Source: a phage
Strand: one strand, 5' to 3'
Sequence record: NC_135728.1
Length of the DNA stretch: 64,000 nt
Shown: one piece after another, positions 1-64,000 of the stretch
Numbering within the stretch: position 1 is the first letter of the stretch
How the letters are laid out: every line of letters starts with the position of its first letter
Notes under the pieces: generated by a model
Database searches by the model: none
What the model was told of the DNA's origin: nothing
What the model saw: only the letters and a program-made list of their open reading frames with translations
Program-made: the position numbers and the translations under genes

Positions 1-63
1 TGAATTGCAGACTTGTTGAACTTATTACAGTTCTTTGCTACCGGGTTGTTCATTAAGCGCTCC

Positions 64-642
64 TCAGCGTTCATAGTAAATCTTATTTAACATTACCTCA
101 TCTTTTGCAGAAAGAATACCGAAATATGCATCACCGAATCTACCTGCAACAACCTCTGCATGATACATCACTTCGTTAATATCGTCAAGAGTGATAACTG
201 GATGACCGTATCTCTCTGAGTATTGTCTCAGAGTGCGATGTAGAGAGTCATCATCATAGGCAGACTTTTTAATATCGCAAACACGACGAATAGCCTTGAT
301 GTCGAAAAACCCTGTACGATACCAACCAAGAAAAAGGTTTCGTGCAGTGTCAACATCTACATCAATACCATCAAGAACCTTATCTACAAGATAGCTGTCA
401 TCCTTTGGACCTGCTTCCTTAGTGCGAATGTAGTTGCCATCTTTTCCAGGTGACAGCTCCTTCTCATCACCAACCTGCATGCCATCATTTGGCGGTGTTA
501 ACCACTTATCCGGATGCTTACGATCACGAGCGTTAGAATGATTACGCTGGAAACCTGGCTTCCACTTGAAAGTTTTCTCCATCTGTTCTTCATTCTGATA
601 ACGTTTTGCAATCTTTTCACGGTCATCTTTGCGTGGACTCAT
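64..642 (-). CDS. hypothetical protein (192 aa)
   Basis: Track ORF; GAGGAGG Shine-Dalgarno about 6 nt upstream of ATG at 642; no recognisable motif. Confidence 0.5.
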   Translation of the reverse strand: MSPRKDDREKIAKRYQNEEQMEKTFKWKPGFQRNHSNARDRKHPDKWLTPPNDGMQVGDEKELSPGKDGNYIRTKEAGPKDDSYLVDKVLDGIDVDVDTARNLFLGWYRTGFFDIKAIRRVCDIKKSAYDDDSLHRTLRQYSERYGHPVITLDDINEVMYHAEVVAGRFGDAYFGILSAKDEVMLNKIYYER

Positions 643-774
643 AGCTGCCTCCTCTTCAAGTTATAGAAAAACTCACTGTATCGCTTTGTAACGAGCTTTT
701 CTATCAAACTGGTGCGATTGCCTTACTTGGTATAGTTTATATGGCTGTGGAGCGATTTAGGGGCCTCATTGTCC

Positions 775-1010
775 GTTTCCACACATAAACTTTATCCAAA
801 CTCGCGCGGGAATCTCTCAACCGACTCCTTACGGCGCTGGCAAGCTTTCGTCGGTGGTCCACATTAGTGCTCGGCCTTTGGCCTGCGCTATCGCTTCGCT
901 CCCACACATGTTAACAGACCTGCATGTATGCACTTCTGTTATTGTGTGCACTATGGAGGCCCGGCATCTCGCCCCTCGTAGGCGAGTGCCAATGAAGGGC
1001 CGACACTACC
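775..1010. other. GC-rich structured non-coding island (candidate ncRNA or regulatory RNA)
   Basis: About 235 nt with no ORF in any frame, visibly GC-richer than its surroundings; nested complementary segments, e.g. GGCCC..CTCGCC-N7-GGCGAG..GGGCC. Confidence 0.3.
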
Positions 1011-1029
1011 TATAGAAAGTAATAAATTT

Positions 1030-1100
1030 AAAACATGGTACTTAGGATCTAGTATATTCTACATAAGTTAAGTATATGTACTTAGTACCATAAGTACTAG
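1030..1100. repeat. AT-rich dyad-symmetry element
   Basis: GATCTAGTA ... TACTAGATC inverted repeat and GTACTTAG direct repeats in an AT-rich stretch. Confidence 0.4.
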
Positions 1101-1145
1101 ATCTTTTATTTTTTATTATTTAGTTATTTTAGTTATATTCTTTAT

Positions 1146-1228
1146 GTGTCCGTATCACGGACAGTTAGTGTCCGTATCACGGACAGATGTGTCCGCGTGA
1201 CGGACAGTAGTGTCCGTATCACGGACAG
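1146..1228. promoter_or_regulatory. array of four tandem palindromic sites TGTCCG-N5-CGGACA (operator- or centromere-like)
   Basis: Four copies at 21-22 bp spacing; three identical (central TATCA), one with central CGTGA. Confidence 0.6.
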
Positions 1229-1302
1229 TTAATAGTTTCTGTTCCATGGTGAACATAAAACATACAAATCCTTATAGTACAGATATTTAAGTTTTTACTG
1301 GT

Positions 1303-1653
1303 CTAACCAGTTGTTGACATTCGAATAACTTCTTCTGGTGGCAAAACTTTGGAAAATGTGCATCTTTTACCTCTCCCTTGTGTGGATGTTTCAACAACTC
1401 CTGCACATTCTAAAGTTTTAACGCACGCTGCTGCTTTTGTTTTCTTTATCCCAACATCTGCTGCAATTTTCCTTGTGCTTGGTGTGAAGTGTGAATTTCC
1501 TCCAAGCTTATACCAGTTGTGCAGGTAGCAGTATACAATCTTGTCATACAAGTCAAGAACAACAACCTCCCCAGTTGTGTCATTCAAAACTTTTGACATA
1601 GATAGTATTTCAAGGGGGACTTTAAGATATAGCAGCTTATCCCCATCTTTCAT
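1303..1653 (-). CDS. small putative DNA-binding protein (HTH-like segment)
   Basis: 116 aa ORF; segment STRKIAADVGIKKTKAAACVKTLECAGVV resembles a helix-turn-helix; adjacent to the palindrome array. Confidence 0.45.
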   Translation of the reverse strand: MKDGDKLLYLKVPLEILSMSKVLNDTTGEVVVLDLYDKIVYCYLHNWYKLGGNSHFTPSTRKIAADVGIKKTKAAACVKTLECAGVVETSTQGRGKRCTFSKVLPPEEVIRMSTTG

Positions 1654-1700
1654 ATCTCCTGATTCTCCTTGTGTGGCAATTTTCTTTAAAATAGCAGGGA

Positions 1701-2255
1701 TTACTCCCTGCTGTCAATATCAAAACTCATTGCAATACGGTATGCCTCTTCTAATGGTAAGAGTCTCCCCCACACATCCCAACCGACATCAAACTGTCTA
1801 CCAAACAACTGTTGTGTGGTTCCGTGAGCATGACCGAACAGTTGGACTGATCCGTGATGCTTTCTGTTCCACGTTGCAAACTGGTAATGGCTCATACAGA
1901 TCAAATTCTTGTTGTGGCGAAGCTCGTAATAATCTACAACCTCATGACCGAACTCTTTCATAATTCTGACAGTCGTCCTTGTGTCATGGTTGCCACGAAC
2001 AAGAATAATATGTCCGTTCAACATATTTAGAATATCTGGAAGTAAGTTGTTGATATTCTTATCATTAGTGCACGCAATATCTCCCAGGTGGAACACAGTG
2101 TCTGCAGGTGACACAACTGAGTTCCACTCGGTGATGATTCCCGCATTCATACTGTCAAGATTGTGATCATATTGAGATCTGTGTTTTTGACATGAATCAA
2201 ACTCCATGACCCGCTGGTGGAGAAAGTGCGTATCGCTTGTTACAAAGTATTTCAT
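1701..2255 (-). CDS. calcineurin-like metallophosphoesterase
   Basis: Motifs SDTHF (DxH), HLGDIxxxN, GNHD, GHxH; start set at MKYFVTSDTHF with GAGGAA RBS (track ORF runs further upstream into the next gene). Confidence 0.75.
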   Translation of the reverse strand: MKYFVTSDTHFLHQRVMEFDSCQKHRSQYDHNLDSMNAGIITEWNSVVSPADTVFHLGDIACTNDKNINNLLPDILNMLNGHIILVRGNHDTRTTVRIMKEFGHEVVDYYELRHNKNLICMSHYQFATWNRKHHGSVQLFGHAHGTTQQLFGRQFDVGWDVWGRLLPLEEAYRIAMSFDIDSRE

Positions 2256-2262
2256 ACATTCC

Positions 2263-2673
2263 TCATTTAAGTTTAATGCAGTTTTTAAGCTGGCGTTCCA
2301 TACGATCCACAACCTTGTCTGGAACATCATGAATGCTTTTATTACCGTGGCGGTTTTCAACCACGATTACGGTATAACTATACCCATGACTGATTGCCAT
2401 GTCAACATATTCCTGCACATGTTTTTCTTTTGTAAACGTATTACTTACCACGATACGGTCGTATCCCATACACATCATATCTTCTACGTTATCTTTGCAC
2501 CATTTTGCTGCGAGTGTTACTTTACTTGCATCCCAGTTGTAATTGCCGTCATCGTCATACCAAAACATGTCATTCTCAAAATGTGGATACAGACCTTCTA
2601 AAGATAGCGCATTTGCCAGTGTTGATTTGCCAGACCCTGGCAGACCACGCACGATATATAGCATTTTAGACAT
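2263..2673 (-). CDS. P-loop kinase, polynucleotide 5'-kinase-like
   Basis: Walker A GLPGSGKST right after the start, as in T4 Pnk kinase domain; GGAGGA RBS before ATG at 2673. Confidence 0.6.
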   Translation of the reverse strand: MSKMLYIVRGLPGSGKSTLANALSLEGLYPHFENDMFWYDDDGNYNWDASKVTLAAKWCKDNVEDMMCMGYDRIVVSNTFTKEKHVQEYVDMAISHGYSYTVIVVENRHGNKSIHDVPDKVVDRMERQLKNCIKLK

Positions 2674-2701
2674 AGCAATCCTCCGTTTTAATTTTAATGA
2701 T

Positions 2702-2730
2702 AGTATACCTAACTGTTTTGTTAATTTCAA
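2702..2730 (-). promoter_or_regulatory. sigma70-like promoter (TTGAAA-17-TATACT) for the kinase/phosphatase operon
   Basis: Read on minus strand just upstream of the kinase RBS. Confidence 0.45.
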
Positions 2731-2791
2731 GTGTTGACACCAGGTTGTTTGTGTGGCAGGATAGACTGACAAAATGACAAATGAGGAACGT

Positions 2792-3709
2792 ATGATGAAG
2801 TATTTTAATGCAGATGACCTAGTAGACAAAGGTCTTGTAACCAGTCGGTATTATCCAGATCTTGGATTAAAGATCTATAAATATGCCAGAAAAGTATTCT
2901 ACAACAATCTGTGGCATTTGTCTCCGCGTTTACTGGAGTGCCGAGGTATTGTTGTTGGCAATGAGGGGAATGTTGTGGCATGGCCTTTCACAAAAGTATT
3001 CAACTTAGGAGAAAACTCCACCAACCTACCGGACAGTAAACTTGTTACTGCGGTAGAGAAAAAGAACGGATTCCTCGGTGTGGTATCATCTCATAAAGGT
3101 GAACTATTGTTCTCAACAACCGGGTCTCTTGATTCCCCATATTGTAACCTCGCAAAAGAAACCATCAGGGAGCAATGTGGTAATTTAGATCTTATCAAGA
3201 AGGTTATGGGCAATGAAAACATGACATTCATGTTTGAAATTTGCCACCCTTCAGATCCGCATATTGTTCAGGAAGATCATGGCGCATATTTGATAGGTTG
3301 CAGATATAATGATTCTGGAATAATGCTACCAGAAGCAGCTTTAGATGGGATTGCCAAATACCTTGGTGCAAAACGTCCTCACACTGTGCGTGAAATTCCG
3401 TTCAGCTATGCAAAAGAATTAGCTGCAGAAACAAGAGGTGAAGGGTATATGATTCGTAAGCCTTACTACCCTTATGATCTGCAGCTGAAGATCAAGTCTC
3501 CATACTATCTGGCACGGAAGGCAGTAATGAGGGGTAAAGCTTGGAAGATTTGGGATGATGATATCTTTAAACGTGTTGACGAAGAGTTTTACGGTATGGT
3601 AAAATTTATTCGTAGCAACTATACAGAAGATGTGTGGAATTGCTTATTAGAGCAGGAGCGTCGTGAGATACTGGACTACTATTTCCACAACGAGGACTAT
3701 ATGCAATGA
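2792..3709 (+). CDS. ATP-dependent RNA ligase-like nucleotidyltransferase (Rnl1/Trl1-type KxNG motif)
   Basis: Motif I-like EKKNGFLGVV (cf. Trl1 KANG, T4 Rnl1 KEDG); GAGGAA RBS before ATG 2792; divergent from the kinase/phosphatase genes. Confidence 0.55.
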   Translation: MMKYFNADDLVDKGLVTSRYYPDLGLKIYKYARKVFYNNLWHLSPRLLECRGIVVGNEGNVVAWPFTKVFNLGENSTNLPDSKLVTAVEKKNGFLGVVSSHKGELLFSTTGSLDSPYCNLAKETIREQCGNLDLIKKVMGNENMTFMFEICHPSDPHIVQEDHGAYLIGCRYNDSGIMLPEAALDGIAKYLGAKRPHTVREIPFSYAKELAAETRGEGYMIRKPYYPYDLQLKIKSPYYLARKAVMRGKAWKIWDDDIFKRVDEEFYGMVKFIRSNYTEDVWNCLLEQERREILDYYFHNEDYMQ

Positions 3710-4056
3710 AGAAGTGGATTGTGTGGCTTGATGATTTTAGAGATCCGTCAGATTATGGACTCCCAGACGCTCTGTGGCTAAAGAATTCTTCTGAGTTTAT
3801 GGATTTTCTTAATGATAAGAGAAAGCTCTACAGACGCGTATCTGAGTGGTATTTTGACAATGATCTAGGTGAAGTGCTTGAAGGGTACGACTGCTTCTCT
3901 GCGCTAGAGGAGAAATTTGTATTCGGAAAGCCACCACTTATTGACAACGTGATTATTTTCGTGCATACTTCTAATCCATCGGCAGCTCGTAAATTTATGC
4001 TTGCTGCTGACTCATTCAAGAAGTTTGGAATAGAGATCAAACAAAACATCTACTAA
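3706..4056 (+). CDS. hypothetical protein (116 aa)
   Basis: ATGA start/stop overlap with the ligase gene; no recognised motif. Confidence 0.5.
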   Translation: MKKWIVWLDDFRDPSDYGLPDALWLKNSSEFMDFLNDKRKLYRRVSEWYFDNDLGEVLEGYDCFSALEEKFVFGKPPLIDNVIIFVHTSNPSAARKFMLAADSFKKFGIEIKQNIY

Positions 4057-4064
4057 GGACATTT

Positions 4065-4826
4065 ATGCGACGACTGATTATTATCTCCGGTGCTGGTTTG
4101 AGCGCTGAATCTGGTATTCCAACTTTCCGATCTGGTAGCACTGCAATGTGGGAGAATTTCAGCATCGATGAGGTGTGCAACATCCACACCTTTGCCAAGA
4201 ACTACTATAAGGTGCATGACTTTTACAATGCACGTCGTGTAGCTCTGGGCAGTGTTGATCCTAACCTTGCACATCTTCGGATCGCTGAGTGGTATTCCCG
4301 CTGGCCTGGTCGTGTGATCAACCTTACCACCAATGTAGATGATTTGCTGGAGCGTGCTGGTGTAAAACATGAAGATATTTTACATGTCCACGGGTATTTG
4401 CCTGAAATCACCTACGAAGATGCTGAAGGTAACGATGTAATTAAAAATATCGGATACACGGAGGTAGATACAGGCAAGTATACCTGGGTTAAGCCTAATG
4501 TAGTGTTCTTCGGTGAGGTTGCTCCTAAGTATACAGACATGTATGACCTGTTGACATCTCTCACAAGCAATGATATGGTGATCCTGGTAGGTTGTTCTAA
4601 CACAGTTATTAATTTTAACTGGGAATTGTTTCCTGCTACTTGTAAAGGCACAAAACTGCTGATTGTAAACAAGTATGACTCGCAGAGTGCAGATGGAAGT
4701 GGCATTTCACGTAGCGACCTTTATCAATATGAGGATCGCGGGATCCCTGTATGGTTTAACGGTGCTGTTGACGCTTTCTCTGATAAAGCATTTATTGAAA
4801 CTGTAGAAAACTTTATGGAACTTTAA
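4065..4826 (+). CDS. Sir2-family NAD-dependent deacylase / ADP-ribosyltransferase homolog
   Basis: GAGLSAESGIPTFR (sirtuin GAGxSxxxGIPxFR), TTNVDDL, catalytic-His region LHVHGY, VVFFGE; no Zn-ribbon cysteines. Confidence 0.8.
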   Translation: MRRLIIISGAGLSAESGIPTFRSGSTAMWENFSIDEVCNIHTFAKNYYKVHDFYNARRVALGSVDPNLAHLRIAEWYSRWPGRVINLTTNVDDLLERAGVKHEDILHVHGYLPEITYEDAEGNDVIKNIGYTEVDTGKYTWVKPNVVFFGEVAPKYTDMYDLLTSLTSNDMVILVGCSNTVINFNWELFPATCKGTKLLIVNKYDSQSADGSGISRSDLYQYEDRGIPVWFNGAVDAFSDKAFIETVENFMEL

Positions 4827-4839
4827 AAGGAGACCTTTA

Positions 4840-5553
4840 ATGCTGAATACTAAACTGATCGACAACCTGGAAAAACTGTCTCAGCCTGAAAACTACCTTT
4901 GGTCTGCCAACTGGGTGGAAAACTGGAACCGTGTGGCAGCTAAAGTGAAAAAATCATACACACCATTCGAATTACAGCTTAGCTTCATTGAGGAAGAGTT
5001 CAATGAGGTTTTGGAAGAGCTGGAGAAAGGTGATGGTGGAGATCACCTGCTAAAAGAGGCCTGCGATCTTCACGTTGTCACAAGTTATGCCGCTTATCTT
5101 GTTAATGACAATCACGAAAAGTGGTCAAACCTGTTTGATAATCCACGAGGTCTTAAGTTCAAGATCGGTGAGTTCTATGATACACTGATCGCTGCGAAAA
5201 ACACATCCAAGCAAAGAGCGTCAGCTTACCGCTTAGCGGAGTTGTCAACAGCTTTGCTGTTCCAGCTTCGCGGAGATGTGTGTGGGATGATGCGGAAGGT
5301 TCTCAAATCTAATGACAGTAAGTTTGCACGGATCAACCATCTACGGCATTCACACGGTGCCAGTGCAGATATGCCTGCTGAACAACTCATCGAGTTGGAG
5401 ATTAAAGATCTTGAGCGTCGTTTTGGTGGTCGCTACGAAGGTTTCGTTGCTAAAGAGGAGTTCTACAACGGCAATAAAGTTATTATATTCCTTGACAGTA
5501 AAGGTAAGATTATGAAGCCTTCGAGCTTCAAGGATGTAACAGAGTATATTTAA
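4840..5553 (+). CDS. hypothetical protein; weak MazG-like NTP pyrophosphohydrolase resemblance
   Basis: AAGGAG RBS; segment IEEEFNEVLEELEKGDGGDHLLKEACDL resembles the MazG EExxE..D helix; assignment tentative. Confidence 0.5.
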   Translation: MLNTKLIDNLEKLSQPENYLWSANWVENWNRVAAKVKKSYTPFELQLSFIEEEFNEVLEELEKGDGGDHLLKEACDLHVVTSYAAYLVNDNHEKWSNLFDNPRGLKFKIGEFYDTLIAAKNTSKQRASAYRLAELSTALLFQLRGDVCGMMRKVLKSNDSKFARINHLRHSHGASADMPAEQLIELEIKDLERRFGGRYEGFVAKEEFYNGNKVIIFLDSKGKIMKPSSFKDVTEYI

Positions 5554-5559
5554 CAACAT

Positions 5560-5586
5560 AGCCGGGATTACCCGGCTTTACTTATT
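5560..5586 (+). terminator. rho-independent terminator
   Basis: AGCCGGG-ATTA-CCCGGCT hairpin followed by TTTACTTATT. Confidence 0.6.
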
Positions 5587-5615
5587 ATGGAAAGTATGCA
5601 GTGAGGTAGTCAGTT

Positions 5616-5924
5616 ATGTACAAGCATTCCAGAGATCTTGAAAAAGATGCTGTGTTTGGCGACCAGATGAAGGAGCTGATCAAACTTATTGGTAGAATGG
5701 AAGATAAGTTTGACACTAAAATCTACATCGATAGCAAGATCTTCAACCACAAAATATGGACAAATGTGTGTGTTGGGCTACATGGTGATAAAGATATTGT
5801 AAATTTGGTTGTAATAAAGTTCATAGTGTGGCAGAATAGGACTATACGTTATTCCGATCCACACTTACTTGTTTATCCTATAAAAGACCTACTACAGAAG
5901 GAGGACTGCAATGCCGTTATTTAA
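5616..5924 (+). CDS. hypothetical protein
   Basis: Track ORF with GAGGT RBS. Confidence 0.5.
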   Translation: MYKHSRDLEKDAVFGDQMKELIKLIGRMEDKFDTKIYIDSKIFNHKIWTNVCVGLHGDKDIVNLVVIKFIVWQNRTIRYSDPHLLVYPIKDLLQKEDCNAVI

Positions 5925-6180
5925 TCTTGCTAAACCTGTAGAAGCACACCAGTTTGACGGAAGCTCTTCATCAGTATCTGATCTGCAACGGTGGATTGAT
6001 ACTGGTGTGTTTACATCGTCGCCTGTTCGGACCAGAGATATTCGTCGCATGTGTGAGCTTATCGAGCCGTTTGGTAACCTTGTCTTGTACCAGGGAGATT
6101 GGCTAGTTGACTTTATGGGAGACTGGTTGGTAATGAGTAAAGAAGAGATGTTTAAAATTTTTAAGGAAGAGGCCGAGTAA
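5911..6180 (+). CDS. hypothetical protein
   Basis: AGGAGG RBS; stop overlaps the ligase start (TAATG). Confidence 0.5.
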   Translation: MPLFNLAKPVEAHQFDGSSSSVSDLQRWIDTGVFTSSPVRTRDIRRMCELIEPFGNLVLYQGDWLVDFMGDWLVMSKEEMFKIFKEEAE

Positions 6181-7463
6181 TGCATCAAATCAAAACAACA
6201 CTGTACGCACTGAACAAAGATGGCAGCTACCAACAGTGGAAAGTATTCACTGATGGCGAAAAGGTTATCGTAGAGTTTGGCAAGCTTGACGGTAAATTGC
6301 AGTACAAAGAGACGGTATGCACACCTAAGAACGTAGGTCGTGCCAACGAGACTACAGCTGAGCAACAGGCCGAGCTTGAGGCTATCAGCAAGTGGGAAAA
6401 ACAAGTCCGCCTGGGGTATGTTGAAAACATGGAAGATTGCGAGCAGGGTGTTGATCTTTTACCCATGCTGGTGCATGACTACCTGAAGCGTGGCAAGGCA
6501 CTTAAATTACCTTGCTGGATCTTGCGTAAGTTAGATGGTCTTCGTCTGCTTGTTGTTTTCCAAAATGGTGAGCCTAAATTTATTTCCCGTGGTAATAAGT
6601 CCTACCCTATTCAAGGAAAGCTTTTAGAGCAACTTCGTTCTTTCCATTCTACCACTAGGATTAAACAACTTGATGGGGAACTATACATTCATGGTCTTCC
6701 TTTGCAGAAAATAGTGTCTCTTGCTAAACGGTGGCGCACACAGGAAGAGATTCAGGCCGAGATCGATAAAGACTATGAGGCAGATAAAAAACGCCGTCAT
6801 GCAGCAATTAAGGCAGGCTTATCAACATACAAAAACTTCAACAAGGTAGATATTCCTGTCGATGTTGAGCCTGTTCGTGATGATTTGCGTTACGGCGGGT
6901 ACTGTAGCTACGATCTGGAGTATCACATTTTTGATATTCCTAGCGACAAGGTGTGGTGGGATCCAGAAACAGAGTCTGGGCGCTGCAAGGATCTTATGGA
7001 TGCAGAGGATACCGTTACCACTCTGATGCTTGATCATATCAAGGTTGTTGACGCAGAGCTTGCGTACACAGTTGATCATTGCGAAGAATCTGTTGGTATA
7101 TTCATGTCCGAAGGATATGAAGGTACTATCATGCGTAATTTCTGCGGTAAATATGAGTATGGTCAGCGAACATCTGAAGCATTGAAATGGAAAAAGTTCA
7201 ACGACGCAGAGGTGAAAGTTATTGACGTTGAGAAAGATAAGAATGATGAAGGTGTTCTTATCTGTGTTGACAAGGAAGGTGTTGTTGTTAAAATGAAGAT
7301 GAAAGGCACGCACGAGGAGCGTAGCTATGACAGGATGCAGGAAATGATCGGCAAGTTTGTCACCTTCAAATACCAAGCAAGGACAGAAGACAACAACTAC
7401 CAATTCCCTGTCGGTATCTGCGTCCGAAATGTTAACCCAGACACTTGGGAGGTGCTTGAATGA
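6180..7463 (+). CDS. ATP-dependent DNA ligase
   Basis: Motif I RKLDGLR (KxDGxR), motif III-like QLDGELYIHG, EGYEGTIMR. Confidence 0.8.
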   Translation: MHQIKTTLYALNKDGSYQQWKVFTDGEKVIVEFGKLDGKLQYKETVCTPKNVGRANETTAEQQAELEAISKWEKQVRLGYVENMEDCEQGVDLLPMLVHDYLKRGKALKLPCWILRKLDGLRLLVVFQNGEPKFISRGNKSYPIQGKLLEQLRSFHSTTRIKQLDGELYIHGLPLQKIVSLAKRWRTQEEIQAEIDKDYEADKKRRHAAIKAGLSTYKNFNKVDIPVDVEPVRDDLRYGGYCSYDLEYHIFDIPSDKVWWDPETESGRCKDLMDAEDTVTTLMLDHIKVVDAELAYTVDHCEESVGIFMSEGYEGTIMRNFCGKYEYGQRTSEALKWKKFNDAEVKVIDVEKDKNDEGVLICVDKEGVVVKMKMKGTHEERSYDRMQEMIGKFVTFKYQARTEDNNYQFPVGICVRNVNPDTWEVLE

Positions 7464-7586
7464 TGTAGGAAGGTTCAGCAGGTAACGGTAGCCAATTGAA
7501 TGATGGTTTTCAATCGGCACCTACATAACCACACTGTGTAGTGTTGTTGATTGTGTTAGTTATGAGTAAACTGGAGAGTATGAAAA

Positions 7587-8057
7587 ATGAAACTTGATAA
7601 AAATGTTCAACGAAAAGCTTTCTTGGATATGATCGCATATTCGGAAGGCACAGATAATGGTAGGCAACCCACTAAGGATCGGGGATACGATGTCATAGTT
7701 GGTGGCAAGCTGTTTAGCGATTACAGCAAGCATCCAGGTGTGTACGTTAAGCTAAATGCTAAACTTACCTCCTCCGCTGCTGGTCGTTACCAGGTTTTGG
7801 AGAAGTTTGCTAAACACTACATGGAACAGTTAGGATTGCCAGATTTTGGCCCTGCCAGTCAGGACAAGATTGCGTTGCAACTGATCCGTGAGTGCAAGGC
7901 TCTCGCCGACATTGACGAAGGGCGTATCCACGAGGCTATCCATAAATGCCGTTCCCGCTGGGCTTCGTTACCTGGTGCTGGATATGGTCAGCATGAACAG
8001 AAGATCGAGAAGTTGATCGAGGTGTTTAAAAAGGCAGGCGGTGTTGTCCTTGATTGA
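7587..8057 (+). CDS. endolysin, lambda R-type lytic transglycosylase
   Basis: Near-colinear with lambda R: QRKAFLDMIAYSEGTDNGRQ, GYDVIVGG, RYQVL, WASLPGAGYGQ. Confidence 0.9.
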   Translation: MKLDKNVQRKAFLDMIAYSEGTDNGRQPTKDRGYDVIVGGKLFSDYSKHPGVYVKLNAKLTSSAAGRYQVLEKFAKHYMEQLGLPDFGPASQDKIALQLIRECKALADIDEGRIHEAIHKCRSRWASLPGAGYGQHEQKIEKLIEVFKKAGGVVLD

Positions 8058-8060
8058 TCA

Positions 8061-8089
8061 TTGACATAACCACAAGGACGTGGTATTGT
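8061..8089 (+). promoter_or_regulatory. sigma70-like promoter TTGACA-17-TATTGT with palindromic spacer
   Basis: Spacer contains CCACAAGGACGTGG. Confidence 0.45.
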
Positions 8090-8120
8090 TACCTCATAAA
8101 ATGTTTAGGAGGGCTTAACC

Positions 8121-8327
8121 ATGAAAGATTTTCTGTTGGCAATTTTGTTCATGGCAGCATGTCTGGCCTGTGGTGTCGTGTTTGCAGGTGAAACAGCGTA
8201 TCTTGTCGATGTATATCGGGACAATGGTAAACGTATTTGCCTTTATGAGACAAGTCAAGGTGAGCTCTACGAGCTTGTGAAACAAGGCGAGGCTGGATCT
8301 TGTCCTCGCACCCATTTCTTTGAATGA
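8121..8327 (+). CDS. small lipoprotein (possible spanin-like lysis accessory)
   Basis: AGGAGG RBS; N-terminal signal with lipobox-like LACG; directly downstream of the endolysin. Confidence 0.5.
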   Translation: MKDFLLAILFMAACLACGVVFAGETAYLVDVYRDNGKRICLYETSQGELYELVKQGEAGSCPRTHFFE

Positions 8328-8336
8328 GGAGAATAC

Positions 8337-8801
8337 GTGGAAGACGGACGTTTAATGAAGTCTGAACGCAGGCTTATTGTGCAACTGATCCCAGAAACAG
8401 CTTGGTATAATAACCTCCGAAACGCTGTGAAGAAGAGTGAGTGGGATAAGATCCGTAAGAAGTGCTACAGAGAAGCCAACTACACTTGCGAGGTGTGCGG
8501 AGGTAAAGGCAGCAAACATCCAGTGGAGTGTCATGAACTTTACACTTTCGAAGAAGGAGTGATCCGTCTTGTCGGACTGATAGCGTTGTGCCCAGACTGT
8601 CACACATCGGTGCATCCTGGGTTAGCAAATATCCGTGGAAAGTATGCTCAGGCAGTTAATCAGTTGGCTAAGGTGAATAAGATCACCAAGGGTATGGCAG
8701 AGGCGTATTACCGAGACTGCTTTGCAGAGTGGCGTGAGCTTAGTAAAGTTCCAGAATGGAAGACTGACTTTTCGTGGATAGAGGGTTACCTTGATGGCTA
8801 A
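8337..8801 (+). CDS. HNH endonuclease
   Basis: CEVCGG ... HPVECHE ... CPDCH zinc/HNH-type motif; GTG start after GAGGAG. Confidence 0.65.
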   Translation: MEDGRLMKSERRLIVQLIPETAWYNNLRNAVKKSEWDKIRKKCYREANYTCEVCGGKGSKHPVECHELYTFEEGVIRLVGLIALCPDCHTSVHPGLANIRGKYAQAVNQLAKVNKITKGMAEAYYRDCFAEWRELSKVPEWKTDFSWIEGYLDG

Positions 8802-9084
8802 GAAACCTGTAAAAGAGAAATTTGATAAGACAGCTTTTGTATTCGATACACCTTTGGACGATATCATCAGAGGTATGCAAGCCTTGTATCGGAAGTCTGA
8901 ATCTGAGCAGCTGTCGGAATCAGAGCTTTACTGGTTGGGTTGGTGGGAGCTTAATCTACCTAAAGCTGAAAGCTCTGATCTAAAAACCGTTAAAACGTGT
9001 GCCCAAGAAAATGCTGCACTTGGAATTTACCACAAAAGAAAAAGATCAACAAAAAGCTCTCCAAGAAAGACTAAAAAGTCTTGA
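8794..9084 (+). CDS. hypothetical protein, basic C-terminus
   Basis: Track ORF; ATG at 8794 after GAGGG. Confidence 0.45.
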   Translation: MAKKPVKEKFDKTAFVFDTPLDDIIRGMQALYRKSESEQLSESELYWLGWWELNLPKAESSDLKTVKTCAQENAALGIYHKRKRSTKSSPRKTKKS

Positions 9085-9110
9085 CAAATGAGTCTCTGAT
9101 CTGATATTAT
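9081..9110 (+). promoter_or_regulatory. sigma70-like promoter TTGACA-17/18-TATTAT
   Basis: Consensus -35 and near-consensus -10 before gene 9144. Confidence 0.45.
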
Positions 9111-9143
9111 CAGTTAACTATTTATTAACTAGGAGAACTAGGT

Positions 9144-9452
9144 ATGCTTAAAATTTTTATTGTTGAAGATAAAGATATCGTCCAGTTGTATGCAAACGAG
9201 AATCACAAAGGTATGATTCTGAAGAAGGCAAAAAACCTTCATGAAAACACAATTCAACCGGGTGATGTAATTAAGATCTGTGGTTATATGATACCAGACT
9301 CCTTGATGAAAATAACCCACCACTGGGGGTCTAATCCGTTCCTTTTTGAAAAGTATTGGGATGTTGAGTCACTTATTGCAGAGAGTGATGATGCATTTCA
9401 TTACAGCATCCAACCATCTTGCAGAATAACTAACAGGAGGGGCTTTGAGTAG
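9144..9452 (+). CDS. hypothetical protein
   Basis: AGGAGAA RBS. Confidence 0.5.
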   Translation: MLKIFIVEDKDIVQLYANENHKGMILKKAKNLHENTIQPGDVIKICGYMIPDSLMKITHHWGSNPFLFEKYWDVESLIAESDDAFHYSIQPSCRITNRRGFE

Positions 9453-10584
9453 AGAATATCCACTTATTGAATCTGTAGATTGTCTTGCTGATCTTCTCGA
9501 ACCTGACGCTATAGTTTATTATGACTTCGACCAGGTTGCATATCAAGCTGCGGCAAGTTGTGAAAAAAGGACAATTGAGGTAACACACAAAGCCTCCGGA
9601 CGTAAGAAGATGTTTAAAACACGAACAGAGTTCTGGGGGCGGCAGAAAAACACCGTTGGTGGTTGGTTAAAAGCTGAGAATACCAACCGTGAAGCCGCAT
9701 GTAAAAAGGCTGGAAAGGAGTTTATTCCGTGGACACGCGAAGATTTCGATGTCTTGGATATCCAAACCCCTGATCCTGTAGAGAACTGCTTACACACAAT
9801 TAAGTGTAAAGCTAATGCAGTTCTTAACTATCTTGGTATTCCGGAAGAGCGATGTGTCGGGGTGTTGGGAGGCACAGGTAACTTCAGACTAGATCTTCCA
9901 ATGCCGGAAAGATACAAAGCCAACCGTAACAATACTCTTCGACCACTGCTGCTTGGAGATGCAAGACAGTATCTCCAAAAGCAGTATAATGCTCAAGTGA
10001 TCAACGGTATCGAGGCTGACGACTGGTTAGCTATCCAGCAATTTGAAGGTTGGAACCACTACCAAAAAACAGGTAAGTTCAACAAGTTTATTATCTCTAT
10101 TGATAAGGACCAAAGAACACTACCTGGACTTGTGTTCGATCCCATGCGAAACGATAAGGGAGATTTTGTAAGGGAAACCCCTATGCTGATCGATAACGGC
10201 ATGGGAAACATCTTCATGAAGCCTAATGGAGAGGTTGGTGGTTACGGAATGCTGTTCTTCGGATACCAAATGCTGTGTGGTGACTCTGCTGACAACATCA
10301 AGCCGTATCAAGGACTTATCGGTAAGGGTAAGTTCGGGGATGCCTCAGCATTCTACCTGCTGTCTCAGTGCAGCACTCCAAAGGAGATGTGGGTGGCTAT
10401 TATTGATCAGTACAAGAAGTGGTTCCCGAAAGGTGTTGTTAAGTATACTGACTTCAATGGCATTGATCGTAGAATTTCCGTAGGTCAATGGATGAGTATA
10501 ATTTTTGACTGTTTGTATATGAAGCGAACATTCAATGATCAAACAAAACTTGTTAACGTTCTTAGAAATGTTGGAGCAATTTGA
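9445..10584 (+). CDS. 5'-3' exonuclease / flap endonuclease (T5 D15-like)
   Basis: GIEADDWLAI (cf. D15 GVEADD), SIDKDQRTL, MLCGDSADNIKPYQGLIGKGKFGDA helix-3-turn-helix; TTG start after AGGAGGGG. Confidence 0.75.
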   Translation: MSREYPLIESVDCLADLLEPDAIVYYDFDQVAYQAAASCEKRTIEVTHKASGRKKMFKTRTEFWGRQKNTVGGWLKAENTNREAACKKAGKEFIPWTREDFDVLDIQTPDPVENCLHTIKCKANAVLNYLGIPEERCVGVLGGTGNFRLDLPMPERYKANRNNTLRPLLLGDARQYLQKQYNAQVINGIEADDWLAIQQFEGWNHYQKTGKFNKFIISIDKDQRTLPGLVFDPMRNDKGDFVRETPMLIDNGMGNIFMKPNGEVGGYGMLFFGYQMLCGDSADNIKPYQGLIGKGKFGDASAFYLLSQCSTPKEMWVAIIDQYKKWFPKGVVKYTDFNGIDRRISVGQWMSIIFDCLYMKRTFNDQTKLVNVLRNVGAI

Positions 10585-10916
10585 TGACTAAAAATGCTGT
10601 AGATAATGCAATTATGGAAGCTGTTTTTGAGGATGATCATACAACAGGGACACTTAAAACAAAAAACACATTTATTGTTGCCACAGGTATGTGGCGGTTG
10701 TACGAAGATGACACTATTGCATACATCTTGTATACTGATGATTACGCAGATGACCGTGTATGGTCTGCTGTTTTAAAAGAGGATTGTGAGCTGATTGAGG
10801 GCGAGCGGTTATGCATGTTCACCAGTGTGGAAACAGATGTTAAGCTTTGCTCTCTCGTCTTGTTCAAAGATAAGGCTTATGCTCCTGATGAAGGAGAGGA
10901 GGATGAGAGAGCATGA
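10584..10916 (+). CDS. hypothetical acidic protein
   Basis: Track ORF. Confidence 0.5.
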   Translation: MTKNAVDNAIMEAVFEDDHTTGTLKTKNTFIVATGMWRLYEDDTIAYILYTDDYADDRVWSAVLKEDCELIEGERLCMFTSVETDVKLCSLVLFKDKAYAPDEGEEDERA

Positions 10917-11542
10917 GAGAGCGTCTATTATCCATAGACCAGTCGTTGACACACACAGCTTGCGTTGTATGGGACGATGGAAAGCCTGTTCATAAGGTTG
11001 TGTTACGAACTCAAAGCTCATCTGCAAAAGAGAAGAAACCAGGGACGGTTTCTTTTGCAACAGCTGCTGAGCGCATTGACTGGATCTGCAAACAGGTCAG
11101 ATATTATATCCACACGCACGGAGTTGACACCGTGGTTATGGAAGGGCTTTCCTTTGGATCACGCGGTGATGCCACACGTGAGCTGGCTGGGCTGTTTTAC
11201 GGTCTTGAAATTATGCTTTGGGATGCCTTAGCTGATTGTGAAAATGACGGCCTGTTTAAGGTCCACACAGTGACACCAACAACTGCCAAAAAGTTTGCTC
11301 GTAGTCATCTTCCTGAAGAACTTGCTTTTGAGGAGAAGAAAAAGCTTGACAAAAAGACAGGTAAAGAGCATACTGTGAAGAAACCTGTTACAATGGATAA
11401 AAAGTTGATGGTTAAGGCCTGCGAAGTATCTGAACCTGGGTTCCTAGATGGGATCAATTTGGTACAAGGTAAGGCCGATCTCGCAGATGCTTATTGGATA
11501 GGCAGGGCTCATCTGGAGGGATTATCGCAAAGCGTAAAATAA
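10913..11542 (+). CDS. RuvC-like Holliday junction resolvase
   Basis: SIDQSLTHTACVV, VVMEGLSFGSRGD, C-terminal ADLADA; ATGA overlap with upstream gene. Confidence 0.6.
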   Translation: MRERLLSIDQSLTHTACVVWDDGKPVHKVVLRTQSSSAKEKKPGTVSFATAAERIDWICKQVRYYIHTHGVDTVVMEGLSFGSRGDATRELAGLFYGLEIMLWDALADCENDGLFKVHTVTPTTAKKFARSHLPEELAFEEKKKLDKKTGKEHTVKKPVTMDKKLMVKACEVSEPGFLDGINLVQGKADLADAYWIGRAHLEGLSQSVK

Positions 11543-12099
11543 GAAAGAAAGCTGTCAAAGCCCCAGTTCATAACGGGTGGTTAAAAGATTCTAAGGACAT
11601 AGCCAACTTTCGAAAAGAATTGTCAGAGGAGCAGGATGGTCTTGATCCGATCTTGTGCGAGCCACTTCGTAAGCCTTGTTTAGATCATGATCATCTGACT
11701 GGTCGTTGCAGGGGTGTTTTGTCTCAATGCACTAATACCTTTGAGGGATATGTGCTTAAATACTGGATGAAATACTGTAACGAGTATACAGATTGCAGTT
11801 TATCAGAGGCGTTGCGCCGGATGGCTGACTATTTGGAGAAAGACTACAGCGACTTCCCGCTCCACAAAAACTACAGAGATGATATGACAAAGTTCTTGAG
11901 GAGATGCTCTAAAGCTACGATTATTGCACGAGCAGAATCAGATCTAAATCTTGTCATTAATCCGGAGTGCACCAAGCATGAGGCTATTGAGTTCTACATG
12001 CAGGAGTTTATAAAGAAAACTGAGGAGAGAGATTTCTATGGGGATGAAAAAGGTATTCAATCCTTGCGACTCAGTCCTGATCAGGATGAAATACCGTAA
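11494..12099 (+). CDS. endonuclease VII-like HNH nuclease domain protein
   Basis: CLDHDHLTGRCRGVLSQCTN (DHxHxTGxxRGxLxxxCN); only start available in frame is TTG at 11494 with no RBS, 48 nt inside previous gene. Confidence 0.5.
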   Translation: MDRQGSSGGIIAKRKIRKKAVKAPVHNGWLKDSKDIANFRKELSEEQDGLDPILCEPLRKPCLDHDHLTGRCRGVLSQCTNTFEGYVLKYWMKYCNEYTDCSLSEALRRMADYLEKDYSDFPLHKNYRDDMTKFLRRCSKATIIARAESDLNLVINPECTKHEAIEFYMQEFIKKTEERDFYGDEKGIQSLRLSPDQDEIP

Positions 12100-12259
12100 C
12101 TGGAAAGGTGTTGTTGCAGATCGCTGCGTTACTGAGCCTAATTTATGGTTTGGATCTACAGAGTATCATAAAGAAGAGCAGTGGTTGATGCGTGCCTTCG
12201 ATGTAGACAAGGGCGAATATCGTGACTTCGCTTTAAAAGACATTCTTCAGTTTTACTAA
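12038..12259 (+). CDS. hypothetical protein
   Basis: GGAGAGAG RBS; overlaps previous ORF end. Confidence 0.35.
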   Translation: MGMKKVFNPCDSVLIRMKYRNWKGVVADRCVTEPNLWFGSTEYHKEEQWLMRAFDVDKGEYRDFALKDILQFY

Positions 12260-12271
12260 GGAATCTTAACG

Positions 12272-13255
12272 ATGATGACAAAGTTAACTCTTGAGCAAAT
12301 TTTAACACTAAAGCAACAGGGATACACTAATAGACAAATTGCTCGTGAATTTTTAGGCCGTGAGTCACGTGAGAGCTGGATCCGACTACAGCTTAAACGT
12401 GCACAAGAGAATATGTCAGAGATTGTAGGAGAAGCAACGGAGCGCTTCCTTGAAGAACACAAAGGTGCTAAAGTTTGGGTGTATGATACAGAGACATCCC
12501 CAACAAACGGCTGGTTCTTTGGGCACTATAAGACCAACATTCAAACCTGTGGTATTGAAGTTATGCCCTATATGCTAACTTTCGCAGGTAAGTGGTTAGA
12601 CAGCCCTAGTGTGGTTGACTGCGCTCTTCCAGATTACAAAATGTGGGATGAAGATATTCACAATGATCTCGAATTGATTCAGGATTTGTGGTATTATCTG
12701 GATAAATGCGATGTCGCAGTAGCCCACAATTCAGGTTTTGACTGCGGGTGGGCCAACCAACGATTTGCATTTCACGGGTTGCCTCCAACAAGCCCCTACA
12801 AAGAGGTTGACACCCTTAAAATGATCAAGAAGGCATTCCGTTTGAATGCAAACACTTTGGAGTATGCATGCAAATACTTCCAACTGGCCAGACAGAAACT
12901 GATTGATCACACATTTGAAATGTGGATCAAGTGTGTCCATGGCGATCTTGAGGCATTTAAACAGATGCGGGAGTATAATGTTGGTGATATCCTGTCTCTG
13001 GAAGGACTGTATTTGCTGGCTCGCCCGTTTGCTAAGCAGCACCCAAACATGTCATTGTACTACCAGGACGAGGAGCCAAAGGTTCGTTGCCCACGCTGTG
13101 GTGGAGAACACTTTCACGAGGAAGAAGCTTTGGCATATACTCAGCTGAGTGCATTTAAAACATACCGCTGCGAAGGTTGTGGATCTGTTGTTCGTGACCG
13201 TAACAACATCCGTACCAGAGAAGAAATGAAAAACACCCTGATTCAGATAATCTAA
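12272..13255 (+). CDS. DEDDh 3'-5' exonuclease with N-terminal HTH and C-terminal zinc ribbon
   Basis: Exo motifs YDTETS, HNSGFD, YNVGD; CPRCGG...CEGCGS; HTH-like LKQQGYTNRQIAREF. Confidence 0.6.
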   Translation: MMTKLTLEQILTLKQQGYTNRQIAREFLGRESRESWIRLQLKRAQENMSEIVGEATERFLEEHKGAKVWVYDTETSPTNGWFFGHYKTNIQTCGIEVMPYMLTFAGKWLDSPSVVDCALPDYKMWDEDIHNDLELIQDLWYYLDKCDVAVAHNSGFDCGWANQRFAFHGLPPTSPYKEVDTLKMIKKAFRLNANTLEYACKYFQLARQKLIDHTFEMWIKCVHGDLEAFKQMREYNVGDILSLEGLYLLARPFAKQHPNMSLYYQDEEPKVRCPRCGGEHFHEEEALAYTQLSAFKTYRCEGCGSVVRDRNNIRTREEMKNTLIQII

Positions 13256-13263
13256 CAATTATA

Positions 13264-13291
13264 GGGAGGCTTGCGCCTCCCTTTTCCTTTT
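13264..13291 (+). terminator. rho-independent terminator
   Basis: GGGAGGC-TTGC-GCCTCCC followed by TTTTCCTTTT. Confidence 0.6.
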
Positions 13292-13300
13292 GGAGGCACT

Positions 13301-14119
13301 TTGAGCAAGAAAGAGTCCAACGACAAATATTACACAAACCCTGAGTATGCAGAATATCTTGTTGGTAAAGTAAAAGACAAGTATGGGAATTGTGCATACG
13401 TTGAGCCTTCTGCTGGAAGGGGTTCTTTTTCAAAACTATTTTCAAAGATACTGTCGTACGATCTAGTACCAGATCCTGAATTTGAAGGACCAACACAGTG
13501 CATTCAGGCAAACTTCTTGGAGGTGCATCCTAAGGCAGATGTCTTCATAGGTAACCCACCATTTGGCAAGAATTCATCTTTAGCTTGCAAATTCTTTAAC
13601 CATTGTGCATCATTGCTAGAGCTTGGCGGGGCTATAGCCTTCATCTTGCCACGGACATTTGAAAAAATATTTTTTGCAAACAAACTGGACATGTCTATGC
13701 ACCTTGTCTACAGCGAAAGGTGCCCTAAGAACTCGTTTTTACTTAATGGCAAACCTTACGACGTGCCATGTGTTTTCCAAATTTGGGAGAAAAAGGCGTG
13801 CAATAGGGATCCTGTAGAGATTGGAGAGAATAAGTTATTTTCTTTTAGCACTCCGGATGACTACGACTTCTGTGTAAGACGTGTTGGGTATAATGCTGGA
13901 AAAGTATTGGGGGATGATGACCCAAAATCTGAAGAATCGACATATTTCATAAAATCTTTAGTTGACGGTGTTGACAGAGTGTTTGCCGAATGCTATTCTT
14001 CTTTTCAAGAAGAAGCAGGTAAGACTGCTGGAATGAAGAGTATAGGCAAGAAAGAACTACAATACATTTTGGAGACCCGGTATGATCAAAAGCATAGACT
14101 TGACCAAAGAACTTACTGA
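13301..14119 (+). CDS. N6-adenine DNA methyltransferase
   Basis: Motif I-like EPSAGRGSF then motif IV IGNPPFGK; start uncertain (TTG at 13301 after GGAGG; track start lies inside the terminator hairpin). Confidence 0.7.
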   Translation: MSKKESNDKYYTNPEYAEYLVGKVKDKYGNCAYVEPSAGRGSFSKLFSKILSYDLVPDPEFEGPTQCIQANFLEVHPKADVFIGNPPFGKNSSLACKFFNHCASLLELGGAIAFILPRTFEKIFFANKLDMSMHLVYSERCPKNSFLLNGKPYDVPCVFQIWEKKACNRDPVEIGENKLFSFSTPDDYDFCVRRVGYNAGKVLGDDDPKSEESTYFIKSLVDGVDRVFAECYSSFQEEAGKTAGMKSIGKKELQYILETRYDQKHRLDQRTY

Positions 14120-14540
14120 TGCAAAAGCTTTTGGTGAGACAGCGGTACAAAGAGGCCAGGCGATGGGACTGGCACTACCTTTCGTCTTAAAAGAGCACTT
14201 TACAGATTTTCAACTTATCAAAGGTGATAAGGGAATGCTTATCCTGGAGCATAAGTTGAGTAAGAAACGCTACAAAGTTGTTTTTAATTCTAAAGCCCCA
14301 ACAAAACTTGGATTCAGAACTTACAATCTCAACCCATCCTATACTAAGGGTGTTGGAAGGGTAGAACAACAGCATTTCAGTGCTAGAGCTTCTTTAGCCC
14401 CTTTGATGCTAAATTTCTCAGGAGTGGCTTTAGGATACCTTGATAAGAAAAGAGTTCTTCATGTCCGTTTCACAGACTTTGTAACGCTTTTAGCTAACAA
14501 CGAAGTTGATGAAAAGGGACGTGTAAAAACAAACTTCTAA
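14082..14540 (+). CDS. hypothetical protein
   Basis: Track ORF, GGAGAC RBS. Confidence 0.5.
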   Translation: MIKSIDLTKELTDAKAFGETAVQRGQAMGLALPFVLKEHFTDFQLIKGDKGMLILEHKLSKKRYKVVFNSKAPTKLGFRTYNLNPSYTKGVGRVEQQHFSARASLAPLMLNFSGVALGYLDKKRVLHVRFTDFVTLLANNEVDEKGRVKTNF

Positions 14541-14555
14541 TAACGCATAGTATGA

Positions 14556-14759
14556 TTGGAGACCGCAATGACACTAAAGTTAACAATTCCAGACAGCTTT
14601 TCAGAAAACTTTATCCCAGAAATGATGGGTAAGATGCGATCATTGCTTGATCAGATTGAGGAAGCTGTTTGGGAAGACGATGCTGTAGTGGCTAACGAGC
14701 TAGTAGATAAGTGTAAAAGTATTATTGATGCAGTTGAAGAATACTACGGAGGTTTTTGA
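14556..14759 (+). CDS. hypothetical acidic protein
   Basis: Track ORF, GGAGA RBS. Confidence 0.5.
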   Translation: METAMTLKLTIPDSFSENFIPEMMGKMRSLLDQIEEAVWEDDAVVANELVDKCKSIIDAVEEYYGGF

Positions 14760-15373
14760 TGGATATTATTGTTCTTAACGCCCCACCCAGCAGCGGTAAG
14801 GATCACATTGCAGATCTCTTGTTGGAAGCTATTCCTAACTCACACCATCGTGAGGTTAAGGAGATGCTCTTCAGCGTGGCAATTAAGGCAGCTGGTGTAA
14901 CTCCTCAACTCTGGAATGCACTTTATGACCGCCACTACAAAGAAGAGCCTTGCCCTTTCTTAATGATAGACGGCAAGCATGTTTCTCCGCGAGAGTGGAT
15001 GATCCATTGTAGTGAAAATCTGATTAAACCTATCTTTGGTGAAGATGCTTTCGGTAAGGCCGCAGTCACATCCTTGAAGAAAGATTTCCCTAAAGGTAAA
15101 GGGGTTGTTGTTTACTCCGATGGTGGATTTAAAGAGGAGCTGGCGTGCCTTAGTGAGTACGCATACAGCACAGGTGGAGATCTGTTGTTGTTCCGTATTC
15201 ACCGTGTCGGATATGACTGGGGAAATGATTCCAGAACCTATCTAAGTCTGGAAAAGAACGGAATAAAAGGGATTGAGTTCGATGTTGTAAATCCTGAAGG
15301 TGCACCTTGGGAATGTGCATCGGAGATTGTGTGCAAGTATATTGATGCTAAAGAGGCCCAAGAAGAATGTTAA
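14759..15373 (+). CDS. deoxynucleoside monophosphate kinase-like P-loop protein
   Basis: NAPPSSGKDHIADLL (SGKD as in T4 gp1 dNMP kinase). Confidence 0.5.
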   Translation: MDIIVLNAPPSSGKDHIADLLLEAIPNSHHREVKEMLFSVAIKAAGVTPQLWNALYDRHYKEEPCPFLMIDGKHVSPREWMIHCSENLIKPIFGEDAFGKAAVTSLKKDFPKGKGVVVYSDGGFKEELACLSEYAYSTGGDLLLFRIHRVGYDWGNDSRTYLSLEKNGIKGIEFDVVNPEGAPWECASEIVCKYIDAKEAQEEC

Positions 15374-15960
15374 TCGGAATTGATGTAGATTTGACACTGG
15401 TAGATTCAGGAACAGCATGGTGGGAGTGGTTGGAGCGTTTGTATGGTCCAGCCAGTAAGACAGTCGTTAAACCTTCTAATGGGCTGATGTATTACGATCT
15501 GTCAAAGTATTGGCCTGATCGCCCCAAAGAAAACATCATAGGACCTTTTGATTTCTGGAGTGATCCGTTCCTCTACGACTTCCTTAAGCCTGAAGAGGGG
15601 GCTATTGAGGTTATGAAAGATTTGGTGGCTCGCGGTCACAAGCTCGCATTTATCTCGGTATGCAAGAAAGGTCACCTTGCATCTAAATCAAGGTTCTTAA
15701 AGCGTTGGACCAGTGATTTTATGGATCTGGATGATCACACCCAGGGTCACGGCTTCTACGCCACACATTTCAAAGGTAATGTGGCTGTAGATGTTATAAT
15801 TGACGACAGGCATGAATACCTGAACCAATTCGCTTCACGACCTGAAGTTATTAAAATCCTAAAAGACACACCTTATGAGCAATTCGAGGAGTTAAAGGTC
15901 AGTGTTGACTATACCACTAATAGCTGGTATAAAATAGGAAAGTTTTTAGAAGGTATTTGA
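15367..15960 (+). CDS. HAD-superfamily hydrolase, 5'(3')-deoxyribonucleotidase-like
   Basis: N-terminal IGIDVDLTLVD (DxDxT). Confidence 0.55.
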   Translation: MLIGIDVDLTLVDSGTAWWEWLERLYGPASKTVVKPSNGLMYYDLSKYWPDRPKENIIGPFDFWSDPFLYDFLKPEEGAIEVMKDLVARGHKLAFISVCKKGHLASKSRFLKRWTSDFMDLDDHTQGHGFYATHFKGNVAVDVIIDDRHEYLNQFASRPEVIKILKDTPYEQFEELKVSVDYTTNSWYKIGKFLEGI

Positions 15961-15961
15961 A

Positions 15962-16162
15962 ATGGGCAGATGTTCTAAAGGTGGCGATCCTGTAGTCAGA
16001 TACGGTGACTGGCTGGAGGTATATGATCTGGGGGGCAAGCTAGTGTATGCCTCCAGGATCACCCAAGACATGTGCTCTGATATGTTTAACAGATACCTTG
16101 CATTTAAGGCTAACATAAGCCCAGACGAAATTTCCAAAATTAAAACAAGGAGAGCTAAATAA
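15962..16162 (+). CDS. hypothetical protein
   Basis: Track ORF. Confidence 0.45.
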   Translation: MGRCSKGGDPVVRYGDWLEVYDLGGKLVYASRITQDMCSDMFNRYLAFKANISPDEISKIKTRRAK

Positions 16163-17145
16163 TGCTAAAACTGTGCACTGCAAAGATTATTGCTGACAGC
16201 ATTTCCGAGAAAGGTAAGCGTATCACCACTTTTGAGCTAGAGTATCCTCGAATTATTCACTCAGAGCTTATGACGCACCGAGTGTTCAGCCGAAACGCCA
16301 TGTCTTCCCGTGCAGTACCTGTCGGCAAGATGCTGCAACAGATTGTGGAGAACCCTGCAATGCCAGTACGCTTCGGTGTAAATAAGCGGGGGATGGAAGA
16401 TGGTGGAGAACACGATCAAAAGATCCGTGTAGAGTACACTGACATGGAGTTAACTCCTGAAGAGTTTTGGAAAGAAGCTGCAAAAAACGCAGCTTGGCAT
16501 GCAGAGAAGTTCGCCCTTGCTGGTTACCATAAGCAAGTATGTAACCGCTTAGTGGAGCCGTTTCAGCGCATGAAAACAGTTGTAACAAGCACAGAGTGGA
16601 ATAATTTCTTCCATCTCCGTTGCTGGCACGATGCGGACCCTACTATTCAGATGTTGGCTAATTGCATGTGGGAGGCTCTTATGAATAGCACTCCTGAAAT
16701 CCTTAAACCTGGTCAATGGCACACACCATATGTAGAGCACGTTTATTTGGACGGCGAGTTTAACTATGCTGTACGTGACACAGAAGGAAAGCTTTGCATT
16801 CTCGATACTGGAGAAGCTCTGTCTATTAGTGCTAGTTGCTGTGCACAAGTATCTTATCGAAATATTGACAGCACGTTTGAAAAGGCAGACAGTGTGGCTA
16901 AAAAATTGATTGGTGGGGATCGTATTCATGCAAGCCCTTACGAGCACCAAGCAACACCTATGGATCACGATAACGCAATGGAACGTTTAAACTACTATCT
17001 ATCTTCATGTGAAATCACACAAGACAGCTGTGTTTGGCAGGAAGGTGTAACCCATCAAGACCGTGATGGTAAATTCTGGTCTGCCAACTTTTGTGGGTGG
17101 GTTCAGCACAGACAACTGCTTAATAACCACTTCGTGAAAGGTTAA
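16162..17145 (+). CDS. thyX: flavin-dependent thymidylate synthase ThyX
   Basis: ThyX signature region MTHRVFSRNAMSSR (HRxFSxNxxSxR); AAGGAGAG RBS. Confidence 0.8.
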   Translation: MLKLCTAKIIADSISEKGKRITTFELEYPRIIHSELMTHRVFSRNAMSSRAVPVGKMLQQIVENPAMPVRFGVNKRGMEDGGEHDQKIRVEYTDMELTPEEFWKEAAKNAAWHAEKFALAGYHKQVCNRLVEPFQRMKTVVTSTEWNNFFHLRCWHDADPTIQMLANCMWEALMNSTPEILKPGQWHTPYVEHVYLDGEFNYAVRDTEGKLCILDTGEALSISASCCAQVSYRNIDSTFEKADSVAKKLIGGDRIHASPYEHQATPMDHDNAMERLNYYLSSCEITQDSCVWQEGVTHQDRDGKFWSANFCGWVQHRQLLNNHFVKG

Positions 17146-17174
17146 TCCTATCACAGCGATAGGTAACTTTTGTG

Positions 17175-17203
17175 TTGACTAATATTATCAGATAATCTAT
17201 AAT
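17175..17203 (+). promoter_or_regulatory. sigma70-like promoter TTGACT-17-TATAAT
   Basis: Consensus -10 and near-consensus -35. Confidence 0.5.
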
Positions 17204-17243
17204 AATGGCTCACTTTGTTGGTGAGCCAGAAATGGAGACAGAT

Positions 17244-17705
17244 ATGAGTAATGTTATGATTCCTAAAAAGACATTTATTTCAGTTACTTTAGATTTCCTA
17301 TCTACCGTACCTGGGTTTAACGTTCGCACACGAAACGGTCTCCGAGCTGCACTCTTCGCCGTAGGCTTTGATTTAAAAAATATTGATGTTCTCCGTGGAA
17401 AAAACGTTCGATGCAAAAATAAGCCAACCCATTATCGAAAGGCAGATGTGTTTGCTGGTGTCATGCGTGCAGACTTTAGATACCCACAAATGTATAACGG
17501 TGTAGATATTTTAGATGTAGATAAAGCACCTGGTGAGGCAATGCTTGTTCAAGATCTTCCGTATGATATCCCAGTAGAAGATCGTGTTAATGTAAGAAAG
17601 TATACAAAACAATCTGAAAAGGCTGAAGATATTCATATTGTTGATGAACCTTTCAATTTTGAAGATCTGCATCGCCTAGAAAAATTATTCGGTATTGAAA
17701 GCTAA
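17244..17705 (+). CDS. hypothetical protein
   Basis: Start placed at MSNVM after GGAGA (track start 17205 abuts the -10 box). Confidence 0.5.
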   Translation: MSNVMIPKKTFISVTLDFLSTVPGFNVRTRNGLRAALFAVGFDLKNIDVLRGKNVRCKNKPTHYRKADVFAGVMRADFRYPQMYNGVDILDVDKAPGEAMLVQDLPYDIPVEDRVNVRKYTKQSEKAEDIHIVDEPFNFEDLHRLEKLFGIES

Positions 17706-17715
17706 GGTGGTGAAG

Positions 17716-17946
17716 ATGAGTCATAGCTCCAAGTGGAAGGATCTTGGTTTTGCAAGTCGGGCAGAGTATGTTGGTTGGCTTTGGTTCAACGGTCTGACAA
17801 ACGATATTAAAATGTATGATGATGTTTATTATGACGAGTATACAGGTAAAATTATAAATATCTCTGTAGAAGAGGATACCTTTATCCAGCAAGATACTGA
17901 TACCTGCCTTGATAAATACGTTAATGAAGTGGAGGAAGCAAATTGA
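17716..17946 (+). CDS. hypothetical protein
   Basis: ATG after AAGGTGGTGAAG. Confidence 0.45.
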   Translation: MSHSSKWKDLGFASRAEYVGWLWFNGLTNDIKMYDDVYYDEYTGKIINISVEEDTFIQQDTDTCLDKYVNEVEEAN

Positions 17947-20258
17947 TCACCAAGGTAATTAAAAGCAACGGATGTGAAGTGGCATTCGATCCAGAACGTT
18001 TAAATAAGGCAGCTATTTTCGGTGACGACGGTAACGGCAATTGGTCACACATTGCACTGGATGCATACAAACGACTGTATGATGGATGTACGACCAAAGA
18101 AGTTAACCAAGCTATCATAGACTCCTGTGTTAGCCGTAAAGACGAAGCACATTCCCGTATGGCTGGTCGTGTTCTTATTGGTCAGATTTATAAAGAGGCT
18201 TTTGGAGGGTTTACAAAGATCCCTTCATTACCATCATTTTACAATACCATGGTTGAGAAAGGGTATTGGGAGGATATGGGTTATAGCTTTACCGAGCTAA
18301 ATACTTTAGGCGCTGTTATTGACCACAGTAAAGATCTCGGTTACGGCTATGCAGTCCTTAAACAGTTTCGCGACAAATACGGGATCAAGGATACTCTTAA
18401 AGACACCCTGTTTGAATCTCCCCAGATGATGTTTATGGGGATAGCAATGGCTGTCATGAAGAATATGCCGAAAGAACGTCGTATCAACGATGTTGTAAAA
18501 TTATACACTTATCTGTCCGACTTAAAGATCAATGCCCCGACACCGTACTTAAACGGGCTGCGCACAGGTAAGACAGGGTATGCATCTTGTTGTGTAATAA
18601 AAGCTGACGATACAGCAAAATCTATTGGTGTGGCACGTGAAGTTGCGTACACTATGACGGTTAACCAAGCAGGTATCGGCTACTATTTATCATCAAGATC
18701 TGCAGGCGATGGTGTTCGTGGTAACACTATTAAACACATGGGTAAGATTCCATATTATCGAGGTATTGATGCTGGGGTTAAGGAGAACAGACAACAATCA
18801 CGTGGCGGTTCTGCAACAGTATCATTCCTTGCACTGGATCCGCAGATTGATGAGCTAATCCGTTTGAGAAACCCTATGACTGTTGCTTCAAAAAGAATCA
18901 ACACCATGGACTACTCTATAGGTATTAACAGGTCGTTTATCAACCGTGTGGCTAAGAATTTAGATTGGATGCTTGTTTCTTATAAGCACGCGCCTCAACT
19001 GCATGAGGGTATCTTCACCATGTCTATGGAGGAGTTTGATGCAGAGGTTGATCGTATCGCTAAAGATGACAGTATTCCTAAAACATGGATCCGAGCTAGA
19101 GATCTTGCTGTTGAGCTGATCACGCAGCGTACTGAGGTGGGAAGACTGTACGTATACTGGACAGATGAGATGAATAGACATACACCTTTTAAAGATGTGA
19201 TCTATTCAAGTAACCTGTGTGCAGAAATAGCCCTCCCGACAAAAGGCTATTCAGATATGCGTAATATCTTCAAGTACGATGCTGATGATGGCGAGGTTGC
19301 ATTGTGCTTCCTGTCATCTCTTGTAGCTGGAAGGGTTACCCCAGAGGAGTATGAGGATGTTGCATATTACACGGTGCTTATGATTGACAATGTTATGGAA
19401 ATCATGACATATCCGTATGAAAATATGGAGAGCACTGTTAAAAAACGCAGATCCATCGGGGTTGGCCTTACCAACGTTGCACATTTTATTGCCAGCCATA
19501 AGGTTACTTACGGATCTCCTGAAAGTAAACAGCTTGTTCACGATCTTGCAGAACTTCACAGCTACAGCTTGCATAAGGCAAGTTTACGGTTGGCAAAAGA
19601 GCGTGGTGTCTGCGAGTGGATGCATAAAACAAAATATCCAGAAGGTTGGTTACCAATCGACACCTATAACAAAGAGGTCGATAGCGTGGTGAAAGATCCT
19701 TCTCTTAAACAGGATTGGGAAGGGTTACGTAAAGAAATCATTGAAAATGGTGGGCTACGTAATAGCGTTCTTGAAGCATATATGCCTAATGAAAGCTCTT
19801 CGCTGGCAACAAACACCACTAACGGGGTTTATCCTGTCCGTGAGCACATTATCTTTAAAAAATCGCCACAAGGGCAGGTGCTGTTTATCGTTCCTGAATA
19901 CGATGAGCTGAAAGAGTATTACACTTCGGCTTGGGACGTTGATACTAACGACATGATCGATATGTATGCTGTGATTCAAAAATTCACAGGCCAGGCAATC
20001 AGCGCGGATTTATACATAGACTACACCAAGTTGAAAGATGGTAAAATTTCAATGAAGGAGCAGCTAGGGTACCTTATCCGTGCCACTAAATTCGGGATGA
20101 AGACATGGTATTATTTAAACTCCAGGGTTGGTGCTGGTGACTCCTTGGCAGAGGAACTTCATGCCAAGAAACAAGCTGAAGATGAAACCAGAAAGAACTA
20201 TCCTTTGATTGCAGATAGTTCAGTTGAAGATCCGTATTGCGAAAGCTGTGCATTGTAA
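17943..20258 (+). CDS. nrdA: ribonucleotide reductase class I large subunit
   Basis: N-terminus ITKVIKSNGCEVAFDPERL (cf. T4 NrdA), active-site NLCAEIALP, C-terminal CESC; TTG start after GGAGGAAG. Confidence 0.9.
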   Translation: MITKVIKSNGCEVAFDPERLNKAAIFGDDGNGNWSHIALDAYKRLYDGCTTKEVNQAIIDSCVSRKDEAHSRMAGRVLIGQIYKEAFGGFTKIPSLPSFYNTMVEKGYWEDMGYSFTELNTLGAVIDHSKDLGYGYAVLKQFRDKYGIKDTLKDTLFESPQMMFMGIAMAVMKNMPKERRINDVVKLYTYLSDLKINAPTPYLNGLRTGKTGYASCCVIKADDTAKSIGVAREVAYTMTVNQAGIGYYLSSRSAGDGVRGNTIKHMGKIPYYRGIDAGVKENRQQSRGGSATVSFLALDPQIDELIRLRNPMTVASKRINTMDYSIGINRSFINRVAKNLDWMLVSYKHAPQLHEGIFTMSMEEFDAEVDRIAKDDSIPKTWIRARDLAVELITQRTEVGRLYVYWTDEMNRHTPFKDVIYSSNLCAEIALPTKGYSDMRNIFKYDADDGEVALCFLSSLVAGRVTPEEYEDVAYYTVLMIDNVMEIMTYPYENMESTVKKRRSIGVGLTNVAHFIASHKVTYGSPESKQLVHDLAELHSYSLHKASLRLAKERGVCEWMHKTKYPEGWLPIDTYNKEVDSVVKDPSLKQDWEGLRKEIIENGGLRNSVLEAYMPNESSSLATNTTNGVYPVREHIIFKKSPQGQVLFIVPEYDELKEYYTSAWDVDTNDMIDMYAVIQKFTGQAISADLYIDYTKLKDGKISMKEQLGYLIRATKFGMKTWYYLNSRVGAGDSLAEELHAKKQAEDETRKNYPLIADSSVEDPYCESCAL

Positions 20259-20264
20259 TTTTAA

Positions 20265-20281
20265 AGGGGCTTCGGCCCCTG
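20265..20281 (+). terminator. hairpin after nrdA (weak terminator or attenuator)
   Basis: AGGGGC-TTCG-GCCCCT with only a short U tract. Confidence 0.3.
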
Positions 20282-20297
20282 TCTTAGAGGTAGAATA

Positions 20298-21386
20298 ATG
20301 GCTGTATTTAATGCTGAGAACACTGCTCATAAAACTGGTGACTATCCGCTGTTTTTAGGACAGCAAATGGGTATGTACGACTCTATTAACAAAAAATATC
20401 CACAACTGTTCGAACTGTACAAAAAACAAAAAGAACAAGACTGGGCAGAGGATGAAGTGGATTTGTCGCAATCTATTTCAGATTTTGTAACATGCTCCAA
20501 GTCAACTTATGACGTGATGGTGCAGACCTTGATGTGGCAATGGGAGGCTGATAGCGTTGCGGCAAGATCGATCATCTGCCTCTTTTCACCATTCATCACT
20601 AATAGTGAGCTTTTCACTCTATTGATGAAACAGTCAGAGATTGAAGTTCTTCACGCACTAACCTACTCAGAGATTGTTAGACAATGCCTTCCTAATGCTC
20701 GGGAGATTATAGAAGAGATTCAGGAAAACCAGAACGTACTGAGCAGATCTGGAGTTATTGTCAAATACATGCAAGAGCTTGAGGTTATTGGTGCAAAATA
20801 TCGACTGGATCCTTTTAGTGTTGAAGAAGATACTGTGCGGAAATGCATTCTTAGAGCGCTTTTTGCACTTTTAGCTCTAGAAAGTATTGAGTTTATTGCA
20901 AGTTTTGCATGCACTTTCGCAGTAGCTGAACAGGGTATTTTTGTTCAGGTGGCACAGCTTGTTCAAAAAATCATGCTTGACGAAATGCTACATTCGAAAG
21001 GTGATTTTGCCATCATTGATATCCTGCTTAATGATCCAGCATGGGAGAAAAGCTTCCTTGAGATAAAGGGAGAGTTAAAAGAGATTCTTGATGAAGTACG
21101 GACCAAGGAGTACGGTTGGAGTGACTATATTTTCAGCGAAGGAAGAGCGATTATAGGTCTTAACTCACCGTTGCTTAAAGAATGGGTTGACTATAACTGC
21201 TCACCGATTTATGATTACTACGACATCGACAAAGACTTTGTGCCGCCAACAAAGGACCCGCTACCGTTTATGCAGGTGTGGATGAAACCTTCATTGCAAC
21301 AGACGGCTAACCAGGAAATGTCGAACACCGACTACCGAGTCAACACAACTGTTAACGACGCTGAAGAAGAAATTTGGGAGTTTTAA
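20298..21386 (+). CDS. nrdB: ribonucleotide reductase class I small subunit
   Basis: Ferritin-like segment LLALESIEFIASFACTFA; position after nrdA. Confidence 0.85.
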   Translation: MAVFNAENTAHKTGDYPLFLGQQMGMYDSINKKYPQLFELYKKQKEQDWAEDEVDLSQSISDFVTCSKSTYDVMVQTLMWQWEADSVAARSIICLFSPFITNSELFTLLMKQSEIEVLHALTYSEIVRQCLPNAREIIEEIQENQNVLSRSGVIVKYMQELEVIGAKYRLDPFSVEEDTVRKCILRALFALLALESIEFIASFACTFAVAEQGIFVQVAQLVQKIMLDEMLHSKGDFAIIDILLNDPAWEKSFLEIKGELKEILDEVRTKEYGWSDYIFSEGRAIIGLNSPLLKEWVDYNCSPIYDYYDIDKDFVPPTKDPLPFMQVWMKPSLQQTANQEMSNTDYRVNTTVNDAEEEIWEF

Positions 21387-21389
21387 TAT

Positions 21390-21668
21390 ATGAGCTGTGA
21401 AAAATCTTTTTTCTTTATTATTTACGGTAAAGATAACTGCCCACATTGTGTAAGAGCAAAAGAATTTGCAGTCAGTAAAGGTCTGCCTTTTGTATATAAG
21501 ACACTTGGAGAGGGATACACAAAAGAAGAGCTTATTGAGAAGTGTAGTCCAATCGTCCCAAGAACGTTACCGCAGATCTTCTTAGAAAGCGATCTTGATA
21601 GTGTCCATGTAGGTGGTGCCGACGATTTCATCTCTTTTGTTAAGAATGATTTTGGAGAGAAAAAGTGA
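21390..21668 (+). CDS. glutaredoxin-like redoxin (NrdH/NrdC-type)
   Basis: CPHC active site near N-terminus. Confidence 0.7.
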   Translation: MSCEKSFFFIIYGKDNCPHCVRAKEFAVSKGLPFVYKTLGEGYTKEELIEKCSPIVPRTLPQIFLESDLDSVHVGGADDFISFVKNDFGEKK

Positions 21669-23788
21669 AAGTTGTAAAACGGGACGGTAGAGAAGAGGTC
21701 TATAACGGAATTAAGGTGATCAAGGCGGCAGAGTCCGCCTTACTTGAGTCTGGACATACTGAAGAAGAAGCTTACCGGATCGCCTGCGCGGTTAATGAAG
21801 TTGTTGCTAACAATCTACCAACCGACCAGTGCACGATCTCTGTAAAAAATATCCATATCCTTGTTGAAGACGCTCTTATGGATATGGGTTTAAAATGTGC
21901 AGCCAGAGAATACATCCAGTATAGGCAGACAAGAGATAATAACAGAGAGGCAGGTGGAAAACTGCTTGCAGATATTAGTGGCTTCTTGGATCGCACTTGT
22001 GATGAATTTACAAAAGAAAACGCAAATAAGCCTACCAACCATGTACACACTCATCGTGACCTGCTTGCAGGCATCCTTAGCAAACACCTTGCATCAACAC
22101 AGATCCTGCCAGACCGTGTCTCCGAAGAGCACAATAAAGGCTTCATCCATGTGCATGATCTTGATTATTTGATCAGTCCGTTAACAAACTGTTGTTTGGT
22201 AAATTATCCAGATATGCTGGAAAACGGATTCAACATTGGTAACGCCCATGTCAGTAAGCCGAAGTCAATAGGGGTTGCAACAACAATCCTTAGCCAAATC
22301 TCTAGTGCGGTAGCTAGTGCTCAATATGGCGGTCAGACTATGAGCCATATTGATCATTATCTGGCACAGTATGCTGAAGCAACCTATGAGAAGAACCTTA
22401 AATTTTGCCAGGAACATTGGTTGCCAGATGCTGAGACTGTTGCAATGCAAATGACAGATAAAGACGTATTTGACAGCATGCAGACTTTGCTCTATCAAAT
22501 CAATACGTTAACTTCTGTCAACGGGCAAACTCCATTCATTACATTAAGTTTGGGTCTGGACACCTCAGTATTTGGTAGAATGATTACCAAAAACTACTTG
22601 AAAGTCCACAAAATGGGTCTTGGTGAAGAACGTATCACACCTGTGTTCCCTAAAGTGCTGTTCTTCCTAGAAGAGGGTGTCAACATGAACCCTGGAGATC
22701 CTAACTATGATTTGAAACGATTAGCTCTGGAATGCTCTGCAGAGCGGATTTATCCTGACTTTGTTTCTGTTCCACTAAATCGTAAAGTGACAGGCTCGAC
22801 AGATGGCAAAGTAACGAGCATGGGTTGCCGGAGTTTTCTTAGCAAATACAATGACTTGGAAACAGGTGAGGAGAAATACCTCGGCAGATTCAATTTGGGT
22901 GTTGTTAGTCTTAACCTACCAATGATTGCGGCAAAAGCTAAGACGGAAGGTGTTGATTTCTTTGCCGTTCTTGACGAATACCTGGATCTTGCATACGAGG
23001 CTCACCTTGTAAGGGTTAACCGTCTAAAAGGAACAAAGGCAGGGCAGAACCCTATCATGTGGTGTGAAGGTGCTCTTGCTCGCCTGGATCCTGAAGAGAG
23101 TATTGATAAACTCTTCTATGACGGGTACGCTTCCATCAGTATTGGGTATATTGGTGTGTATGAAACCTGTCAGATTTTGGGCAGGGAGGGTGACAAGGCT
23201 TTAGCTCTTGGAATACTTCAGCACATGAGAGATGCTTGCGAGCGATACAAGAAGGAAAGTAGACTAGCGTTTAGCTTGTACGGCACCCCTTCTGAGAGTC
23301 TATGCTATAAAGCTGCAACCTGTCTGGATCGTGAATATCCTGAAGTGTTGAAGCACGAGCATGAATATCTCACCAACAGTTTCCATCAGCCAGTGTGGAT
23401 CAATAGCTCTCCTTTTGATAAGTGGGAATATGAGGAAGGTTTTGCTATGATCTCCTCTGGTGGCAACATCGGGTACGTAGAGACACCAAATCTGAAAAAC
23501 AACTTAGATGCTTTAGAGGCTCTTGTTGACTTCGGGTATAAACACATTATGTATTTTGGTATTAACCAACCTGTGGATAAATGTCTCAAGTGTGGTTTCT
23601 CTGGTGAGTTCAGTGCAACAGCTAAAGGCTTTGTATGCCCAGAGTGTGGAAACCATGAAGAGGGAACGATCAGTGTGATCAGACGTGTATCCGGGTACCT
23701 GTCTAGTCCAAACTCCCGTCCTTACAATAAAGGTAAGCAAGCGGAAGTTATCGAGCGGGTTAAGCACTATGGAAGTTGTAGTTGCTGA
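21665..23788 (+). CDS. nrdD: anaerobic ribonucleoside-triphosphate reductase
   Basis: ATP-cone-like N-terminus, C-terminal zinc ribbon CLKCGF...CPECG and glycyl-radical motif RRVSGYL; GTG start overlapping upstream stop. Confidence 0.9.
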   Translation: MKVVKRDGREEVYNGIKVIKAAESALLESGHTEEEAYRIACAVNEVVANNLPTDQCTISVKNIHILVEDALMDMGLKCAAREYIQYRQTRDNNREAGGKLLADISGFLDRTCDEFTKENANKPTNHVHTHRDLLAGILSKHLASTQILPDRVSEEHNKGFIHVHDLDYLISPLTNCCLVNYPDMLENGFNIGNAHVSKPKSIGVATTILSQISSAVASAQYGGQTMSHIDHYLAQYAEATYEKNLKFCQEHWLPDAETVAMQMTDKDVFDSMQTLLYQINTLTSVNGQTPFITLSLGLDTSVFGRMITKNYLKVHKMGLGEERITPVFPKVLFFLEEGVNMNPGDPNYDLKRLALECSAERIYPDFVSVPLNRKVTGSTDGKVTSMGCRSFLSKYNDLETGEEKYLGRFNLGVVSLNLPMIAAKAKTEGVDFFAVLDEYLDLAYEAHLVRVNRLKGTKAGQNPIMWCEGALARLDPEESIDKLFYDGYASISIGYIGVYETCQILGREGDKALALGILQHMRDACERYKKESRLAFSLYGTPSESLCYKAATCLDREYPEVLKHEHEYLTNSFHQPVWINSSPFDKWEYEEGFAMISSGGNIGYVETPNLKNNLDALEALVDFGYKHIMYFGINQPVDKCLKCGFSGEFSATAKGFVCPECGNHEEGTISVIRRVSGYLSSPNSRPYNKGKQAEVIERVKHYGSCSC

Positions 23789-23791
23789 TAC

Positions 23792-23821
23792 TTGACAAAA
23801 GCCACAAGGATGTGGCATATT
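23792..23821 (+). promoter_or_regulatory. sigma70-like promoter with palindromic spacer
   Basis: TTGACA then CCACAAGGATGTGG in the spacer; weak -10 (CATATT). Confidence 0.35.
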
Positions 23822-23851
23822 ATTGACACACAGTGAGCTAGGAGGTACAGT

Positions 23852-23968
23852 ATGTCTAAAGGTATTTATAAAATTTGCAAGTGTGGTTGTCGTTGCAATC
23901 TTCGTTGGTGCAAGGCACTTGATGATTTTATTTGGCATTGCCCTGAATGCGATGCGGAGTACTTATAA
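23852..23968 (+). CDS. small cysteine-rich (zinc-ribbon-like) protein, 38 aa
   Basis: AGGAGGT RBS; MSKGIYKICKCGCRCNLRWCKALDDFIWHCPECDAEYL; shorter than track threshold. Confidence 0.4.
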   Translation: MSKGIYKICKCGCRCNLRWCKALDDFIWHCPECDAEYL

Positions 23969-24119
23969 GCATAAGGGGTCGAAATGCGGAAATCTATCAA
24001 GAAAATCAAGATAAGATTGTTGGTACTGAAGCGTAAGTATAAAAAGTTATACGGCTTCATTAAATGGACTTTTATAGGTTTATCTTGAATAGAAGCACAC
24101 CACAGAAGAGAGGTTCCTT

Positions 24120-24356
24120 ATGATAGGTGTCTGTGTAAAAGCTAACAGATGGTTTACATTCGGTAAGGATTACGAAATTATCTTTCATTCGGACAGAGCC
24201 ACAACAGTAGAAAGCGATGATGGGTGCTACTGGTTCGTTAGTTACCATGGTGATGGGTATTATAGATCTACTGATTCCAGAGGGGAAGAAGCTGTTTTCT
24301 TAGATAGAGCTTATTGTGGGCCTGAATATCCCTACCTCAAAGAGGATAAGGAATGA
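24120..24356 (+). CDS. hypothetical protein
   Basis: GAGAGG RBS. Confidence 0.5.
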   Translation: MIGVCVKANRWFTFGKDYEIIFHSDRATTVESDDGCYWFVSYHGDGYYRSTDSRGEEAVFLDRAYCGPEYPYLKEDKE

Positions 24357-24826
24357 ATGTTGTTAATATTATAGAGTGTAGCATGGTTGACGGCCCAGGC
24401 ATTAGGACAACGGTGTTCTGTTCTGGTTGCCCACATCACTGTGTCGGTTGCCAAAACAAAAGTGTTTGGTCACCAGCTAAAGGTGAACCGTTAACAAATG
24501 ACACTATTGAGAGTATACTTCACTCTATAGAGCCGAAACATATTACTGGCGTTACATTATGCGGTGGCGAACCTTTAGCGCCTTACAATATCGATGGTAT
24601 GTACTCGATCATTCGCGCTATCCGTGAACGCTTCGGCAACACAAAAACTATCTGGGTGTACACAGGGTATTTGTTTGAAGAGGTTCCCGATCACATTAAA
24701 GATAGTGTCGATTACATTATGGATGGTAAGTACGAAAAAGATAACCCTACCAAAAAAACCTTCAGAGGTAGTGATAACCAAAGAATGTTTAAAAAGGTAG
24801 CAGGCGGTTGGGTTCAGGTTGACTAA
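24353..24826 (+). CDS. nrdG: anaerobic ribonucleotide reductase activating protein (radical SAM)
   Basis: CPHHCVGC (CxxxCxxC) near N-terminus; ATGA overlap with upstream gene. Confidence 0.85.
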   Translation: MNVVNIIECSMVDGPGIRTTVFCSGCPHHCVGCQNKSVWSPAKGEPLTNDTIESILHSIEPKHITGVTLCGGEPLAPYNIDGMYSIIRAIRERFGNTKTIWVYTGYLFEEVPDHIKDSVDYIMDGKYEKDNPTKKTFRGSDNQRMFKKVAGGWVQVD

Positions 24827-24829
24827 TTG

Positions 24830-24859
24830 TTGACAAAGCTTTGTTAAGTTGGTTATAAT
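24830..24859 (+). promoter_or_regulatory. sigma70-like promoter TTGACA-18-TATAAT
   Basis: Consensus hexamers, followed by a GGAGGTG RBS. Confidence 0.6.
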
Positions 24860-24882
24860 TAGGAAAGCAGAGGAGGTGCCAA

Positions 24883-24996
24883 ATGGCTAAAAAAGCCTTG
24901 AAGAAGGCGTACAAAAAAGAAATTGCGCTTGAGCTTAAGAAAAAACACAAGCGTGAAAAGAAACATCATGAGGATGAAGAGGGGGTGCAACAGTGA
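24883..24996 (+). CDS. small lysine-rich protein, 37 aa
   Basis: GGAGGTG RBS; stop overlaps GTG start of next gene (GTGA). Confidence 0.35.
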   Translation: MAKKALKKAYKKEIALELKKKHKREKKHHEDEEGVQQ

Positions 24997-25343
24997 CACA
25001 AGAACGTATCGATTTGGCTAATAAGTTTGTAGATCTCATTTTGCCACGGTTAGTTACTCAACATGCAGACGCTATTTCTACTAATCTTGATGGCTTACGC
25101 CTAATGCTGAATCGCACAGATGACCCTCGTATTCGGGCTGATTTAGAAGCCTCTGCCAACAAACTGGAAAAGTTCTTGCAAGTAGACACGCAAGAAGCCT
25201 TACACAAGATTATGGTGGAAGGTTTCTCTAAAGAATTTACCATTAAAGAGCTTAAGGAGCTGATCCACCAAGAAGAGATGAATATCCGAGTTCAGGCTGT
25301 TGCAAGCAGCATGGAAGCGGCTATTGAAAAACTGTTGCAGTAA
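24993..25343 (+). CDS. hypothetical protein
   Basis: Track ORF, GTG start after GAGGGGG. Confidence 0.5.
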   Translation: MTQERIDLANKFVDLILPRLVTQHADAISTNLDGLRLMLNRTDDPRIRADLEASANKLEKFLQVDTQEALHKIMVEGFSKEFTIKELKELIHQEEMNIRVQAVASSMEAAIEKLLQ

Positions 25344-25381
25344 AAGTACTTGACACATCTCAATCTGAAAGGAGTCCCAAC

Positions 25382-26170
25382 ATGGGTCGAGCTAAAGAAA
25401 CAAAACGCATGCGTGATGAAGCTAGAGAGGCTCGCAAATCTGATCGCCTGCGTAAGGCTGCTGAGAAATTTGCTGACGAACGAGAGCACACAGCTCCAGC
25501 TCTCCGACCAATGAATAAAAAGCAGCAAAAGTATCTTGATTATCTAGGGTCACGTAAGATTATTATTGTAAACGGTGTGTTTGGATCCGGTAAGACATTC
25601 ATGGCATCTGCATATGCAGGTGATCTTCTGCGTAAGAACGAGATTGATAAGATCATTGTTGCACGTCCTTACGTTCAGACAGGAAAGACTTCAGGATTTA
25701 AACCTGGAAATGCAATGCAGAAACTGTGGCCCTATCTTAGAAGCATGATGGACACGATTTGTCGTCGTGTTGGCAAAGGTGCTTTTGCCGCAATGCTGGG
25801 AGACGGTCAGAACAGCCGTATCGAGATTTGTGAGGTTGAAAGCATTCGTGGTCGTAGTTTCGATGAGCGATGCTTTGTCCTGATTGACGAGGCACAGCAA
25901 ACTAACCCTGAAGAAATGTTGTCAATTATCACAAGGATCTCTGATCAGGCCACTCTTGTAATTATGGGAGATAATAGTCAACGTGACATCCCTGGTAAAT
26001 CTGGCCTTGCATGGGTGACAGATTTCTTTACTCGTCATCCAGATCCTGAGGTTGGAATGATCAGCTTTGATAGTCCAGACGATGTCGTTCGTTCCGGGTT
26101 GGGTCGTCAGATTGCACTCAATCTTATTGAGGATCGTGCAAATCATATTTGGACCCCTGTTTCCGAGTAA
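25382..26170 (+). CDS. phoH: PhoH-like ATPase
   Basis: Walker A GVFGSGKTFMA, Walker B LIDEAQQ; AAGGAG RBS. Confidence 0.85.
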   Translation: MGRAKETKRMRDEAREARKSDRLRKAAEKFADEREHTAPALRPMNKKQQKYLDYLGSRKIIIVNGVFGSGKTFMASAYAGDLLRKNEIDKIIVARPYVQTGKTSGFKPGNAMQKLWPYLRSMMDTICRRVGKGAFAAMLGDGQNSRIEICEVESIRGRSFDERCFVLIDEAQQTNPEEMLSIITRISDQATLVIMGDNSQRDIPGKSGLAWVTDFFTRHPDPEVGMISFDSPDDVVRSGLGRQIALNLIEDRANHIWTPVSE

Positions 26171-26214
26171 CACAGAAGGGTGGTTATTCCACCCTTAGAT
26201 ATCTAAAACAGTTG

Positions 26215-26243
26215 TTGACAAATAGGTAAGCTTTAGATATTAT
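26215..26243 (+). promoter_or_regulatory. sigma70-like promoter TTGACA-17-TATTAT
   Basis: Preceded by GGGTGG-TTATT-CCACCC hairpin after phoH. Confidence 0.45.
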
Positions 26244-26268
26244 TATCGGACAAGGAGAAGGAGATAGT

Positions 26269-26580
26269 ATGGCTACAGTACAAGAGAAACTGAATAAAAT
26301 ATACTGCCTGTTTGTCTATAACGGCGAGACAATTCTGGCATATAAAGGATCCAAGAATGTATGGATCAAGGACAGTGGTGGTAATATAATCAACTTAGCG
26401 TTGCTACGTGAGCGCCGACACAGATTCTTTATCGAGTCTCGGATTATTGAAAGCAGCACCTGCTACAGAACAGGCGATAAAGTAATTGTTGACAATGATA
26501 CGTGGTATGTGGTAGACTGGCAATCATTGAGCTGTGATGCTTCTGACAATCGTAAGTATTCTATAGTGATTGCTAAATAA
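26269..26580 (+). CDS. hypothetical protein
   Basis: AAGGAGA RBS. Confidence 0.5.
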   Translation: MATVQEKLNKIYCLFVYNGETILAYKGSKNVWIKDSGGNIINLALLRERRHRFFIESRIIESSTCYRTGDKVIVDNDTWYVVDWQSLSCDASDNRKYSIVIAK

Positions 26581-26639
26581 AGGTAAATGTGAATCAGGTT
26601 TAATAAATAGCTTTCAACTTCCAATATTAAGGATTTCTC

Positions 26640-27689
26640 ATGAATTTAACACCTCGCAGCACCATGGTACACGGCATGAAAGAAAAACAGAACGGTTTCG
26701 AACCTATGAGTAATAAAATGTTTGGTATGCCAGGTGGTATTATGGAAACATACAGCTACCCAACACCAGTTGTTGACCACGTTCTTTATATCGACGATTT
26801 GGAAGACTTACAAGATCATATGTCTCGTCTACAGACGATCCGTATGGCTCAGCCGGAAGAAAGCATTCGGGTGATCATCAATAGCCCTGGGGGTTGCGTG
26901 CACATTGCAATGGCTTATCTGCAGGCATTCCGTGAGTCTCAGGCAAGCGTTGTTGCACATGCTGAAGGGATGTGCTGCTCTGCGGGAACAATCTTATGGC
27001 TGGGTTGCAAAGAGCGCACTGTTGCTCCGGACACAGAGTTTATGTTCCACTACTACCAAGGTGGCACCTATGGTAACGGTGTGAACATGAATACCCAGAT
27101 CAACTACTGGAAGAAACGTTTTGAACGCCTGATCGAAAAATACTACGGTGGGGTGTTAACAGAAGATGAGATCGCATCCATCACAGCTGGCGGTGAAGTG
27201 TGGTTAGATGGAGAAGAGCTGGCATCTAGAACTGGTGCTATCATTCTGGACGATGAAAACATTCAGCGCATTCAGAATGGACAGAAACCGAAAAAGCTTT
27301 TGGCAAAAAGTGATGAAGAAGGTGTGCTAGGCGAAGCAGGCCTGCCAGAGATTCACCAATGCACATCTCTGGACGAGCTGGTTCATGCTGTTGAGTCTGC
27401 AAAAGCAAATGGTATGAAAGATGATGTTCACACTGTGTTCCTGAATCTGCAGATGGAAAGTGGCGAGACAGTCAGGATCGCCCTGGGTGAAATTACTTCA
27501 GAAGATCTGCAGCGATTCTCTGTCGTCGAACTTCAGGATATTCTGTCTCAATTGAAGACTACTCTGAACGGCGGTGAAGAGGTTAAGGTGAAAGACAAGA
27601 CCCGCAAGCGTCTGATGGACAATATCATTAAAACAGCAAAAGAGCTCAATGAAAAAATCCTGGGTTCAGGAATTGTCGAAGAAGCTTAA
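26640..27689 (+). CDS. ClpP-like (S14-type) serine peptidase domain protein with C-terminal extension
   Basis: INSPGGCVHIAMAYLQAF and GMCCSAGTIL resemble the ClpP core and nucleophile region. Confidence 0.5.
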   Translation: MNLTPRSTMVHGMKEKQNGFEPMSNKMFGMPGGIMETYSYPTPVVDHVLYIDDLEDLQDHMSRLQTIRMAQPEESIRVIINSPGGCVHIAMAYLQAFRESQASVVAHAEGMCCSAGTILWLGCKERTVAPDTEFMFHYYQGGTYGNGVNMNTQINYWKKRFERLIEKYYGGVLTEDEIASITAGGEVWLDGEELASRTGAIILDDENIQRIQNGQKPKKLLAKSDEEGVLGEAGLPEIHQCTSLDELVHAVESAKANGMKDDVHTVFLNLQMESGETVRIALGEITSEDLQRFSVVELQDILSQLKTTLNGGEEVKVKDKTRKRLMDNIIKTAKELNEKILGSGIVEEA

Positions 27690-27702
27690 ACATTAATTCT
27701 AA

Positions 27703-27725
27703 AGCCCTCTTCGGAGGGCTTTTAT
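27703..27725 (+). terminator. rho-independent terminator
   Basis: AGCCCTC-TTCG-GAGGGCT followed by TTTT. Confidence 0.7.
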
Positions 27726-27740
27726 GATCTGGAGATTTGC

Positions 27741-28274
27741 ATGACTTGTGCTAGAAAACCTGATGAACAACGTAACGCATACGATGAGTATGTGACACCG
27801 GAGTGGTGTGCAGAAGGGCTGTATGACCTTATTCCGTTCCCAGAGGACTGGACCTACTTAGAGCCTTGCAGGAATAGTGCCTCAGGTGTGTTCTACTCCC
27901 GTATGCCGTTAGGATCTGCATGGGGAGAAATCCAAGAAGGTGTTGACTATCTGAATACAGAATACAACCATGTTGACTGTATTATCACCAACCCACCATA
28001 CAGTCTGGCCCGTGAGTTTGTAGACAAGGCGTTGAAAGATGCTGACGTAGTTATTATGCTTTTGCGTCTTAATTTTCTGGAAAGCAAAGCCAGATTTGAA
28101 TGGTGGCTTGATAATGCACCTACCACTGTGATCACAATATCTAAGCGTCCATCATTTCAATCAAATGGTAGAACTGACGGGCAAGCATATGCATATTTTG
28201 TGTGGGATAAGAAAAACCGTTTAGACTTGCCGCCATTTATGTGGTTGGCACCCCCAGAGGTAGACCTGAAATGA
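27741..28274 (+). CDS. small Dam-like N6-adenine DNA methyltransferase
   Basis: CIITNPPYS (NPPY motif IV) in a 177 aa protein. Confidence 0.65.
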   Translation: MTCARKPDEQRNAYDEYVTPEWCAEGLYDLIPFPEDWTYLEPCRNSASGVFYSRMPLGSAWGEIQEGVDYLNTEYNHVDCIITNPPYSLAREFVDKALKDADVVIMLLRLNFLESKARFEWWLDNAPTTVITISKRPSFQSNGRTDGQAYAYFVWDKKNRLDLPPFMWLAPPEVDLK

Positions 28275-28555
28275 AAATGAGTGCTAAGGACAAATTACAC
28301 CAACTGGCGCTAAAACGTCCTGTAACGCTTCCTGACGAGCTTAACTCTATTTATGATGCGATTGTAGGGGAGATACAAAATAAAGCGTTAGCAGGCTTTC
28401 TGGGATGCGGATTTTCGATAAATCTACCCTCGCATCTCTCAGATTACTTCCCGCATATTGTTGGGGATTTGAGGGCAGGAGGTCTGCAGGTAGATGTTGT
28501 TGGCATCTCTCCAGAGAAAAATAACACGGTTGCCTACTTGACAGTAACTTGGTAG
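28271..28555 (+). CDS. hypothetical protein
   Basis: ATGA overlap with MTase stop; GAGGTAG RBS. Confidence 0.45.
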   Translation: MKMSAKDKLHQLALKRPVTLPDELNSIYDAIVGEIQNKALAGFLGCGFSINLPSHLSDYFPHIVGDLRAGGLQVDVVGISPEKNNTVAYLTVTW

Positions 28556-28589
28556 TTGTGTATTGTTGTTATCAACAAGGGGGTCATTT

Positions 28590-28829
28590 ATGTACAAGTC
28601 ATTTTCAATTTACTCAAGACAGGCGAAACATTACACAGAGATTCTAATCACTCAGAAAAAATCTGTAGAAGGTGAGTGGGAATATCATCATAAAATGTTG
28701 CGTCCAGACTGGGTTTTTGATAGGCTTATTGCTATGATCCCTCTTGGAGAAGTATACCCTCTGACAGGTCATAGGGATGCTTGGGATTTAATTGATTACA
28801 TAGATTCATTTAAGGAGCCTAGTGTATGA
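28590..28829 (+). CDS. hypothetical protein
   Basis: ATG after CAAGGGGG. Confidence 0.45.
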   Translation: MYKSFSIYSRQAKHYTEILITQKKSVEGEWEYHHKMLRPDWVFDRLIAMIPLGEVYPLTGHRDAWDLIDYIDSFKEPSV

Positions 28830-29224
28830 AGATTGAGATCACTAAAGAAGGTAAGAAAGTGTCTGGCGATTATGCAACAGTAATTCGGGATGTAATGTTC
28901 GAAGTAACCCAGACTGGTACGTCTAAGGTTGGTCAAACGGTAAGTGTGCAAGGTAATATTGCCGCAGGTGAAAAGATAATCATCGTGATCAAAGGACAAG
29001 ACCCTGTGGAAGGAACAGTGGGCCGAGGAGGCTACCTGTGTATTTCTGAAGAACCTCGTATGCTGGTTGCTGATAACTCCACAGGTAAAAAGCGGGTATG
29101 TAACACGGACGAGGTGATGATTATCTATCCAGTCAACCCAGATGATCCGGCAACATGGATTGTGGGAAATGAAATCTTCTCTTTAGAAGAGTTATCCTTC
29201 CCAGCTCCGCGCTCTGTTCAGTAA
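28826..29224 (+). CDS. hypothetical protein
   Basis: ATGA overlap; AAGGAG RBS. Confidence 0.5.
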   Translation: MKIEITKEGKKVSGDYATVIRDVMFEVTQTGTSKVGQTVSVQGNIAAGEKIIIVIKGQDPVEGTVGRGGYLCISEEPRMLVADNSTGKKRVCNTDEVMIIYPVNPDDPATWIVGNEIFSLEELSFPAPRSVQ

Positions 29225-29263
29225 TAATTTATCTTACCAGGGACGGTAGAAGTAGGAGGTAGC

Positions 29264-29497
29264 ATGAAAGTTAAATTTCTTACAGATTTAGGGTACCCTT
29301 CCTTGGTTGACTGTGTTGGTAAAATTGTGGAAGCAAAACGGCTATCTGCAAACGAGAATGTTGTCATGGTTAAGGGAAAAGATTTATTAGCTGCAGGTGC
29401 AGAGTCTGGCAGGGTCTCTCCTGACTATACGTATTACCTGTCTTTAAGTAATCTACCAGAACGAGGCGGCAAAGGCCTTGAAGTTGTGGAGGAGTGA
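29264..29497 (+). CDS. small acidic protein, paralog family A
   Basis: MKVKFL... start, acidic VVEE C-terminus; GTAGGAGG RBS. Confidence 0.5.
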   Translation: MKVKFLTDLGYPSLVDCVGKIVEAKRLSANENVVMVKGKDLLAAGAESGRVSPDYTYYLSLSNLPERGGKGLEVVEE

Positions 29498-29502
29498 CAG
29501 GT

Positions 29503-30027
29503 ATGCTTCTGATTAACTGGGAAGACCTCTATGGGGACAAAGACCCTGTTGCGTTTGTTGATCGTAGATGGAGATATACTGAAGAACAACTGGCTGCAAA
29601 AAATTTAACTGCAAAACGCAGAAAGATCATCCAGTGCAAGTATAAATACGCACAGTTTGCTGCAAAAGTGTCTCCCCAAATCGAGAGCTTTGTGCTTAAA
29701 TTGTATGACGAGTACCTCAAATTCAAACTGGATTTTGTACAGGTATACCGTGCACAGATACGCCCAGATACCAGCATTTGTAGATGGAAGGTTGTTTGTG
29801 ACGGTAAAGATTTGCCACTCAGCTTGACAATTGAGCAGCGTTGGGGGTATCATGAGTGCGGTCTGTATGAGACTTGGGATGTCATTGTAGATCCTGCTAA
29901 GTACCTGAACACAGAGGAGCTGGAATATATCAATAAGGTTATTCTCGATATGTTTTTCAGATACACCTGTGAAAACTCTGAGAAAGAACGGGATAATTTT
30001 CTTGACACCATCAGCAACCATCTGTAG
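29503..30027 (+). CDS. hypothetical protein
   Basis: ATG after GGAG (track start is GTG at 29494). Confidence 0.5.
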   Translation: MLLINWEDLYGDKDPVAFVDRRWRYTEEQLAAKNLTAKRRKIIQCKYKYAQFAAKVSPQIESFVLKLYDEYLKFKLDFVQVYRAQIRPDTSICRWKVVCDGKDLPLSLTIEQRWGYHECGLYETWDVIVDPAKYLNTEELEYINKVILDMFFRYTCENSEKERDNFLDTISNHL

Positions 30028-30057
30028 TATACAATTTAACCTACAAAGGGAGGGCTA

Positions 30058-30294
30058 ATGAGTATAAATGTTGTGCTAATAGGTTACCTGGTAATAGCAG
30101 TTATAACAGCGGTATTCTTGACAGGTATATGCATCGTGTCTAGACGAAGGGTGAAGTTTGATGATTTTATCACCATCATCACTGCTGCACCTTTTTGGCC
30201 TATTGTTATCTTCATCGTAATAATGTGCCTAGTTGATTACTACAAGAATATCCGTAAGGAGAAAAAGGAGAGTAGGGATGGAGACCGCGCCTAA
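30058..30294 (+). CDS. small membrane protein (two predicted TM helices)
   Basis: Hydrophobic stretches VVLIGYLVIAVITAVFL and FWPIVIFIVIMCLV; GGGAGGG RBS. Confidence 0.5.
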   Translation: MSINVVLIGYLVIAVITAVFLTGICIVSRRRVKFDDFITIITAAPFWPIVIFIVIMCLVDYYKNIRKEKKESRDGDRA

Positions 30295-30495
30295 AACTGT
30301 TTATACTGTTCTTAAAGAGATTGCGTTCTACGCAGATCTTAGCCAGGCACCTTTATGGGAAAAGAGCATGTATTTAAAATGGTGCGTTAATTTATGGAGA
30401 CCTTCCAGTGTTTCAAGCCATGTTTATTGAGATGCTATCTGGGGTATTGTTACTGGTAGCCATCTTAGGTGGTGCAGTTCTGATGTATAACTATC

Positions 30496-30699
30496 TTGAA
30501 AAAGGAGACAGCAATGGCAAAAAATAAATCTTTAGAGCAGGCTGAAAACCTTCTCCACGAGCTAGTAAAGGAGTGGAAAGTTGAATACTCAGATTTTAAT
30601 GCACGAGAGGGTGAAGATTATTGGCCTACGGAGCGCTCAGAGGGCGAATGGTATCAAGATTTTATAGAGTGGTTATATCAGACGTGTGATGAGGGGTGA
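30496..30699 (+). CDS. hypothetical protein
   Basis: AAGGAGA RBS. Confidence 0.5.
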   Translation: MKKETAMAKNKSLEQAENLLHELVKEWKVEYSDFNAREGEDYWPTERSEGEWYQDFIEWLYQTCDEG

Positions 30700-30701
30700 C
30701 G

Positions 30702-31157
30702 ATGTTTGTTAAATATGTAAAAACGTGCCTCAACAGTCTTGGCAGAGAGCATTGGTACACCTTACTTGAAAAAGGAGAAATTTTAACAAAATCTGGAAAG
30801 ATAACTTTGATACCCTTGGACGATAAAGACCCGTCACTCCTTGTCATAGATGATTACGTTACAGGTGTGTCGTACGAGGTCTCTGTGGAGAGGTTAATAC
30901 GCAGATCTGGAGGTCCTTATGACCGAAGAGAGTATGTTTTCGATTCTGTTACAGAGAAGGAAGATCCGTCTCTAATGTTCAGGATGGTAATCAGAGATAT
31001 GAGGTCATCTATAGACAGGATCGTAAAGGACATTAAGGAGCCTTTTAGGGTAAAAGTTAAGAAGTTTTTTGATTCTAAGATTAACATACTTGCCGTTGTG
31101 CTAGGCGTAATTCAACTTCTGTTAATTTTGCACTATCTTGAACTGTTGTTTAAGTAG
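30702..31157 (+). CDS. hypothetical protein with C-terminal TM helix
   Basis: C-terminal ILAVVLGVIQLLLILHYL. Confidence 0.5.
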   Translation: MFVKYVKTCLNSLGREHWYTLLEKGEILTKSGKITLIPLDDKDPSLLVIDDYVTGVSYEVSVERLIRRSGGPYDRREYVFDSVTEKEDPSLMFRMVIRDMRSSIDRIVKDIKEPFRVKVKKFFDSKINILAVVLGVIQLLLILHYLELLFK

Positions 31158-31217
31158 TGTGCAATAAGGCACAAAGGATGTGCCATAACTAAATAAACTA
31201 AGAAAGAGGTAGAGAGA

Positions 31218-31565
31218 ATGCCAAAGATTAAATCGATATTAATGTGGGTAGCTGTTGTGGCTTTTGTAGGATACTGGACTTGGGAAACTGAATTAAAAGA
31301 TATCGGATATACCAGTCTTGAGAACAAGGCGTGCATTGGCATAACCGATGCATTCAGGCAAAATGCTATGGATCACGAATGTGTCGATGCAGACATAGAT
31401 GAGAAACTGTCTAAGGACAAAGACTTCTACCACGGGTATGCTTTGCTTGATAGTGGAGACACTGTAGAGTTCTGGTCGTGGTTCCGTAAAGATGGAACAA
31501 TAAAAACAGCAGTAAAGATCTCTAACAAAGAGTTAATGCTGTTGCAGCAGAAGGAGGCTCAATGA
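31218..31565 (+). CDS. hypothetical protein with N-terminal TM/signal segment
   Basis: AGAGGTAGAGAGA RBS; N-terminal ILMWVAVVAFVGYW. Confidence 0.5.
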   Translation: MPKIKSILMWVAVVAFVGYWTWETELKDIGYTSLENKACIGITDAFRQNAMDHECVDADIDEKLSKDKDFYHGYALLDSGDTVEFWSWFRKDGTIKTAVKISNKELMLLQQKEAQ

Positions 31566-31849
31566 TCTGGATATCCTATGCTGATGGCACCATGCTGTAT
31601 ACTGCAGGTACCAGATATGAGGTTCAGGAGAACGATAAAAAATTTATCGTAAGAACATTTGACAAGGACGACAACCTTTTGCTAGAATTAACTTACAAGG
31701 TTGGGGATGTATCTAGCATCCAGTTGGATTGCGGTCATAAAGATAACCCACTCAAGAAACCTGGGGTAGGTAAAGCTTCAGAAAAACGCCTGTCTCGTAT
31801 TGCAGAAAGCGTTTCTGCACAAAAATCTAAGAAGGGGACTAGAAAATGA
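31562..31849 (+). CDS. hypothetical protein
   Basis: ATGA overlap; AGGAGG RBS. Confidence 0.5.
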   Translation: MIWISYADGTMLYTAGTRYEVQENDKKFIVRTFDKDDNLLLELTYKVGDVSSIQLDCGHKDNPLKKPGVGKASEKRLSRIAESVSAQKSKKGTRK

Positions 31850-32040
31850 AAAACTTACGTTTTAACACTTATTACTACAACACATTGAATGATTTGTATT
31901 ATATTGTTCGAAGTAAAAGTCCTGAAACAGTCCTATTCTGCCGCGAACCTTTCAAAGGGGAGGAAGTAGAGTCTGAGATGAATGTTAGCCATATTACCTC
32001 TTTGTTGCTCTCAGGTGCAATGGAAGAAGCAATATTCTAA
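31846..32040 (+). CDS. hypothetical protein
   Basis: ATGA overlap. Confidence 0.45.
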   Translation: MKNLRFNTYYYNTLNDLYYIVRSKSPETVLFCREPFKGEEVESEMNVSHITSLLLSGAMEEAIF

Positions 32041-32059
32041 ACCAGGCGGGAGGGTTTTT

Positions 32060-32245
32060 ATGAAGCACTATTGTCTGTCTGGTAGAATGGGTGCAGATTG
32101 TGATTGGGTTTTCTTAAAACTTGTCAGTATTCGAGAGTTCATCCCAGAGGAAGAGCAAGAAAGTGAGCTGATGTCATGGATCAACCATTACGGTAACACT
32201 TTTCGGCATGTTAAGGTGGAAGAGTTGCCAAGCGAGGCTGATTGA
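32060..32245 (+). CDS. hypothetical protein
   Basis: ATG after GGGAGGG. Confidence 0.4.
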   Translation: MKHYCLSGRMGADCDWVFLKLVSIREFIPEEEQESELMSWINHYGNTFRHVKVEELPSEAD

Positions 32246-32247
32246 CT

Positions 32248-32337
32248 ATGATTGCATCAATATTAACGTTTATGGGCGGCGTGGCATTCGGATTCATTGT
32301 TTGCCTGTTTATAGTGATTATGTCTATGCGAGGCTGA
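32248..32337 (+). CDS. hydrophobic micro-protein, 29 aa
   Basis: MIASILTFMGGVAFGFIVCLFIVIMSMRG; packed between two genes. Confidence 0.35.
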   Translation: MIASILTFMGGVAFGFIVCLFIVIMSMRG

Positions 32338-32340
32338 ATT

Positions 32341-32637
32341 ATGAAACTTTTTGAGTGGTTTAAAAAGTTTAAATATAAAGCTGTAGCCATCGTGCCATGG
32401 TCCATTCAATGGGTGGACGATGAGGGATTACCAATTCCAGGTGATAAAGACACGGGATACTGGATCATGCTTGAAAACGGGTTTGGAAAGCGAAAATATA
32501 CGTGCACAAACTCTACTCGATCTGCACTTAATAGAGTGCCTGGTTACAAACTTATGGTTGTGTGGAAAATGTCAGGGGTGCCTCCAGCTAATGCTCAATT
32601 TCTTACTGACAATCCAACCACGGTGGAGGGAGATTGA
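32341..32637 (+). CDS. hypothetical protein
   Basis: Track ORF. Confidence 0.5.
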   Translation: MKLFEWFKKFKYKAVAIVPWSIQWVDDEGLPIPGDKDTGYWIMLENGFGKRKYTCTNSTRSALNRVPGYKLMVVWKMSGVPPANAQFLTDNPTTVEGD

Positions 32638-32639
32638 TA

Positions 32640-32921
32640 ATGAAAAAGATTAACAGTGGTGAAGTTGAGTTTAAACTTGTCGGGAAAGGCACTTACTGGG
32701 AAGTTCGTCAAAAGGTATATTTGTTCGGTCTTATTCCCTATTGGTCTAAATTCTACTGGGGAGCTAACGAGTTGGGAAGATACGCCACCAAATCAATGGC
32801 ACTTATTGGTATAGCAGAGTACATTGCAGCCAGAGATAGGGTTGGAGACACTTATTACTATACTGCGGACGATATTCGTAACAGTGTTTACGTCCCACAA
32901 CCACCTGATGGGGACCGTTGA
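32640..32921 (+). CDS. hypothetical protein
   Basis: ATG after GGAGGGAG. Confidence 0.5.
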   Translation: MKKINSGEVEFKLVGKGTYWEVRQKVYLFGLIPYWSKFYWGANELGRYATKSMALIGIAEYIAARDRVGDTYYYTADDIRNSVYVPQPPDGDR

Positions 32922-33145
32922 TGAAAGTTAAAGTTTTAGATTCAAGCTTCTATATTGGTCAGGAGCCTTTAGTAGGGAAAGTGTTTACTGCTGTCCCTAA
33001 CGAAGATTATCCTGACCTTTTAAAAATAAAAGGTGCAGATCTTATTGCCGCTGGTGCATCTCAGGACTGCTTTGACAGTCAGTGGACCTACAACTTTGCC
33101 CTAGGTGAGGATGTAGAGGTAGTGGAGGACGATCATGAAGGTTAA
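32921..33145 (+). CDS. small acidic protein, paralog family A (cassette 1)
   Basis: MKVKVLDSSFYIGQ...LIAAGA...VEVVED. Confidence 0.55.
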   Translation: MKVKVLDSSFYIGQEPLVGKVFTAVPNEDYPDLLKIKGADLIAAGASQDCFDSQWTYNFALGEDVEVVEDDHEG

Positions 33146-33389
33146 AATTCTTGATTCTAACGTCTACTTGGGACAATCCTTCCTGAAGGGAAAGGTCGTT
33201 CCTGCGGTATACTTTGAAGGGTTGCCGTGGGATGATCCTGTGCGGCAACATCACAGTTATGTAGGCCACAACGTGGTGTTTATCTTGGGATCAGACCTGA
33301 TCACCGCTGGTGCACCTGAATATTATTTCGGGGAAGAGTCCTATTATGCCTTTGGGGTAGGGTCAGATGCGGATATTGTAGAGCTGTGA
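33135..33389 (+). CDS. small acidic protein, paralog family A (cassette 1)
   Basis: MKVKILDSNVYLGQ...LITAGA... Confidence 0.55.
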   Translation: MKVKILDSNVYLGQSFLKGKVVPAVYFEGLPWDDPVRQHHSYVGHNVVFILGSDLITAGAPEYYFGEESYYAFGVGSDADIVEL

Positions 33390-33401
33390 TGGGTAACCGT
33401 T

Positions 33402-33800
33402 GTGAAAAATAAACTGTTTAAAGTTACAATGAAAATTCGCGGAGCTTGGAGCGTAAAGCAAGGGCGTATTCCGGAATTTGAGAAAGACTTCTACGTAGTC
33501 TCCACCTCGGAGGAGGCTGCATGCTGGCAGGCTGGCTATGCCTATGCAAGAACCTGGTACGAAGGATACCAGACCGGGGGATATGACGGAGAAATTATCA
33601 GCAGAGGTGTGGAAGAAATTAATGTGTTGACAAGTGAAAAAGTTTTTGTTATAGTGCATCCAGATTCCAGAGTGAAGCATTACTGGAACGCCAGAACAAA
33701 AACTTGGACACCGTTTGCAGATTCTGCTACGCCACTTTTAAACCAGAAAGCTCTTGACTCTGCCCCAAGTTATGGGATTGTTGAAGAAAAGCTAAACTGA
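33402..33800 (+). CDS. hypothetical protein, paralog family B (cassette 1)
   Basis: Shares LFKV..., HPDS..YW..TWTP.. with 35607-36002; GTG start. Confidence 0.55.
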   Translation: MKNKLFKVTMKIRGAWSVKQGRIPEFEKDFYVVSTSEEAACWQAGYAYARTWYEGYQTGGYDGEIISRGVEEINVLTSEKVFVIVHPDSRVKHYWNARTKTWTPFADSATPLLNQKALDSAPSYGIVEEKLN

Positions 33801-33817
33801 AACAGTGAGGTACTAAC

Positions 33818-34108
33818 ATGATGGATTTAGTTCTGGACACGGATAACACCGGAGAGTTTAAAAAGGATGGTGTAACAAGCGTTGACCAATCCTTCCCTGC
33901 CAAGATTGACTCAAAATGGACCTACAAGTTCGATGGAGAGATCTTCGCAAATGATGAGAAGGTTGTAGATGCTGCAGCCATTTTGAACGCTCTAGGGTAC
34001 GACCCTGTGAATTCTTTGATCAAGGATCCTGTTGAGTTTGCAGAGTATGTTCGAAAAATGGCAGATCTTGCTGTGGATATTTTAAAAACTATCGACGACA
34101 AGCTGTAA
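33818..34108 (+). CDS. hypothetical protein
   Basis: GTGAGGT RBS. Confidence 0.5.
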   Translation: MMDLVLDTDNTGEFKKDGVTSVDQSFPAKIDSKWTYKFDGEIFANDEKVVDAAAILNALGYDPVNSLIKDPVEFAEYVRKMADLAVDILKTIDDKL

Positions 34109-34114
34109 AAACTG

Positions 34115-34143
34115 TTGACACAACGCTTCAGATTTAGTATCAT
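34115..34143 (+). promoter_or_regulatory. sigma70-like promoter TTGACA-17-TATCAT
   Basis: Directly upstream of the HPF homolog. Confidence 0.5.
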
Positions 34144-34190
34144 TGTTTTCAAAGAGGGTTTGGTTCCCTCTTCTTTAAAAGGAACACGTT

Positions 34191-34508
34191 ATGCAAATTG
34201 AAATCACTGGCAACGTAGAAATCACTGAAGGTATGGTGTCTTTCATTTCCCACAAAATGTCTAAGCTGGAGCGTTTGCACCCATCTGCCAACTATGCACG
34301 TGTGAGTGTAAAAGTTGAAAATGATCACCAGGAAGTTATGGCGTTCATTTTTGACAATTCTGGAAAAGAAGTTATTGCCAAGGCTAAAGGCAGTGATGCT
34401 TACGAGGCAACTGACCGTATGGTAGATGTTGCAGCACGTCAGCTGGCTAAATGCGGTGGAAAGAAAGGTAAGGGGAAAGGCAAAGTAAAGATTGACTTTG
34501 GAGAATGA
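34191..34508 (+). CDS. hpf: ribosome hibernation promoting factor / RaiA-family homolog
   Basis: Colinear with E. coli HPF: MQIEITGNVEITEGM...KLE...VKVE...GSDAYEATD...ARQLAK, plus a basic KGKGKGK tail. Confidence 0.85.
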   Translation: MQIEITGNVEITEGMVSFISHKMSKLERLHPSANYARVSVKVENDHQEVMAFIFDNSGKEVIAKAKGSDAYEATDRMVDVAARQLAKCGGKKGKGKGKVKIDFGE

Positions 34509-34517
34509 GGTGCTACA

Positions 34518-34619
34518 ATGGGTGTGATTAAGAAATTAGTCCCAAATGTAGAGATTGCATGCTTTGAAATTATGTTTGCAATCGCAGTTGTAGTTAATGT
34601 GTTAGGTTACGGCTATTAA
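34518..34619 (+). CDS. hydrophobic micro-protein, 33 aa
   Basis: GAGGTG RBS; MGVIKKLVPNVEIACFEIMFAIAVVVNVLGYGY. Confidence 0.35.
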   Translation: MGVIKKLVPNVEIACFEIMFAIAVVVNVLGYGY

Positions 34620-34645
34620 TATCAAATAATTGAGGAGACCTCTAA

Positions 34646-34915
34646 ATGAAAATTAAATTATTCAAAACCGAGCTGGCAGACAAAAACTGTGGACTGGTTG
34701 AAGGCATGATTGTCGAAGCACAACCAGTTGACTATATGAAGGTGGTTCGTGATGCCCTGGGTGAAGGTTTTGATCTGATGGAGCCAGCTCTGCGAGAAGA
34801 TGTTATCGAGATGGCTAAAAAGCACACACCTGAAGGCATGGTGGTGTTTGTTGCACCGGGTAACGGAGAAGAGTTGATTGTAACTCCTGATGTGTATGAG
34901 ATTGTAGAGGAATAA
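34646..34915 (+). CDS. small acidic protein, paralog family A
   Basis: MKIKLFK... start, EIVEE end; GAGGAGA RBS. Confidence 0.5.
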   Translation: MKIKLFKTELADKNCGLVEGMIVEAQPVDYMKVVRDALGEGFDLMEPALREDVIEMAKKHTPEGMVVFVAPGNGEELIVTPDVYEIVEE

Positions 34916-35006
34916 TCCTGCTTGGATTAGCAGGCTTCCTCGATAAGGAAGGTTTGTAATTATTTGTGGGAAAGGAATCCCAATCTCTTACCAGAGGTGA
35001 TACTAT

Positions 35007-35270
35007 ATGATTGTTTATTTTAAAACTTCAGGTGGATACCCTGATTCTCAAAGCTTGATCGGAAAAACGTGCACAGCATACTCACCTCTTGATGAGGAGG
35101 TAGGCGATATTCTACGAAATATGTATCGGATTGATCCTCAAGAAGCTTTTGATCAAAATCTTGTATTTGTCAAGGGCTCAGACATGAAGTCTTTGGGAGC
35201 ATTCCCTGAAGCAGATGATGATGCCGTTTATTCGTTCATGACTCCTTTTGAAGCTATGGTTATTGGGTGA
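35007..35270 (+). CDS. small acidic protein, paralog family A (cassette 2)
   Basis: GAGGTGA RBS. Confidence 0.5.
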   Translation: MIVYFKTSGGYPDSQSLIGKTCTAYSPLDEEVGDILRNMYRIDPQEAFDQNLVFVKGSDMKSLGAFPEADDDAVYSFMTPFEAMVIG

Positions 35271-35275
35271 TAATA

Positions 35276-35607
35276 TGAAAGTACGCTTTATTGGTGAAAC
35301 AATTCCTGTGCATCTCCGGTCGCCTGAGGATTCTGCAGATCTTGCATCTCAAAAGGCGAGAGGCTATGATAAGAAAGTAATCTCAACCGATGTAGTGCTT
35401 GAGGCTACTAGTCTACCTGACCCCGCTGCATTCTTTAATCATTATGGATACTATTTCAGCAATCTGATGAATATCGGTGAGCTTGTGTTTATTAGTGGTG
35501 GAGAAATTGTTAGCAAGCTTGGCGGCGATCCGGATGTCTTTCATGAAACCTGTCCTTTTGCATTTGTGGTGGGTTCAGATGTGGAAGTTATTGAGGAGGT
35601 GCGGTAA
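35276..35607 (+). CDS. small acidic protein, paralog family A (cassette 2)
   Basis: MKVRFIG... start, VEVIEE end. Confidence 0.5.
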
Positions 35608-36002
35608 TGGTAAGCCTATACCGTGTTGAGTATAGCTCAGATACTGTATACAACGTAAGAAGCAAAGATCGCAGCGACAGAGTGCAAGAAATGTATGTTC
35701 TTGCCGACAGTCCGTTATCTGCAGCGTTCAAGGCAGGGGCTCTTGCATCTCGTTGGAAATTTGAAGGCGGATCTTTCTATGAAGAAACCCTTGAAGATTC
35801 TGTTGTTATTTCTTCTGTAGAGGTTTCAGATGACTACGAAGGGAAAAAGTTCGTAATGCGGCACCCACACAGTAACATTGCGTACTACTGGGATGTTCTG
35901 AACAACGAGTGGACCCCAGATCTTCAGAAGGCTACTGTGCTAACACCGTTTTTGGCAGATAAGTTCCCACCAGAAGGTAATTTATCCGCACTGTTTCAGT
36001 AA
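35607..36002 (+). CDS. hypothetical protein, paralog family B (cassette 2)
   Basis: LYRV..., HPHS..YW..EWTP.. shared with 33402-33800. Confidence 0.55.
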   Translation: MVSLYRVEYSSDTVYNVRSKDRSDRVQEMYVLADSPLSAAFKAGALASRWKFEGGSFYEETLEDSVVISSVEVSDDYEGKKFVMRHPHSNIAYYWDVLNNEWTPDLQKATVLTPFLADKFPPEGNLSALFQ

Positions 36003-36020
36003 TTTTCTTGCACACAGGTG

Positions 36021-36050
36021 TTGACAACACCAACCCTGTGTGAAATAATA
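36021..36050 (+). promoter_or_regulatory. sigma70-like promoter TTGACA-17-AATAAT
   Basis: Consensus -35, moderate -10. Confidence 0.35.
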
Positions 36051-36081
36051 CCTTCATCTTAACAAGACAGGAGACTGATTG

Positions 36082-36339
36082 ATGAAGATTAAATTGAAAA
36101 ACCTTGAAACGGCAGAGATTCAGGACGGTGTAGATTTCCGTTCTAAAGATGGTGACATCTTAGAGGTAAATCTTCCAACCTACGAGCTGATTAAAGGTTT
36201 TGGCAACGTTCAGGAAGAGGATATTCCAGAAATTCTTATGATGTTGATTCTTGACGGAACTGTGTTTGTAGGTGAAGGTGAGAACGCTATTGCAATCCCA
36301 GGCCATTTTTATGAAGTAGTTGACGAAGAGGTGCTGTAA
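36082..36339 (+). CDS. small acidic protein, paralog family A
   Basis: MKIKLKN... start, VVDEEVL end. Confidence 0.5.
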   Translation: MKIKLKNLETAEIQDGVDFRSKDGDILEVNLPTYELIKGFGNVQEEDIPEILMMLILDGTVFVGEGENAIAIPGHFYEVVDEEVL

Positions 36340-36690
36340 ATGAAAGTAGAAATTACTGGTTTTGATGTTAGTGTGGTTCCGGAAGATATTTTAGCTAACT
36401 TACCGGAAGGTTTTGGTAACGGTGTTGTGGTGGATGCTGTTCCTCCTACCAAAGACATTCTGCTGCAGTATGGTGTAGCAGAGGAAGATGTCGATAAAGT
36501 TCTTACAATGATGGCAATCGATCGTGTTGTCGTTGTTAAAGGTCTCGATAATTTTGAGAGTGATCCTCTGATTATTCGCGGAGATGACTACAAAATCATC
36601 GATAATGAAGGCCAAGAGTTCTATGAGCCTTGTGCAGAAGATATTCTTAACTTATTACTGGAAGCAGGCACCGAAGAGGAGGACGAATAA
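36340..36690 (+). CDS. small acidic protein
   Basis: MKVEITG... start, EEEDE end. Confidence 0.5.
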   Translation: MKVEITGFDVSVVPEDILANLPEGFGNGVVVDAVPPTKDILLQYGVAEEDVDKVLTMMAIDRVVVVKGLDNFESDPLIIRGDDYKIIDNEGQEFYEPCAEDILNLLLEAGTEEEDE

Positions 36691-37019
36691 TGAAGATTGA
36701 CCCGTTACTGAAGGCTCGTGCAGAAAAAGCGTACACCATTAAGTTGACCAACTTGGTTCCTACTTGTCATCCGGATGTAGGTTGGCCAGAAGGTTTGGTG
36801 GAGGGAACTGTAACAGCTGCATACCTTCCTAACATCAAATACCTCATGGAAATCTTGGAGCTGGATGAGGAAACGGCAGAAGAGTTCCAGTTGGACATGA
36901 AACAAAGTGGGACTCTGGTTATTCACGGGTGGTACAATACTAAAGATGCAGAAGATCCTCTGGTAACTTCTAATCTGGCATATGAAATCTTAGGACCTTT
37001 GAACCTGGAGGAAGACTAA
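36690..37019 (+). CDS. small acidic protein
   Basis: TAATG overlap with the upstream gene. Confidence 0.5.
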   Translation: MKIDPLLKARAEKAYTIKLTNLVPTCHPDVGWPEGLVEGTVTAAYLPNIKYLMEILELDEETAEEFQLDMKQSGTLVIHGWYNTKDAEDPLVTSNLAYEILGPLNLEED

Positions 37020-37306
37020 TGAAAGATCTGGTTAAGATTAAGATTAAAGATACCAATGGAGAACTCAGCCATTTTGGAATTAATGATGGTGACGAGCTGA
37101 TCGCACACCTGCCTACCAAGGAGGTTGTAAGCAAAGCAGTTGCCGGAGAAGAAGCTGCAATGCAGGCTGCAGGTGTGGATGAAAACTATGTAGCTATGTG
37201 CATGTGCCGAGATCAGGTTGTTCTGTATAAAGCGTATCGACCAAACGGAGCCACGGAGTGGCTTGTATTCCGACCCGAAGGATATGAAATCTTAGAGGCA
37301 CTGTGA
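37019..37306 (+). CDS. small acidic protein
   Basis: TAATG overlap; MKDLVKIKIKD... Confidence 0.5.
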   Translation: MKDLVKIKIKDTNGELSHFGINDGDELIAHLPTKEVVSKAVAGEEAAMQAAGVDENYVAMCMCRDQVVLYKAYRPNGATEWLVFRPEGYEILEAL

Positions 37307-37395
37307 TAAATCTTGCCAAGGTTGCAACGGCACTGTTAATTATTTGCTGGTCAGTAACCTTAACACTGTGTCTTGTATTTCAGTGAGGTGCTTGT

Positions 37396-37659
37396 ATGAA
37401 CATCCTGATGTGGGTTATAGCAGTGGCGTTTGTTGCATGTTTTTGCTGCTGGGTTGCGGTGAGGATTTCTGTAGCTACCCTTCGGAAGTTGGGGTTCTCA
37501 GAATGGGATATTAATATCCTTTCTTTTCGCAATGAAACAATCTCAGCCGCCCTGCTTTGTAAGAAATTCAAGTGGGAACCTTGTGAGGTCATGAACTATC
37601 TAAGAACAGGTGATATTCCTGAAAGATTTAAAAAAGTTCTTGACGGCAAGGATAAATGA
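37396..37659 (+). CDS. small membrane protein (N-terminal TM helix)
   Basis: MNILMWVIAVAFVACFCCWVAV; GAGGTG RBS. Confidence 0.5.
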   Translation: MNILMWVIAVAFVACFCCWVAVRISVATLRKLGFSEWDINILSFRNETISAALLCKKFKWEPCEVMNYLRTGDIPERFKKVLDGKDK

Positions 37660-37687
37660 CAGTATAGTGACTAACAAGAGGTGAGGA

Positions 37688-37828
37688 GTGACTGATTTTA
37701 CTGAAGCTTTAATGATGGCCTTGTCTGTTTTAGCGCTATCGGTGTGTTTTGGGGCGTTATTCACATCTCTGGTTAAAGTTTTACATACAGTATTATTACC
37801 CAAGGAGCGCAGTAATGACGAAGATTGA
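37688..37828 (+). CDS. small membrane protein, 46 aa
   Basis: GTG after AAGAGGTGAGGA; TM-like ALSVLALSVCFGALFTSLV; overlaps next gene start. Confidence 0.4.
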   Translation: MTDFTEALMMALSVLALSVCFGALFTSLVKVLHTVLLPKERSNDED

Positions 37829-38066
37829 CTTGAATGCTGGCGACCATGTTGTTGTCAAATGCATCGGAGATTATCTTGGATTCACAATCGGCAATACTTA
37901 TGAGGCGGTAGTGGCGAAGGTTTATCATGATAAAGTCCTCAGTCTTGTATTTGACTGCGATGATGATGGGGATGACCGATACGTCTGTGAGGTGCTGGCA
38001 CGAGACGATAGTGAAGACCAGAAATTCCTGGTTATTGAACTGAACGGTATTTTTGTAGAACGTTAA
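37815..38066 (+). CDS. hypothetical acidic protein
   Basis: ATG after AAGGAG (track start is further upstream). Confidence 0.5.
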   Translation: MTKIDLNAGDHVVVKCIGDYLGFTIGNTYEAVVAKVYHDKVLSLVFDCDDDGDDRYVCEVLARDDSEDQKFLVIELNGIFVER

Positions 38067-38094
38067 TTTAAAACAACATAAGGAGACTCTTACT

Positions 38095-38400
38095 ATGGCT
38101 AAATCTAAAGTTGAACTGTTCACCTCTCTTCCTTCTGACACTGCAGAACGTGATCGCCTTCGCAAAACAATCGAAGAACTGGTGGAACTCCAGCTTCAGA
38201 TTAAAGATCTGAAAGATGCCATCAAGGATATCATTCTTGTTGAGAAGCAGGATCATCTGTATTCTCCTAAATTCATCAAATCTTTGGTGGCTACAGAGTT
38301 TGATATCCGCTACGAAGCTGAAAAACGTCGCGCTAAGATTGAAGAAGAGGTTGAGCACATGTCTGAGGCAGACATTCTGTTCAAACGCTCTGTAGAATAA
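38095..38400 (+). CDS. hypothetical protein (coiled-coil-like)
   Basis: AAGGAGA RBS. Confidence 0.5.
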   Translation: MAKSKVELFTSLPSDTAERDRLRKTIEELVELQLQIKDLKDAIKDIILVEKQDHLYSPKFIKSLVATEFDIRYEAEKRRAKIEEEVEHMSEADILFKRSVE

Positions 38401-38406
38401 TATGGC

Positions 38407-38436
38407 AGAGGGGCTACGGCCCCTCTTTCACTATTT
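38407..38436 (+). terminator. rho-independent terminator
   Basis: AGAGGGGC-TACG-GCCCCTCT followed by TTCACTATTT. Confidence 0.65.
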
Positions 38437-38452
38437 GCAAAAGGAACCAGCT

Positions 38453-38779
38453 ATGAGAATGCCAATCACTGTGAAAGAGCTAAATGAACGTGATGCAGGT
38501 GGTCTATGGCCTGCACGAAAAATCCGCTGCGTCTATATGAAAGAGAATCTTGAACATCTTGATCAACAGATCAAGGTCGGTGATATTTTCGAGGTCTTCT
38601 ACTCCAATCGTCGCAACTGGGAAACCATTCAGCCTTCTGGTTTTGTTCTTGCCAAACTTGACACTGGAGAAGTGATTATCCCTGGGTTGGATATTGTCTT
38701 CGAAATTATCCAGGAGTGGGATCCAGATAAGATTAGATACGAAGAATTATTCGGTAAAGGTATTATCAAACCTGTGTGA
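38453..38779 (+). CDS. hypothetical protein
   Basis: Start placed after the terminator hairpin (MRMPITV...). Confidence 0.45.
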   Translation: MRMPITVKELNERDAGGLWPARKIRCVYMKENLEHLDQQIKVGDIFEVFYSNRRNWETIQPSGFVLAKLDTGEVIIPGLDIVFEIIQEWDPDKIRYEELFGKGIIKPV

Positions 38780-38787
38780 GGTGGATT

Positions 38788-39087
38788 ATGTCTACAAAGG
38801 CGGCTAAATACTCCTATATGCCATCAACCTCTGCAGAGGTAGACTTTAGTTTCGATGTATTTCCACTGTTTGAGGTGGTTCTGGCATACCCTACAATACT
38901 ATCTACTCCTGAATCACTTGTGCCTGTTAAGTTGCAGAACGCTATGCATTCCATGCACTACAACAATAAATGTAGGCACAGATGGTGTCAGGACGAGGAA
39001 AAAGATTTGGATAGTTTGAGGGATTTTGACAGTCACCTTTTGACACCTTTCAGCTACTCCAACCTTGATAAGCCCTCATGGGTATAG
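38788..39087 (+). CDS. hypothetical protein
   Basis: ATG after GAGGTGGA. Confidence 0.45.
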   Translation: MSTKAAKYSYMPSTSAEVDFSFDVFPLFEVVLAYPTILSTPESLVPVKLQNAMHSMHYNNKCRHRWCQDEEKDLDSLRDFDSHLLTPFSYSNLDKPSWV

Positions 39088-39111
39088 CAAAATATCAAAT
39101 TTAAGACACCT

Positions 39112-39141
39112 AGGACGCTCTGTGGCGTCCTTTTCTTTATC
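39112..39141 (+). terminator. rho-independent terminator
   Basis: AGGACGC-TCTGTG-GCGTCCT followed by TTTTCTTTATC. Confidence 0.6.
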
Positions 39142-39300
39142 TGGTGCACGATTGCATACCTTGGGTAGTTAATCTCATTACAGAGCGTTTAAGAGCTTCC
39201 TACAAACAACTCCATATTTCGAGCGTAGCGAGAACGCACGTCCGTTTTGACCCAAATCACCATACGCTCGGATTTTAACCAAACCCTCGCGGCGTTTCTG

Positions 39301-39329
39301 TTGACACATTGCCGCTCCAGTGATAGTAT
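39301..39329 (+). promoter_or_regulatory. sigma70-like promoter TTGACA-17-TAGTAT
   Basis: Consensus -35, good -10. Confidence 0.5.
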
Positions 39330-39354
39330 CCACACATAGTCTGGAGAATATGGA

Positions 39355-39660
39355 GTGCACAATGAAAACATTGTCCGAAGTTTTGGTGGTGATCCTGATG
39401 ATCATTACGTCCATAGCGGCTGTTGCCGGAATACTCACGGGTGGAACATGATAAACACACATGCATCTGAAGAGACATCCAAAGGAGTGACTATATGTCC
39501 CTTGACTGAGCCAGTGCAAGAGGAAAACTTCGATTCTGAAGATTCTCCATCTTTGCTCCAGGTAGATCCTGAGGCTGATGACCTAACGTGGGAAGACATC
39601 GTAGATATCTGGTTCTCTATTATGCCTGAGCACGAAGAGTTCAGGGGTGGTAGACTATGA
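39355..39660 (+). CDS. hypothetical acidic protein (start uncertain: GTG 39355 or ATG 39448)
   Basis: GGAGAA RBS before GTG; alternative ATG 39448 overlaps the stop of the micro-ORF below. Confidence 0.4.
   Translation: MHNENIVRSFGGDPDDHYVHSGCCRNTHGWNMINTHASEETSKGVTICPLTEPVQEENFDSEDSPSLLQVDPEADDLTWEDIVDIWFSIMPEHEEFRGGRL
39362..39451 (+). CDS. alternative hydrophobic micro-ORF, 29 aa
   Basis: GGAGTG RBS; MKTLSEVLVVILMIITSIAAVAGILTGGT; mutually exclusive with the GTG-39355 reading. Confidence 0.3.
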   Translation: MKTLSEVLVVILMIITSIAAVAGILTGGT

Positions 39661-39781
39661 AGCACCGAGCCCACACAGGTTCCTCATGCTAAAGCATGGC
39701 CTGAAGAGGCAAACGTGTATAATTCCAGCGTATTGGGACGTATAAAACCCAGTTCACACTCTCATTTCCAGAGGAGATTTC

Positions 39782-39997
39782 ATGAAGATAGAAATATTTG
39801 GTGGGGCTGACAACACTCGTGGCCTGATTTACCTTGAATTCGATGAATCATACCTGCCAGAGGTGTTAAATATGGACTCTGTTGCTGAGGCTTTGGGAGT
39901 AAGTCCTAAAGATCTCCACTCTGGTGCTGAGATTGATGGTTGGGAGGAGACCATGAACATCGATTTCAGTGAAGTAGGGGATGAACCACTGGACTGA
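39782..39997 (+). CDS. small acidic protein
   Basis: GAGGAG RBS; last rightward gene before the non-coding hub. Confidence 0.5.
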   Translation: MKIEIFGGADNTRGLIYLEFDESYLPEVLNMDSVAEALGVSPKDLHSGAEIDGWEETMNIDFSEVGDEPLD

Positions 39998-40346
39998 CAC
40001 ACAATTAGTTGCCCGGCTAAAGTGCTGGGAGCACCCATAACACATCTTTCAACTAAATTTCCTACCACCACAATCACTTACCTCCCACACATGACTGTTT
40101 GCTTGTTTAGTGAGCAGTCATGCCTTGACATTCTTGCCTATCCTGATAAAATTAAGTTCTTCTCTTTTCTTTTACCGAGTAATTCGGGTTTTCTGTTCTC
40201 TTCGGTTTGAAGGGGTATGGAGATACACCTGAGTGAACAGGGTGAACAACCGAACCATTGGCTATGGCATTAGCATGGCGAAGCGGACGGGTGACGAAAG
40301 AGGGGCCGGAGGACACCAGTCACTGCCATATGATATATGGGTGATA

Positions 40347-40865
40347 ACCTGAAGAGTCTGAATAAGTGTTTAAGTACCAGTCAGAGGAAAAGGTGAATGG
40401 TAGCCGAAGGGGGAGGGGGGTTACCTGCTTCTGTAAACATGCATCTGAAATACTACTTTAGATAACCTGAACCTGCCTTTCTGACAAATATTCCCTATTA
40501 AACTTGAATTATTTATAGAAAATACCACAACACCACTTAAGTCTTTGATTTTACACACAAATCTTACAGATATTAAACCTCTCTATTTAACATACCTGTA
40601 ACATATACTATACTCCACCTGTCTGATCAATTTCCCCAACTACATCCCCATATTTTCCCTGTCTGTACTACCCCTGCCCCGCCGGGAGTCCCGTCATATC
40701 TGGCTTTCCAGCAAATATCACACCCACAAATATCATCACCTGAAGAGGGTTTCATCCCATAATACATGCCTTACCTGAAGAGCGCTTCATATACCCCGTA
40801 AATTTTTTAATTGACCCCCTCCCCGCCGCCGGAGGGGTTGGCTTTTCCCACACAAACCTGAAGAG
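40347..40865. repeat. dispersed direct repeats of ACCTGAAGAG (4 copies)
   Basis: Copies at about 40347, 40738, 40773, 40856; ACCTGAAC variant at about 40463. Confidence 0.5.
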
Positions 40866-41425
40866 TCAGCCAGAAATATCTGAACAGCCAGTTATACCAC
40901 GATTTTGTGCTTGTCCTACAGGAGTGCTTCCCTGTCAGGAGCCGGTAGCGACTGGAGTGCTGCCAGGCGGACGAAATGGGAATACTTCTCATTCTTATAA
41001 CAATTCTCAAATATCGAGGCAGTGAGGCAAATTAATAGGTGAGGCCGTTCACACAGTGGCACAACATTTGCAACCTATCTTGTGGGATTGAATGAGAATA
41101 CCTATCATTGTGAGAACTGTTATCATTACGGGCAATTTAACATAATACCCATTATGCGCACCACTGGCGATACATACAGGGATTTATAACATGAGTTACT
41201 GTTTACGTATATAACAATTATATTTCTTACTATTTGTGTGGGATATAGTTAGCAGCCGATAGATTAGATATTGACCTGCAGACTTCCAACCGTCTAGACG
41301 TCTAAACGCCCACACAACAAGGTTTATACATACATTACTGAATGTAAACAGGGCCGCAAAAATGCTACCATACAAGATTGTAAATTTTTCATGCAGCACT
41401 TGACAAAGAGGAGAAAAACTTGTCT

Positions 41426-41505
41426 GACACTTTAGACACAATAGTGACATAATATGACACCTTTGACACACTGGACACATTAAACATAATTGACATGCCT
41501 GACTG
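41426..41505. repeat. iteron-like array of GACA(C/T) repeats phased every 9-11 bp
   Basis: Eight copies: GACAC, GACACA, GACAT, GACAC, GACACA, GACACA, GACAT, GACT. Confidence 0.6.
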
Positions 41506-41540
41506 TTTACATAGCTAACTATTTACTAAAAAATGATAAG

Positions 41541-41852
41541 CCATGCCATTCGTTTGCATGATAAAGATTAGCAAGTTAATAATCTTTCGCTGGCTATGCC
41601 AGGTGACCTTTGGTCACCCCTTCGGGTGTTTCTATGACATAATATAAAAGCAGGGCAACTATTAGCAGATCATAGTTGCCTTGCTTGTTAACACCCTTGA
41701 GACGAAGGCTTTGCCTGAGTTTATGTCATGATTAACTAAATACAAGGCAACTATGATCTGATTAATAGTTTGCAGACAAACTATCACGGGGGTGATGGTT
41801 ACTGCTTTTATATTATGTCGCGACTCCGTCGCGCCATGCCATTCGTTTGCAT
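41541..41852. repeat. nested repeat complex: 19-bp direct repeat, 18-bp inverted repeat and internal palindromes
   Basis: CCATGCCATTCGTTTGCAT at 41541 and 41834; GACATAATATAAAAGCAG (41636) inverted at 41802; GGTGACC-TTT-GGTCACC; GGCAACTAT-N9-ATAGTTGCC. Confidence 0.6.
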
Positions 41853-42477
41853 AGTTGCCTTATTGTTACGAATAAAACAATTGCATTGTTAATGATTTCT
41901 TATCTTTCTCTTAGTCATCTAATGATTCCAGTCAGTCTAGTAATGTACAGTAAACATTAGACGACTAAAGATTTCCCTGTTTATGATAACTCACCGTGAT
42001 AATTTCAGGCTGTTTACTAAAAATGTTGACACCTAAGCTGATTTATGTTATGCAGTTTACACGAATAATTATTTTATGCAGGTATTGACTATTCCGTTAT
42101 TCTATGGTTGGAATAAATACTTAGCAGACTATAGAATGGTGAGCGTACGTAAATTCTGAGATCTGGCGGCTATAGTTATACTCGATTTTTCACGTAGAAC
42201 ACGCTTTTGTGAGTGTGTAAGTGTATGACTTATAAAGATTTTTAGTTGTTGACAAGATATTGAAGATGTGCATCAGGTTAAATTTTGTGCAATAGCGGCA
42301 TTACGTGCAATTCTGAGAGAGAAAACGGGTAAAAATGGCCCTGCTACCACAAGATGAAAGATTATGCAATAGTTATTTTTATATGTATATTTGTACAGTA
42401 GGGTTAATTGCTGGCTTGTTGATTATTCCACTTGCCAGGTGGGGCCGTTTGTGGTAGGAGAAATACAGACAAAAAGA

Positions 42478-42508
42478 AAGGGGCCTTTTAAAGCCCCTGA
42501 TAGTTTAG
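42478..42508 (-). terminator. rho-independent terminator of the leftward block
   Basis: On minus strand GGGGC-loop-GCCCC followed by TTTCTTTTT, just past gene 42517-42936. Confidence 0.6.
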
Positions 42509-42516
42509 TTAAGAAA

Positions 42517-42936
42517 TTATAATGATTCGTATATTTCAAAAATCCGATTTGCCAGGTCGTTACGGTAGCGGAATTTTTCCTCACGTTTGATCATCAGATC
42601 TTTAAAGCCATATTCTTTAAGCACTTCATTAACTTTATGGCGGCATACCTTCATATTATCTTGTGCGTCACCAATAAACTTGTTGCTATGGTGCATGGCT
42701 TTAATTTCTTCTTCCAGGACCAGGGCAACTATGCGGACCGGATCAAGCTGATAGGCGGTAACATCAATGCGGCATTGTAAACGGCTTTTTACGTCTGCCA
42801 CCGGATATACTGCAACCTCTTCCCCGTCAACATTGACAATAATTAGTTTACCATCGATTTCGAATCCTTTCGCCGCCGGACCGTGACAAAAAGCGTTATC
42901 AAAGCTATATGCCGGATTATTAGATTTAATGTTCAT
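42517..42936 (-). CDS. hypothetical protein
   Basis: Track ORF; AGAGGT RBS. Confidence 0.5.
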   Translation of the reverse strand: MNIKSNNPAYSFDNAFCHGPAAKGFEIDGKLIIVNVDGEEVAVYPVADVKSRLQCRIDVTAYQLDPVRIVALVLEEEIKAMHHSNKFIGDAQDNMKVCRHKVNEVLKEYGFKDLMIKREEKFRYRNDLANRIFEIYESL

Positions 42937-43081
42937 GGTGTTTTTACCTCTTAGTTAATTTTCTTACAACTTCCCTTCAAAAAAGAATATAGCAAAACTG
43001 CCGATCCTTGTCAACCAAGGATAGCATAATTTTTATGTGATCAAGGGGCTTTATTGCCCCCTGATCGTGCAACTTGTTGTA

Positions 43082-43345
43082 TTATTTGTTACTCATCCAG
43101 TTTTCCCAGGCTGCCTGATAATCTGCCTCACTGCGGCGGATCTCTTCTTGCTCTTCAAGTCGGATCTCTTCTTCCAGGTACCCCAAGATATCGGCTTTCT
43201 TGGTCTGGCGTAACATCCAATCATCTTTTTTACGGGTAAAGATCTTATATGCTTTCTCGCAAACCTCTTTTTTGCTACCTTTTTGGACTTCAAGAACTTT
43301 GTAGGCCATGTACTGAACTAGTTTAAGCTGATCAAGACGTTTCAT
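43082..43345 (-). CDS. hypothetical protein
   Basis: Leader CCACACAAAGAGGTAAAC before ATG. Confidence 0.5.
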   Translation of the reverse strand: MKRLDQLKLVQYMAYKVLEVQKGSKKEVCEKAYKIFTRKKDDWMLRQTKKADILGYLEEEIRLEEQEEIRRSEADYQAAWENWMSNK

Positions 43346-43405
43346 GATGTTTACCTCTTTGTGTGGTTCTGATTAGTGGGCCTCCCGGCCCGTGTCATTA
43401 TCTTA

Positions 43406-43678
43406 TTACTTACGGCGGCAGAATTCAAGCGTTTTTAATTGATAATCTTCCTCAGCCTGGAGTACAACCGCCTCGATCATTTCGTTGGCATTGTTGAAGC
43501 CATACCCTTTAGCGAACTCGTCCGCACCACCTTCGTGATCATGTTCTGCGTTCATCGCTTCCACAAAATGGAATTCCAAATTGTTGAGGTAGGGGCTTGA
43601 TGTGCCGTCTTCTTTTTCGATGAGATCCCAAATAGCATTAAAACGTGATTCGACTTCTTGATTAATCCAGCTTGACAT
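43406..43678 (-). CDS. hypothetical acidic protein
   Basis: AGAGGAAAACAC before ATG. Confidence 0.5.
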   Translation of the reverse strand: MSSWINQEVESRFNAIWDLIEKEDGTSSPYLNNLEFHFVEAMNAEHDHEGGADEFAKGYGFNNANEMIEAVVLQAEEDYQLKTLEFCRRK

Positions 43679-43896
43679 AGTGTTTTCCTCTCTTCTGGTT
43701 GTTGTGTGGGCACCTTTGCCCCTTCAAGATAAATGTTACCCCACCCCCTGGCAGATGTCAACGGTTTTTATAGTTCTTATATGACAGGCAGGCCTGGTGA
43801 TTGTCTCCCCCTGTTCCCAAGTGCCGCCCGTTTAATAAGAATAGCAAAAGGGGCCGAACAAGTCAACCCCAAAATCAGTACCAAAACACTTTTTAT

Positions 43897-44208
43897 TTAT
43901 ACGGTCCGGTCATTGGCCTTTGTCCAGGACCTGGCGATCCGTTTCCCAGTCACCTGGAACGGAGACTGCATTGTGTGTAGTGAATCCAGCGTAAGGGAGG
44001 ACCGTTTACGGCGTATCTTCAGGATCGCCAATGTATTGTCCATCTCACGGCCAGGTCCTGGGCGGTATGGTGTGCCTCCAGCGTTAAGGTTGATGATCTC
44101 ATGTATTGAGATCCGGCGTTGTTTTGCTTCCGCATCTTTGAAGATAGCCAGTGGAGGCGCTATGCGTTGCCGATACCAATCTAAAACGGTTGGCGTAATA
44201 GCGATCAT
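43897..44208 (-). CDS. hypothetical protein
   Basis: AGGGGGTAAAAT before ATG. Confidence 0.5.
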   Translation of the reverse strand: MIAITPTVLDWYRQRIAPPLAIFKDAEAKQRRISIHEIINLNAGGTPYRPGPGREMDNTLAILKIRRKRSSLTLDSLHTMQSPFQVTGKRIARSWTKANDRTV

Positions 44209-44396
44209 ATTTTACCCCCTATGTAGTCCGGTCGGTTTTTCTCTGTCATGCGTTTAAGCAATTCTTGCATATGGCCTATAGCTTGTAGCGTGTCTTCTTC
44301 CAGGCTTGAATCTACATAATCAGGATCGTCTATCACCTTTTTATGATTATGATAACGCAGTACCGCCAATACCTTTCTAACTTGTTCAGTATTCAT
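44205..44396 (-). CDS. hypothetical protein
   Basis: ATGA-coupled to downstream gene. Confidence 0.45.
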   Translation of the reverse strand: MNTEQVRKVLAVLRYHNHKKVIDDPDYVDSSLEEDTLQAIGHMQELLKRMTEKNRPDYIGGKI

Positions 44397-44412
44397 TTTA
44401 CATCGCCCTTAC

Positions 44413-44703
44413 TTATTGTTGGCGGTTTACGTAAGCTTTACCGTTTACCGTCATCGGCAAATCTTCCAGGCCTGGATCTTCCTTAAGGTCGCGAGCAAGT
44501 TCACCGCACCGGATACCCTCGAATCCGTAGTACTCTGTTGTACCGTCATTAAAAGTTTTAGTGGCAAGGCATAAGCGATAAGTAACCCCGATTCGATTGA
44601 CGGCATGAATATCCGTTAGATTAACCTCTTTTGCCAGCTCATTAGCCATTGCAGGCGCACTAAGTCCAACAACCAGGGCAACCACTGCGATCATCTTTTT
44701 CAT
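44413..44703 (-). CDS. secreted / periplasmic small protein
   Basis: Signal-peptide-like MKKMIAVVALVVGLSAPAMA; AGAGGA RBS. Confidence 0.55.
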   Translation of the reverse strand: MKKMIAVVALVVGLSAPAMANELAKEVNLTDIHAVNRIGVTYRLCLATKTFNDGTTEYYGFEGIRCGELARDLKEDPGLEDLPMTVNGKAYVNRQQ

Positions 44704-44794
44704 TGTGTCTATCCTCTTTCTGCTACGTTTAAGGCGGCGGTAACCGCCTGTTTATGATTTGTTGGTTAATTTTCGGGTATCGGTATAAATTAAA

Positions 44795-45010
44795 CTATGC
44801 TGTACGCTCAACTATAACAACGGTTTGGGGGATCTCCCCTTCCACCACTAGTAAGGCCTTTTTCTGCGTGATAGATATCTTTACCCGTTGCAGCGTGGCG
44901 GTGAAGTCTTTCATTTCGTCACGCGGTGTTTTAGTGCAGTACCAGATCTCAGGCTTGCCGATCTGTAAGTTGCGTAAAAATTCTGTTTTGCCCGTTTTGT
45001 TAGTGATCAT
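44795..45010 (-). CDS. hypothetical protein
   Basis: GGTGAGG RBS. Confidence 0.45.
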   Translation of the reverse strand: MITNKTGKTEFLRNLQIGKPEIWYCTKTPRDEMKDFTATLQRVKISITQKKALLVVEGEIPQTVVIVERTA

Positions 45011-45019
45011 TTGCCAACC

Positions 45020-45124
45020 TCACCCGATACCGTTGGAAGACAAGATCATATTAGACATGGTTGCAATCAGGCCAATACCCAGGGCAATAATCAAGATCAC
45101 TGCATCGATTAATTTCTGTTTCAT
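45020..45124 (-). CDS. hydrophobic micro-protein, 34 aa
   Basis: MKQKLIDAVILIIALGIGLIATMSNMILSSNGIG; fits between flanking genes. Confidence 0.35.
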   Translation of the reverse strand: MKQKLIDAVILIIALGIGLIATMSNMILSSNGIG

Positions 45125-45201
45125 GGTGTTTATTCTCTTCTGTTAGTAACCTTATTCATGGGGCCGCTACCACAGCCCCAGGGTAAGGCGGCTATGTGCT
45201 T

Positions 45202-45447
45202 TTAGTGTTTCATTCCAACCATCGCGGCACGGATCGCCGTAGTGCTGTACTTGAAGCCGTCCGGGGTCTTATCTTGTCCGGTTAGCTCCAGAAAAAGCAT
45301 CATATCCCGCGCCGCATCATTACGATTAGCATTAGCGTTAATAAAGCCTTGGGCCAACCGGTACAATGACTCATCGTTATTAATCCAAAGGCTTACATTC
45401 CAATGAGTTTTGTTTTTGTAACCGTTATAACCTTTATTGCTTTTCAT
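45202..45447 (-). CDS. hypothetical protein
   Basis: AAGAAGAGGTAAAC leader. Confidence 0.5.
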   Translation of the reverse strand: MKSNKGYNGYKNKTHWNVSLWINNDESLYRLAQGFINANANRNDAARDMMLFLELTGQDKTPDGFKYSTTAIRAAMVGMKH

Positions 45448-45539
45448 GGTGTTTACCTCTTCTTTGTTCCGGGGTGGCGGATCATTCTACCACCTTATGT
45501 ATTATGCTTTGTTAGATGGTTGTTTGTTGTCAAACTATT

Positions 45540-45719
45540 TTAACGATAATCATCGTACGCTTTATTAACCTGGCGAATATAACATTCAAAAGCTAGATCA
45601 ATAGATTCATATTCACGGATATACTCACCATAGGAAACCACATACATTTCTATAGCTTCCTCATATGCGAGGAGAATAGAATCTAAGCCTACGATCTCGG
45701 TCTTTGCAATAATAGCCAT
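45540..45719 (-). CDS. hypothetical protein, 59 aa
   Basis: AAAGAGGATAAAAATC before ATG; just under track threshold. Confidence 0.4.
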   Translation of the reverse strand: MAIIAKTEIVGLDSILLAYEEAIEMYVVSYGEYIREYESIDLAFECYIRQVNKAYDDYR

Positions 45720-45794
45720 GATTTTTATCCTCTTTGTGGTTGGTGGGGCTTGTTGCTCCCTTTGATTTATATATTACAGTTTTATATGGTCATG

Positions 45795-46028
45795 TCAACT
45801 ATTTTCAAAAAATTTTTCTGCTGTGATATTCTTCCCGGTAGGGTTCGCTACTTTCAAAATTCTATCATGCACCGGACGCCCGAAAGAATAAGATCCGTAT
45901 ACAGTAAACCAATAATCACCGTCAGGCTGTACTATTACCGCCGCATATGGTACGCCTTTTTCGTTTTTGCTGACAAAATAGATCACATTGCCATTAATAG
46001 CCTCAGCGCGTTTAATTTGTTCCATCAT
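45795..46028 (-). CDS. hypothetical protein
   Basis: AGAGAGGTAAAT leader. Confidence 0.5.
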   Translation of the reverse strand: MMEQIKRAEAINGNVIYFVSKNEKGVPYAAVIVQPDGDYWFTVYGSYSFGRPVHDRILKVANPTGKNITAEKFFENS

Positions 46029-46082
46029 GATGATTTACCTCTCTTTATTTTCATAATTGGGGCCTTTTCGGCCCCGCCAGGT

Positions 46083-46367
46083 TTATTTATTGATAGCGTG
46101 CAGCGGGAAAGCTACGCCAGGTTGATAAATAACCTTTACAACCTCATCAGGACAAAAGAAGTTGCAGAACTCACCGCAGTAGGCCTCATCCTCTTTCAAC
46201 TCTTCATTAACATACTCAAAAAAGTAGTCGATGCTTGGATAATCCTGGCCGGGATTATAGTCAACCATCGTTAATAATAACTCTTGATCATTCCGTAGGA
46301 TATGCATACCCGCTTTTAAGTATTTTGCTTCCATTTCTACTACATCGCCAGCGGTAACAATAGCCAT
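46083..46367 (-). CDS. hypothetical acidic protein
   Basis: TAGGAG RBS. Confidence 0.5.
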   Translation of the reverse strand: MAIVTAGDVVEMEAKYLKAGMHILRNDQELLLTMVDYNPGQDYPSIDYFFEYVNEELKEDEAYCGEFCNFFCPDEVVKVIYQPGVAFPLHAINK

Positions 46368-46500
46368 GATTTTAACTCCTATCTATCTGGTCAATGATTG
46401 GGGGCCTCCCCCCTCGACAACTCTTATTATCCATATTGTCGGGAATGATGCAAGTACTTCTTTAAAAATTTTTTAAGCGCCTTAGGGCCGTTGTAACGTC

Positions 46501-46531
46501 AAAACAATAAAGGCTATGCGATTGCATAGCC
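46501..46531 (-). terminator. rho-independent terminator
   Basis: On minus strand GGCTATGC-AATC-GCATAGCC followed by TTTATTGTTTT. Confidence 0.5.
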
Positions 46532-46569
46532 TGCTAGTGTTTAGGTCGCTGTAGGCCCTGCCTGGGGCC

Positions 46570-46920
46570 TTATTTTGCATTCTTGCCTGTATTGCCGCCA
46601 CGGTACCAGCGTTTGCGGTGAAAATGGTAATAATCCCCCTCGGCATTAAACATCAGATGATTTTCAATAACCAGCTTACGAAGGTGGGCCGGATCTTGTT
46701 CCATTCTTGCCAGATTCCGGCGGCTGTTACGTAAACGGATAAATTCCATATTCAGGCCGTTGATTGCAGCATGGATGTTAAAGTAACCACCTTTGAGACG
46801 TTCACGCATGGCGTTAAGCTCAACACAATATACAGATTTCTCACAAATCAAGGTATTAGCTAGGGCGCGGACCTGGGCAAGGGGGTTAAGCTCATTAAGG
46901 TAATATAATTTAACTTTCAT
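46570..46920 (-). CDS. hypothetical protein
   Basis: AGGTGA RBS. Confidence 0.5.
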   Translation of the reverse strand: MKVKLYYLNELNPLAQVRALANTLICEKSVYCVELNAMRERLKGGYFNIHAAINGLNMEFIRLRNSRRNLARMEQDPAHLRKLVIENHLMFNAEGDYYHFHRKRWYRGGNTGKNAK

Positions 46921-46937
46921 AAAATCACCTGTTGAAA

Positions 46938-47246
46938 TTAGTTTGAGAAAACATCGTTCACAATAGCGATCACAATGCCGCTCACCTTGTCACGGTCAAC
47001 AATGCACAAATCACCATAGATCATGTGGTAGTCTGGATGATCTTTCACAGAATAGTCAATAAGTGTTTTCTTGTCATCCAGCTTCGTAACTTCCATTCTC
47101 ATAACGATATGAGAATCATCAAAGGCATTATTCCGAAAAGTCATAGCCTGACCGCCAGGGCACCCAGTGATCTCCACTTCCACACCATCTACGATCTGAC
47201 CATCAAAGAAATAAAGATTATTAGCCTGGATAAACATGTCTATCAC
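46938..47246 (-). CDS. hypothetical protein
   Basis: AAGGAG RBS. Confidence 0.5.
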   Translation of the reverse strand: MIDMFIQANNLYFFDGQIVDGVEVEITGCPGGQAMTFRNNAFDDSHIVMRMEVTKLDDKKTLIDYSVKDHPDYHMIYGDLCIVDRDKVSGIVIAIVNDVFSN

Positions 47247-47281
47247 TCCTTGTTAACTGCGTGGTATTTTAACAGGGTTTA

Positions 47282-47311
47282 AATTTACTTTATTGATGGC
47301 CCTGGAGTCAA
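47282..47311 (-). promoter_or_regulatory. conserved promoter-hairpin element, copy 1 (TTGACT-18-TAAATT)
   Basis: One of three near-identical 48-bp elements; hairpin GATGGCC/GGCCATC spans the -35 and spacer. Confidence 0.5.
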
Positions 47312-47330
47312 GGCCATCTAAAAATAAATT

Positions 47331-47531
47331 TTACAGGCCTACAATCTCTTTGATTCGTTTAACCGCTGCCTCAGCGCCTTGGGGGTAAAAATTATGGTAA
47401 CCAATCACGCGAGTGATACTAATCGCCGTTTGATGATCTTCATAGTCGCCCTTGAAGATTTCTTGACCGTCAATCAGCACGGCAATTTTTTCTTCTTTTT
47501 TGAAGTTAATAACGCGGATATTGTTGCTCAT
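47331..47531 (-). CDS. hypothetical protein
   Basis: AAGGAGA RBS. Confidence 0.5.
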   Translation of the reverse strand: MSNNIRVINFKKEEKIAVLIDGQEIFKGDYEDHQTAISITRVIGYHNFYPQGAEAAVKRIKEIVGL

Positions 47532-47632
47532 TTTGTTTCTCCTTTCTGGTTTTTGTGGTGGTGGGGATTAGCTCCCCCCGTTGATTGTTATTATCCACAT
47601 TCCGGACCGGATTGCAACACCCCGGAAGAAAA

Positions 47633-47647
47633 TTTTTTTTTTTTTTT
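47633..47647. repeat. T15 homopolymer tract (A15 on the coding strand)
   Basis: Fifteen consecutive T; flanked by DnaA-box-like TTATCCACA at about 47589 and hairpin GGCCCCC-ATGATC-GGGGGCC. Confidence 0.8.
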
Positions 47648-47678
47648 AAAGATAGGCCCCCATGATCGGGGGCCGTTA

Positions 47679-47798
47679 TCAGTTACTTACAGCGATAAAA
47701 TACATCCCTACGCCTAACAATATTTCAAGGGCGATGATCTCAAGCCATACCATAGCACGGCGCGCCTTATCGGTGCGGGGCTTATCCTTGGTTGTCAT
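47679..47798 (-). CDS. small membrane protein, 39 aa
   Basis: GGAGGGAAGGGGGAG RBS; MTTKDKPRTDKARRAMVWLEIIALEILLGVGMYFIAVSN. Confidence 0.35.
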   Translation of the reverse strand: MTTKDKPRTDKARRAMVWLEIIALEILLGVGMYFIAVSN

Positions 47799-47818
47799 CG
47801 TCTCCCCCTTCCCTCCTG

Positions 47819-48040
47819 TTAGCAGTTACGTGGTTTGCAATGGCCCCCAGGAGTATTATCACCACGCACATTGCAAGAAAAATTATCTCTGTCGTTGTTC
47901 GATCCATTGTTATAAAATTCCTCAAGATCAGGCCTGAAAATAAAGCGTTCGTTATTGAATCCGTCACGCCAGGCGGCTGGCTTCAAATCTTCACTAAAGG
48001 GATTAATTAACGTGGCATTATTTAAACGGTTGGCCCACAT
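47819..48040 (-). CDS. hypothetical protein (alternative to track ORF 47782-47967)
   Basis: ATG after AGAGGAA (MWANRL...); overlaps a competing frame. Confidence 0.35.
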   Translation of the reverse strand: MWANRLNNATLINPFSEDLKPAAWRDGFNNERFIFRPDLEEFYNNGSNNDRDNFSCNVRGDNTPGGHCKPRNC

Positions 48041-48389
48041 ATTTTCTATTCCTCTCAAATAGGCGATCCGCCTCAGTTAAACATATCTCATGGGCTTGAT
48101 CTCTGGTTTTAGCCTCATCAAAAACCTGTTGTGCCAGGCTGCAGCGTAGGGAGACTGGAAGATCGCTATAATAGGCGTTGACAAACGTTTGAGCGTCGTA
48201 CAGGTCTGAAAATACTTTACCCTTTCTATTATTCCCCTTGTCAACAATTGCAAGGATAACCAATACAATAGTTGCGACTACCCCCAGGAAAATAGATATA
48301 ATAAACCATAAAAAGGCGGATCTTCCCATCTTGCCAGCGATCCAGGCGTTAAACAAGGCAACCAATACAGCCAAAATAATAAATTCCAT
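48018..48389 (-). CDS. membrane protein (two TM helices)
   Basis: Start MEFIILAVLVALF after AGAGGT; second TM FLWFIISIFLGVVATIVLVILAIV. Confidence 0.5.
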   Translation of the reverse strand: MEFIILAVLVALFNAWIAGKMGRSAFLWFIISIFLGVVATIVLVILAIVDKGNNRKGKVFSDLYDAQTFVNAYYSDLPVSLRCSLAQQVFDEAKTRDQAHEICLTEADRLFERNRKYVGQPFK

Positions 48390-48453
48390 TCTATGTACCT
48401 CTTTTACAGTTCTGATTAACAATAAGGCGGCAAATATGCCGCCTGTTACCTGA

Positions 48454-48834
48454 TTAAAAATTATCGCCGTAAATCTTTCCGCTTTCTACCCATACCACCA
48501 CGCGAGGCATACTATCCCACACGTCTTGTTTTAGATTGAGCGCGTGCAATTCTTCGGTGGTGCTCATACCGGGCACGGGCTGATTGTATACTGCAAAACG
48601 ACCGCCTGCATAATCATAGGCCAGGGTTAAATCACACTGGATCATCTTTTTGATCATGGCATTAAGCATGGCGTTAGCCGCATATTGATCACGTTTTAAA
48701 GGCAACTCTTTGATTAGTTTGCGATAGTTTTCGATATGGTCGCACACTGTTTCACGTGGAAGATCTTTCATATCCTCGCGAAAGGTAACCAGGTTAAACA
48801 TAACGGTGTCAATGGCTTTAGTGGTGCTTTTCAT
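48454..48834 (-). CDS. hypothetical protein
   Basis: Leader CCACACAAAACAAAGAGGAAAAC. Confidence 0.5.
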   Translation of the reverse strand: MKSTTKAIDTVMFNLVTFREDMKDLPRETVCDHIENYRKLIKELPLKRDQYAANAMLNAMIKKMIQCDLTLAYDYAGGRFAVYNQPVPGMSTTEELHALNLKQDVWDSMPRVVVWVESGKIYGDNF

Positions 48835-48922
48835 GATGTTTTCCTCTTTGTTTTGTGTGGGGCAAACGTCTTGCCCCTTGAGTTTTAATATAGCAGGTTT
48901 TTAGGTTATTGCAACACTTTAT

Positions 48923-49546
48923 TTATGAAAAAGTCATCTCGCCATATTCATCCACATCAAACCGCCAATCATTGGCCTCGATAAGGCCGATCAGGTTTTC
49001 GGTAGTAAATTGTTCAAGATAAGCTTGCTCCAGGTCTACGTAAACCTTGCGGGATAGCTCCCGTACCGTCTCGGTGATCAGCTCTTCCAGCTCTTCAACT
49101 TTGTCCTCTTGCTTGGTGGTCAGGTCTAGCCAATTAGTATCGATGCACCCTCCTATTGTGTTTTCGTGGTGATAATGGCTAAACGGGATACGTTCAACAC
49201 TGGCTGATAGTTCGCCATCGTGCATTGTGCCGAACAAGTGACGAATTGATCGGAACTTGGTCAGGGCCTTTACTTTACGCAAGAATTTTTCTAAATCCAC
49301 GTTTTCCGCACTGATTGACGCGCCGTCACCCTGGCACCAAAAGCCTGACCAATGTACTTCGGTATCTTCAAGGCCATACTCTGGAAAAACATATTCTTTA
49401 TAGTATTCAATTACACTTTCTGCAAAAAAGTTATCCCCGCTGTGTTCTTCTCTTTCGCGTACCATTTCAATGGCTTTTTCTTTTTGTTCGTCGGTCAGCA
49501 CGTCGAAAGATAAATTGTAACCTGTGGTAATGTTAACGGTGGTCAT
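48923..49546 (-). CDS. hypothetical acidic protein (207 aa)
   Basis: CAGGAGAAAATAT leader; no confident motif. Confidence 0.5.
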   Translation of the reverse strand: MTTVNITTGYNLSFDVLTDEQKEKAIEMVREREEHSGDNFFAESVIEYYKEYVFPEYGLEDTEVHWSGFWCQGDGASISAENVDLEKFLRKVKALTKFRSIRHLFGTMHDGELSASVERIPFSHYHHENTIGGCIDTNWLDLTTKQEDKVEELEELITETVRELSRKVYVDLEQAYLEQFTTENLIGLIEANDWRFDVDEYGEMTFS

Positions 49547-49621
49547 GATATTTTCTCCTGTTTTCTTTGTTAGTGGCGGGAAGTTTTCCCGCCTATGTTT
49601 TTTAATTATACTTATTGAGAT

Positions 49622-49882
49622 TTACTTGTCAACACTATTTTTTAAATTATTGTGGCGCAAAATGTTTAAAATCTTCTCAACGTCATCAACACGGCGGCAA
49701 TTTTTAAACGCTACCAATTGCCCCATGATTTTAATCACTGGGCGGCCTTGCCAGTGCCCCTGAAGAAAGCGCGCCTTGACTTTATCGGTGGAACTATCAC
49801 GCCACCAAATAGCCTTGTTGTTGCAGTAGTAAAAATTATTCAGGATAACATCAACTTTATCAAAATTTTTTAATTTACGCAT
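49622..49882 (-). CDS. hypothetical protein
   Basis: AAAGGAGTAAACGCC leader. Confidence 0.5.
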   Translation of the reverse strand: MRKLKNFDKVDVILNNFYYCNNKAIWWRDSSTDKVKARFLQGHWQGRPVIKIMGQLVAFKNCRRVDDVEKILNILRHNNLKNSVDK

Positions 49883-49914
49883 GGCGTTTACTCCTTTCTC
49901 TCTTTGATGTGGTT

Positions 49915-49942
49915 AGTATAGCTAACCTGTTGACGATGTCAA
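49915..49942 (-). promoter_or_regulatory. sigma70-like promoter TTGACA-16-TATACT
   Basis: Read on minus strand upstream of gene 49622-49882. Confidence 0.5.
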
Positions 49943-50063
49943 TGATATTTTTAACGCCACAAAACGGCCCTGGGCGATGTTTTCAGGTTAAAGGGGGCGA
50001 TTGCATAGGTGGGGGGCCTTTTTGGCACTTATAGGGCCAACCAGGGGCGCTATTCGTAGGGTA

Positions 50064-50093
50064 GAAATAAAAAGCCCCGCACGATGGCGGGGC
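50064..50093 (-). terminator. rho-independent terminator
   Basis: On minus strand GCCCCGC-CATCGT-GCGGGGC followed by TTTTTATTTC. Confidence 0.65.
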
Positions 50094-50101
50094 GTTGGTT
50101 G

Positions 50102-50299
50102 TTAGTTGCCTTTGTGGCGGTATCGTTCCGCCTGCCGTTCACGTTCCAAAAGGAGGCCCGGCAATTTACGATCATAATGATTTCGCCAGATCTTCCCAAA
50201 TCTTTTTGGCTTATTCAGTTTATTGTTACGCTGGCGGCGTTCCGGCAGCTCTTCGGAATCATGAGATCGCTTTACAATTTTCTCAAAATTAATCTTCAT
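50102..50299 (-). CDS. small basic (Arg/Lys-rich) protein
   Basis: Start MKINFEK after GGGGGGAATAT; overlaps upstream gene end. Confidence 0.4.
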   Translation of the reverse strand: MKINFEKIVKRSHDSEELPERRQRNNKLNKPKRFGKIWRNHYDRKLPGLLLERERQAERYRHKGN

Positions 50300-50642
50300 A
50301 TATTCCCCCCTTGCTAACTTCAATATTGGCCTGAATAGCCCGGATACGGCGCTTTATAACTTCCTGATCTGTGTGATCGTATCCCCAAAAGTCCACAATT
50401 TTTGCGCCCCCTGCCTCCAAGCGGTATAGTGTTTCCTGCATCTTGTAAGCCGGGATCGGTCGCGGTGTTACTTGGTCACCTTCTTTATTTTTATACTTTA
50501 TAATATAATCTTCGTTATCGTTGAATGTCCAAAATGGATATTCTGCAAGGGCGGTACTTCCTCTTTCCTTTTTATCCTGGATCTTGTTTACAATTAAAGC
50601 CGTAGCAATAGCGCCAATAATAAAACTAGCCCCGCTGATCAT
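50289..50642 (-). CDS. membrane-anchored protein (N-terminal TM helix)
   Basis: MISGASFIIGAIATALIV; AAAGGAGAAAGTA leader. Confidence 0.5.
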   Translation of the reverse strand: MISGASFIIGAIATALIVNKIQDKKERGSTALAEYPFWTFNDNEDYIIKYKNKEGDQVTPRPIPAYKMQETLYRLEAGGAKIVDFWGYDHTDQEVIKRRIRAIQANIEVSKGGIYED

Positions 50643-50716
50643 GTACTTTCTCCTTTCAAGGTGTTAATAAATTATCTTTATAGATGGCCCTGCAGCCAGG
50701 ACCACCGAAAAAATAA

Positions 50717-50962
50717 CTATTTCACAATGCCTACAAAACAGATCCCGCCTTCACCTATATAAGCAATATCGGTCACTTTGTAGTTGGTCAAGATCTGTTT
50801 ATTTAGATCATTAATAAAATCGGTCATTGCGTTGGTGTAGTTGTCTTCCGTATCTAAGGCATAATCCCAGGTGTAAACCTTTTTACGTCCGAAGCCTTTT
50901 ACCATGATACGGGCGCTTTTGGTGTTGGTAGGGGCATAATATTTGGTGATTAGTGCTGCCAT
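50717..50962 (-). CDS. hypothetical protein
   Basis: ATAGGAG RBS. Confidence 0.5.
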   Translation of the reverse strand: MAALITKYYAPTNTKSARIMVKGFGRKKVYTWDYALDTEDNYTNAMTDFINDLNKQILTNYKVTDIAYIGEGGICFVGIVK

Positions 50963-51004
50963 GGTTTTAACTCCTATGCATTAGTTCAGTGTTAACAGTA
51001 TAAA

Positions 51005-51034
51005 GTTTACTTTATTGATGGCCCTGGTGTCAAG
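51005..51034 (-). promoter_or_regulatory. conserved promoter-hairpin element, copy 2 (TTGACA-18-TAAACT)
   Basis: Near-identical to copies 1 and 3. Confidence 0.5.
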
Positions 51035-51051
51035 GCCATCTAAAAATAAAC

Positions 51052-51393
51052 TTACTCGTTTTCTTCCAGCTCCGCAAGCTCTTCTTTTGCTTCTTCCAAC
51101 TCTGTCTGCAATTCCTGATATTCTTCATCGTCCTCAATATCCAGGCTGTCGATGTAGTCGCTAAATCCGCAGCGGTAAGCGATAGGATCTAGCTCCTTGA
51201 GGATACGCGACGGAAGAAAAGAAATGTTTCCGATCATAATTTCGCCGTAGATCTCGTCCAACCATTCATCATAGTTTTCGTCGTACTTGTCCTCGTCGAT
51301 TTCAAAGTTATCGATCTTATTCTCAAGGTCTGCGATCTGTTTTTTCAGGGCAGCGATCTGAATAGCTTTTTCTGCGGCGGTCATAGTAGTCAT
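51052..51393 (-). CDS. acidic coiled-coil protein
   Basis: AAAGGAGAAAAACACC leader. Confidence 0.5.
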   Translation of the reverse strand: MTTMTAAEKAIQIAALKKQIADLENKIDNFEIDEDKYDENYDEWLDEIYGEIMIGNISFLPSRILKELDPIAYRCGFSDYIDSLDIEDDEEYQELQTELEEAKEELAELEENE

Positions 51394-51472
51394 GGTGTTT
51401 TTCTCCTTTTGTGTGTTCTGGGAAGTTTTCCCGTTTATGTGTTTAGTATACTGATCTAAGTTAGCTTGTCAA

Positions 51473-51592
51473 TTAAAAGTTTAAGAAAAATTTTGCGACA
51501 CTGTTGGCGCTACCCATCAACATTTGCGCCAGGATGTAACCAATGATGCAAACGATAATAGTTACCTTTGTGTGCTGGCGTGTAGTACTCAT
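51473..51592 (-). CDS. small membrane protein, 39 aa
   Basis: AGGGGG RBS; MSTTRQHTKVTIIVCIIGYILAQMLMGSANSVAKFFLNF. Confidence 0.35.
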   Translation of the reverse strand: MSTTRQHTKVTIIVCIIGYILAQMLMGSANSVAKFFLNF

Positions 51593-51624
51593 CTTCAAGC
51601 CCCCTTTTTAGCTTAACTGGGATT

Positions 51625-51654
51625 AGTTTACTTTATTGATGGCCCTGGTGTCAA
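51625..51654 (-). promoter_or_regulatory. conserved promoter-hairpin element, copy 3 (TTGACA-18-TAAACT)
   Basis: Near-identical to copies 1 and 2. Confidence 0.5.
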
Positions 51655-51672
51655 GGCCATCTAAAAATAAAC

Positions 51673-52068
51673 TTAGTAAGTTTTCAGTACTTTCCCGTCC
51701 AGTCTGTCAAGCTGGATCTCGATAGCTGCAGAAAACCTATTATAAACCACATCGCCCATGGAGTCCAGCCAATCTATGACGTTATACACCTGCTCTTTAT
51801 TCTTGCAAGTCCGGATCCGTTTCATTACGTAAGACGGATCAATATTAGTGCTCTCGTTGTTGTGGTCATGCGCCTGGCCTGCTGCATTAGTTATAGATTT
51901 TACAACCACCTGAAAGGGCTTTAAGGTGCCTTTTGCGTTCATCTCACGCGCTTTTGCGGCGCGGTTGTTATATGTTACACAACGGCGGCAAATGTTGACC
52001 AAATGCATATCAATAATTTTTTCATCGTTTGCCAGTTCGTTCATGATGCGGCGTACGTTCTTATTCAT
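51673..52068 (-). CDS. hypothetical protein
   Basis: AACACAAAGGAAAAAGATC leader preceded by GGCGGGAA-ACAT-TCCCGCC hairpin. Confidence 0.5.
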   Translation of the reverse strand: MNKNVRRIMNELANDEKIIDMHLVNICRRCVTYNNRAAKAREMNAKGTLKPFQVVVKSITNAAGQAHDHNNESTNIDPSYVMKRIRTCKNKEQVYNVIDWLDSMGDVVYNRFSAAIEIQLDRLDGKVLKTY

Positions 52069-52150
52069 GATCTTTTTCCTTTGTGTTGGCGGGAAACATT
52101 CCCGCCTTTTGTGCCTAGTTTACTTGAATTTTGCAGCGTGTCAATGATTT

Positions 52151-52549
52151 TTATTCGTGGGCGCATGTTACAATGTGCTTTTTATAGCCTAGATGATCAG
52201 CAAGTGCCGACAAAAACTCTTCTTCATAGATCCAGCCGTTGGCAGTGATCCCCATAGCATTTAATGCGCTCTCAAGTGCTGCGTTAGCTTTATCATAACC
52301 GTATCCGCTGGCCTTGCCGCCAGTATAACCGTACTTATTGTTCTTGCTGTCGTGCATCCAAAAGACGCAATAATGAGTATTACCGCTGGAGGCGGCATAA
52401 TACCGGATCTCAGCTACTTCGTGCAAATTATTGTCATCGTCCAGGCCCACCAGATTATAAGCCTTATAAAATCCACGATCACGGCGGCAGTTCTTGACAT
52501 CAGAAAAAGAAAAGTCCGCATTATCAAAATTAAAGGTGGTGGTTTTCAT
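52151..52549 (-). CDS. hypothetical protein
   Basis: AAGAGGATAAAATC leader. Confidence 0.5.
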   Translation of the reverse strand: MKTTTFNFDNADFSFSDVKNCRRDRGFYKAYNLVGLDDDNNLHEVAEIRYYAASSGNTHYCVFWMHDSKNNKYGYTGGKASGYGYDKANAALESALNAMGITANGWIYEEEFLSALADHLGYKKHIVTCAHE

Positions 52550-52613
52550 GATTTTATCCTCTTAGTGTCTTTTGTGCTTTTAGTGTATTTGGTGTCGTAC
52601 TATATGTCAATAC

Positions 52614-52811
52614 TTATTTTTTATTAAACCAGTGGTTGATCTGGCCTTTTGTCAGGGCGCAACGATTAAGCTGTTGCCGGGTATAGCTCTGACCACGACG
52701 GAATTTATAAAGGCCTTGCCCGTTGTTGATGGTTACATCCACCCGGCAAATCACTTGATCCGTGACCACCTGGCGAGTGTTGCGACGTACTTTGATTCCG
52801 TAGGCGTTCAT
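52614..52811 (-). CDS. hypothetical protein
   Basis: AAAGAGGATAAAAAATC leader. Confidence 0.5.
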   Translation of the reverse strand: MNAYGIKVRRNTRQVVTDQVICRVDVTINNGQGLYKFRRGQSYTRQQLNRCALTKGQINHWFNKK

Positions 52812-52899
52812 GATTTTTTATCCTCTTTGTTAATTAGTGCGGTGTTGTTCACCTTGCGATAATAAGAATAACAAGAACTGCCCGAGCTGTCAACCATTA

Positions 52900-53860
52900 T
52901 GTAAAATTATTTTTTGGGTAGAATTCTCCAGCCGCCACCCCTGCCAGGTTTGCAAGCTTTCACTCTCCCACCTGGTCAGTTAGGTCCTGCTAGGGCTGGC
53001 CCCGCCAGGTTGCAGCAGTTGACGCACTATGTTAGAAAAATTTTTTGAAAAGTGTTGACAACGGCCCCACCAGGTGGCACAATATACATATCGAAAGGAC
53101 GGCAGGCACCGGTGACGGGGGAGACAACCACCGGGGATGGGCGCTGCATAAAATGAGAACGGTTATCATTATCATTTAAAAATTTATGCAAAAAGTCCTT
53201 GCTTTCTTTGTCCTGTGTGATACTATAATAACAAGCCGGGGCAGCAGGGGCCGGGAGACAATCACCGGGCCTGCCCGTTATTCTGCAAACGAGAATGATT
53301 ATCATTCAAAATTCTAAATGAGAACTCCTCGCATTTAATAAATTTAATTAGCATGCTAATTACCATCCGTAACAATTTCCTATAAAACAGTATCCACTAA
53401 AATATTCCCATATAGAAATTTTAAAAATCCATTTCTGAAAACGAAAAATCGATTTCGTCCCCAAAAATTTCAGGTCGAGAGCCGGAACGATTTCCAGAAA
53501 ATCCGATTCAGAAAACGAAAAACAGATCGAGTACTGAGAAATTTATCGAGAAAAATTTTCAGAAAATTCAATCTTTGAAATGAAAAACAGATCGAGTACC
53601 TGGAAAGCTGCACCGCAACTTCAAGATAGTGGTTAGATTGTTACCATAGAAGGTCAAGGGTAAGTGGAGGGAGTTATAGTAGAAGGATGTGAGTATGTGC
53701 AGGAAATCTGTAATGGTGGTCTGGAATATGGTGCAAACGATAGGATGGGTGATTCAGCTTGTCGCGCCCACTCTGAAAAAATCCATTTTAGTTTTCGATC
53801 CATTTTCTGATTTTCTAAGGATTTTAAAATATCCAGCCCGGTGAAATATCAAAAGGAGGA
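52900..53860. repeat. about 1 kb ORF-poor region with several direct-repeat families
   Basis: CC..CCAGGT-type motifs; two related 80-nt units containing GGGAGACAA(C/T)CACCGGG and GAGAA(C/T)G(G/A)TTATCATT; three GAAAACGAAAAACAGATCGAGTAC-type repeats about 70 bp apart; AAATCCATTTTAG repeats. Confidence 0.55.
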
Positions 53861-53882
53861 AATCCATTTTAGAAATCCTCCT
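53846..53882 (-). terminator. probable rho-independent terminator
   Basis: On minus strand GGAGGA-loop-TCCTCC followed by TTTTGATATTTC, just past gene 53913-54242. Confidence 0.45.
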
Positions 53883-53912
53883 TACACTTGATATGCCAGG
53901 AATTTTCAAGTA

Positions 53913-54242
53913 TCAGCTGTCTTTGTTTTTAGGTTTGTACATGCGCAGAGGTATGGTCTTTGTAACATTCCATTTCCTCAACCCTTCCCAGCTCCAGTTG
54001 TGGGCGTGATACCCGGTTATGCATGCACTGCTGGCGTGATCATAGGCATAAGAGAACGCTATGCGTAACAGGTGGGGCCAGTCTCTCCACGGCTGTGGTC
54101 CGTAAGCCTTTCTCCAACACCGACATAAACTAAATGTCTCAAGAATAGGCAGGATAACAAATCCATACACCACCACCAAGATGATCAGCGCAATGATTGT
54201 CAGGAATACATACCCTGCAGTTGAAATGATGATCTCTGTCAT
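53913..54242 (-). CDS. membrane protein
   Basis: N-terminal TM IISTAGYVFLTIIALIILVVVYGFVILPIL; ATGA-coupled. Confidence 0.5.
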   Translation of the reverse strand: MTEIIISTAGYVFLTIIALIILVVVYGFVILPILETFSLCRCWRKAYGPQPWRDWPHLLRIAFSYAYDHASSACITGYHAHNWSWEGLRKWNVTKTIPLRMYKPKNKDS

Positions 54243-54433
54243 TTGTCATCCCCTTTACGAATATAGATGTGTGAGCCTGCCTGTATATAAATTTCTCGAC
54301 CATCTTCTGCAAAGATGTGGAATACACGGTCACCTTCGTATTCAACACGAGATATCTTCATAACGGTCTTCCCACCAGGAATGCGGATCTCATCCCCCAC
54401 AGCAATGTTCCATGCAGATTTAAGCTTAAACAT
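54239..54433 (-). CDS. hypothetical protein
   Basis: ATG after AGGAGGG (track start is a GTG 6 nt upstream). Confidence 0.45.
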   Translation of the reverse strand: MFKLKSAWNIAVGDEIRIPGGKTVMKISRVEYEGDRVFHIFAEDGREIYIQAGSHIYIRKGDDK

Positions 54434-54671
54434 CGACACCCTCCTTTGGGAACTTGAACTCTGGCATAGCCATATACGCTACAACAGGGTTGTGATCAAA
54501 GTAGAACTGACCATTAATTATCCCAGTTTTTTGCACATAGTCACCAGATCCTGCAAGAACAACCTCGCAAGCTCCGAAATCTACATTGCCATCCTCATCA
54601 GCCATGGCTACGATATACTTTCCAAGAGGCATGTTTTTAACGCCGTCTACAAATGTCCACTCTGTGTTCAT
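54426..54671 (-). CDS. hypothetical protein
   Basis: Track ORF. Confidence 0.5.
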   Translation of the reverse strand: MNTEWTFVDGVKNMPLGKYIVAMADEDGNVDFGACEVVLAGSGDYVQKTGIINGQFYFDHNPVVAYMAMPEFKFPKEGVDV

Positions 54672-54680
54672 ACTTTACCC

Positions 54681-55013
54681 TTAAGGTAGCCAGTAAACAA
54701 TCTCGCCTTTCAGCTTCATGTCGTTTCCAACATAAATTTGCCAGCCATCCATTTTAGCAACTGTAGGCCCAAAGTCATCCGCACCCCTTACCTCTTTCCA
54801 GGCTCCGTAGTCAGGTTGCCAGATATAGAATCCACCTTCTTTGTCCCATGCTCCGTACACTACGTTCAACAGGTTTCCCATTGCAACAATGGTGGGCCGT
54901 GGGAATAATACATCTACAGATGCGCCACAATTTCGAGTATCTTTTAAGTTGCAATCCCAAAAGATGTCTGCCAGTGTGGCGGCGATAGCTTTACGTCTTT
55001 CTAGTGTTACCAT
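54681..55013 (-). CDS. hypothetical protein
   Basis: Track ORF. Confidence 0.5.
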   Translation of the reverse strand: MVTLERRKAIAATLADIFWDCNLKDTRNCGASVDVLFPRPTIVAMGNLLNVVYGAWDKEGGFYIWQPDYGAWKEVRGADDFGPTVAKMDGWQIYVGNDMKLKGEIVYWLP

Positions 55014-55022
55014 ATATCATAC

Positions 55023-55214
55023 TCACTTGTTGTTAATAAGTTCTAAAACTTTCTGTCTTACTTTGTCAAGGTCTGTTGATTCAAAAACTGTGCGATATCC
55101 CCAACTTTGCCCATAGGAGTGACTGCAATCACCGTAGCACCATTGCTCAATTTGATAGTATTCAAGGAACGGGTGCTGTCTAACTATGATACCATCCCGG
55201 TTAAAAATTACCAT
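55023..55214 (-). CDS. hypothetical protein
   Basis: AAAGAGAGCG leader. Confidence 0.5.
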   Translation of the reverse strand: MVIFNRDGIIVRQHPFLEYYQIEQWCYGDCSHSYGQSWGYRTVFESTDLDKVRQKVLELINNK

Positions 55215-55277
55215 AATACATCGCTCTCTTTTAGTTTATGCGTATACTATACACTGCAGTTTTCAGATGTCAACCTC

Positions 55278-55472
55278 TTATAGATTGCTCCAGTACAATC
55301 GGCATTTACATTTTGGGCAATGAGGTTCTTTTATGTAATAACCATCAGTCTTTGGAACACTTTTTGGTGCAGTTTTAAGATTGTACCGAGTAAAACACCG
55401 GAAGCAGGTTACCTCTCCGACTTGTTGATCGTTGATCCACTCACCAGAGTAAAGCTCTTTCTTGTTTCTCAT
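55278..55472 (-). CDS. small zinc-ribbon-like protein
   Basis: CFRCF...CPKCKC; ATG after GGGAGAGAA; ATGA-coupled to upstream ORF. Confidence 0.45.
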   Translation of the reverse strand: MRNKKELYSGEWINDQQVGEVTCFRCFTRYNLKTAPKSVPKTDGYYIKEPHCPKCKCRLYWSNL

Positions 55473-55669
55473 AATTCTCTCCCTAATCCTCTGCAATCTT
55501 CTACCAGAATCTCCAGCCAGAAAGCACAAGGGAACACTTTAAGGATTGAATCTTTACTCGGTTCGGAAGTTCTTTTTCCGTAGGGCAGGTAGAAATACCC
55601 TCCTGCAGATTCGAACACGGCCCCTTCGGTCGTATCTATCACAGCCAGAATTAAGATTTTAGTCTCCAT
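55469..55669 (-). CDS. hypothetical protein
   Basis: GAGAGGGAG RBS. Confidence 0.45.
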   Translation of the reverse strand: METKILILAVIDTTEGAVFESAGGYFYLPYGKRTSEPSKDSILKVFPCAFWLEILVEDCRGLGREL

Positions 55670-55722
55670 AGTGCTCCCTCTCTCAATCGTTGTGGTGACT
55701 ATACCATCTCAAAAGTCAGCTG

Positions 55723-56181
55723 TCAACACTCTTTGTATTCCACCACGATAATATCTATATCAAAAGTGGCAAGGTTAATAACGTCCTCTACATGCTCCCA
55801 CTTCAAACCGCCTATGCCGCACCCGATTTTGGGGATGTAGAATGGTAAAGTCGATCCACTGAATACCTCATTGACCAGCTCAAAGCCTTTCAGGATTGAG
55901 AAATATTCAGCATTAGGCCCTGGGTAGAACTGAGTATACAGATTGATTCCGTAGACAATACCTCTCGGAGATGAGTGCTCCCATCGGGAGAACGCACCCA
56001 GTTTACTTAGGCAACCGTGTCTGGTCTCTTTGTCGGCTGACAATGCTTGAGGAAACTCACGGGCAATCTGTTTTGCTATGCCCTTACCCATCGTGTGGAA
56101 GCAGTTACAACCGTGGATCAGGTGACCAGCACCGCTCTTAAAAAGGGAGATTAAATCTCCCTCTACAGTATCAATAATCAC
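55723..56181 (-). CDS. macro-domain (ADP-ribose binding / processing) protein
   Basis: GDLISLFKSGAGHLIHGCNCFHTMGKGIAKQIAREFP and later IGCGIGGL match macro-domain landmarks; start uncertain (GTG 56181 or ATG 56220). Confidence 0.7.
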   Translation of the reverse strand: MIIDTVEGDLISLFKSGAGHLIHGCNCFHTMGKGIAKQIAREFPQALSADKETRHGCLSKLGAFSRWEHSSPRGIVYGINLYTQFYPGPNAEYFSILKGFELVNEVFSGSTLPFYIPKIGCGIGGLKWEHVEDVINLATFDIDIIVVEYKEC

Positions 56182-56596
56182 GGTATGCCAGCTCCTCTTC
56201 CGCAATTTCAAAAAACTCATCCCAACCTTGTGGCATATTTGAGTTGCCGAAGTGGCTTTCATAGTAAAGGTTCTCACCACTTGGAAGATAGAAATCTGTT
56301 ACCTCGTAGAATCCACAATCGTCGCACTCGCCTTCTTCAAACTTGGCCTCAACCTTAATACCGAGGAAGGTGAAAAGTTTATGTATATCTTCAGTTTCGA
56401 ACTCCCAGTGAATGTTGTTTTCCGCATCGGTGTAGAACTGGATCAGCAGACCATTGTCCAGTTTACCAAAATACTCTGTGAAGTAACTCCCTTCCCAGAA
56501 ATCTTTATGACAAATAATATCCATGCGCTTACCCATAATAATGGTGTGAGCGTTTTGGGCATCGTCATGAATCAGTTTTGGCATTTCATAGATCAT
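56171..56596 (-). CDS. hypothetical protein
   Basis: GGAGAA RBS. Confidence 0.5.
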   Translation of the reverse strand: MIYEMPKLIHDDAQNAHTIIMGKRMDIICHKDFWEGSYFTEYFGKLDNGLLIQFYTDAENNIHWEFETEDIHKLFTFLGIKVEAKFEEGECDDCGFYEVTDFYLPSGENLYYESHFGNSNMPQGWDEFFEIAEEELAYRDY

Positions 56597-56664
56597 CTTA
56601 GTTCTCCGGGTTCAACAGGTGGTGGTGCTACAGGAAGATCATAAAACATAGCTATCACAGTCTC

Positions 56665-56862
56665 TTACACAGGAATTGCTTCAAACAGGCCGTTATCTAT
56701 ACCGTCCTTCAGATAGAGATTATATTCTATGTCGGTATCTGTATAAAAGGCAGCATCCAGCATTCTATCTGTGAGTCCATCCATTGGGTGGAGAAACCAC
56801 CACCCACGCCAGTCAAAGTAACAGCCTGGTGCATCTTCTCTTACACGGATTCGATAAATCAT
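56665..56862 (-). CDS. hypothetical protein
   Basis: AGGAGG RBS. Confidence 0.45.
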   Translation of the reverse strand: MIYRIRVREDAPGCYFDWRGWWFLHPMDGLTDRMLDAAFYTDTDIEYNLYLKDGIDNGLFEAIPV

Positions 56863-56957
56863 GGGCAGTGGCCTCCTGTTAGTTATACATCCCAGTTTTC
56901 TTCGTTCATCACGTCCTCCAGTCTATGAAGTTATAATTGCACACCTTTCAACCTGTG

Positions 56958-57374
56958 TCAACAGAAAACTTCAACAAACTCTTCCACAGTTTTAATGTCG
57001 TGGGAAAAAGGTTTACGGCTATAACGGGCAATAGCACTATCAACCACCGCCCGGTACTCCAAATCTTCAGAATATTTCATGAAGCATTGCAGTGTTTCTG
57101 GACAGATAGCTAGATAGCTCCACCACCCTTCATCAGATTGATAGTCAAAGCCCATGCTCTCCAACCATGAAGCATATACTCCAGCACCCTCAAGCCAGTG
57201 GGTATTTTCATCCAGAAACTTGTTAACAGACATGTGAGCTTCTAAGCACTTGTCCAGCTCTTTTCCGTTAACCAGCCACGCACTGACTGTGGCACATCCA
57301 AGGTCTACAGATTGAGTTGACAGGTTGTATTGGTCATAGTTCTCAGGTTTAACAATGATATCTTCTAATGTCAT
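56958..57374 (-). CDS. hypothetical acidic protein
   Basis: AAGGAGA RBS. Confidence 0.5.
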   Translation of the reverse strand: MTLEDIIVKPENYDQYNLSTQSVDLGCATVSAWLVNGKELDKCLEAHMSVNKFLDENTHWLEGAGVYASWLESMGFDYQSDEGWWSYLAICPETLQCFMKYSEDLEYRAVVDSAIARYSRKPFSHDIKTVEEFVEVFC

Positions 57375-57436
57375 TTTTCAGATCTCCTTATACAAAAATG
57401 CCCCACCCTTTCGGGCAGGGCTATGTTAACTAGATG

Positions 57437-58663
57437 TTAGAAGGGGATGTCATCATCAAAGGCGTACTGTGCTGGATTCTGATCCATCGGGTCGTCTTCC
57501 CCATCATTTACAGGAGGAGCGTCTACAGTGTTTTGCTGTGGAGCTGCTTCCTGTTTGGCAGCCTGAGGTTCTTGATGGTCAGTTGACCCAGCACCGTTCT
57601 TGATCCAATCGTACAACGGCTCAGCCAGATTAGTCAACACATCTTTTGCTTCTGCAGTAATTGCCGCTGCAAAATCATCAACTTTCGTTTTCTTGTCAAT
57701 ACGGCGACAAGCGTTCAACACCGCATTACCGACACTGGCACCTACTTCATCTTCAGTTCGGTTGGTGGCTTGAGCATACTCTTTCTTAAGCTCAATGGTG
57801 ACTACGTGCAGTGCTTTAGCCACACCTAGTGGGTCGTCTACCTTAAACCCGCGATCCAGGATGATTTGCAACGCATTGATGCTATGCCCAGTCTCCACAC
57901 CAATAGGGTCGTAAGAGGATTTACGCTTGCCACCAGAGCCTTGAGTGCCGTTCTCTGCCTTAGGTGGGTAGGCTTTGAAACCACTGATAATGTTTCCGGT
58001 GTCTTTGTCAACAATGGCTGCAACACGACCACCTACCACCAGGTCTTTAAGCTGCTCATCAGTGACAACCATAGCACCTTCGCCAATCTTGTGGTCATTA
58101 ACAGTAACCACGTTGCCAACAATCTGAGCCACATCGCCATAGATGCGTAAAACGTCCTGATTGGCATTCTGCTGAGGTTTCTGCTTCTGACCTTGTGATT
58201 GTGCACCTTGTTGCTGTTTTTGCTGCTGAGTCGCTGCTGGAGCCTCTCCTGCACCCAGCTTAACCATCTTAGCCAGTGAGCCTTTGTAGTAGGTCTTACC
58301 GTTATGCTCGTTTGCCTTCAAAGGAATATTTACGATCCATCCTGTCGTTACGGTTTCCCACTTGTCATCAATCTTAACAGAGACAGAGTCTTGATGACCC
58401 GGTTTAAGCAGCTTATCACCCATGCTGATCCAGACTTCTTCACCACCTTGAAGCAGGTTATCAGAGGAATCCAGTTCAGAAATCAGTAAAGAGATGGTGT
58501 GGCTGGACTCAATTTTCTTACCTTGCCACACGGTGGTTTTAATACCTGTTGCAGGATCAGCCCCTTTAATAGGTTTGATGCTAACACGTTTGATCATACC
58601 GTGAGCCAGTAAAACAGTTTCACGCGGATTCATCGGGTTAGCAAATTGTTGAATAACGCTCAT
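57437..58663 (-). CDS. multi-domain protein with SSB-type acidic C-terminal tip (putative ssDNA-binding protein)
   Basis: C-terminus ...AFDDDIPF is the same hexapeptide as the E. coli SSB tip; Gln-rich low-complexity linker QQQKQQQGAQSQGQKQKPQQ; AAGGAGA RBS. Confidence 0.55.
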   Translation of the reverse strand: MSVIQQFANPMNPRETVLLAHGMIKRVSIKPIKGADPATGIKTTVWQGKKIESSHTISLLISELDSSDNLLQGGEEVWISMGDKLLKPGHQDSVSVKIDDKWETVTTGWIVNIPLKANEHNGKTYYKGSLAKMVKLGAGEAPAATQQQKQQQGAQSQGQKQKPQQNANQDVLRIYGDVAQIVGNVVTVNDHKIGEGAMVVTDEQLKDLVVGGRVAAIVDKDTGNIISGFKAYPPKAENGTQGSGGKRKSSYDPIGVETGHSINALQIILDRGFKVDDPLGVAKALHVVTIELKKEYAQATNRTEDEVGASVGNAVLNACRRIDKKTKVDDFAAAITAEAKDVLTNLAEPLYDWIKNGAGSTDHQEPQAAKQEAAPQQNTVDAPPVNDGEDDPMDQNPAQYAFDDDIPF

Positions 58664-59028
58664 TATTTATCTCCTTGTTCTTCGTTAGTGTTTGCCGTGT
58701 GTGCAAACCCTGCTTGAATTAATTTGTCCTGAACTTGAGCCAATAGGCCCATTGCAAAACTTGTGGTCCCAGAGAGGGCCATTAGCATATCTCGTTGTTG
58801 AGCTACCCAACCTAAGGCATAGTCCAAACGACGATATTTTTCTTCTTCGCGCAGAGCCTGAAATAATTGTTCAGCCTCCGGTTGTTGTGTGAGCTCCTGA
58901 AGTCTTCCCATGAAAGAAGAAAGCACTAGCAAAAGAGACACTTGATCTTTACTTAACCCTAAGAAAAATTCTTGAGGTTGTTCTTGCTCGTTCATCGCAA
59001 CCGACTCTTGATCGTTCATTTGTTCCAT
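58663..59028 (-). CDS. hypothetical protein
   Basis: GGAGA RBS; overlaps downstream start by 1 nt. Confidence 0.5.
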   Translation of the reverse strand: MEQMNDQESVAMNEQEQPQEFFLGLSKDQVSLLLVLSSFMGRLQELTQQPEAEQLFQALREEEKYRRLDYALGWVAQQRDMLMALSGTTSFAMGLLAQVQDKLIQAGFAHTANTNEEQGDK

Positions 59029-59111
59029 TATGGAATCTCCGATTTTATTTGAACAACATAGAAGGAGACACTATTTTAGCATCCCCTTCTGTAAATTACA
59101 ATATGTATTTG

Positions 59112-59357
59112 TTAGCCAATCACTTCAAAAGTTCCCCAATTCCCGTCCAGCAGGCAGGTGATCGGATCCCCATCGTCGTCAAAGATTTCAAAGTTCTCAG
59201 CATCCAGGATGTGGCCCTCGAACACAATACTTTCGTCGCCACCACCAGAAATAACAGCGTATTCCTTACCTTGAGTCAAGTTTTGACATCCTTTGCCACC
59301 AAAACCTACTTCAACACAACGTACTTTCTGTCCTGCGCGAGCAACTGCTTCAGTCAT
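59112..59357 (-). CDS. hypothetical protein
   Basis: AGGAGA RBS. Confidence 0.5.
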   Translation of the reverse strand: MTEAVARAGQKVRCVEVGFGGKGCQNLTQGKEYAVISGGGDESIVFEGHILDAENFEIFDDDGDPITCLLDGNWGTFEVIG

Positions 59358-59374
59358 CTTAAGGTCTCCTGATA

Positions 59375-59677
59375 TTAATCGTCAAGTTCAAAATAGATTT
59401 TAACAGCTTCATCAAAGATTGGAATCTCGATGTTGTTGATAAGCTGCCAAACTACCATATCTTTACCTGGGTCTGGGAGAATGTCAACCTTTCTCCATGC
59501 GCTGTATACCCAGTTCGGACCGCCTTCTGCACTAACTGGCAGATTTTCACCAGCTTCTTGTAGATACTTATACAGCAAAAGATATTCTGGATACTCTAGA
59601 ACACTGTCCTCTGTGGTATATAGCAGTTCACGGTATACTTTTAAGAACCCTGCTGGGGTGATGTTTTCAGTCTTCAT
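59375..59677 (-). CDS. hypothetical protein
   Basis: Start MKTENIT after AGGAGAAG (track start 59695 has a weak RBS). Confidence 0.45.
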   Translation of the reverse strand: MKTENITPAGFLKVYRELLYTTEDSVLEYPEYLLLYKYLQEAGENLPVSAEGGPNWVYSAWRKVDILPDPGKDMVVWQLINNIEIPIFDEAVKIYFELDD

Positions 59678-60056
59678 TTGCTGCTTCTCCTGCATTCATC
59701 AGATCTGCCATAGCGTCGCCCACGAAGAGAACAACCCCATCGTTCACCGCGTCAGCATCATCTTTGTTGACGTTGCTGAATTTAGGACACACAGCAATAA
59801 TCATATAGACACCGTTACCCATCTGAACTGTCCGTGTGGTGCACATCATGGCTGTATTTGTACCTTCTTTGAAGGCGAAGCCTTGAAGACGCTCCTCTAG
59901 AGTGTTACCGGTAGATTTCAGAAGCGCCAGCTCGTCCAAGGCATAGATGATATCTCCGGAAGTTAGTGTTGCCTTGCCATCAGATACCATAATCACTCCA
60001 TCAGCACCATCAAGCTTAGAGGCTTCAAAGATATTGATATCCCAAATATTTTTCAT
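59667..60056 (-). CDS. hypothetical protein
   Basis: ATG after GAGGAAG. Confidence 0.5.
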   Translation of the reverse strand: MKNIWDINIFEASKLDGADGVIMVSDGKATLTSGDIIYALDELALLKSTGNTLEERLQGFAFKEGTNTAMMCTTRTVQMGNGVYMIIAVCPKFSNVNKDDADAVNDGVVLFVGDAMADLMNAGEAANED

Positions 60057-60328
60057 CACGCTTCCTCATCATCTAAGTAATCATCAAGAGAGGTGAAGAT
60101 TTCACCGAAGTATTCTAAGATTTCTAGCTCACGTGTGGTGCAGCAAACATAATCGCCTTGGTCGTCCTTAATAGTGGCCTCTTTACCCAGAATATCTACT
60201 TCAAGTTCATCGTTCAACAGGACGGCCCCTGTGTAAACTTTGTCGGCTGTGCAGTCCCGAAAAGCAGAGTCTTTCTCCAGATAGTCTGGCTTAACCTTGG
60301 CTTTAATTCGTTGATATTGTTTGGTCAT
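60056..60328 (-). CDS. small acidic protein, paralog of 60392-60646
   Basis: Start MTKQYQ after AAAGGGGA; shares KP.Y...D.AF.DCT with the neighbour. Confidence 0.5.
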   Translation of the reverse strand: MTKQYQRIKAKVKPDYLEKDSAFRDCTADKVYTGAVLLNDELEVDILGKEATIKDDQGDYVCCTTRELEILEYFGEIFTSLDDYLDDEEA

Positions 60329-60359
60329 TGCTGTGGTCCCCTTTCGTTTTGATAGGGCC

Positions 60360-60388
60360 ATTATATTAGGCCCTATCACTGTTGTCAA
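60360..60388 (-). promoter_or_regulatory. sigma70-like promoter TTGACA-17-TATAAT with hairpin in spacer
   Basis: Read on minus strand; ATAGGGCC/GGCCCTAT palindrome overlaps the spacer. Confidence 0.4.
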
Positions 60389-60391
60389 GTA

Positions 60392-60646
60392 TTAATGTTC
60401 AGGTTTTACAAAAACTACCTCATTAACAGTGCACCAGACAGAGTCTCCTTCATCATCTTTAAAGGTAAGGCACTGTGCTGAGTTTTCCAGCTCATCAATC
60501 TCTTCTTGTGATAAAGGGGCCCCTTCTTCCAGAAGGGCTTTTACCAGAGGGTTCTCACAAAACTCTGCTTCATAGATTGCACCGATTGTGCAATCTTTAA
60601 AAGCTCGGTCATTTGCAACGCATTCTGGCTTCAAAGTAATTTTCAT
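60392..60646 (-). CDS. small acidic protein, paralog of 60056-60328
   Basis: AAGGAGA RBS. Confidence 0.5.
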   Translation of the reverse strand: MKITLKPECVANDRAFKDCTIGAIYEAEFCENPLVKALLEEGAPLSQEEIDELENSAQCLTFKDDEGDSVWCTVNEVVFVKPEH

Positions 60647-60722
60647 CTTGGCAGTCTCCTTAGTTATTTAAAAATCAACGCTTTGTTTGTGTGAAGCATC
60701 TTATATCTAATCTTACTTCTTG

Positions 60723-61094
60723 TCAATGGCTATTTTCAATCAGCCACACAGGGTCTAGGTAAATTTGTTGGCGTGTTGCCCAATGACAAACTTCATTGTA
60801 CATCTGAATCTCTTTGTCCGTCAGTTCACGAATAGGCTCATCTATGCCCTCATTTTTGTGGTAATCCCAGTCGGCATCGATTTCCCACAACCATGACTTG
60901 TTGTCACCACGCTTACGCACACAAAAGTCACCTGGACGGCCTGCCAATGCATTTAAGAACTCGTTCTCCGCTCGCTCCTGAAGAATACTAAGGAGCAAAA
61001 CGTTGGAGCATGACCGTAAAATATGCTTCAGCTCACAATCATCAATCTCAACTTCAATACGTTGTTTGACTGTGTGGGTACCTTTTACTAACAT
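60723..61094 (-). CDS. hypothetical protein
   Basis: Start MLVKGTH after AGAGGAGGTAGG. Confidence 0.5.
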   Translation of the reverse strand: MLVKGTHTVKQRIEVEIDDCELKHILRSCSNVLLLSILQERAENEFLNALAGRPGDFCVRKRGDNKSWLWEIDADWDYHKNEGIDEPIRELTDKEIQMYNEVCHWATRQQIYLDPVWLIENSH

Positions 61095-61104
61095 CCTACC
61101 TCCT

Positions 61105-61299
61105 CTAAACGAACTCTGCAAGAGTTGTGTTGTTCACTGCACCGCAGTAAATGGAGTATCCCAGCCCATTAGAGTGCAGAAACCACGGCGTGCCGAAATT
61201 ATCTTTCACGTAGACATCGCCGTTGTTTGTAAAGGGCCAATATTCTTCACCAAGGGTAAAATACCTATTCATACCTTCAGCAAGATACTTTACTTTCAT
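61105..61299 (-). CDS. hypothetical protein
   Basis: ATGA-coupled; GAAGAGGACC leader. Confidence 0.45.
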   Translation of the reverse strand: MKVKYLAEGMNRYFTLGEEYWPFTNNGDVYVKDNFGTPWFLHSNGLGYSIYCGAVNNTTLAEFV

Positions 61300-61523
61300 A
61301 GGTCCTCTTCAACAACTACAAACTTGGCAAGCAAAGTGGTTCCGTAGATATGATACTCACCGTTTGCGAGGTGAGAGATATACCAGGCAACCCCTTCCTC
61401 GTCTTTAATCATTTTGTTTGCACGAGCTTTATCGTAATAAACCTCGTAGGTCTTTCCTTCTTTAAAGAATGACAGGTCTGTCATCTTTTCTTCTACAAAG
61501 GTAGCTTTAACCAAAGTCGTCAT
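61296..61523 (-). CDS. hypothetical protein
   Basis: AAGGAGA RBS. Confidence 0.45.
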   Translation of the reverse strand: MTTLVKATFVEEKMTDLSFFKEGKTYEVYYDKARANKMIKDEEGVAWYISHLANGEYHIYGTTLLAKFVVVEEDL

Positions 61524-61804
61524 TGATCGGTCTCCTTCTTGTTAAGTCTGAATACTGCAATAATAGTATTCCCAAGGTGCAGTGTCAAGTCATTTCCAAG
61601 GTACCACAGCATCCCACGGTCATCTTTAATGAAAGGGTAACAATCTGGTGCCTTCCAGACATTGTACACTTTCCCAACCTGAAAGAAATCAGGCCCTGTT
61701 GGTATTTTGGTGCCAGGCCACACTTGAGATACCTGAACACACTCCACCTGCATAATAACAGGAATGGTCATGGATGTAAATGTTTTTGTTGGCTCTACTA
61801 CCAT
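61520..61804 (-). CDS. hypothetical protein
   Basis: Start MVVEPTK after AAGAGGAGA (track start 61894 would overlap the polymerase exon). Confidence 0.45.
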   Translation of the reverse strand: MVVEPTKTFTSMTIPVIMQVECVQVSQVWPGTKIPTGPDFFQVGKVYNVWKAPDCYPFIKDDRGMLWYLGNDLTLHLGNTIIAVFRLNKKETDQ

Positions 61805-61853
61805 AAAAGTCTCCTCTTTGCTCAACAGCACCTCCCTGTGCTGATAGTTTACA

Positions 61854-62207
61854 TTAGTGACAATCCCCCCAGTTACGACCACACAAGTATTCACCTGTGA
61901 TCTGGAACGGGACTCCCATCATTTTAGAAGCTTGCCAGAAGCAATGCACCACCATTTCACCCACAGGGCTCCAGATAAGTTCAAGCTTTCCGTCATCGTT
62001 CAGGATAGGATCGTACACCGTGTTTCCGTCTCTGTCAACCACTTCGTTTCCGTCCTCATCCTTGCGTGCCTTTTTGTACTTATGACCGTCGAACACATGA
62101 AGTTTGGCTTCCTGCTCTGCCTTAAATGCCTCCAGTTGCTCAATTGTGTCGAAGGTGTACACAGTCTTATACTTAGGCGTGTCAGGCACTTGAAGTTGGT
62201 ACTCATC
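61854..62207 (-). CDS. DNA polymerase family A, C-terminal exon (exon 2)
   Basis: Begins DEYQLQV, completing motif C (H|DE) with exon 1; ends GRNWGDCH like the Pol I C-terminus (GENWDQAH); same frame as exon 1. Confidence 0.7.
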   Translation of the reverse strand, partial: DEYQLQVPDTPKYKTVYTFDTIEQLEAFKAEQEAKLHVFDGHKYKKARKDEDGNEVVDRDGNTVYDPILNDDGKLELIWSPVGEMVVHCFWQASKMMGVPFQITGEYLCGRNWGDCH

Positions 62208-62483
62208 CAATAGTTCAGGTAGGTCGTTAAGCTACCCCGCACCATTACGTGCATAGCCATACGTTTTCACGTAGGATCGGACCATCTCATATTCCTATGA
62301 TAAGCAACCACAGGAATCCTCCCATTTCGACCGCACTTGCTGGTCTACTTCCTTTCGGAATGGCCTCTGAGCGTTCGCTCTTTTGAGCGCTTCGTTGCGG
62401 ATTACCTTGCCATAAGGTTTAGGCTTCCCGCAGTTAAAGAGGTTATTCGACATAGATTACTCTATGAAGCCACAATGTTATTT
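62208..62483 (-). ncRNA. putative group I self-splicing intron (276 nt) in the DNA polymerase gene
   Basis: Interrupts the ORF between the H and D codons of motif C; exon ends in U, intron ends in G; GUGG guide 11 nt into intron can pair with exon CCAU; P-like CUGCGGGAAG, Q-like AAUCCGCAAC, P7 strands GACCA / UGGUC. Confidence 0.65.
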
Positions 62484-64000
62484 ATGGTAATAAATAATAC
62501 GACGAACACCTTCATCGTACCACCCACGCTTCACCATTTGGTGGTGCATGAGTATCCCAACTAAGTCACACAGCGATGCACCACCATTTTGTTGGTATGC
62601 ATTAAGTAAAGAGTGTTTAGATCTGGTCCAGATAGCATGACCATCGAAAGAGTAGATAAACTTCTTACCTGTTGCTTCCCAGAATTTCTCCAGATCCTCT
62701 TTGCGCCCCTTAAGACCGGGGTTGGCATCCCAAAGTGCATCTATTACCCTTTGCCCCAACTCTGGAGAGATGTCCAACATATCTGCAACTTTATCTTTTT
62801 GTGCCCCGTACATAACACCATACGTGATAGGTTTACCGTCGTTACGGGACACCTCTCTGCCTGCTACTTTTGTATATGCCTCGGCATTGTTTTGGTGTGC
62901 GTCTCCGTTACTTACAACATCATAATACAGGCCGTTGTCGAACTCAAAGGCACCCCAAGCCCCGATAAGCTGCTCTAAGTTGGACCCGTCAATACCGATC
63001 TGAAAGTATCCGGGAGGAACACCCCATAGACTACGCATCTCTTTACCCATAACCACTTTAGGAGATGGTTTAGGCATGTTTGCACAAATACTGTGTTTCT
63101 GTCTGGAAGTGTTTGTTAGCCCAGAACTTTTAGCAGGAAGCTTATGGTCAATCTTCAAACGTGGGTGATTAAGAAGACCAGTATCAACCTTATCCTCCTT
63201 GATTGGGTCAAGGACCGATCTGCGGTTTCGCAATGATAACCACAAGACGATATCTTTAGCCATCTCTCCGTTCAATTTTTCAAGATTCGGACACAGGTGT
63301 CCAAACGTATCTTTCAGTTGCGGAGAAGTAATAAGTGCCCTGGCTTTTCTACGTATTTTCCCGAACACTTCCTTTTTAATCCTTTCGGAGTTAGGAAAGC
63401 TTCGGAACTTGTGCACGGTTGTCTGGAACTTAGCATCAGTTTTGTTCCAGAAGTTGATAATTAGGTCACAATACTCTGACTCTAAAAGCTCGTCCATATA
63501 AGCATATACTCGTGCATCAACATCTGCATCAGGTAGAGCTTTCTTCTTGCTGTCTTTAGTTACATCCTTAGTTCTCCACATTGTCGGGAGCCAGCCAGCG
63601 CTGATCAGATACCGCTTAATGTCGTCCTGATTGCTGATTTTCATAGGTATCTTGCAGTCCGGCATTCGCTTCTGCTGTAGATCACTTATTGCCTGATCCA
63701 TCAGCTCTTTAGGCAAAGGGTGTGGTGTGGAAGTTCCCTTAATATAGCCTCTCAAGAAATCAGCCATCTTATCGGGGTCTTTGCAGCCCATCTCTTCACA
63801 CCATTTTATCCCCATCTTGCTGACATCCCCTGTAGAGGTAAATGCTCTCTTAGGCGGGGCTTTGAACTCTAAAGCGCTCATGTCTACAGGATAGCCAAGC
63901 TTATCTTTTAACCATTTCCAACCATTATTAGAGATTGTCCCGTCTTGGTTAAACGGCTTTTCAGGGAACTTGGGCCGCTGAGACATTGACAGCTCTTTTA
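62484..64000 (-). CDS. DNA polymerase family A, exon 1 (partial; N-terminus may lie beyond the window)
   Basis: Motif B-like KPITYGVMYGAQ; ends ...VRRIIYYH (cf. Pol I RMIMQVH-DE); reading frame stays open upstream of the track start at 63986. Confidence 0.8.

What the first reader, a model, noticed from the sequence alone, without database searches (positions are those of the whole stretch)
55723..56220. Macro-domain protein in the early-like leftward block
The product has macro-domain landmarks (GDLIS...HGCNCFHTMGKGIAKQIA...IGCGIGGL) indicating ADP-ribose binding or hydrolysis. In a phage this could reverse ADP-ribosylation of DNA or proteins (for example by DarT-like toxins) or process ADP-ribose-derived signalling molecules. 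With the Sir2 gene at 4065-4826 the phage carries both a potential writer and an eraser of ADP-ribose chemistry.
Basis: partly seen in the sequence, partly recalled or inferred. Interest (0 to 1): 0.6.

Follow-up and report, generated by a model that had tools for sequence, protein, structure and literature searches.

The report
Phage macrodomain, T4 Tk.4/AdfM orthologue
This is a real, intact macrodomain gene of an rV5-like E. coli phage, the orthologue of phage T4 Tk.4 (AdfM), which most likely strips ADP-ribose off phage DNA to defeat the bacterial DarTG2 defence; it is a member of a family already described, and it is not paired with the phage's Sir2 gene.

Summary
The true start is most likely GTG 56181 (152 aa), not ATG 56220. 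The window is a Vequintavirus (rV5-like, about 99% identical to phiWec193).

The protein aligns end to end with T4 Tk.4 (39% identity, E 2e-40) and RB49 Tk.4 (68%). A November 2025 preprint renamed Tk.4 AdfM after showing that a T4 tk.4 knockout becomes sensitive to DarTG2.

The best reading is an orphan antitoxin-like DNA de-ADP-ribosylase acting against DarT2.

The Sir2 "writer/eraser" pairing is not supported:
- Sir2 sits 51 kb away in an RNA ligase-cREC-Sir2-MazG cluster already predicted to do RNA repair.
- T5 has the Sir2 but no macrodomain.
- T4-like phages have the macrodomain but showed no Sir2 in the sampled hits.

This is a new, untested member of a known kind, of low to moderate interest.

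The parts
55723..56181 (-). Macrodomain CDS (152 aa plus stop), the orthologue of T4 Tk.4/AdfM. GTG start at 56181-56179, TGA stop at 55725-55723.
   Evidence: ORF and translation. End-to-end alignment with T4 Tk.4, 39% identity, E 2e-40. phrog_335 E 6e-59. Model pLDDT 96.7.
56192..56197 (-). Shine-Dalgarno GAGGAG, 10 nt upstream of the GTG start.
   Evidence: Read from the sequence. Conserved in all five Vequintavirus sequences compared.
56182..56220 (-). Most likely not translated as part of the macrodomain; it is the 3' end of the upstream gene read in another frame.
   Evidence: The ATG is AAG in AlexBoehm. No homologue has an equivalent extension aligned to it. T4 and RB49 Tk.4 start at the GTG-equivalent codon.
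56104..56115 (-). H23-G24-C25-N26 motif. Asn26 is equivalent to DarG N22, phiKZ AdfM N23 and SCO6735 N27. His23 is equivalent to SCO6735 H24.
   Evidence: N26 and G24 invariant, H23 at least 90% conserved, in 44 homologues. Alignments to PDB chains. Roles of these residues from PMC9411070 and PMC13309987.
56080..56091 (-). First glycine loop, M31-G32-K33-G34 (phosphate/ADP-ribose binding). K33 matches SCO6735 K34 and the Lys in Mtb DarG 'MGKG'.
   Evidence: M31 and G34 are invariant in the 44 homologues. G32 is invariant only in the four-sequence alignment. The motif aligns with SCO6735 'WGKG' and DarG 'MGKG'.
55930..55944 (-). N80-L-Y-T-Q84 motif. Gln84 occupies the position of the catalytic Lys of DarG (K80) and TARG1 (K84), and of the essential Gln85 of SCO6735.
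   Evidence: N80 and Q84 invariant. The profile aligns NlYTQ with DarG NFPTK, TARG1 LITK, and SCO6735 and BT1257 NMIGQ. SCO6735 Q85A is inactive (PMC9411070).
55807..55824 (-). Second glycine loop, G120-C-G122-I-G124-G125 (diphosphate-binding loop). Gly124 sits where TARG1 has the catalytic Asp125.
   Evidence: G120 and G125 invariant, G122 at least 90% conserved. Aligns with TARG1 IGCGLDRL, SCO6735 IGCGLAGG and DarG LGVGNGGL.
56171..56596 (-). Upstream 141-aa gene of unknown function. Its stop overlaps the macrodomain start (GTGATTATTGA), so the two are probably co-transcribed and translationally coupled.
   Evidence: ORF list. phrog_8157, function unknown. No Pfam, PDB or PADLOC hit. The pairing is absent next to tk.4 in T4 and RB49.
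55698..55726 (-). Near-consensus sigma-70-type promoter, TTGACA-17 nt-TATAGT with an extended -10 TG. Its -35 hexamer contains the macrodomain stop codon, and it would drive the downstream small genes.
   Evidence: 11 of 12 consensus matches; sequence.
56933..56961 (-). Nearest upstream sigma-70-like site (TTGACA-17-AATTAT, with TG), a candidate promoter for the transcript that carries the macrodomain gene.
   Evidence: 10 of 12 consensus matches. This is a consensus match only, not shown to function.

Best explanation
The gene encodes a stand-alone, catalytically competent macrodomain of the ALC1-like (TARG1/DarG/SCO6735) class, the Vequintavirus orthologue of T4 Tk.4 (AdfM, 'anti-DarT factor macrodomain').

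Proposed mechanism:
1. It is made early from host-type promoters.
2. It acts as an orphan antitoxin. When the host DarTG2 system releases DarT2, which ADP-ribosylates thymidines in single-stranded phage DNA and blocks replication, the macrodomain binds the ADP-ribose in its two-glycine-loop pocket.
3. It hydrolyses the ribose-thymine bond, restoring replicable DNA.
4. It has no DarT-binding C-terminal domain, so neutralisation is expected to be mainly enzymatic.
5. Its active site is of the SCO6735 type (His23, Asn26 and Gln84, with no catalytic Lys and no Asp). This predicts lysine-independent, water-mediated catalysis in which Gln84, held by Asn26, positions the distal ribose.

Status of the steps:
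- Shown here: gene integrity, fold class, orthology to Tk.4, conservation of the pocket and of Gln84, and purifying selection.
- Taken from the literature: the anti-DarTG2 phenotype of T4 tk.4, and thymidine-ADPr hydrolysis by SCO6735 and by the Lys-type phiKZ AdfM.
- Inferred: that this protein does the same.
For: - Orthology: 39% identity to T4 Tk.4 and E 2e-40 across the full length; 68% to RB49 Tk.4.
- Genetics in T4: tk.4 was the single hit in a T4 transposon library on a DarTG2 host, and a clean knockout is DarTG2-sensitive (preprint 10.1101/2025.11.20.689424).
- Curated libraries: the only NCBIfam and PADLOC matches are to DarG's macrodomain.
- Sequence to PDB: the best single-sequence hit is Mtb DarG, E 1e-7. 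The family profile gives Mtb DarG, BT1257 and SCO6735 62-63 bits, TARG1 about 60 and Taq DarG 57.
- Active site: G24, N26, M31, G34, N80, Q84, G120 and G125 are invariant in 44 homologues.
- Precedent for the Gln: SCO6735, with Gln at the same position, removes thymidine-linked ADPr from DNA, rescues E. coli from DarT, and is dead as Q85A or N27S (PMC9411070).
- Precedent in phages: phiKZ AdfM removes DarT2 marks from DNA in vitro (PMC13309987).
- Consistent phyletics: T5 lacks the macrodomain and is DarTG2-sensitive (PMC11825919).
- Selection and expression: dN/dS 0.08-0.16, in a block enriched for sigma-70-like promoters.
Against: - No experiment exists on this protein or on any Vequintavirus orthologue. 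The HIDEN-SEQ study screened Bas54 (a Vequintavirus), but no DarTG2 screen is reported for it.
- T4 Tk.4 has genetic evidence only, from a preprint, with no biochemistry.
- Identity to T4 Tk.4 is 39%, and macrodomains of this class are multi-substrate. TARG1 and SCO6735 also act on proteins, and Poa1p acts on ADPr-1''-phosphate.
- The catalytic Lys of DarG is absent, and the SCO6735 mobile-loop lysines (K89, K94) have no counterpart, because the loop is about 5 residues shorter.
- Iyer et al. argued on contextual grounds that most phage macrodomains target soluble ADPr derivatives.
- Some distant homologues lie beside NAD-salvage genes.
Confidence: 0.65

Rival explanations
1. Metabolite clean-up enzyme. 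The macrodomain hydrolyses small ADP-ribose derivatives such as ADP-ribose-1''-phosphate (Poa1p-like 'A1pp phosphatase') or O-acyl-ADP-ribose (TARG1/OARD1-like). These would include products of the phage's own Sir2/cREC RNA-repair module. The link to Sir2 would then be metabolic rather than writer/eraser.
For: - GenBank, RAST and PHROG annotations read 'phosphatase', 'A1pp phosphatase motif' and 'Poa1p_like'.
- The window does carry RNA ligase-cREC-Sir2-MazG, which is predicted to generate ADPr>P or ADPr-1''P (PMC9503650).
Against: - Sir2 and the macrodomain are 51 kb apart, on opposite strands, in different modules.
- T5 has the Sir2 orthologue without any macrodomain.
- T4-like phages have the macrodomain while Sir2 was not detected among sampled hits.
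- The only phenotype known for an orthologue is anti-DarTG2.
- The database labels are domain-level transfers, not tests.
Confidence: 0.12
2. Eraser of a different ADP-ribose mark or signal. Candidates are ADP-ribosylated host or phage proteins or RNA, or NAD-derived immune second messengers such as Thoeris-type cyclic ADPR isomers.
For: - SCO6735, which shares the Gln-type site, and TARG1 also de-modify proteins (PMC9411070).
- Iyer et al. favour soluble ADPr derivatives as targets for phage macrodomains.
- The family is very widespread, with homologues in 2,777 of 50,697 phage records, which may exceed what DarTG2 pressure alone explains.
- Some homologues sit next to NAMPT or PRPP synthetase genes.
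Against: - No experimental link exists between this family and any such substrate.
- The closest defence-library match is DarG and nothing else.
- The T4 screen on DarTG2 gave tk.4 as the only hit.
Confidence: 0.15
3. Non-catalytic binder. The protein neutralises DarT2, or senses ADP-ribose, by binding alone and without hydrolysis, because the canonical catalytic Lys is missing.
For: - Lys is replaced by Gln84.
- Catalytically dead SCO6735, DarG and TARG1 still inhibit DarT in vitro by interaction (PMC9411070).
Against: - Gln at this position is the active, essential residue in SCO6735.
- Asn26, His23 and both Gly loops are invariant or nearly so, which is the pattern of an enzyme.
- The protein lacks the DarT-binding domain of DarG. 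Only positions 4-141 of the 329-position PADLOC model are covered.
Confidence: 0.05

Closest known systems
T4 Tk.4 = AdfM (anti-DarT factor macrodomain), HIDEN-SEQ preprint 10.1101/2025.11.20.689424; RB49 Tk.4
   Same: - Same length class (152 vs 155 aa) and a stand-alone macrodomain.
- Collinear from residue 1 to the end, at 39% identity (T4) and 68% (RB49).
- Same HGCNCFHTMG, NLYTQF-PGPN and IG-GIG motifs, including Gln at the catalytic-Lys position.
- Lies in a block of small early-type genes.
   Different: - Different genomic neighbours: in T4 and RB49 it lies between vs and tk, whereas here it follows an unrelated 141-aa ORF with overlapping stop and start.
- Uses GTG instead of ATG as the start.
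- Untested in any Vequintavirus.
Streptomyces coelicolor SCO6735 (PDB 5E3B) and Bacteroides BT1257 (2FG1/2AFC)
   Same: - The same lysine-less active site: His-x-Cys-Asn, Gln at the K80/K84 position, and Gly-rich loop IGCG..GG.
- SCO6735 hydrolyses thymidine-linked ADPr-DNA and neutralises DarT (PMC9411070).
   Different: - About 22% identity.
- Gly24 in place of Val25.
- The loop after the Gln is about 5 residues shorter and lacks K89 and K94.
- SCO6735 is a cellular, DNA-damage-regulated protein, not a phage gene.
DarG antitoxin of DarTG2 (T. aquaticus 5M31/5M3E, M. tuberculosis 5M3I)
   Same: - It is the best single-sequence PDB hit, and the only NCBIfam and PADLOC match.
- Conserved Asn (N22 in Taq DarG).
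- Both would reverse DarT2 marks.
   Different: - Catalytic Lys80 is replaced by Gln84.
- There is no C-terminal DarT-binding domain: 152 aa against about 330-400, with only model positions 4-141 of 329 matched.
- No darT was detected among the ORFs tested.
- The NCBIfam score is 48 bits against a cut-off of 250.
Chimallivirus AdfM (phiKZ gp104; PMC13309987)
   Same: A phage-encoded stand-alone macrodomain of the DarG-like class, shown to remove DarT2 ADP-ribose from DNA and to protect the phage. It independently received the same name.
   Different: - Only 21-22% identity (E 2e-5 pairwise).
- It is the Lys type (FPTK, K78), not the Gln type.
- It is imported into the phage nucleus.
- It belongs to a separate sub-family, probably an independent acquisition.
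Human TARG1/OARD1 (4J5R/4J5S) and yeast Poa1p (6LFQ)
   Different: - The TARG1 Lys84/Asp125 dyad is Gln84/Gly124 here.
- Poa1p is an ADPr-1''-phosphate phosphatase with extra insertions (about 166-180 residues).

Membership tests
Macro domain superfamily (Pfam PF01661) | Score above Pfam's gathering threshold and a macro alpha/beta fold | tested here: met
   [not shown]
   N26, M31, G34, G120 and G125 invariant, G122 at least 90% conserved, in 44 homologues down to 32% identity.
ALC1-like (TARG1/DarG/SCO6735/Poa1p) macrodomain class | Closest in sequence and structure to this class rather than to the MacroD-like, PARG-like or macroH2A-like classes | tested here: met
   [not shown]
T4 Tk.4 / AdfM family (phrog_335) | Full-length collinear homology to T4 Tk.4 with the shared signature motifs | tested here: met
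   BLASTP 39% identity, E 2e-40, residues 1-150 against 1-152. phrog_335 E 6e-59. HGCNCFHTMG, NLYTQF.PGPN and IG.GIG motifs shared.
T4 Tk.4 / AdfM family (phrog_335) | Protects the phage against DarTG2 (the function that defines the name AdfM) | not testable with these tools
   Shown genetically only for T4. It needs plaque assays of a deletion mutant on a DarTG2 host.
DarG antitoxin (NCBIfam NF048014 equivalog; PADLOC DarG) | Score above the equivalog cut-off, i.e. macrodomain plus C-terminal DarT-binding domain | tested here: not met
   48.1 bits against a cut-off of 250; only model positions 3-143 of 338 are aligned. PADLOC positions 4-141 of 329. The protein ends at residue 152.
DarG antitoxin (NCBIfam NF048014 equivalog; PADLOC DarG) | Catalytic lysine (Taq DarG K80) | tested here: not met
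   The aligned residue is Gln84, invariant in the family.
DarG antitoxin (NCBIfam NF048014 equivalog; PADLOC DarG) | Encoded next to a darT toxin gene | tested here: not met
   The four nearest ORFs tested (two upstream, one downstream, plus 56958-57374) have no PADLOC hit, and the three of them tested against Pfam have no hit. Annotated relatives list only hypothetical proteins around the gene.
SCO6735-type (lysine-independent) thymidine-ADPr DNA hydrolases | His24, Asn27, Gln85 and Gly128 equivalents present | tested here: met
   H23 (at least 90% conserved), with N26, Q84 and G120/G125 invariant. The profile aligns the family NlYTQ motif with NMIGQ of 5E3B and 2FG1. Residue roles from PMC9411070.
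SCO6735-type (lysine-independent) thymidine-ADPr DNA hydrolases | Long mobile loop with DNA-binding Lys89 and Lys94, and Val25 | tested here: not met
   The loop after Gln84 is QFYPGPNAEY against QHGMKTGSKGAPVRY, which is shorter and has no Lys. Gly24 replaces Val25. K33 does match K34.
Sirtuin-macrodomain writer/eraser pair (SirTM-type operon or toxin-antitoxin) | Adjacent, co-oriented sirtuin and macrodomain genes that co-occur across genomes | tested here: not met
   The genes are 51 kb apart on opposite strands. Sir2 lies in an RNA ligase-cREC-Sir2-MazG cluster. T5 has Sir2 without a macrodomain. Sampled T4-like macrodomain records are absent from the sampled Sir2 hits.

The most novel reading that the evidence does not exclude
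The whole Tk.4/AdfM family, found in about 5% of sequenced phage genomes, uses the lysine-independent, SCO6735-like Gln mechanism rather than the DarG Lys mechanism to which it has been compared. It may therefore be a faster and broader eraser. Besides thymidine-ADPr on DNA, it would remove protein or RNA ADP-ribose marks, or ADPr-1''-phosphate arising from the phage's sirtuin/cREC RNA-repair pathway. If so, in rV5-like phages it would serve both counter-defence and NAD/ADPr housekeeping.
Probability: 0.25. Interest if true: 0.5.

Novelty: new member of a known kind. Interest (0 to 1): 0.3.

Why it matters
rV5-like phages (Vequintavirinae) are broad-host-range E. coli phages, so knowing which defences they can disarm helps predict their host range. 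Assigning this conserved early gene to the AdfM family predicts that these phages resist DarTG2.

It also extends a counter-defence known from T4 (genetics) and phiKZ (biochemistry) to another large phage group.

The invariant Gln at the catalytic-lysine position gives a concrete, testable mechanistic prediction: SCO6735-like chemistry, with Q84A and N26A mutants inactive.

Tried and rejected
1. Rejected: ATG 56220 is not conserved (AAG in AlexBoehm), both would overlap the upstream gene by 50-92 nt, and all homologues start at the GTG-equivalent codon.
2. Membership in DarG proper. Rejected: no C-terminal domain, no Lys, no darT gene, and a score far below the cut-off.
3. Sir2-macro functional pair. 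Rejected on position, on the Sir2 neighbourhood, and on phyletic independence.
4. Sir2 as a defence-type NADase. It has no PADLOC hit. It scores as a CobB-like sirtuin (Pfam 97.6 bits) but below every NCBIfam equivalog cut-off.
5. The upstream 141-aa ORF as a DarT-binding partner. No Pfam, PDB or PADLOC similarity, and the linkage is not conserved in T4 or RB49. Left open.
6. Close identity with phiKZ AdfM. They are only 21-22% identical and differ at the catalytic residue.
7. Literature searches for 'phage-encoded macrodomain' (0 papers) and for 'AdfM' (apart from the phiKZ paper, the listed hits were unrelated acronyms).
8. tRNA and Rfam scans of the window and of the gene-poor 39.3-42.3 kb stretch found nothing.
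9. Not used: the search of protein representatives, the second structure job and metagenome scans. The answer did not depend on them.
Full report
**What the window is.**
The 2.5 kb around the finding is 99.0% identical to Escherichia phages phiWec193 and phiWec196, and at least 90% identical to 118 of the 119 matching records. Nearly all of these are Vequintavirus (rV5-like) phages. The first 12 kb of the window matches the same phages. So the window is part of an rV5-like myovirus genome of about 135-140 kb.

**The observation.**
The domain assignment is not a chance match.
- Pfam Macro scores 28.1 bits against a cut-off of 22, but only the first 32 profile positions are matched.
- phrog_335 gives E 6e-59.
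- The only NCBIfam and PADLOC hits are the macrodomain part of the DarG antitoxin, at E 1e-12 and 2.7e-14.
- A profile built from 44 homologues hits DarG, BT1257, SCO6735, TARG1 and Poa1p in the PDB at 44-63 bits.
- The AlphaFold2 model has mean pLDDT 96.7 and pTM 0.91.
- Against four Vequintavirus orthologues, dN/dS is 0.08-0.16, so the gene is under purifying selection.

**Start codon.**
The evidence favours GTG at 56181 (152 aa).
- T4 Tk.4, RB49 Tk.4 and almost all database homologues begin at this residue, with M-I-I/V.
- The GTG and a GAGGAG Shine-Dalgarno 10 nt upstream are conserved in five Vequintaviruses.
- Three other GenBank records annotate exactly this 459-nt CDS.
- The GTG overlaps the stop of the upstream 141-aa ORF (GTGATTATTGA), which suggests translational coupling.

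**Which macrodomain.**
Structure searches put the protein in the ALC1-like class.
- Foldseek agrees, with TARG1 at TM 0.78-0.85 and DarG and SCO6735 at about 0.75.

In the 44-sequence family alignment the invariant residues are G24, N26, M31, G34, A36, N80, Q84, P117, I119, G120 and G125. That set covers both glycine loops and the Asn required in DarG, SCO6735 and phiKZ AdfM.

The position of the catalytic Lys of DarG (K80) and TARG1 (K84) is an invariant Gln84, in the motif NLYTQ against NFPTK and LITK. TARG1's Asp125 is Gly124 here. This is the arrangement of Streptomyces SCO6735 and Bacteroides BT1257 (NMIGQ). SCO6735 removes thymidine-linked ADP-ribose from DNA, rescues E. coli from DarT, and is inactivated by Q85A or N27S (PMC9411070). 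Two differences from SCO6735 are Gly24 in place of Val25 and a shorter, lysine-free loop after the Gln.

**Relatives and what is known about them.**
tblastn finds homologues in 2,777 of 50,697 phage records. These include T4-like phages, where the gene is tk.4 next to vs, as well as FelixO1-like, Vi1-like and Pakpunavirus phages.
- The window protein is 68% identical to RB49 Tk.4 and 39% identical (E 2e-40, end to end) to T4 Tk.4.
- The HIDEN-SEQ preprint (10.1101/2025.11.20.689424) reports that tk.4 was the single conditionally essential T4 gene on a DarTG2 host. A clean knockout is DarTG2-sensitive, and the authors name it AdfM.
- That study also screened Bas54, a Vequintavirus, but reports no DarTG2 screen for it.
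- Independently, a Cell Reports 2026 paper (PMC13309987) named the phiKZ gp104 macrodomain AdfM and showed that it removes DarT2 marks from DNA.
- That protein is the Lys type (K78) and only 21-22% identical to the window protein. The two 'AdfM' proteins are therefore different sub-families of one class.
- T5 is DarTG2-sensitive (PMC11825919) and has no member of the family by tblastn or by the family HMM over 1,068 stop-to-stop ORFs.

**Most likely mechanism.**
The protein is an early-expressed, stand-alone, antitoxin-like ADP-ribosyl glycohydrolase. It removes DarT2-installed ADP-ribose from thymidines of single-stranded phage DNA, using a lysine-independent SCO6735-type active site (His23, Asn26, Gln84).
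- Shown here: fold class, orthology, active-site conservation and selection.
- From the literature: the T4 phenotype and the chemistry of SCO6735 and phiKZ AdfM.
- Inferred: the activity of this particular protein.

I put this at 0.65. The rivals are ADPr-1''-phosphate or O-acyl-ADPr clean-up (0.12), erasure of another ADP-ribose mark or immune signal (0.15), and a non-catalytic binder (0.05). The close similarity to Poa1p and the multi-substrate habits of this class keep the first two alive.

**The Sir2 claim.**
The ORF at 4065-4826 is a genuine sirtuin (Pfam SIR2 97.6 bits). It sits in a plus-strand cluster of Rnl1-like RNA ligase (2774-3709), cREC cyclic-phosphate-processing domain (3706-4056), Sir2 and a MazG-like pyrophosphohydrolase (4840-5553). 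A kinase-like P-loop ATPase and a metallophosphoesterase lie just upstream.

Iyer et al. 2022 describe exactly this neighbourhood, naming Escherichia phage V5. They predict a KptA-like RNA-end-repair role and note that here the sirtuin is not coupled to a macrodomain gene (PMC9503650). Four further points count against a pairing.
- The macrodomain is 51 kb away, on the other strand.
- T5 has a 57%-identical Sir2 and no macrodomain.
- Roughly 25 of 60 evenly sampled macrodomain hits are T4-like genomes of 160-182 kb, and none of the 60 sampled Sir2 hits is.
- The Sir2 has no PADLOC match.

The writer/eraser pairing is therefore not supported. A looser metabolic link through ADPr-1''P remains possible, but it is not favoured.

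**Context of the gene.**
From about 40 kb to the end of the window the genes are small and on the minus strand. The 50-64 kb stretch carries 49 sigma-70-like promoter matches against 24.7 +/- 5 expected, nearly all on the minus strand. One of them, TTGACA-17-TATAGT, has a -35 hexamer that contains the macrodomain stop codon.

**Verdict.**
- The gene is already annotated as a macrodomain protein in several GenBank records.
- Its family has a published counter-defence role, so it is a new and untested member of a known kind.
- The one point I did not find stated in the papers read is that the Tk.4-type family carries an invariant Gln, as in SCO6735, rather than DarG's Lys. This gives a specific mechanistic prediction.
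- Interest: 0.3.

Noticed in passing
window 1701-5553: RNA-repair-type cluster: a metallophosphoesterase and a P-loop ATPase on the minus strand, then Rnl1-like RNA ligase (2774-3709), cREC cyclic-phosphate-processing domain (3706-4056), Sir2 (4065-4826) and a MazG-like pyrophosphohydrolase (4840-5553). It matches the 'phage V5' sirtuin neighbourhood that Iyer et al. 2022 predicted to act like KptA/Tpt1. As far as I could see it is experimentally untested.
   Followed up: partly
window 56171-56596 (-): A 141-aa ORF of unknown function (phrog_8157; no Pfam, PDB or PADLOC hit). Its stop codon overlaps the macrodomain GTG start (GTGATTATTGA). The pairing is conserved in Vequintaviruses but absent next to tk.4 in T4 and RB49.
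   Followed up: partly
window 55698-55726 (-): Near-consensus sigma-70 promoter, TTGACA-17-TATAGT with an extended -10 TG. Its -35 hexamer contains the macrodomain stop codon. The 50-64 kb block has twice the expected number of such sites, almost all on the minus strand.
   Followed up: partly
window 55278-55529 (-): An 83-aa protein with a Pfam PF23903 phage zinc-binding domain (79.6 bits), two genes downstream of the macrodomain.
   Followed up: no
window c. 40300-42100: A gene-poor stretch where the plus-strand and minus-strand gene blocks converge. It has no tRNA and no Rfam hit at E <= 0.1, and the Murica record annotates only two terminators there. The HIDEN-SEQ preprint reports that the ~2 kb intergenic region separating oppositely transcribed genes in Bas54, probably the same region, tolerates no transposon insertions. 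Its function is unexplained.
   Followed up: partly
GenBank MG0656xx records (e.g. MG065644.1, MG065690.1), matched to window 55000-57500 and 1-12000: Records labelled 'Campylobacter phage' with host C. jejuni are 95-99.5% identical to this E. coli Vequintavirus sequence. The host label looks doubtful and may reflect contamination or mislabelling.
   Followed up: no
L003 3001-3453 (RB49 tk.4) vs window 55726-56181: The Vequintavirus macrodomain is 68% identical to Tk.4 of RB49 (Krischvirus) but only 39% identical to Tk.4 of T4. This suggests lateral exchange of the gene between rV5-like and RB49-like phages.
   Followed up: no
phage records MH800198.1, MW344056.1, ON922990.1: In some Acinetobacter and Vibrio phages, distant homologues of the macrodomain lie directly beside nicotinamide phosphoribosyltransferase or ribose-phosphate pyrophosphokinase genes. 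This hints at a link to NAD salvage in those lineages.
   Followed up: no
L002 4923-5390 (T4 tk.4) and L004 12518-13006 (phiKZ gp104): Two different proteins were independently named AdfM in 2025-2026. T4 Tk.4 is the Gln type and phiKZ gp104 is the Lys type (K78). The window orthologue is only 21-22% identical to gp104, so the shared name hides two sub-families with probably different chemistry.
   Followed up: yes

Follow-up and report, generated by a model that had tools for sequence, protein, structure and literature searches.

How can a single DNA polymerase be made from a gene whose catalytic motif C is interrupted by 276 nucleotides (nt) containing stop codons? The question is raised by the last positions of the window, i.e., the whole 64,000-nt stretch of phage DNA that was analyzed. 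There, a first-pass annotation had described two minus-strand open reading frames (ORFs) in the same frame, separated by a 276-nt gap with in-frame stops, and had read the gap as a group I intron that splits a family A DNA polymerase gene. The ORFs and the stops are present in the sequence: the upstream ORF contains KPITYGVMYG and ends VRRIIYYH, and the downstream one starts DEYQLQV and ends GRNWGDCH, as described. Our analysis indicates that the polymerase gene is that of an rV5-like Vequintavirus and that the 276-nt insert is almost certainly a group I intron, of subgroup IA2, that splices itself.

Exon 1 (positions 62484 to 64000, minus strand, as for all features described below) is partial, as its ORF runs on past the end of the window at 64000. 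It is 97.7% identical to rV5 and carries motif A (IGIDGSNLE, 62973 to 62999) and motif B (RNDGKPITYGVMYGA, 62802 to 62846, which contains the KPITYGVMYG stretch). Its 3' end, ...UAC CAU with the U at 62484, encodes ...IIYYH. Exon 2 (61854 to 62207) consists of 117 codons plus a TAA stop and starts with GAU GAG at 62207; its first residues, DEYQLQV, include the catalytic Asp-Glu of motif C, and the corresponding ORF, in the same frame, spans 61854 to 62210 and reads (L)DEYQLQV...GRNWGDCH up to its stop. The motifs of family A (T7 gp5-like) polymerases are found in order, namely, A (D..LE), B (K...YG..YG), and C (HDE). Exon 1 alone matched the Pfam family DNA_pol_A with an E value of 2.9e-7, under the curated cut-off. 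An alignment with T7 DNA polymerase (E value, 1.4e-14) covered motifs A to C and crossed the junction (yyHDEyql versus wvHDEiqv), and the C terminus NWGDCH, with its terminal His, resembles the NWAICH of the T7 enzyme. As judged from these sequence features, the assignment of the gene product as a T7 gp5-like family A DNA polymerase is supported; the first-pass annotation had likewise placed it in family A.

In a covariance-model search, which had been suggested as a check, the interval 62208 to 62483 matched the Rfam group I intron family RF00028 with 64.7 bits (gathering score, 50; E value, 1.6e-15) over model positions 1 to 253 of 253, and RF00028 was the sole Rfam family above threshold in the 64-kb window. 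The gap between the His codon, which ends at 62484, and the Asp codon, which starts at 62207, is exactly 276 nt, the intron lying precisely between these two codons of the HDE of motif C. We then evaluated the fold on 11 homologous introns, all inserted at the same H/DE site (the slash marks the insertion point), and scored 60 pairs. Pairing was found in 98.6% of the cells, and 27 of the 60 pairs showed compensatory changes. None of 500 shuffles reached the observed values, and slid controls paired at 33 to 43%. Together, these results establish the ribozyme fold and back the reading of the insert as a group I intron with strong covariation.

The order of the helices begins with P2, a 6-bp hairpin with a GUAA loop (62451 to 62466), which was 100% paired with compensatory changes in 6 of 6 pairs. 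The 5' strand of P3 (62437 to 62442) pairs with its 3' strand (62318 to 62323), and 3 of 5 pairs were compensatory. The P4-P5 domain (62396 to 62432) comprises P4, formed by UGCGGG and UCCGCA, and a short P5 hairpin; the P-like and Q-like segments that had been pointed out earlier, CUGCGGGAAG and AAUCCGCAAC, turned out to be the two P4 strands (P and Q elements). P6 and P6a (CGCUC-AAAA-GAGCG) occupy 62372 to 62394, the site of the homing endonuclease gene in relatives, and a single compensatory pair was found in P4 and likewise in P6. Four compensatory pairs each were observed in the P8 hairpin (62292 to 62316) and in the P9 hairpin, which has a GAAA loop (62260 to 62273). Two peripheral hairpins, P9.1 (62239 to 62252) and P9.2 (62218 to 62236; 100% paired, 3 compensatory pairs), are located 3' of the Rfam match. 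As the Rfam alignment stops 50 nt short of the 3' splice site, these two hairpins rest on our own model and on covariation.

The P7 helix had been proposed as GACCA with UGGUC, and this is the one claim that we had to correct. That candidate was 80% paired, showed no compensatory change, and had one pair that formed in only 1 of the 11 homologs, so we rejected it. The true 5' strand is GGCCA (62361 to 62365), which pairs with UGGUC (62280 to 62284) in a pseudoknot with P3; this helix was 98.2% paired with 1 compensatory pair, GGCCA and UGGUC being replaced by GACUA and UAGUC in relatives. The GACC sequence is instead the 5' strand of P7.2 (62329 to 62345; 100% paired, 3 compensatory pairs), which an invariant GUA linker (62346 to 62348) joins to P7.1 (UUCC-GAAA-GGAA, 62349 to 62360), a hallmark of subgroup IA2. 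Introns of subgroup IA2 are recognized by two additional helices, P7.1 and P7.2, which lie between P7 and P3' and are connected by G-U-A (PMC3428280), and the intron was therefore assigned to this subgroup. Single-sequence folding recovered the local hairpins P2, P4/P5, P6a, P7.1, P8, and P9 and missed the pseudoknotted core; its z-score was only -2.8, which is weak evidence by itself.

The splice sites were defined by pairings with both exons. As had been noted, the last base of exon 1 is U and that of the intron is G; the latter (omega-G, 62208), which marks the 3' splice site, did not vary among the 11 homologs. The internal guide sequence CAUUGUGG (62470 to 62477) accounts for both P1 and P10. 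In P1, GUGG (62470 to 62473) pairs with the exon 1 sequence CCAU (62484 to 62487), a pairing already recognized in the first-pass annotation, and this helix, including the U.G pair at the 5' splice site, is likewise invariant in 11 of 11 homologs. In P10, contiguous with the P1 guide, CAUU (62474 to 62477) pairs with the exon 2 sequence GAUG (62204 to 62207); this helix was 97.7% paired, and the exon 2 start GAUGA is kept by all intron-bearing alleles. The predicted ligated-exon junction is TATTACCAT/GATGAGTAC, and the junction-spanning peptide of the spliced polymerase would cover IIYYHDEYQLQVPDTPK. Intron-less Vequintavirus relatives contain the uninterrupted sequence TATTACCAT/GATGAGTACCAA. 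When the joined protein was compared with those of close intron-less relatives (98 to 99% protein identity), another of the suggested checks, the latter were contiguous exactly at H/D within a single ORF, exon 2 directly following exon 1. At the nucleotide level, intron-less rV5_ev156 and JohannBauhin are identical to the ligated exons of the window over 18 nt on each side of the junction. Furthermore, the 276-nt intron of the sister phage RudolfGeigy has the same ends as that of the window, its spliced protein is exactly GenBank QXV84155.1 (a joined coding sequence [CDS]), and in BASEL records the polymerase is given as a joined CDS with the same junction. Altogether, these comparisons establish the splice junction between the His and Asp codons, and we conclude with high confidence that the full gene encodes a single 925-amino-acid (aa) enzyme in which the catalytic HDE of motif C is restored.

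We infer from this architecture that the RNA would catalyze its own removal. The gene would be transcribed as a single pre-mRNA, in which the guide GUGG would pair with the CCAU end of exon 1 to form P1, with the U.G pair at the splice site. P7 would bind an exogenous guanosine that attacks after U62484, the adjacent guide CAUU would then pair with the GAUG start of exon 2 to form P10, and the freed 3'-OH of exon 1 would attack after the terminal G62208. Ligation would yield ...UAC CAU/GAU GAG..., bringing the HDE of motif C back into one polypeptide. Unspliced RNA would give only the truncated ...YYHK product, devoid of one catalytic Asp-Glu pair, and since the truncated product lacks these residues, splicing would be needed for replication.

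The in-frame stops bear on the possibility that the insert is removed from the protein or during translation, as an intein or by ribosomal bypass like that of T4 gene 60. The two ORFs share a frame, 276 is divisible by 3, and an intein-like in-frame insert exists elsewhere in the polymerase gene of relatives, all of which could fit such a scheme. However, an in-frame UAA at intron nt 4 to 6 (62478 to 62480) lets unspliced RNA be translated only two codons into the intron (...YYHK), so that the unspliced minus-strand ORF stops at 62478 with the C terminus ...VRRIIYYHK, and additional in-frame stops follow downstream within the intron. The insert matched no protein family in Pfam and evolves via RNA base-pair compensation, and 276 nt far exceeds the known bypass gap of 50 nt in T4 gene 60. 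We rejected removal at the protein or translation level on the grounds of the in-frame stops and the ribozyme fold, and we regard its probability as negligible.

Nor does the intron appear to encode a protein. The sole ORFs touching it, one of 52 aa inside the ribozyme core (62295 to 62453), whose rV5 equivalent is annotated as hypothetical protein gp222, and one of 86 aa (62000 to 62260), gave no Pfam match at an E value of ≤1. As this region evolves by base-pair compensation, we consider both ORFs spurious and rejected them as genes. Likewise, the ORF list and Pfam revealed no homing endonuclease ORF within 62208 to 62483, consistent with the first-pass annotation.

Without splicing, the gene would be fractured, and two polypeptides, an N-terminal one ending YYHK and a C-terminal one of 117 aa, would assemble noncovalently. 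NrdA of phage Aeh1, split by mobE, provides a precedent, and unspliced HNH-split genes have been cited as further precedents (PMC7344957). In addition, the rV5 record contains two separate "DNA polymerase" CDSs, and the Asp codon is directly preceded by a TTG codon. However, no Shine-Dalgarno-like sequence (e.g., AGGAGG) was apparent by eye before this TTG (...ccugaacuauug), and the break would fall between adjacent active-site residues. A mere spacer would also leave unexplained why the 276 nt form a full-length ribozyme and why compensatory changes have preserved its helices. Moreover, intron-less alleles are single ORFs, and the homologous intron of phage CB7, which carries an HNH gene at the same H/DE site and is roughly 75% identical to that of the window, splices according to reverse transcription-PCR (RT-PCR) (PMC7344957, Table 3). 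A fractured gene is thus very improbable, and splicing of a group I intron remains the preferred reading.

The intron was at least 99% identical in 22 phage records and 100% identical in the 8 of these that were listed individually; it is 100% identical to the introns of rV5 and MaxTheCat. In the Vequintavirus records, alleles without the intron occur side by side with alleles carrying the 276-nt intron or a larger one, the flanks being >93% identical. The intron measures 276 nt in rV5, MaxTheCat, and RudolfGeigy and 328 nt in JEP1; it reaches 842 to 843 nt in WalterGehring and Av-05, 771 to 772 nt in K54_rec2 and A5-4, and 687 nt in CB7, all five with an HNH gene, and 919 nt in PVP-SE1, with a LAGLIDADG gene. 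In relatives, it is the P6 loop of this intron that houses the HNH or LAGLIDADG gene. The introns of other Vequintavirinae share with that of the window an identical site, an identical or nearly identical 5' end (AAAUAACAUUGUGGCUU), a homologous 3' domain, and the same helices, whereas the version found in the window and in rV5 lacks an endonuclease gene and has a short P5 and a short P7.1. Compared to the JEP1/WalterGehring type, the window intron has nearly identical ends but carries many compensated substitutions in its central core, from P2 to P8, and the intron family is therefore mosaic. Some relatives also contain an in-frame, intein-like insert elsewhere in the polymerase gene.

After losing its endonuclease gene, such an intron might have decayed and self-splice inefficiently, so that a host or phage factor is needed or poor splicing limits the polymerase. 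The absence of an ORF, a P5 domain much shorter than in most relatives, and the modest folding z-score would be in line with this idea. One HNH-associated CB7 "intron" failed to splice (PMC7344957), showing that intron homology gives no guarantee of activity. Yet every core helix is intact, including P7, where G is bound, the terminal G and the U.G pair are preserved as well, and the window intron outscores several endonuclease-bearing relatives against Rfam (64.7 versus 39 to 41 bits). Furthermore, the 22 records in which it is at least 99% identical include plaque-isolated phages, e.g., rV5 and MaxTheCat (a BASEL isolate), and the polymerase is encoded by an essential gene. We give a decayed or helper-dependent intron a slim chance and retain a self-splicing one.

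The same intron is already annotated as spliced in BASEL records, and intron insertion at H/DE has been published for T7-like phages. Our literature searches found no description of the rV5-type polymerase intron, and the 2013 rV5 paper gives a 775-aa polymerase and mentions introns for the terminase only. The rV5 reference record NC_011041 contains a truncated polymerase of 775 aa, a second, small CDS named "DNA polymerase," and two spurious ORFs that lie within the ribozyme. Many relatives' records are annotated in the same way, the actual product being one 925-aa enzyme. Intron-blind pipelines will miscount genes at this locus and will base polymerase phylogenies on a protein without motif C. 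The main value of our analysis accordingly lies in annotation, and the biological addition is small, namely, one more case of a selfish intron residing in an essential gene, at its most conserved codons. One backbone that carries unrelated endonuclease families (HNH and LAGLIDADG) and also exists in ORF-less forms offers a handy natural series in which to follow how endonucleases are gained and lost.

As the window copy is devoid of the endonuclease gene present in relatives, it may be either an endonuclease-loss derivative or a passenger mobilized in trans. Intron-less alleles fall into two classes, the first, to which JohannBauhin belongs, identical to the intron-bearing flank (GATGAGTACCAA) and the second, to which V18 and DrSchubert belong, with 4 clustered synonymous changes, at +3, +6, +9, and +12, in the first 4 exon 2 codons (GACGAATATCAG). 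We tentatively propose, as a route that is possible though rather unlikely, that the ORF-less intron is mobilized in trans during coinfection by the HNH endonucleases of related phages, the two intron-less classes representing cleavage-susceptible and cleavage-resistant targets. Such endonucleases may come from the P6 loop of sister introns or from the free-standing HNH gene that several relatives carry directly downstream of the polymerase gene. If this is true, the 276-nt intron would be no dead end, and a homing arms race would have left a natural three-way polymorphism at the polymerase locus of Vequintavirus. "Collaborative homing," reportedly described by Bonocora and Shub and by Zeng et al., both in 2009, concerns group I introns that lack an ORF and have a free-standing homing endonuclease gene next to them. 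The window resembles this system in having an ORF-less intron at the putative target site of related phages' endonucleases but differs from it in that, according to the window ORF list, no HNH gene adjoins the polymerase gene.

Other IA2 introns in phage family A polymerase genes occupy sites 674 and 676, in the fingers subdomain, and all have HNH nicking endonucleases (PMC3428280). They are similar to the window intron in subgroup, in host gene, and in targeting a conserved functional motif, but their insertion sites (E. coli numbering) are different. The closest parallel in position comes from T7-like phages. PhiI and W31 carry an intron at position 881 of the polymerase as numbered in E. 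coli Pol I (PMC3428280, citing Bonocora & Shub 2004). This site, 881, corresponds to His/Asp of motif C, and we checked directly that the polymerase gene of the T7-like Yersinia phage vB_Yep_15 is split there (AWVH/DEIQV). The T7-like introns share with that of the window site 881, subgroup IA2, the U at the exon end, the exon 2 start GAUGAG, and the guide form ..CAUU-GUG..; where present, their endonuclease gene lies in P6/P6a, as in the endonuclease-bearing relatives of the window intron. The similarity between the window intron and the T7-like introns was too low for blastn, and the polymerases are distant kin, with an alignable stretch found over only ∼180 residues (query 330 to 510). The T7-like intron is 601 nt long, contains an ORF, and lacks P2 in the Rfam alignment, whereas the window intron is 276 nt long, is ORF-less, and has P2, P9.1, and P9.2. 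Together, these comparisons establish the homology of the insertion site and indicate that the H/DE site is common to very different phage groups, i.e., Vequintavirinae, Vibrio myophages, and T7-like podophages.

As the first-pass annotation had noted, two minus-strand ORFs of the window lie in the same frame, 276 nt apart; all the strings it quoted were found where it placed them. The upstream ORF enters from past the window end (64000) and terminates with ...VRRIIYYHK and a stop at 62478, and the second (61854-62210) reads (L)DEYQLQV...GRNWGDCH and a stop. The His codon (last base U, 62484) and the Asp codon (first base 62207) are exactly 276 nt apart, with an in-frame UAA at nucleotides 4-6 of the interruption. 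This polymerase region is 97.7% identical to that of coliphage rV5, and more than 100 Vequintavirus genomes are similar. Exon 1 (62484-64000, partial) matched Pfam DNA_pol_A weakly (E 2.9e-7). The conceptually spliced protein matched T7 DNA polymerase structures (E 1.4e-14), and a single alignment spanned motifs A (IGIDGSNLE in the window and aGIDaSgLE in T7 DNA polymerase), B (KpitYGvmYGa and KtfiYGflYGa), and, across the junction, C (yyHDEyql and wvHDEiqv), which bears out the proposed family A identity. The C terminus, NWGDCH, has NWAICH as its counterpart in T7. Since the intron splits adjacent catalytic residues, neither ORF alone is a possible active polymerase.

A covariance-model search of the whole 64-kb window returned RF00028 as the sole Rfam family at threshold, with a match over the whole model at 62258-62493 on the minus strand (64.7 bits against a gathering score of 50; E 1.6e-15). 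From the Rfam alignment and inspection, we built a structure model of the full intron (62208-62483, minus strand). P1 pairs exon CCAU with GUGG, placing a U.G pair at the splice site, and P10 pairs GAUG of exon 2 with the guide bases CAUU, which immediately precede GUGG. The model further contains P2 with a GUAA loop, P3, P4 (UGCGGG/UCCGCA), a short P5, P6 and P6a, P7 (GGCCA/UGGUC), P7.1 with a GAAA loop, a GUA linker followed by P7.2, P8, P9 with a GAAA loop, P9.1, P9.2, and a final G at 62208. Helices P7.1 and P7.2 linked by GUA are the stated signature of subgroup IA2 (PMC3428280), to which the window intron, as modeled, belongs.

We evaluated the fold on an alignment of 11 homologous introns from which endonuclease inserts had first been taken out. 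The model left 98.6% of cells paired, with compensatory double changes in 27 of the 60 pairs, values that none of 500 shuffles matched. When the 3' partners were slid by 1 to 3 columns as a control, pairing fell to 33-43%, with 0-7 compensatory pairs left. Every helix had at least one compensatory pair except P1, which is invariant, and P10, which is nearly so. The window intron is thus a complete, covarying IA2 ribozyme with canonical splice-site geometry, and the proposal of a group I intron was upheld by both the Rfam match and the covariation. The P and Q segments proposed earlier equal the two strands of P4; the P7 proposed with them, GACCA/UGGUC, failed the covariation test on the 11 sequences and was rejected, GACC being the 5' strand of P7.2. 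The intron finding is real, and its first interpretation is correct apart from P7.

The exact His-Asp junction was corroborated by natural alleles. Many Vequintavirus genomes lack the intron, V18 and DrSchubert among them; in these, the same protein region is one ORF with 98-99% identity, and the DNA is uninterrupted exactly at the predicted junction. In intron-less rV5_ev156 and JohannBauhin, TATTACCAT is directly followed by GATGAGTACCAA, matching the window exons at every nucleotide over at least 18 nt to each side of the junction; the window exon junction therefore matches natural intron-less alleles. In the sister phage RudolfGeigy, the intron is also 276 nt long and has the same ends; the protein spliced at these sites (925 aa) is exactly GenBank QXV84155.1, a joined CDS from the BASEL collection, for which, according to the BASEL paper, intron boundaries were annotated via comparative genomics. 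The CB7 intron, which holds HNH gene CB7_50 and separates polymerase pieces CB7_51 and CB7_49, occupies the same site, and its splicing in infected cells was established by RT-PCR and sequencing (PMC7344957, Table 3). The window intron would be spliced by standard two-step guanosine-initiated transesterification, and translation of unspliced RNA would stop at the UAA two codons inside the intron. Splicing is probably essential, because 22 phage records share the intron at 99% identity or more (the eight individually listed at 100%), plaque-isolated phages such as rV5 and MaxTheCat among them.

Homologous introns were found at the identical position in many phages. Those without an endonuclease gene measure 276 nt in rV5, RudolfGeigy, and 241Ecol014PP, 328 nt in JEP1, 317 nt in TH18 and 19-1-2, and 254 and 253 nt in Vibrio phages K470 and 10AMN. 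An HNH gene is present in WalterGehring (842 nt), Av-05 (843 nt), Klebsiella phage K54_rec2 (771 nt), and A5-4 (772 nt), a different HNH type in Pectobacterium phage CB7 (687 nt), and a LAGLIDADG gene in Salmonella phage PVP-SE1 (919 nt; 660-1578 of L014, L numbers denoting sequences of relatives). Every endonuclease gene sits in the P6 loop; that unrelated families share one backbone and site implies independent invasion or replacement of these genes. The ends of the rV5-type and JEP1-type introns are nearly identical and their cores diverged but compensated, a sequence pattern that points to recombination among intron lineages. The window copy has no endonuclease gene by ORF and Pfam analysis, as first described.

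The genus is polymorphic at this locus: of 60 records sampled across the 113 that matched, about half were intron-less, about one fifth had the 276-nt form, and the remainder had larger forms. Comparison of window 62196-62207 with relatives L005, L006, L020, and L021 and with L018 and L019 separated two intron-less classes. In one, exon 2 starts with GATGAGTACCAA, exactly as in the intron-bearing window; the other, GACGAATATCAG, found in V18, DrSchubert, B9-1, and typing phage 14, has four clustered synonymous changes at exon 2 positions +3, +6, +9, and +12. GAUGA is retained by every intron-bearing allele in every genus. Two explanations fit, neither of them proven: P10 pairing may constrain intron-bearing alleles, or the GACGAATATCAG variant may be a target resistant to a homing endonuclease. 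Two phages named as "ev" derivatives of rV5, rV5_ev168 (LR694610.1) and rV5_ev156 (LR694165.1), are intron-less here, whereas rV5 itself is intron-bearing; they may have recombined with other phages or lost the intron precisely.

A free-standing HNH gene directly follows the polymerase stop in 241Ecol014PP (L002 5137-5784), where it lies beside an ORF-less 276-nt intron, and in Av-05 (L010 3272-3910), K54_rec2 (L009 3339-4001), CB7 (L011 3489-3974), and Vibrio K470 (L012 1994-2641); it is absent from the window. Four of the five proteins are 25-38% identical to intron-encoded HNH proteins, and that of K470 had no match among them. A second group I intron (Rfam 39-47 bits, with a 149-151 aa ORF inside) splits motif B of the same gene between ITYG and VMYG in TH18 (L008 ~620-1353), Av-05 (~1091-1824), K54_rec2 (~1183-1896), and CB7 (~1458-2170), and is absent from the equivalent window position (~62817/62816). 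Exon 1 of 241Ecol014PP (3107-4078) and JEP1 (L007 307-1278) contains a 972-nt insert between ...SNGDAH and NNA..., in frame, stop-free, and annotated within a single ORF of 1132 aa; it resembles an intein and has no counterpart in the window. Small tandem ORFs that are weak mutual paralogs lie downstream of the window polymerase gene on the minus strand, at 61105-61894 and 60056-60646 (61520-61894, 61296-61523, and 61105-61299, pairs at E 1e-5 and 2e-3; 60056-60388 and 60392-60646, E 3e-10).

The 2013 rV5 paper gave the polymerase as 775 aa, mentioned only terminase introns, and missed this one. The rV5 reference record still splits the polymerase into two CDSs and annotates two intronic ORFs as hypothetical proteins gp222 and gp221 (L001 4548-4706 and 4741-5001). 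Their window equivalents (62295-62453 and 62000-62260, minus strand) fall within the ribozyme core or span the 3' splice site; gp222 and gp221 are almost certainly not genes. The window intron is already known through spliced GenBank sister genomes, an experimentally spliced homolog, and a published site. What remains of value is the annotation correction, together with a set of introns at a single site, ORF-less or carrying HNH or LAGLIDADG genes, usable for the study of intron and endonuclease turnover.

In E. coli Pol I, motif C is H881-D882-E883. Three intron insertion sites are listed for phage family A polymerase genes in PMC3428280: 674 (SPO1, SP82, Bastille, and Pf-WMP3), 676 (phiL7), and 881, where T7-like PhiI and W31 carry IA2 introns with HNH in P6a. 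T7-like Yersinia phage vB_Yep_15 (PV596791) has a 601-nt group I intron (L017 793-1393; Rfam E 1.8e-7) whose ORF (878-1273) is annotated "DNA polymerase," exon 2 carrying no polymerase annotation. This intron separates AWVH from DEIQV, and exon 2 starts with GAUGAG as in the window, which makes it the same site. With the site-881 introns and vB_Yep_15, the insertion site, the predicted subgroup, and the endonuclease position thus all have precedents.
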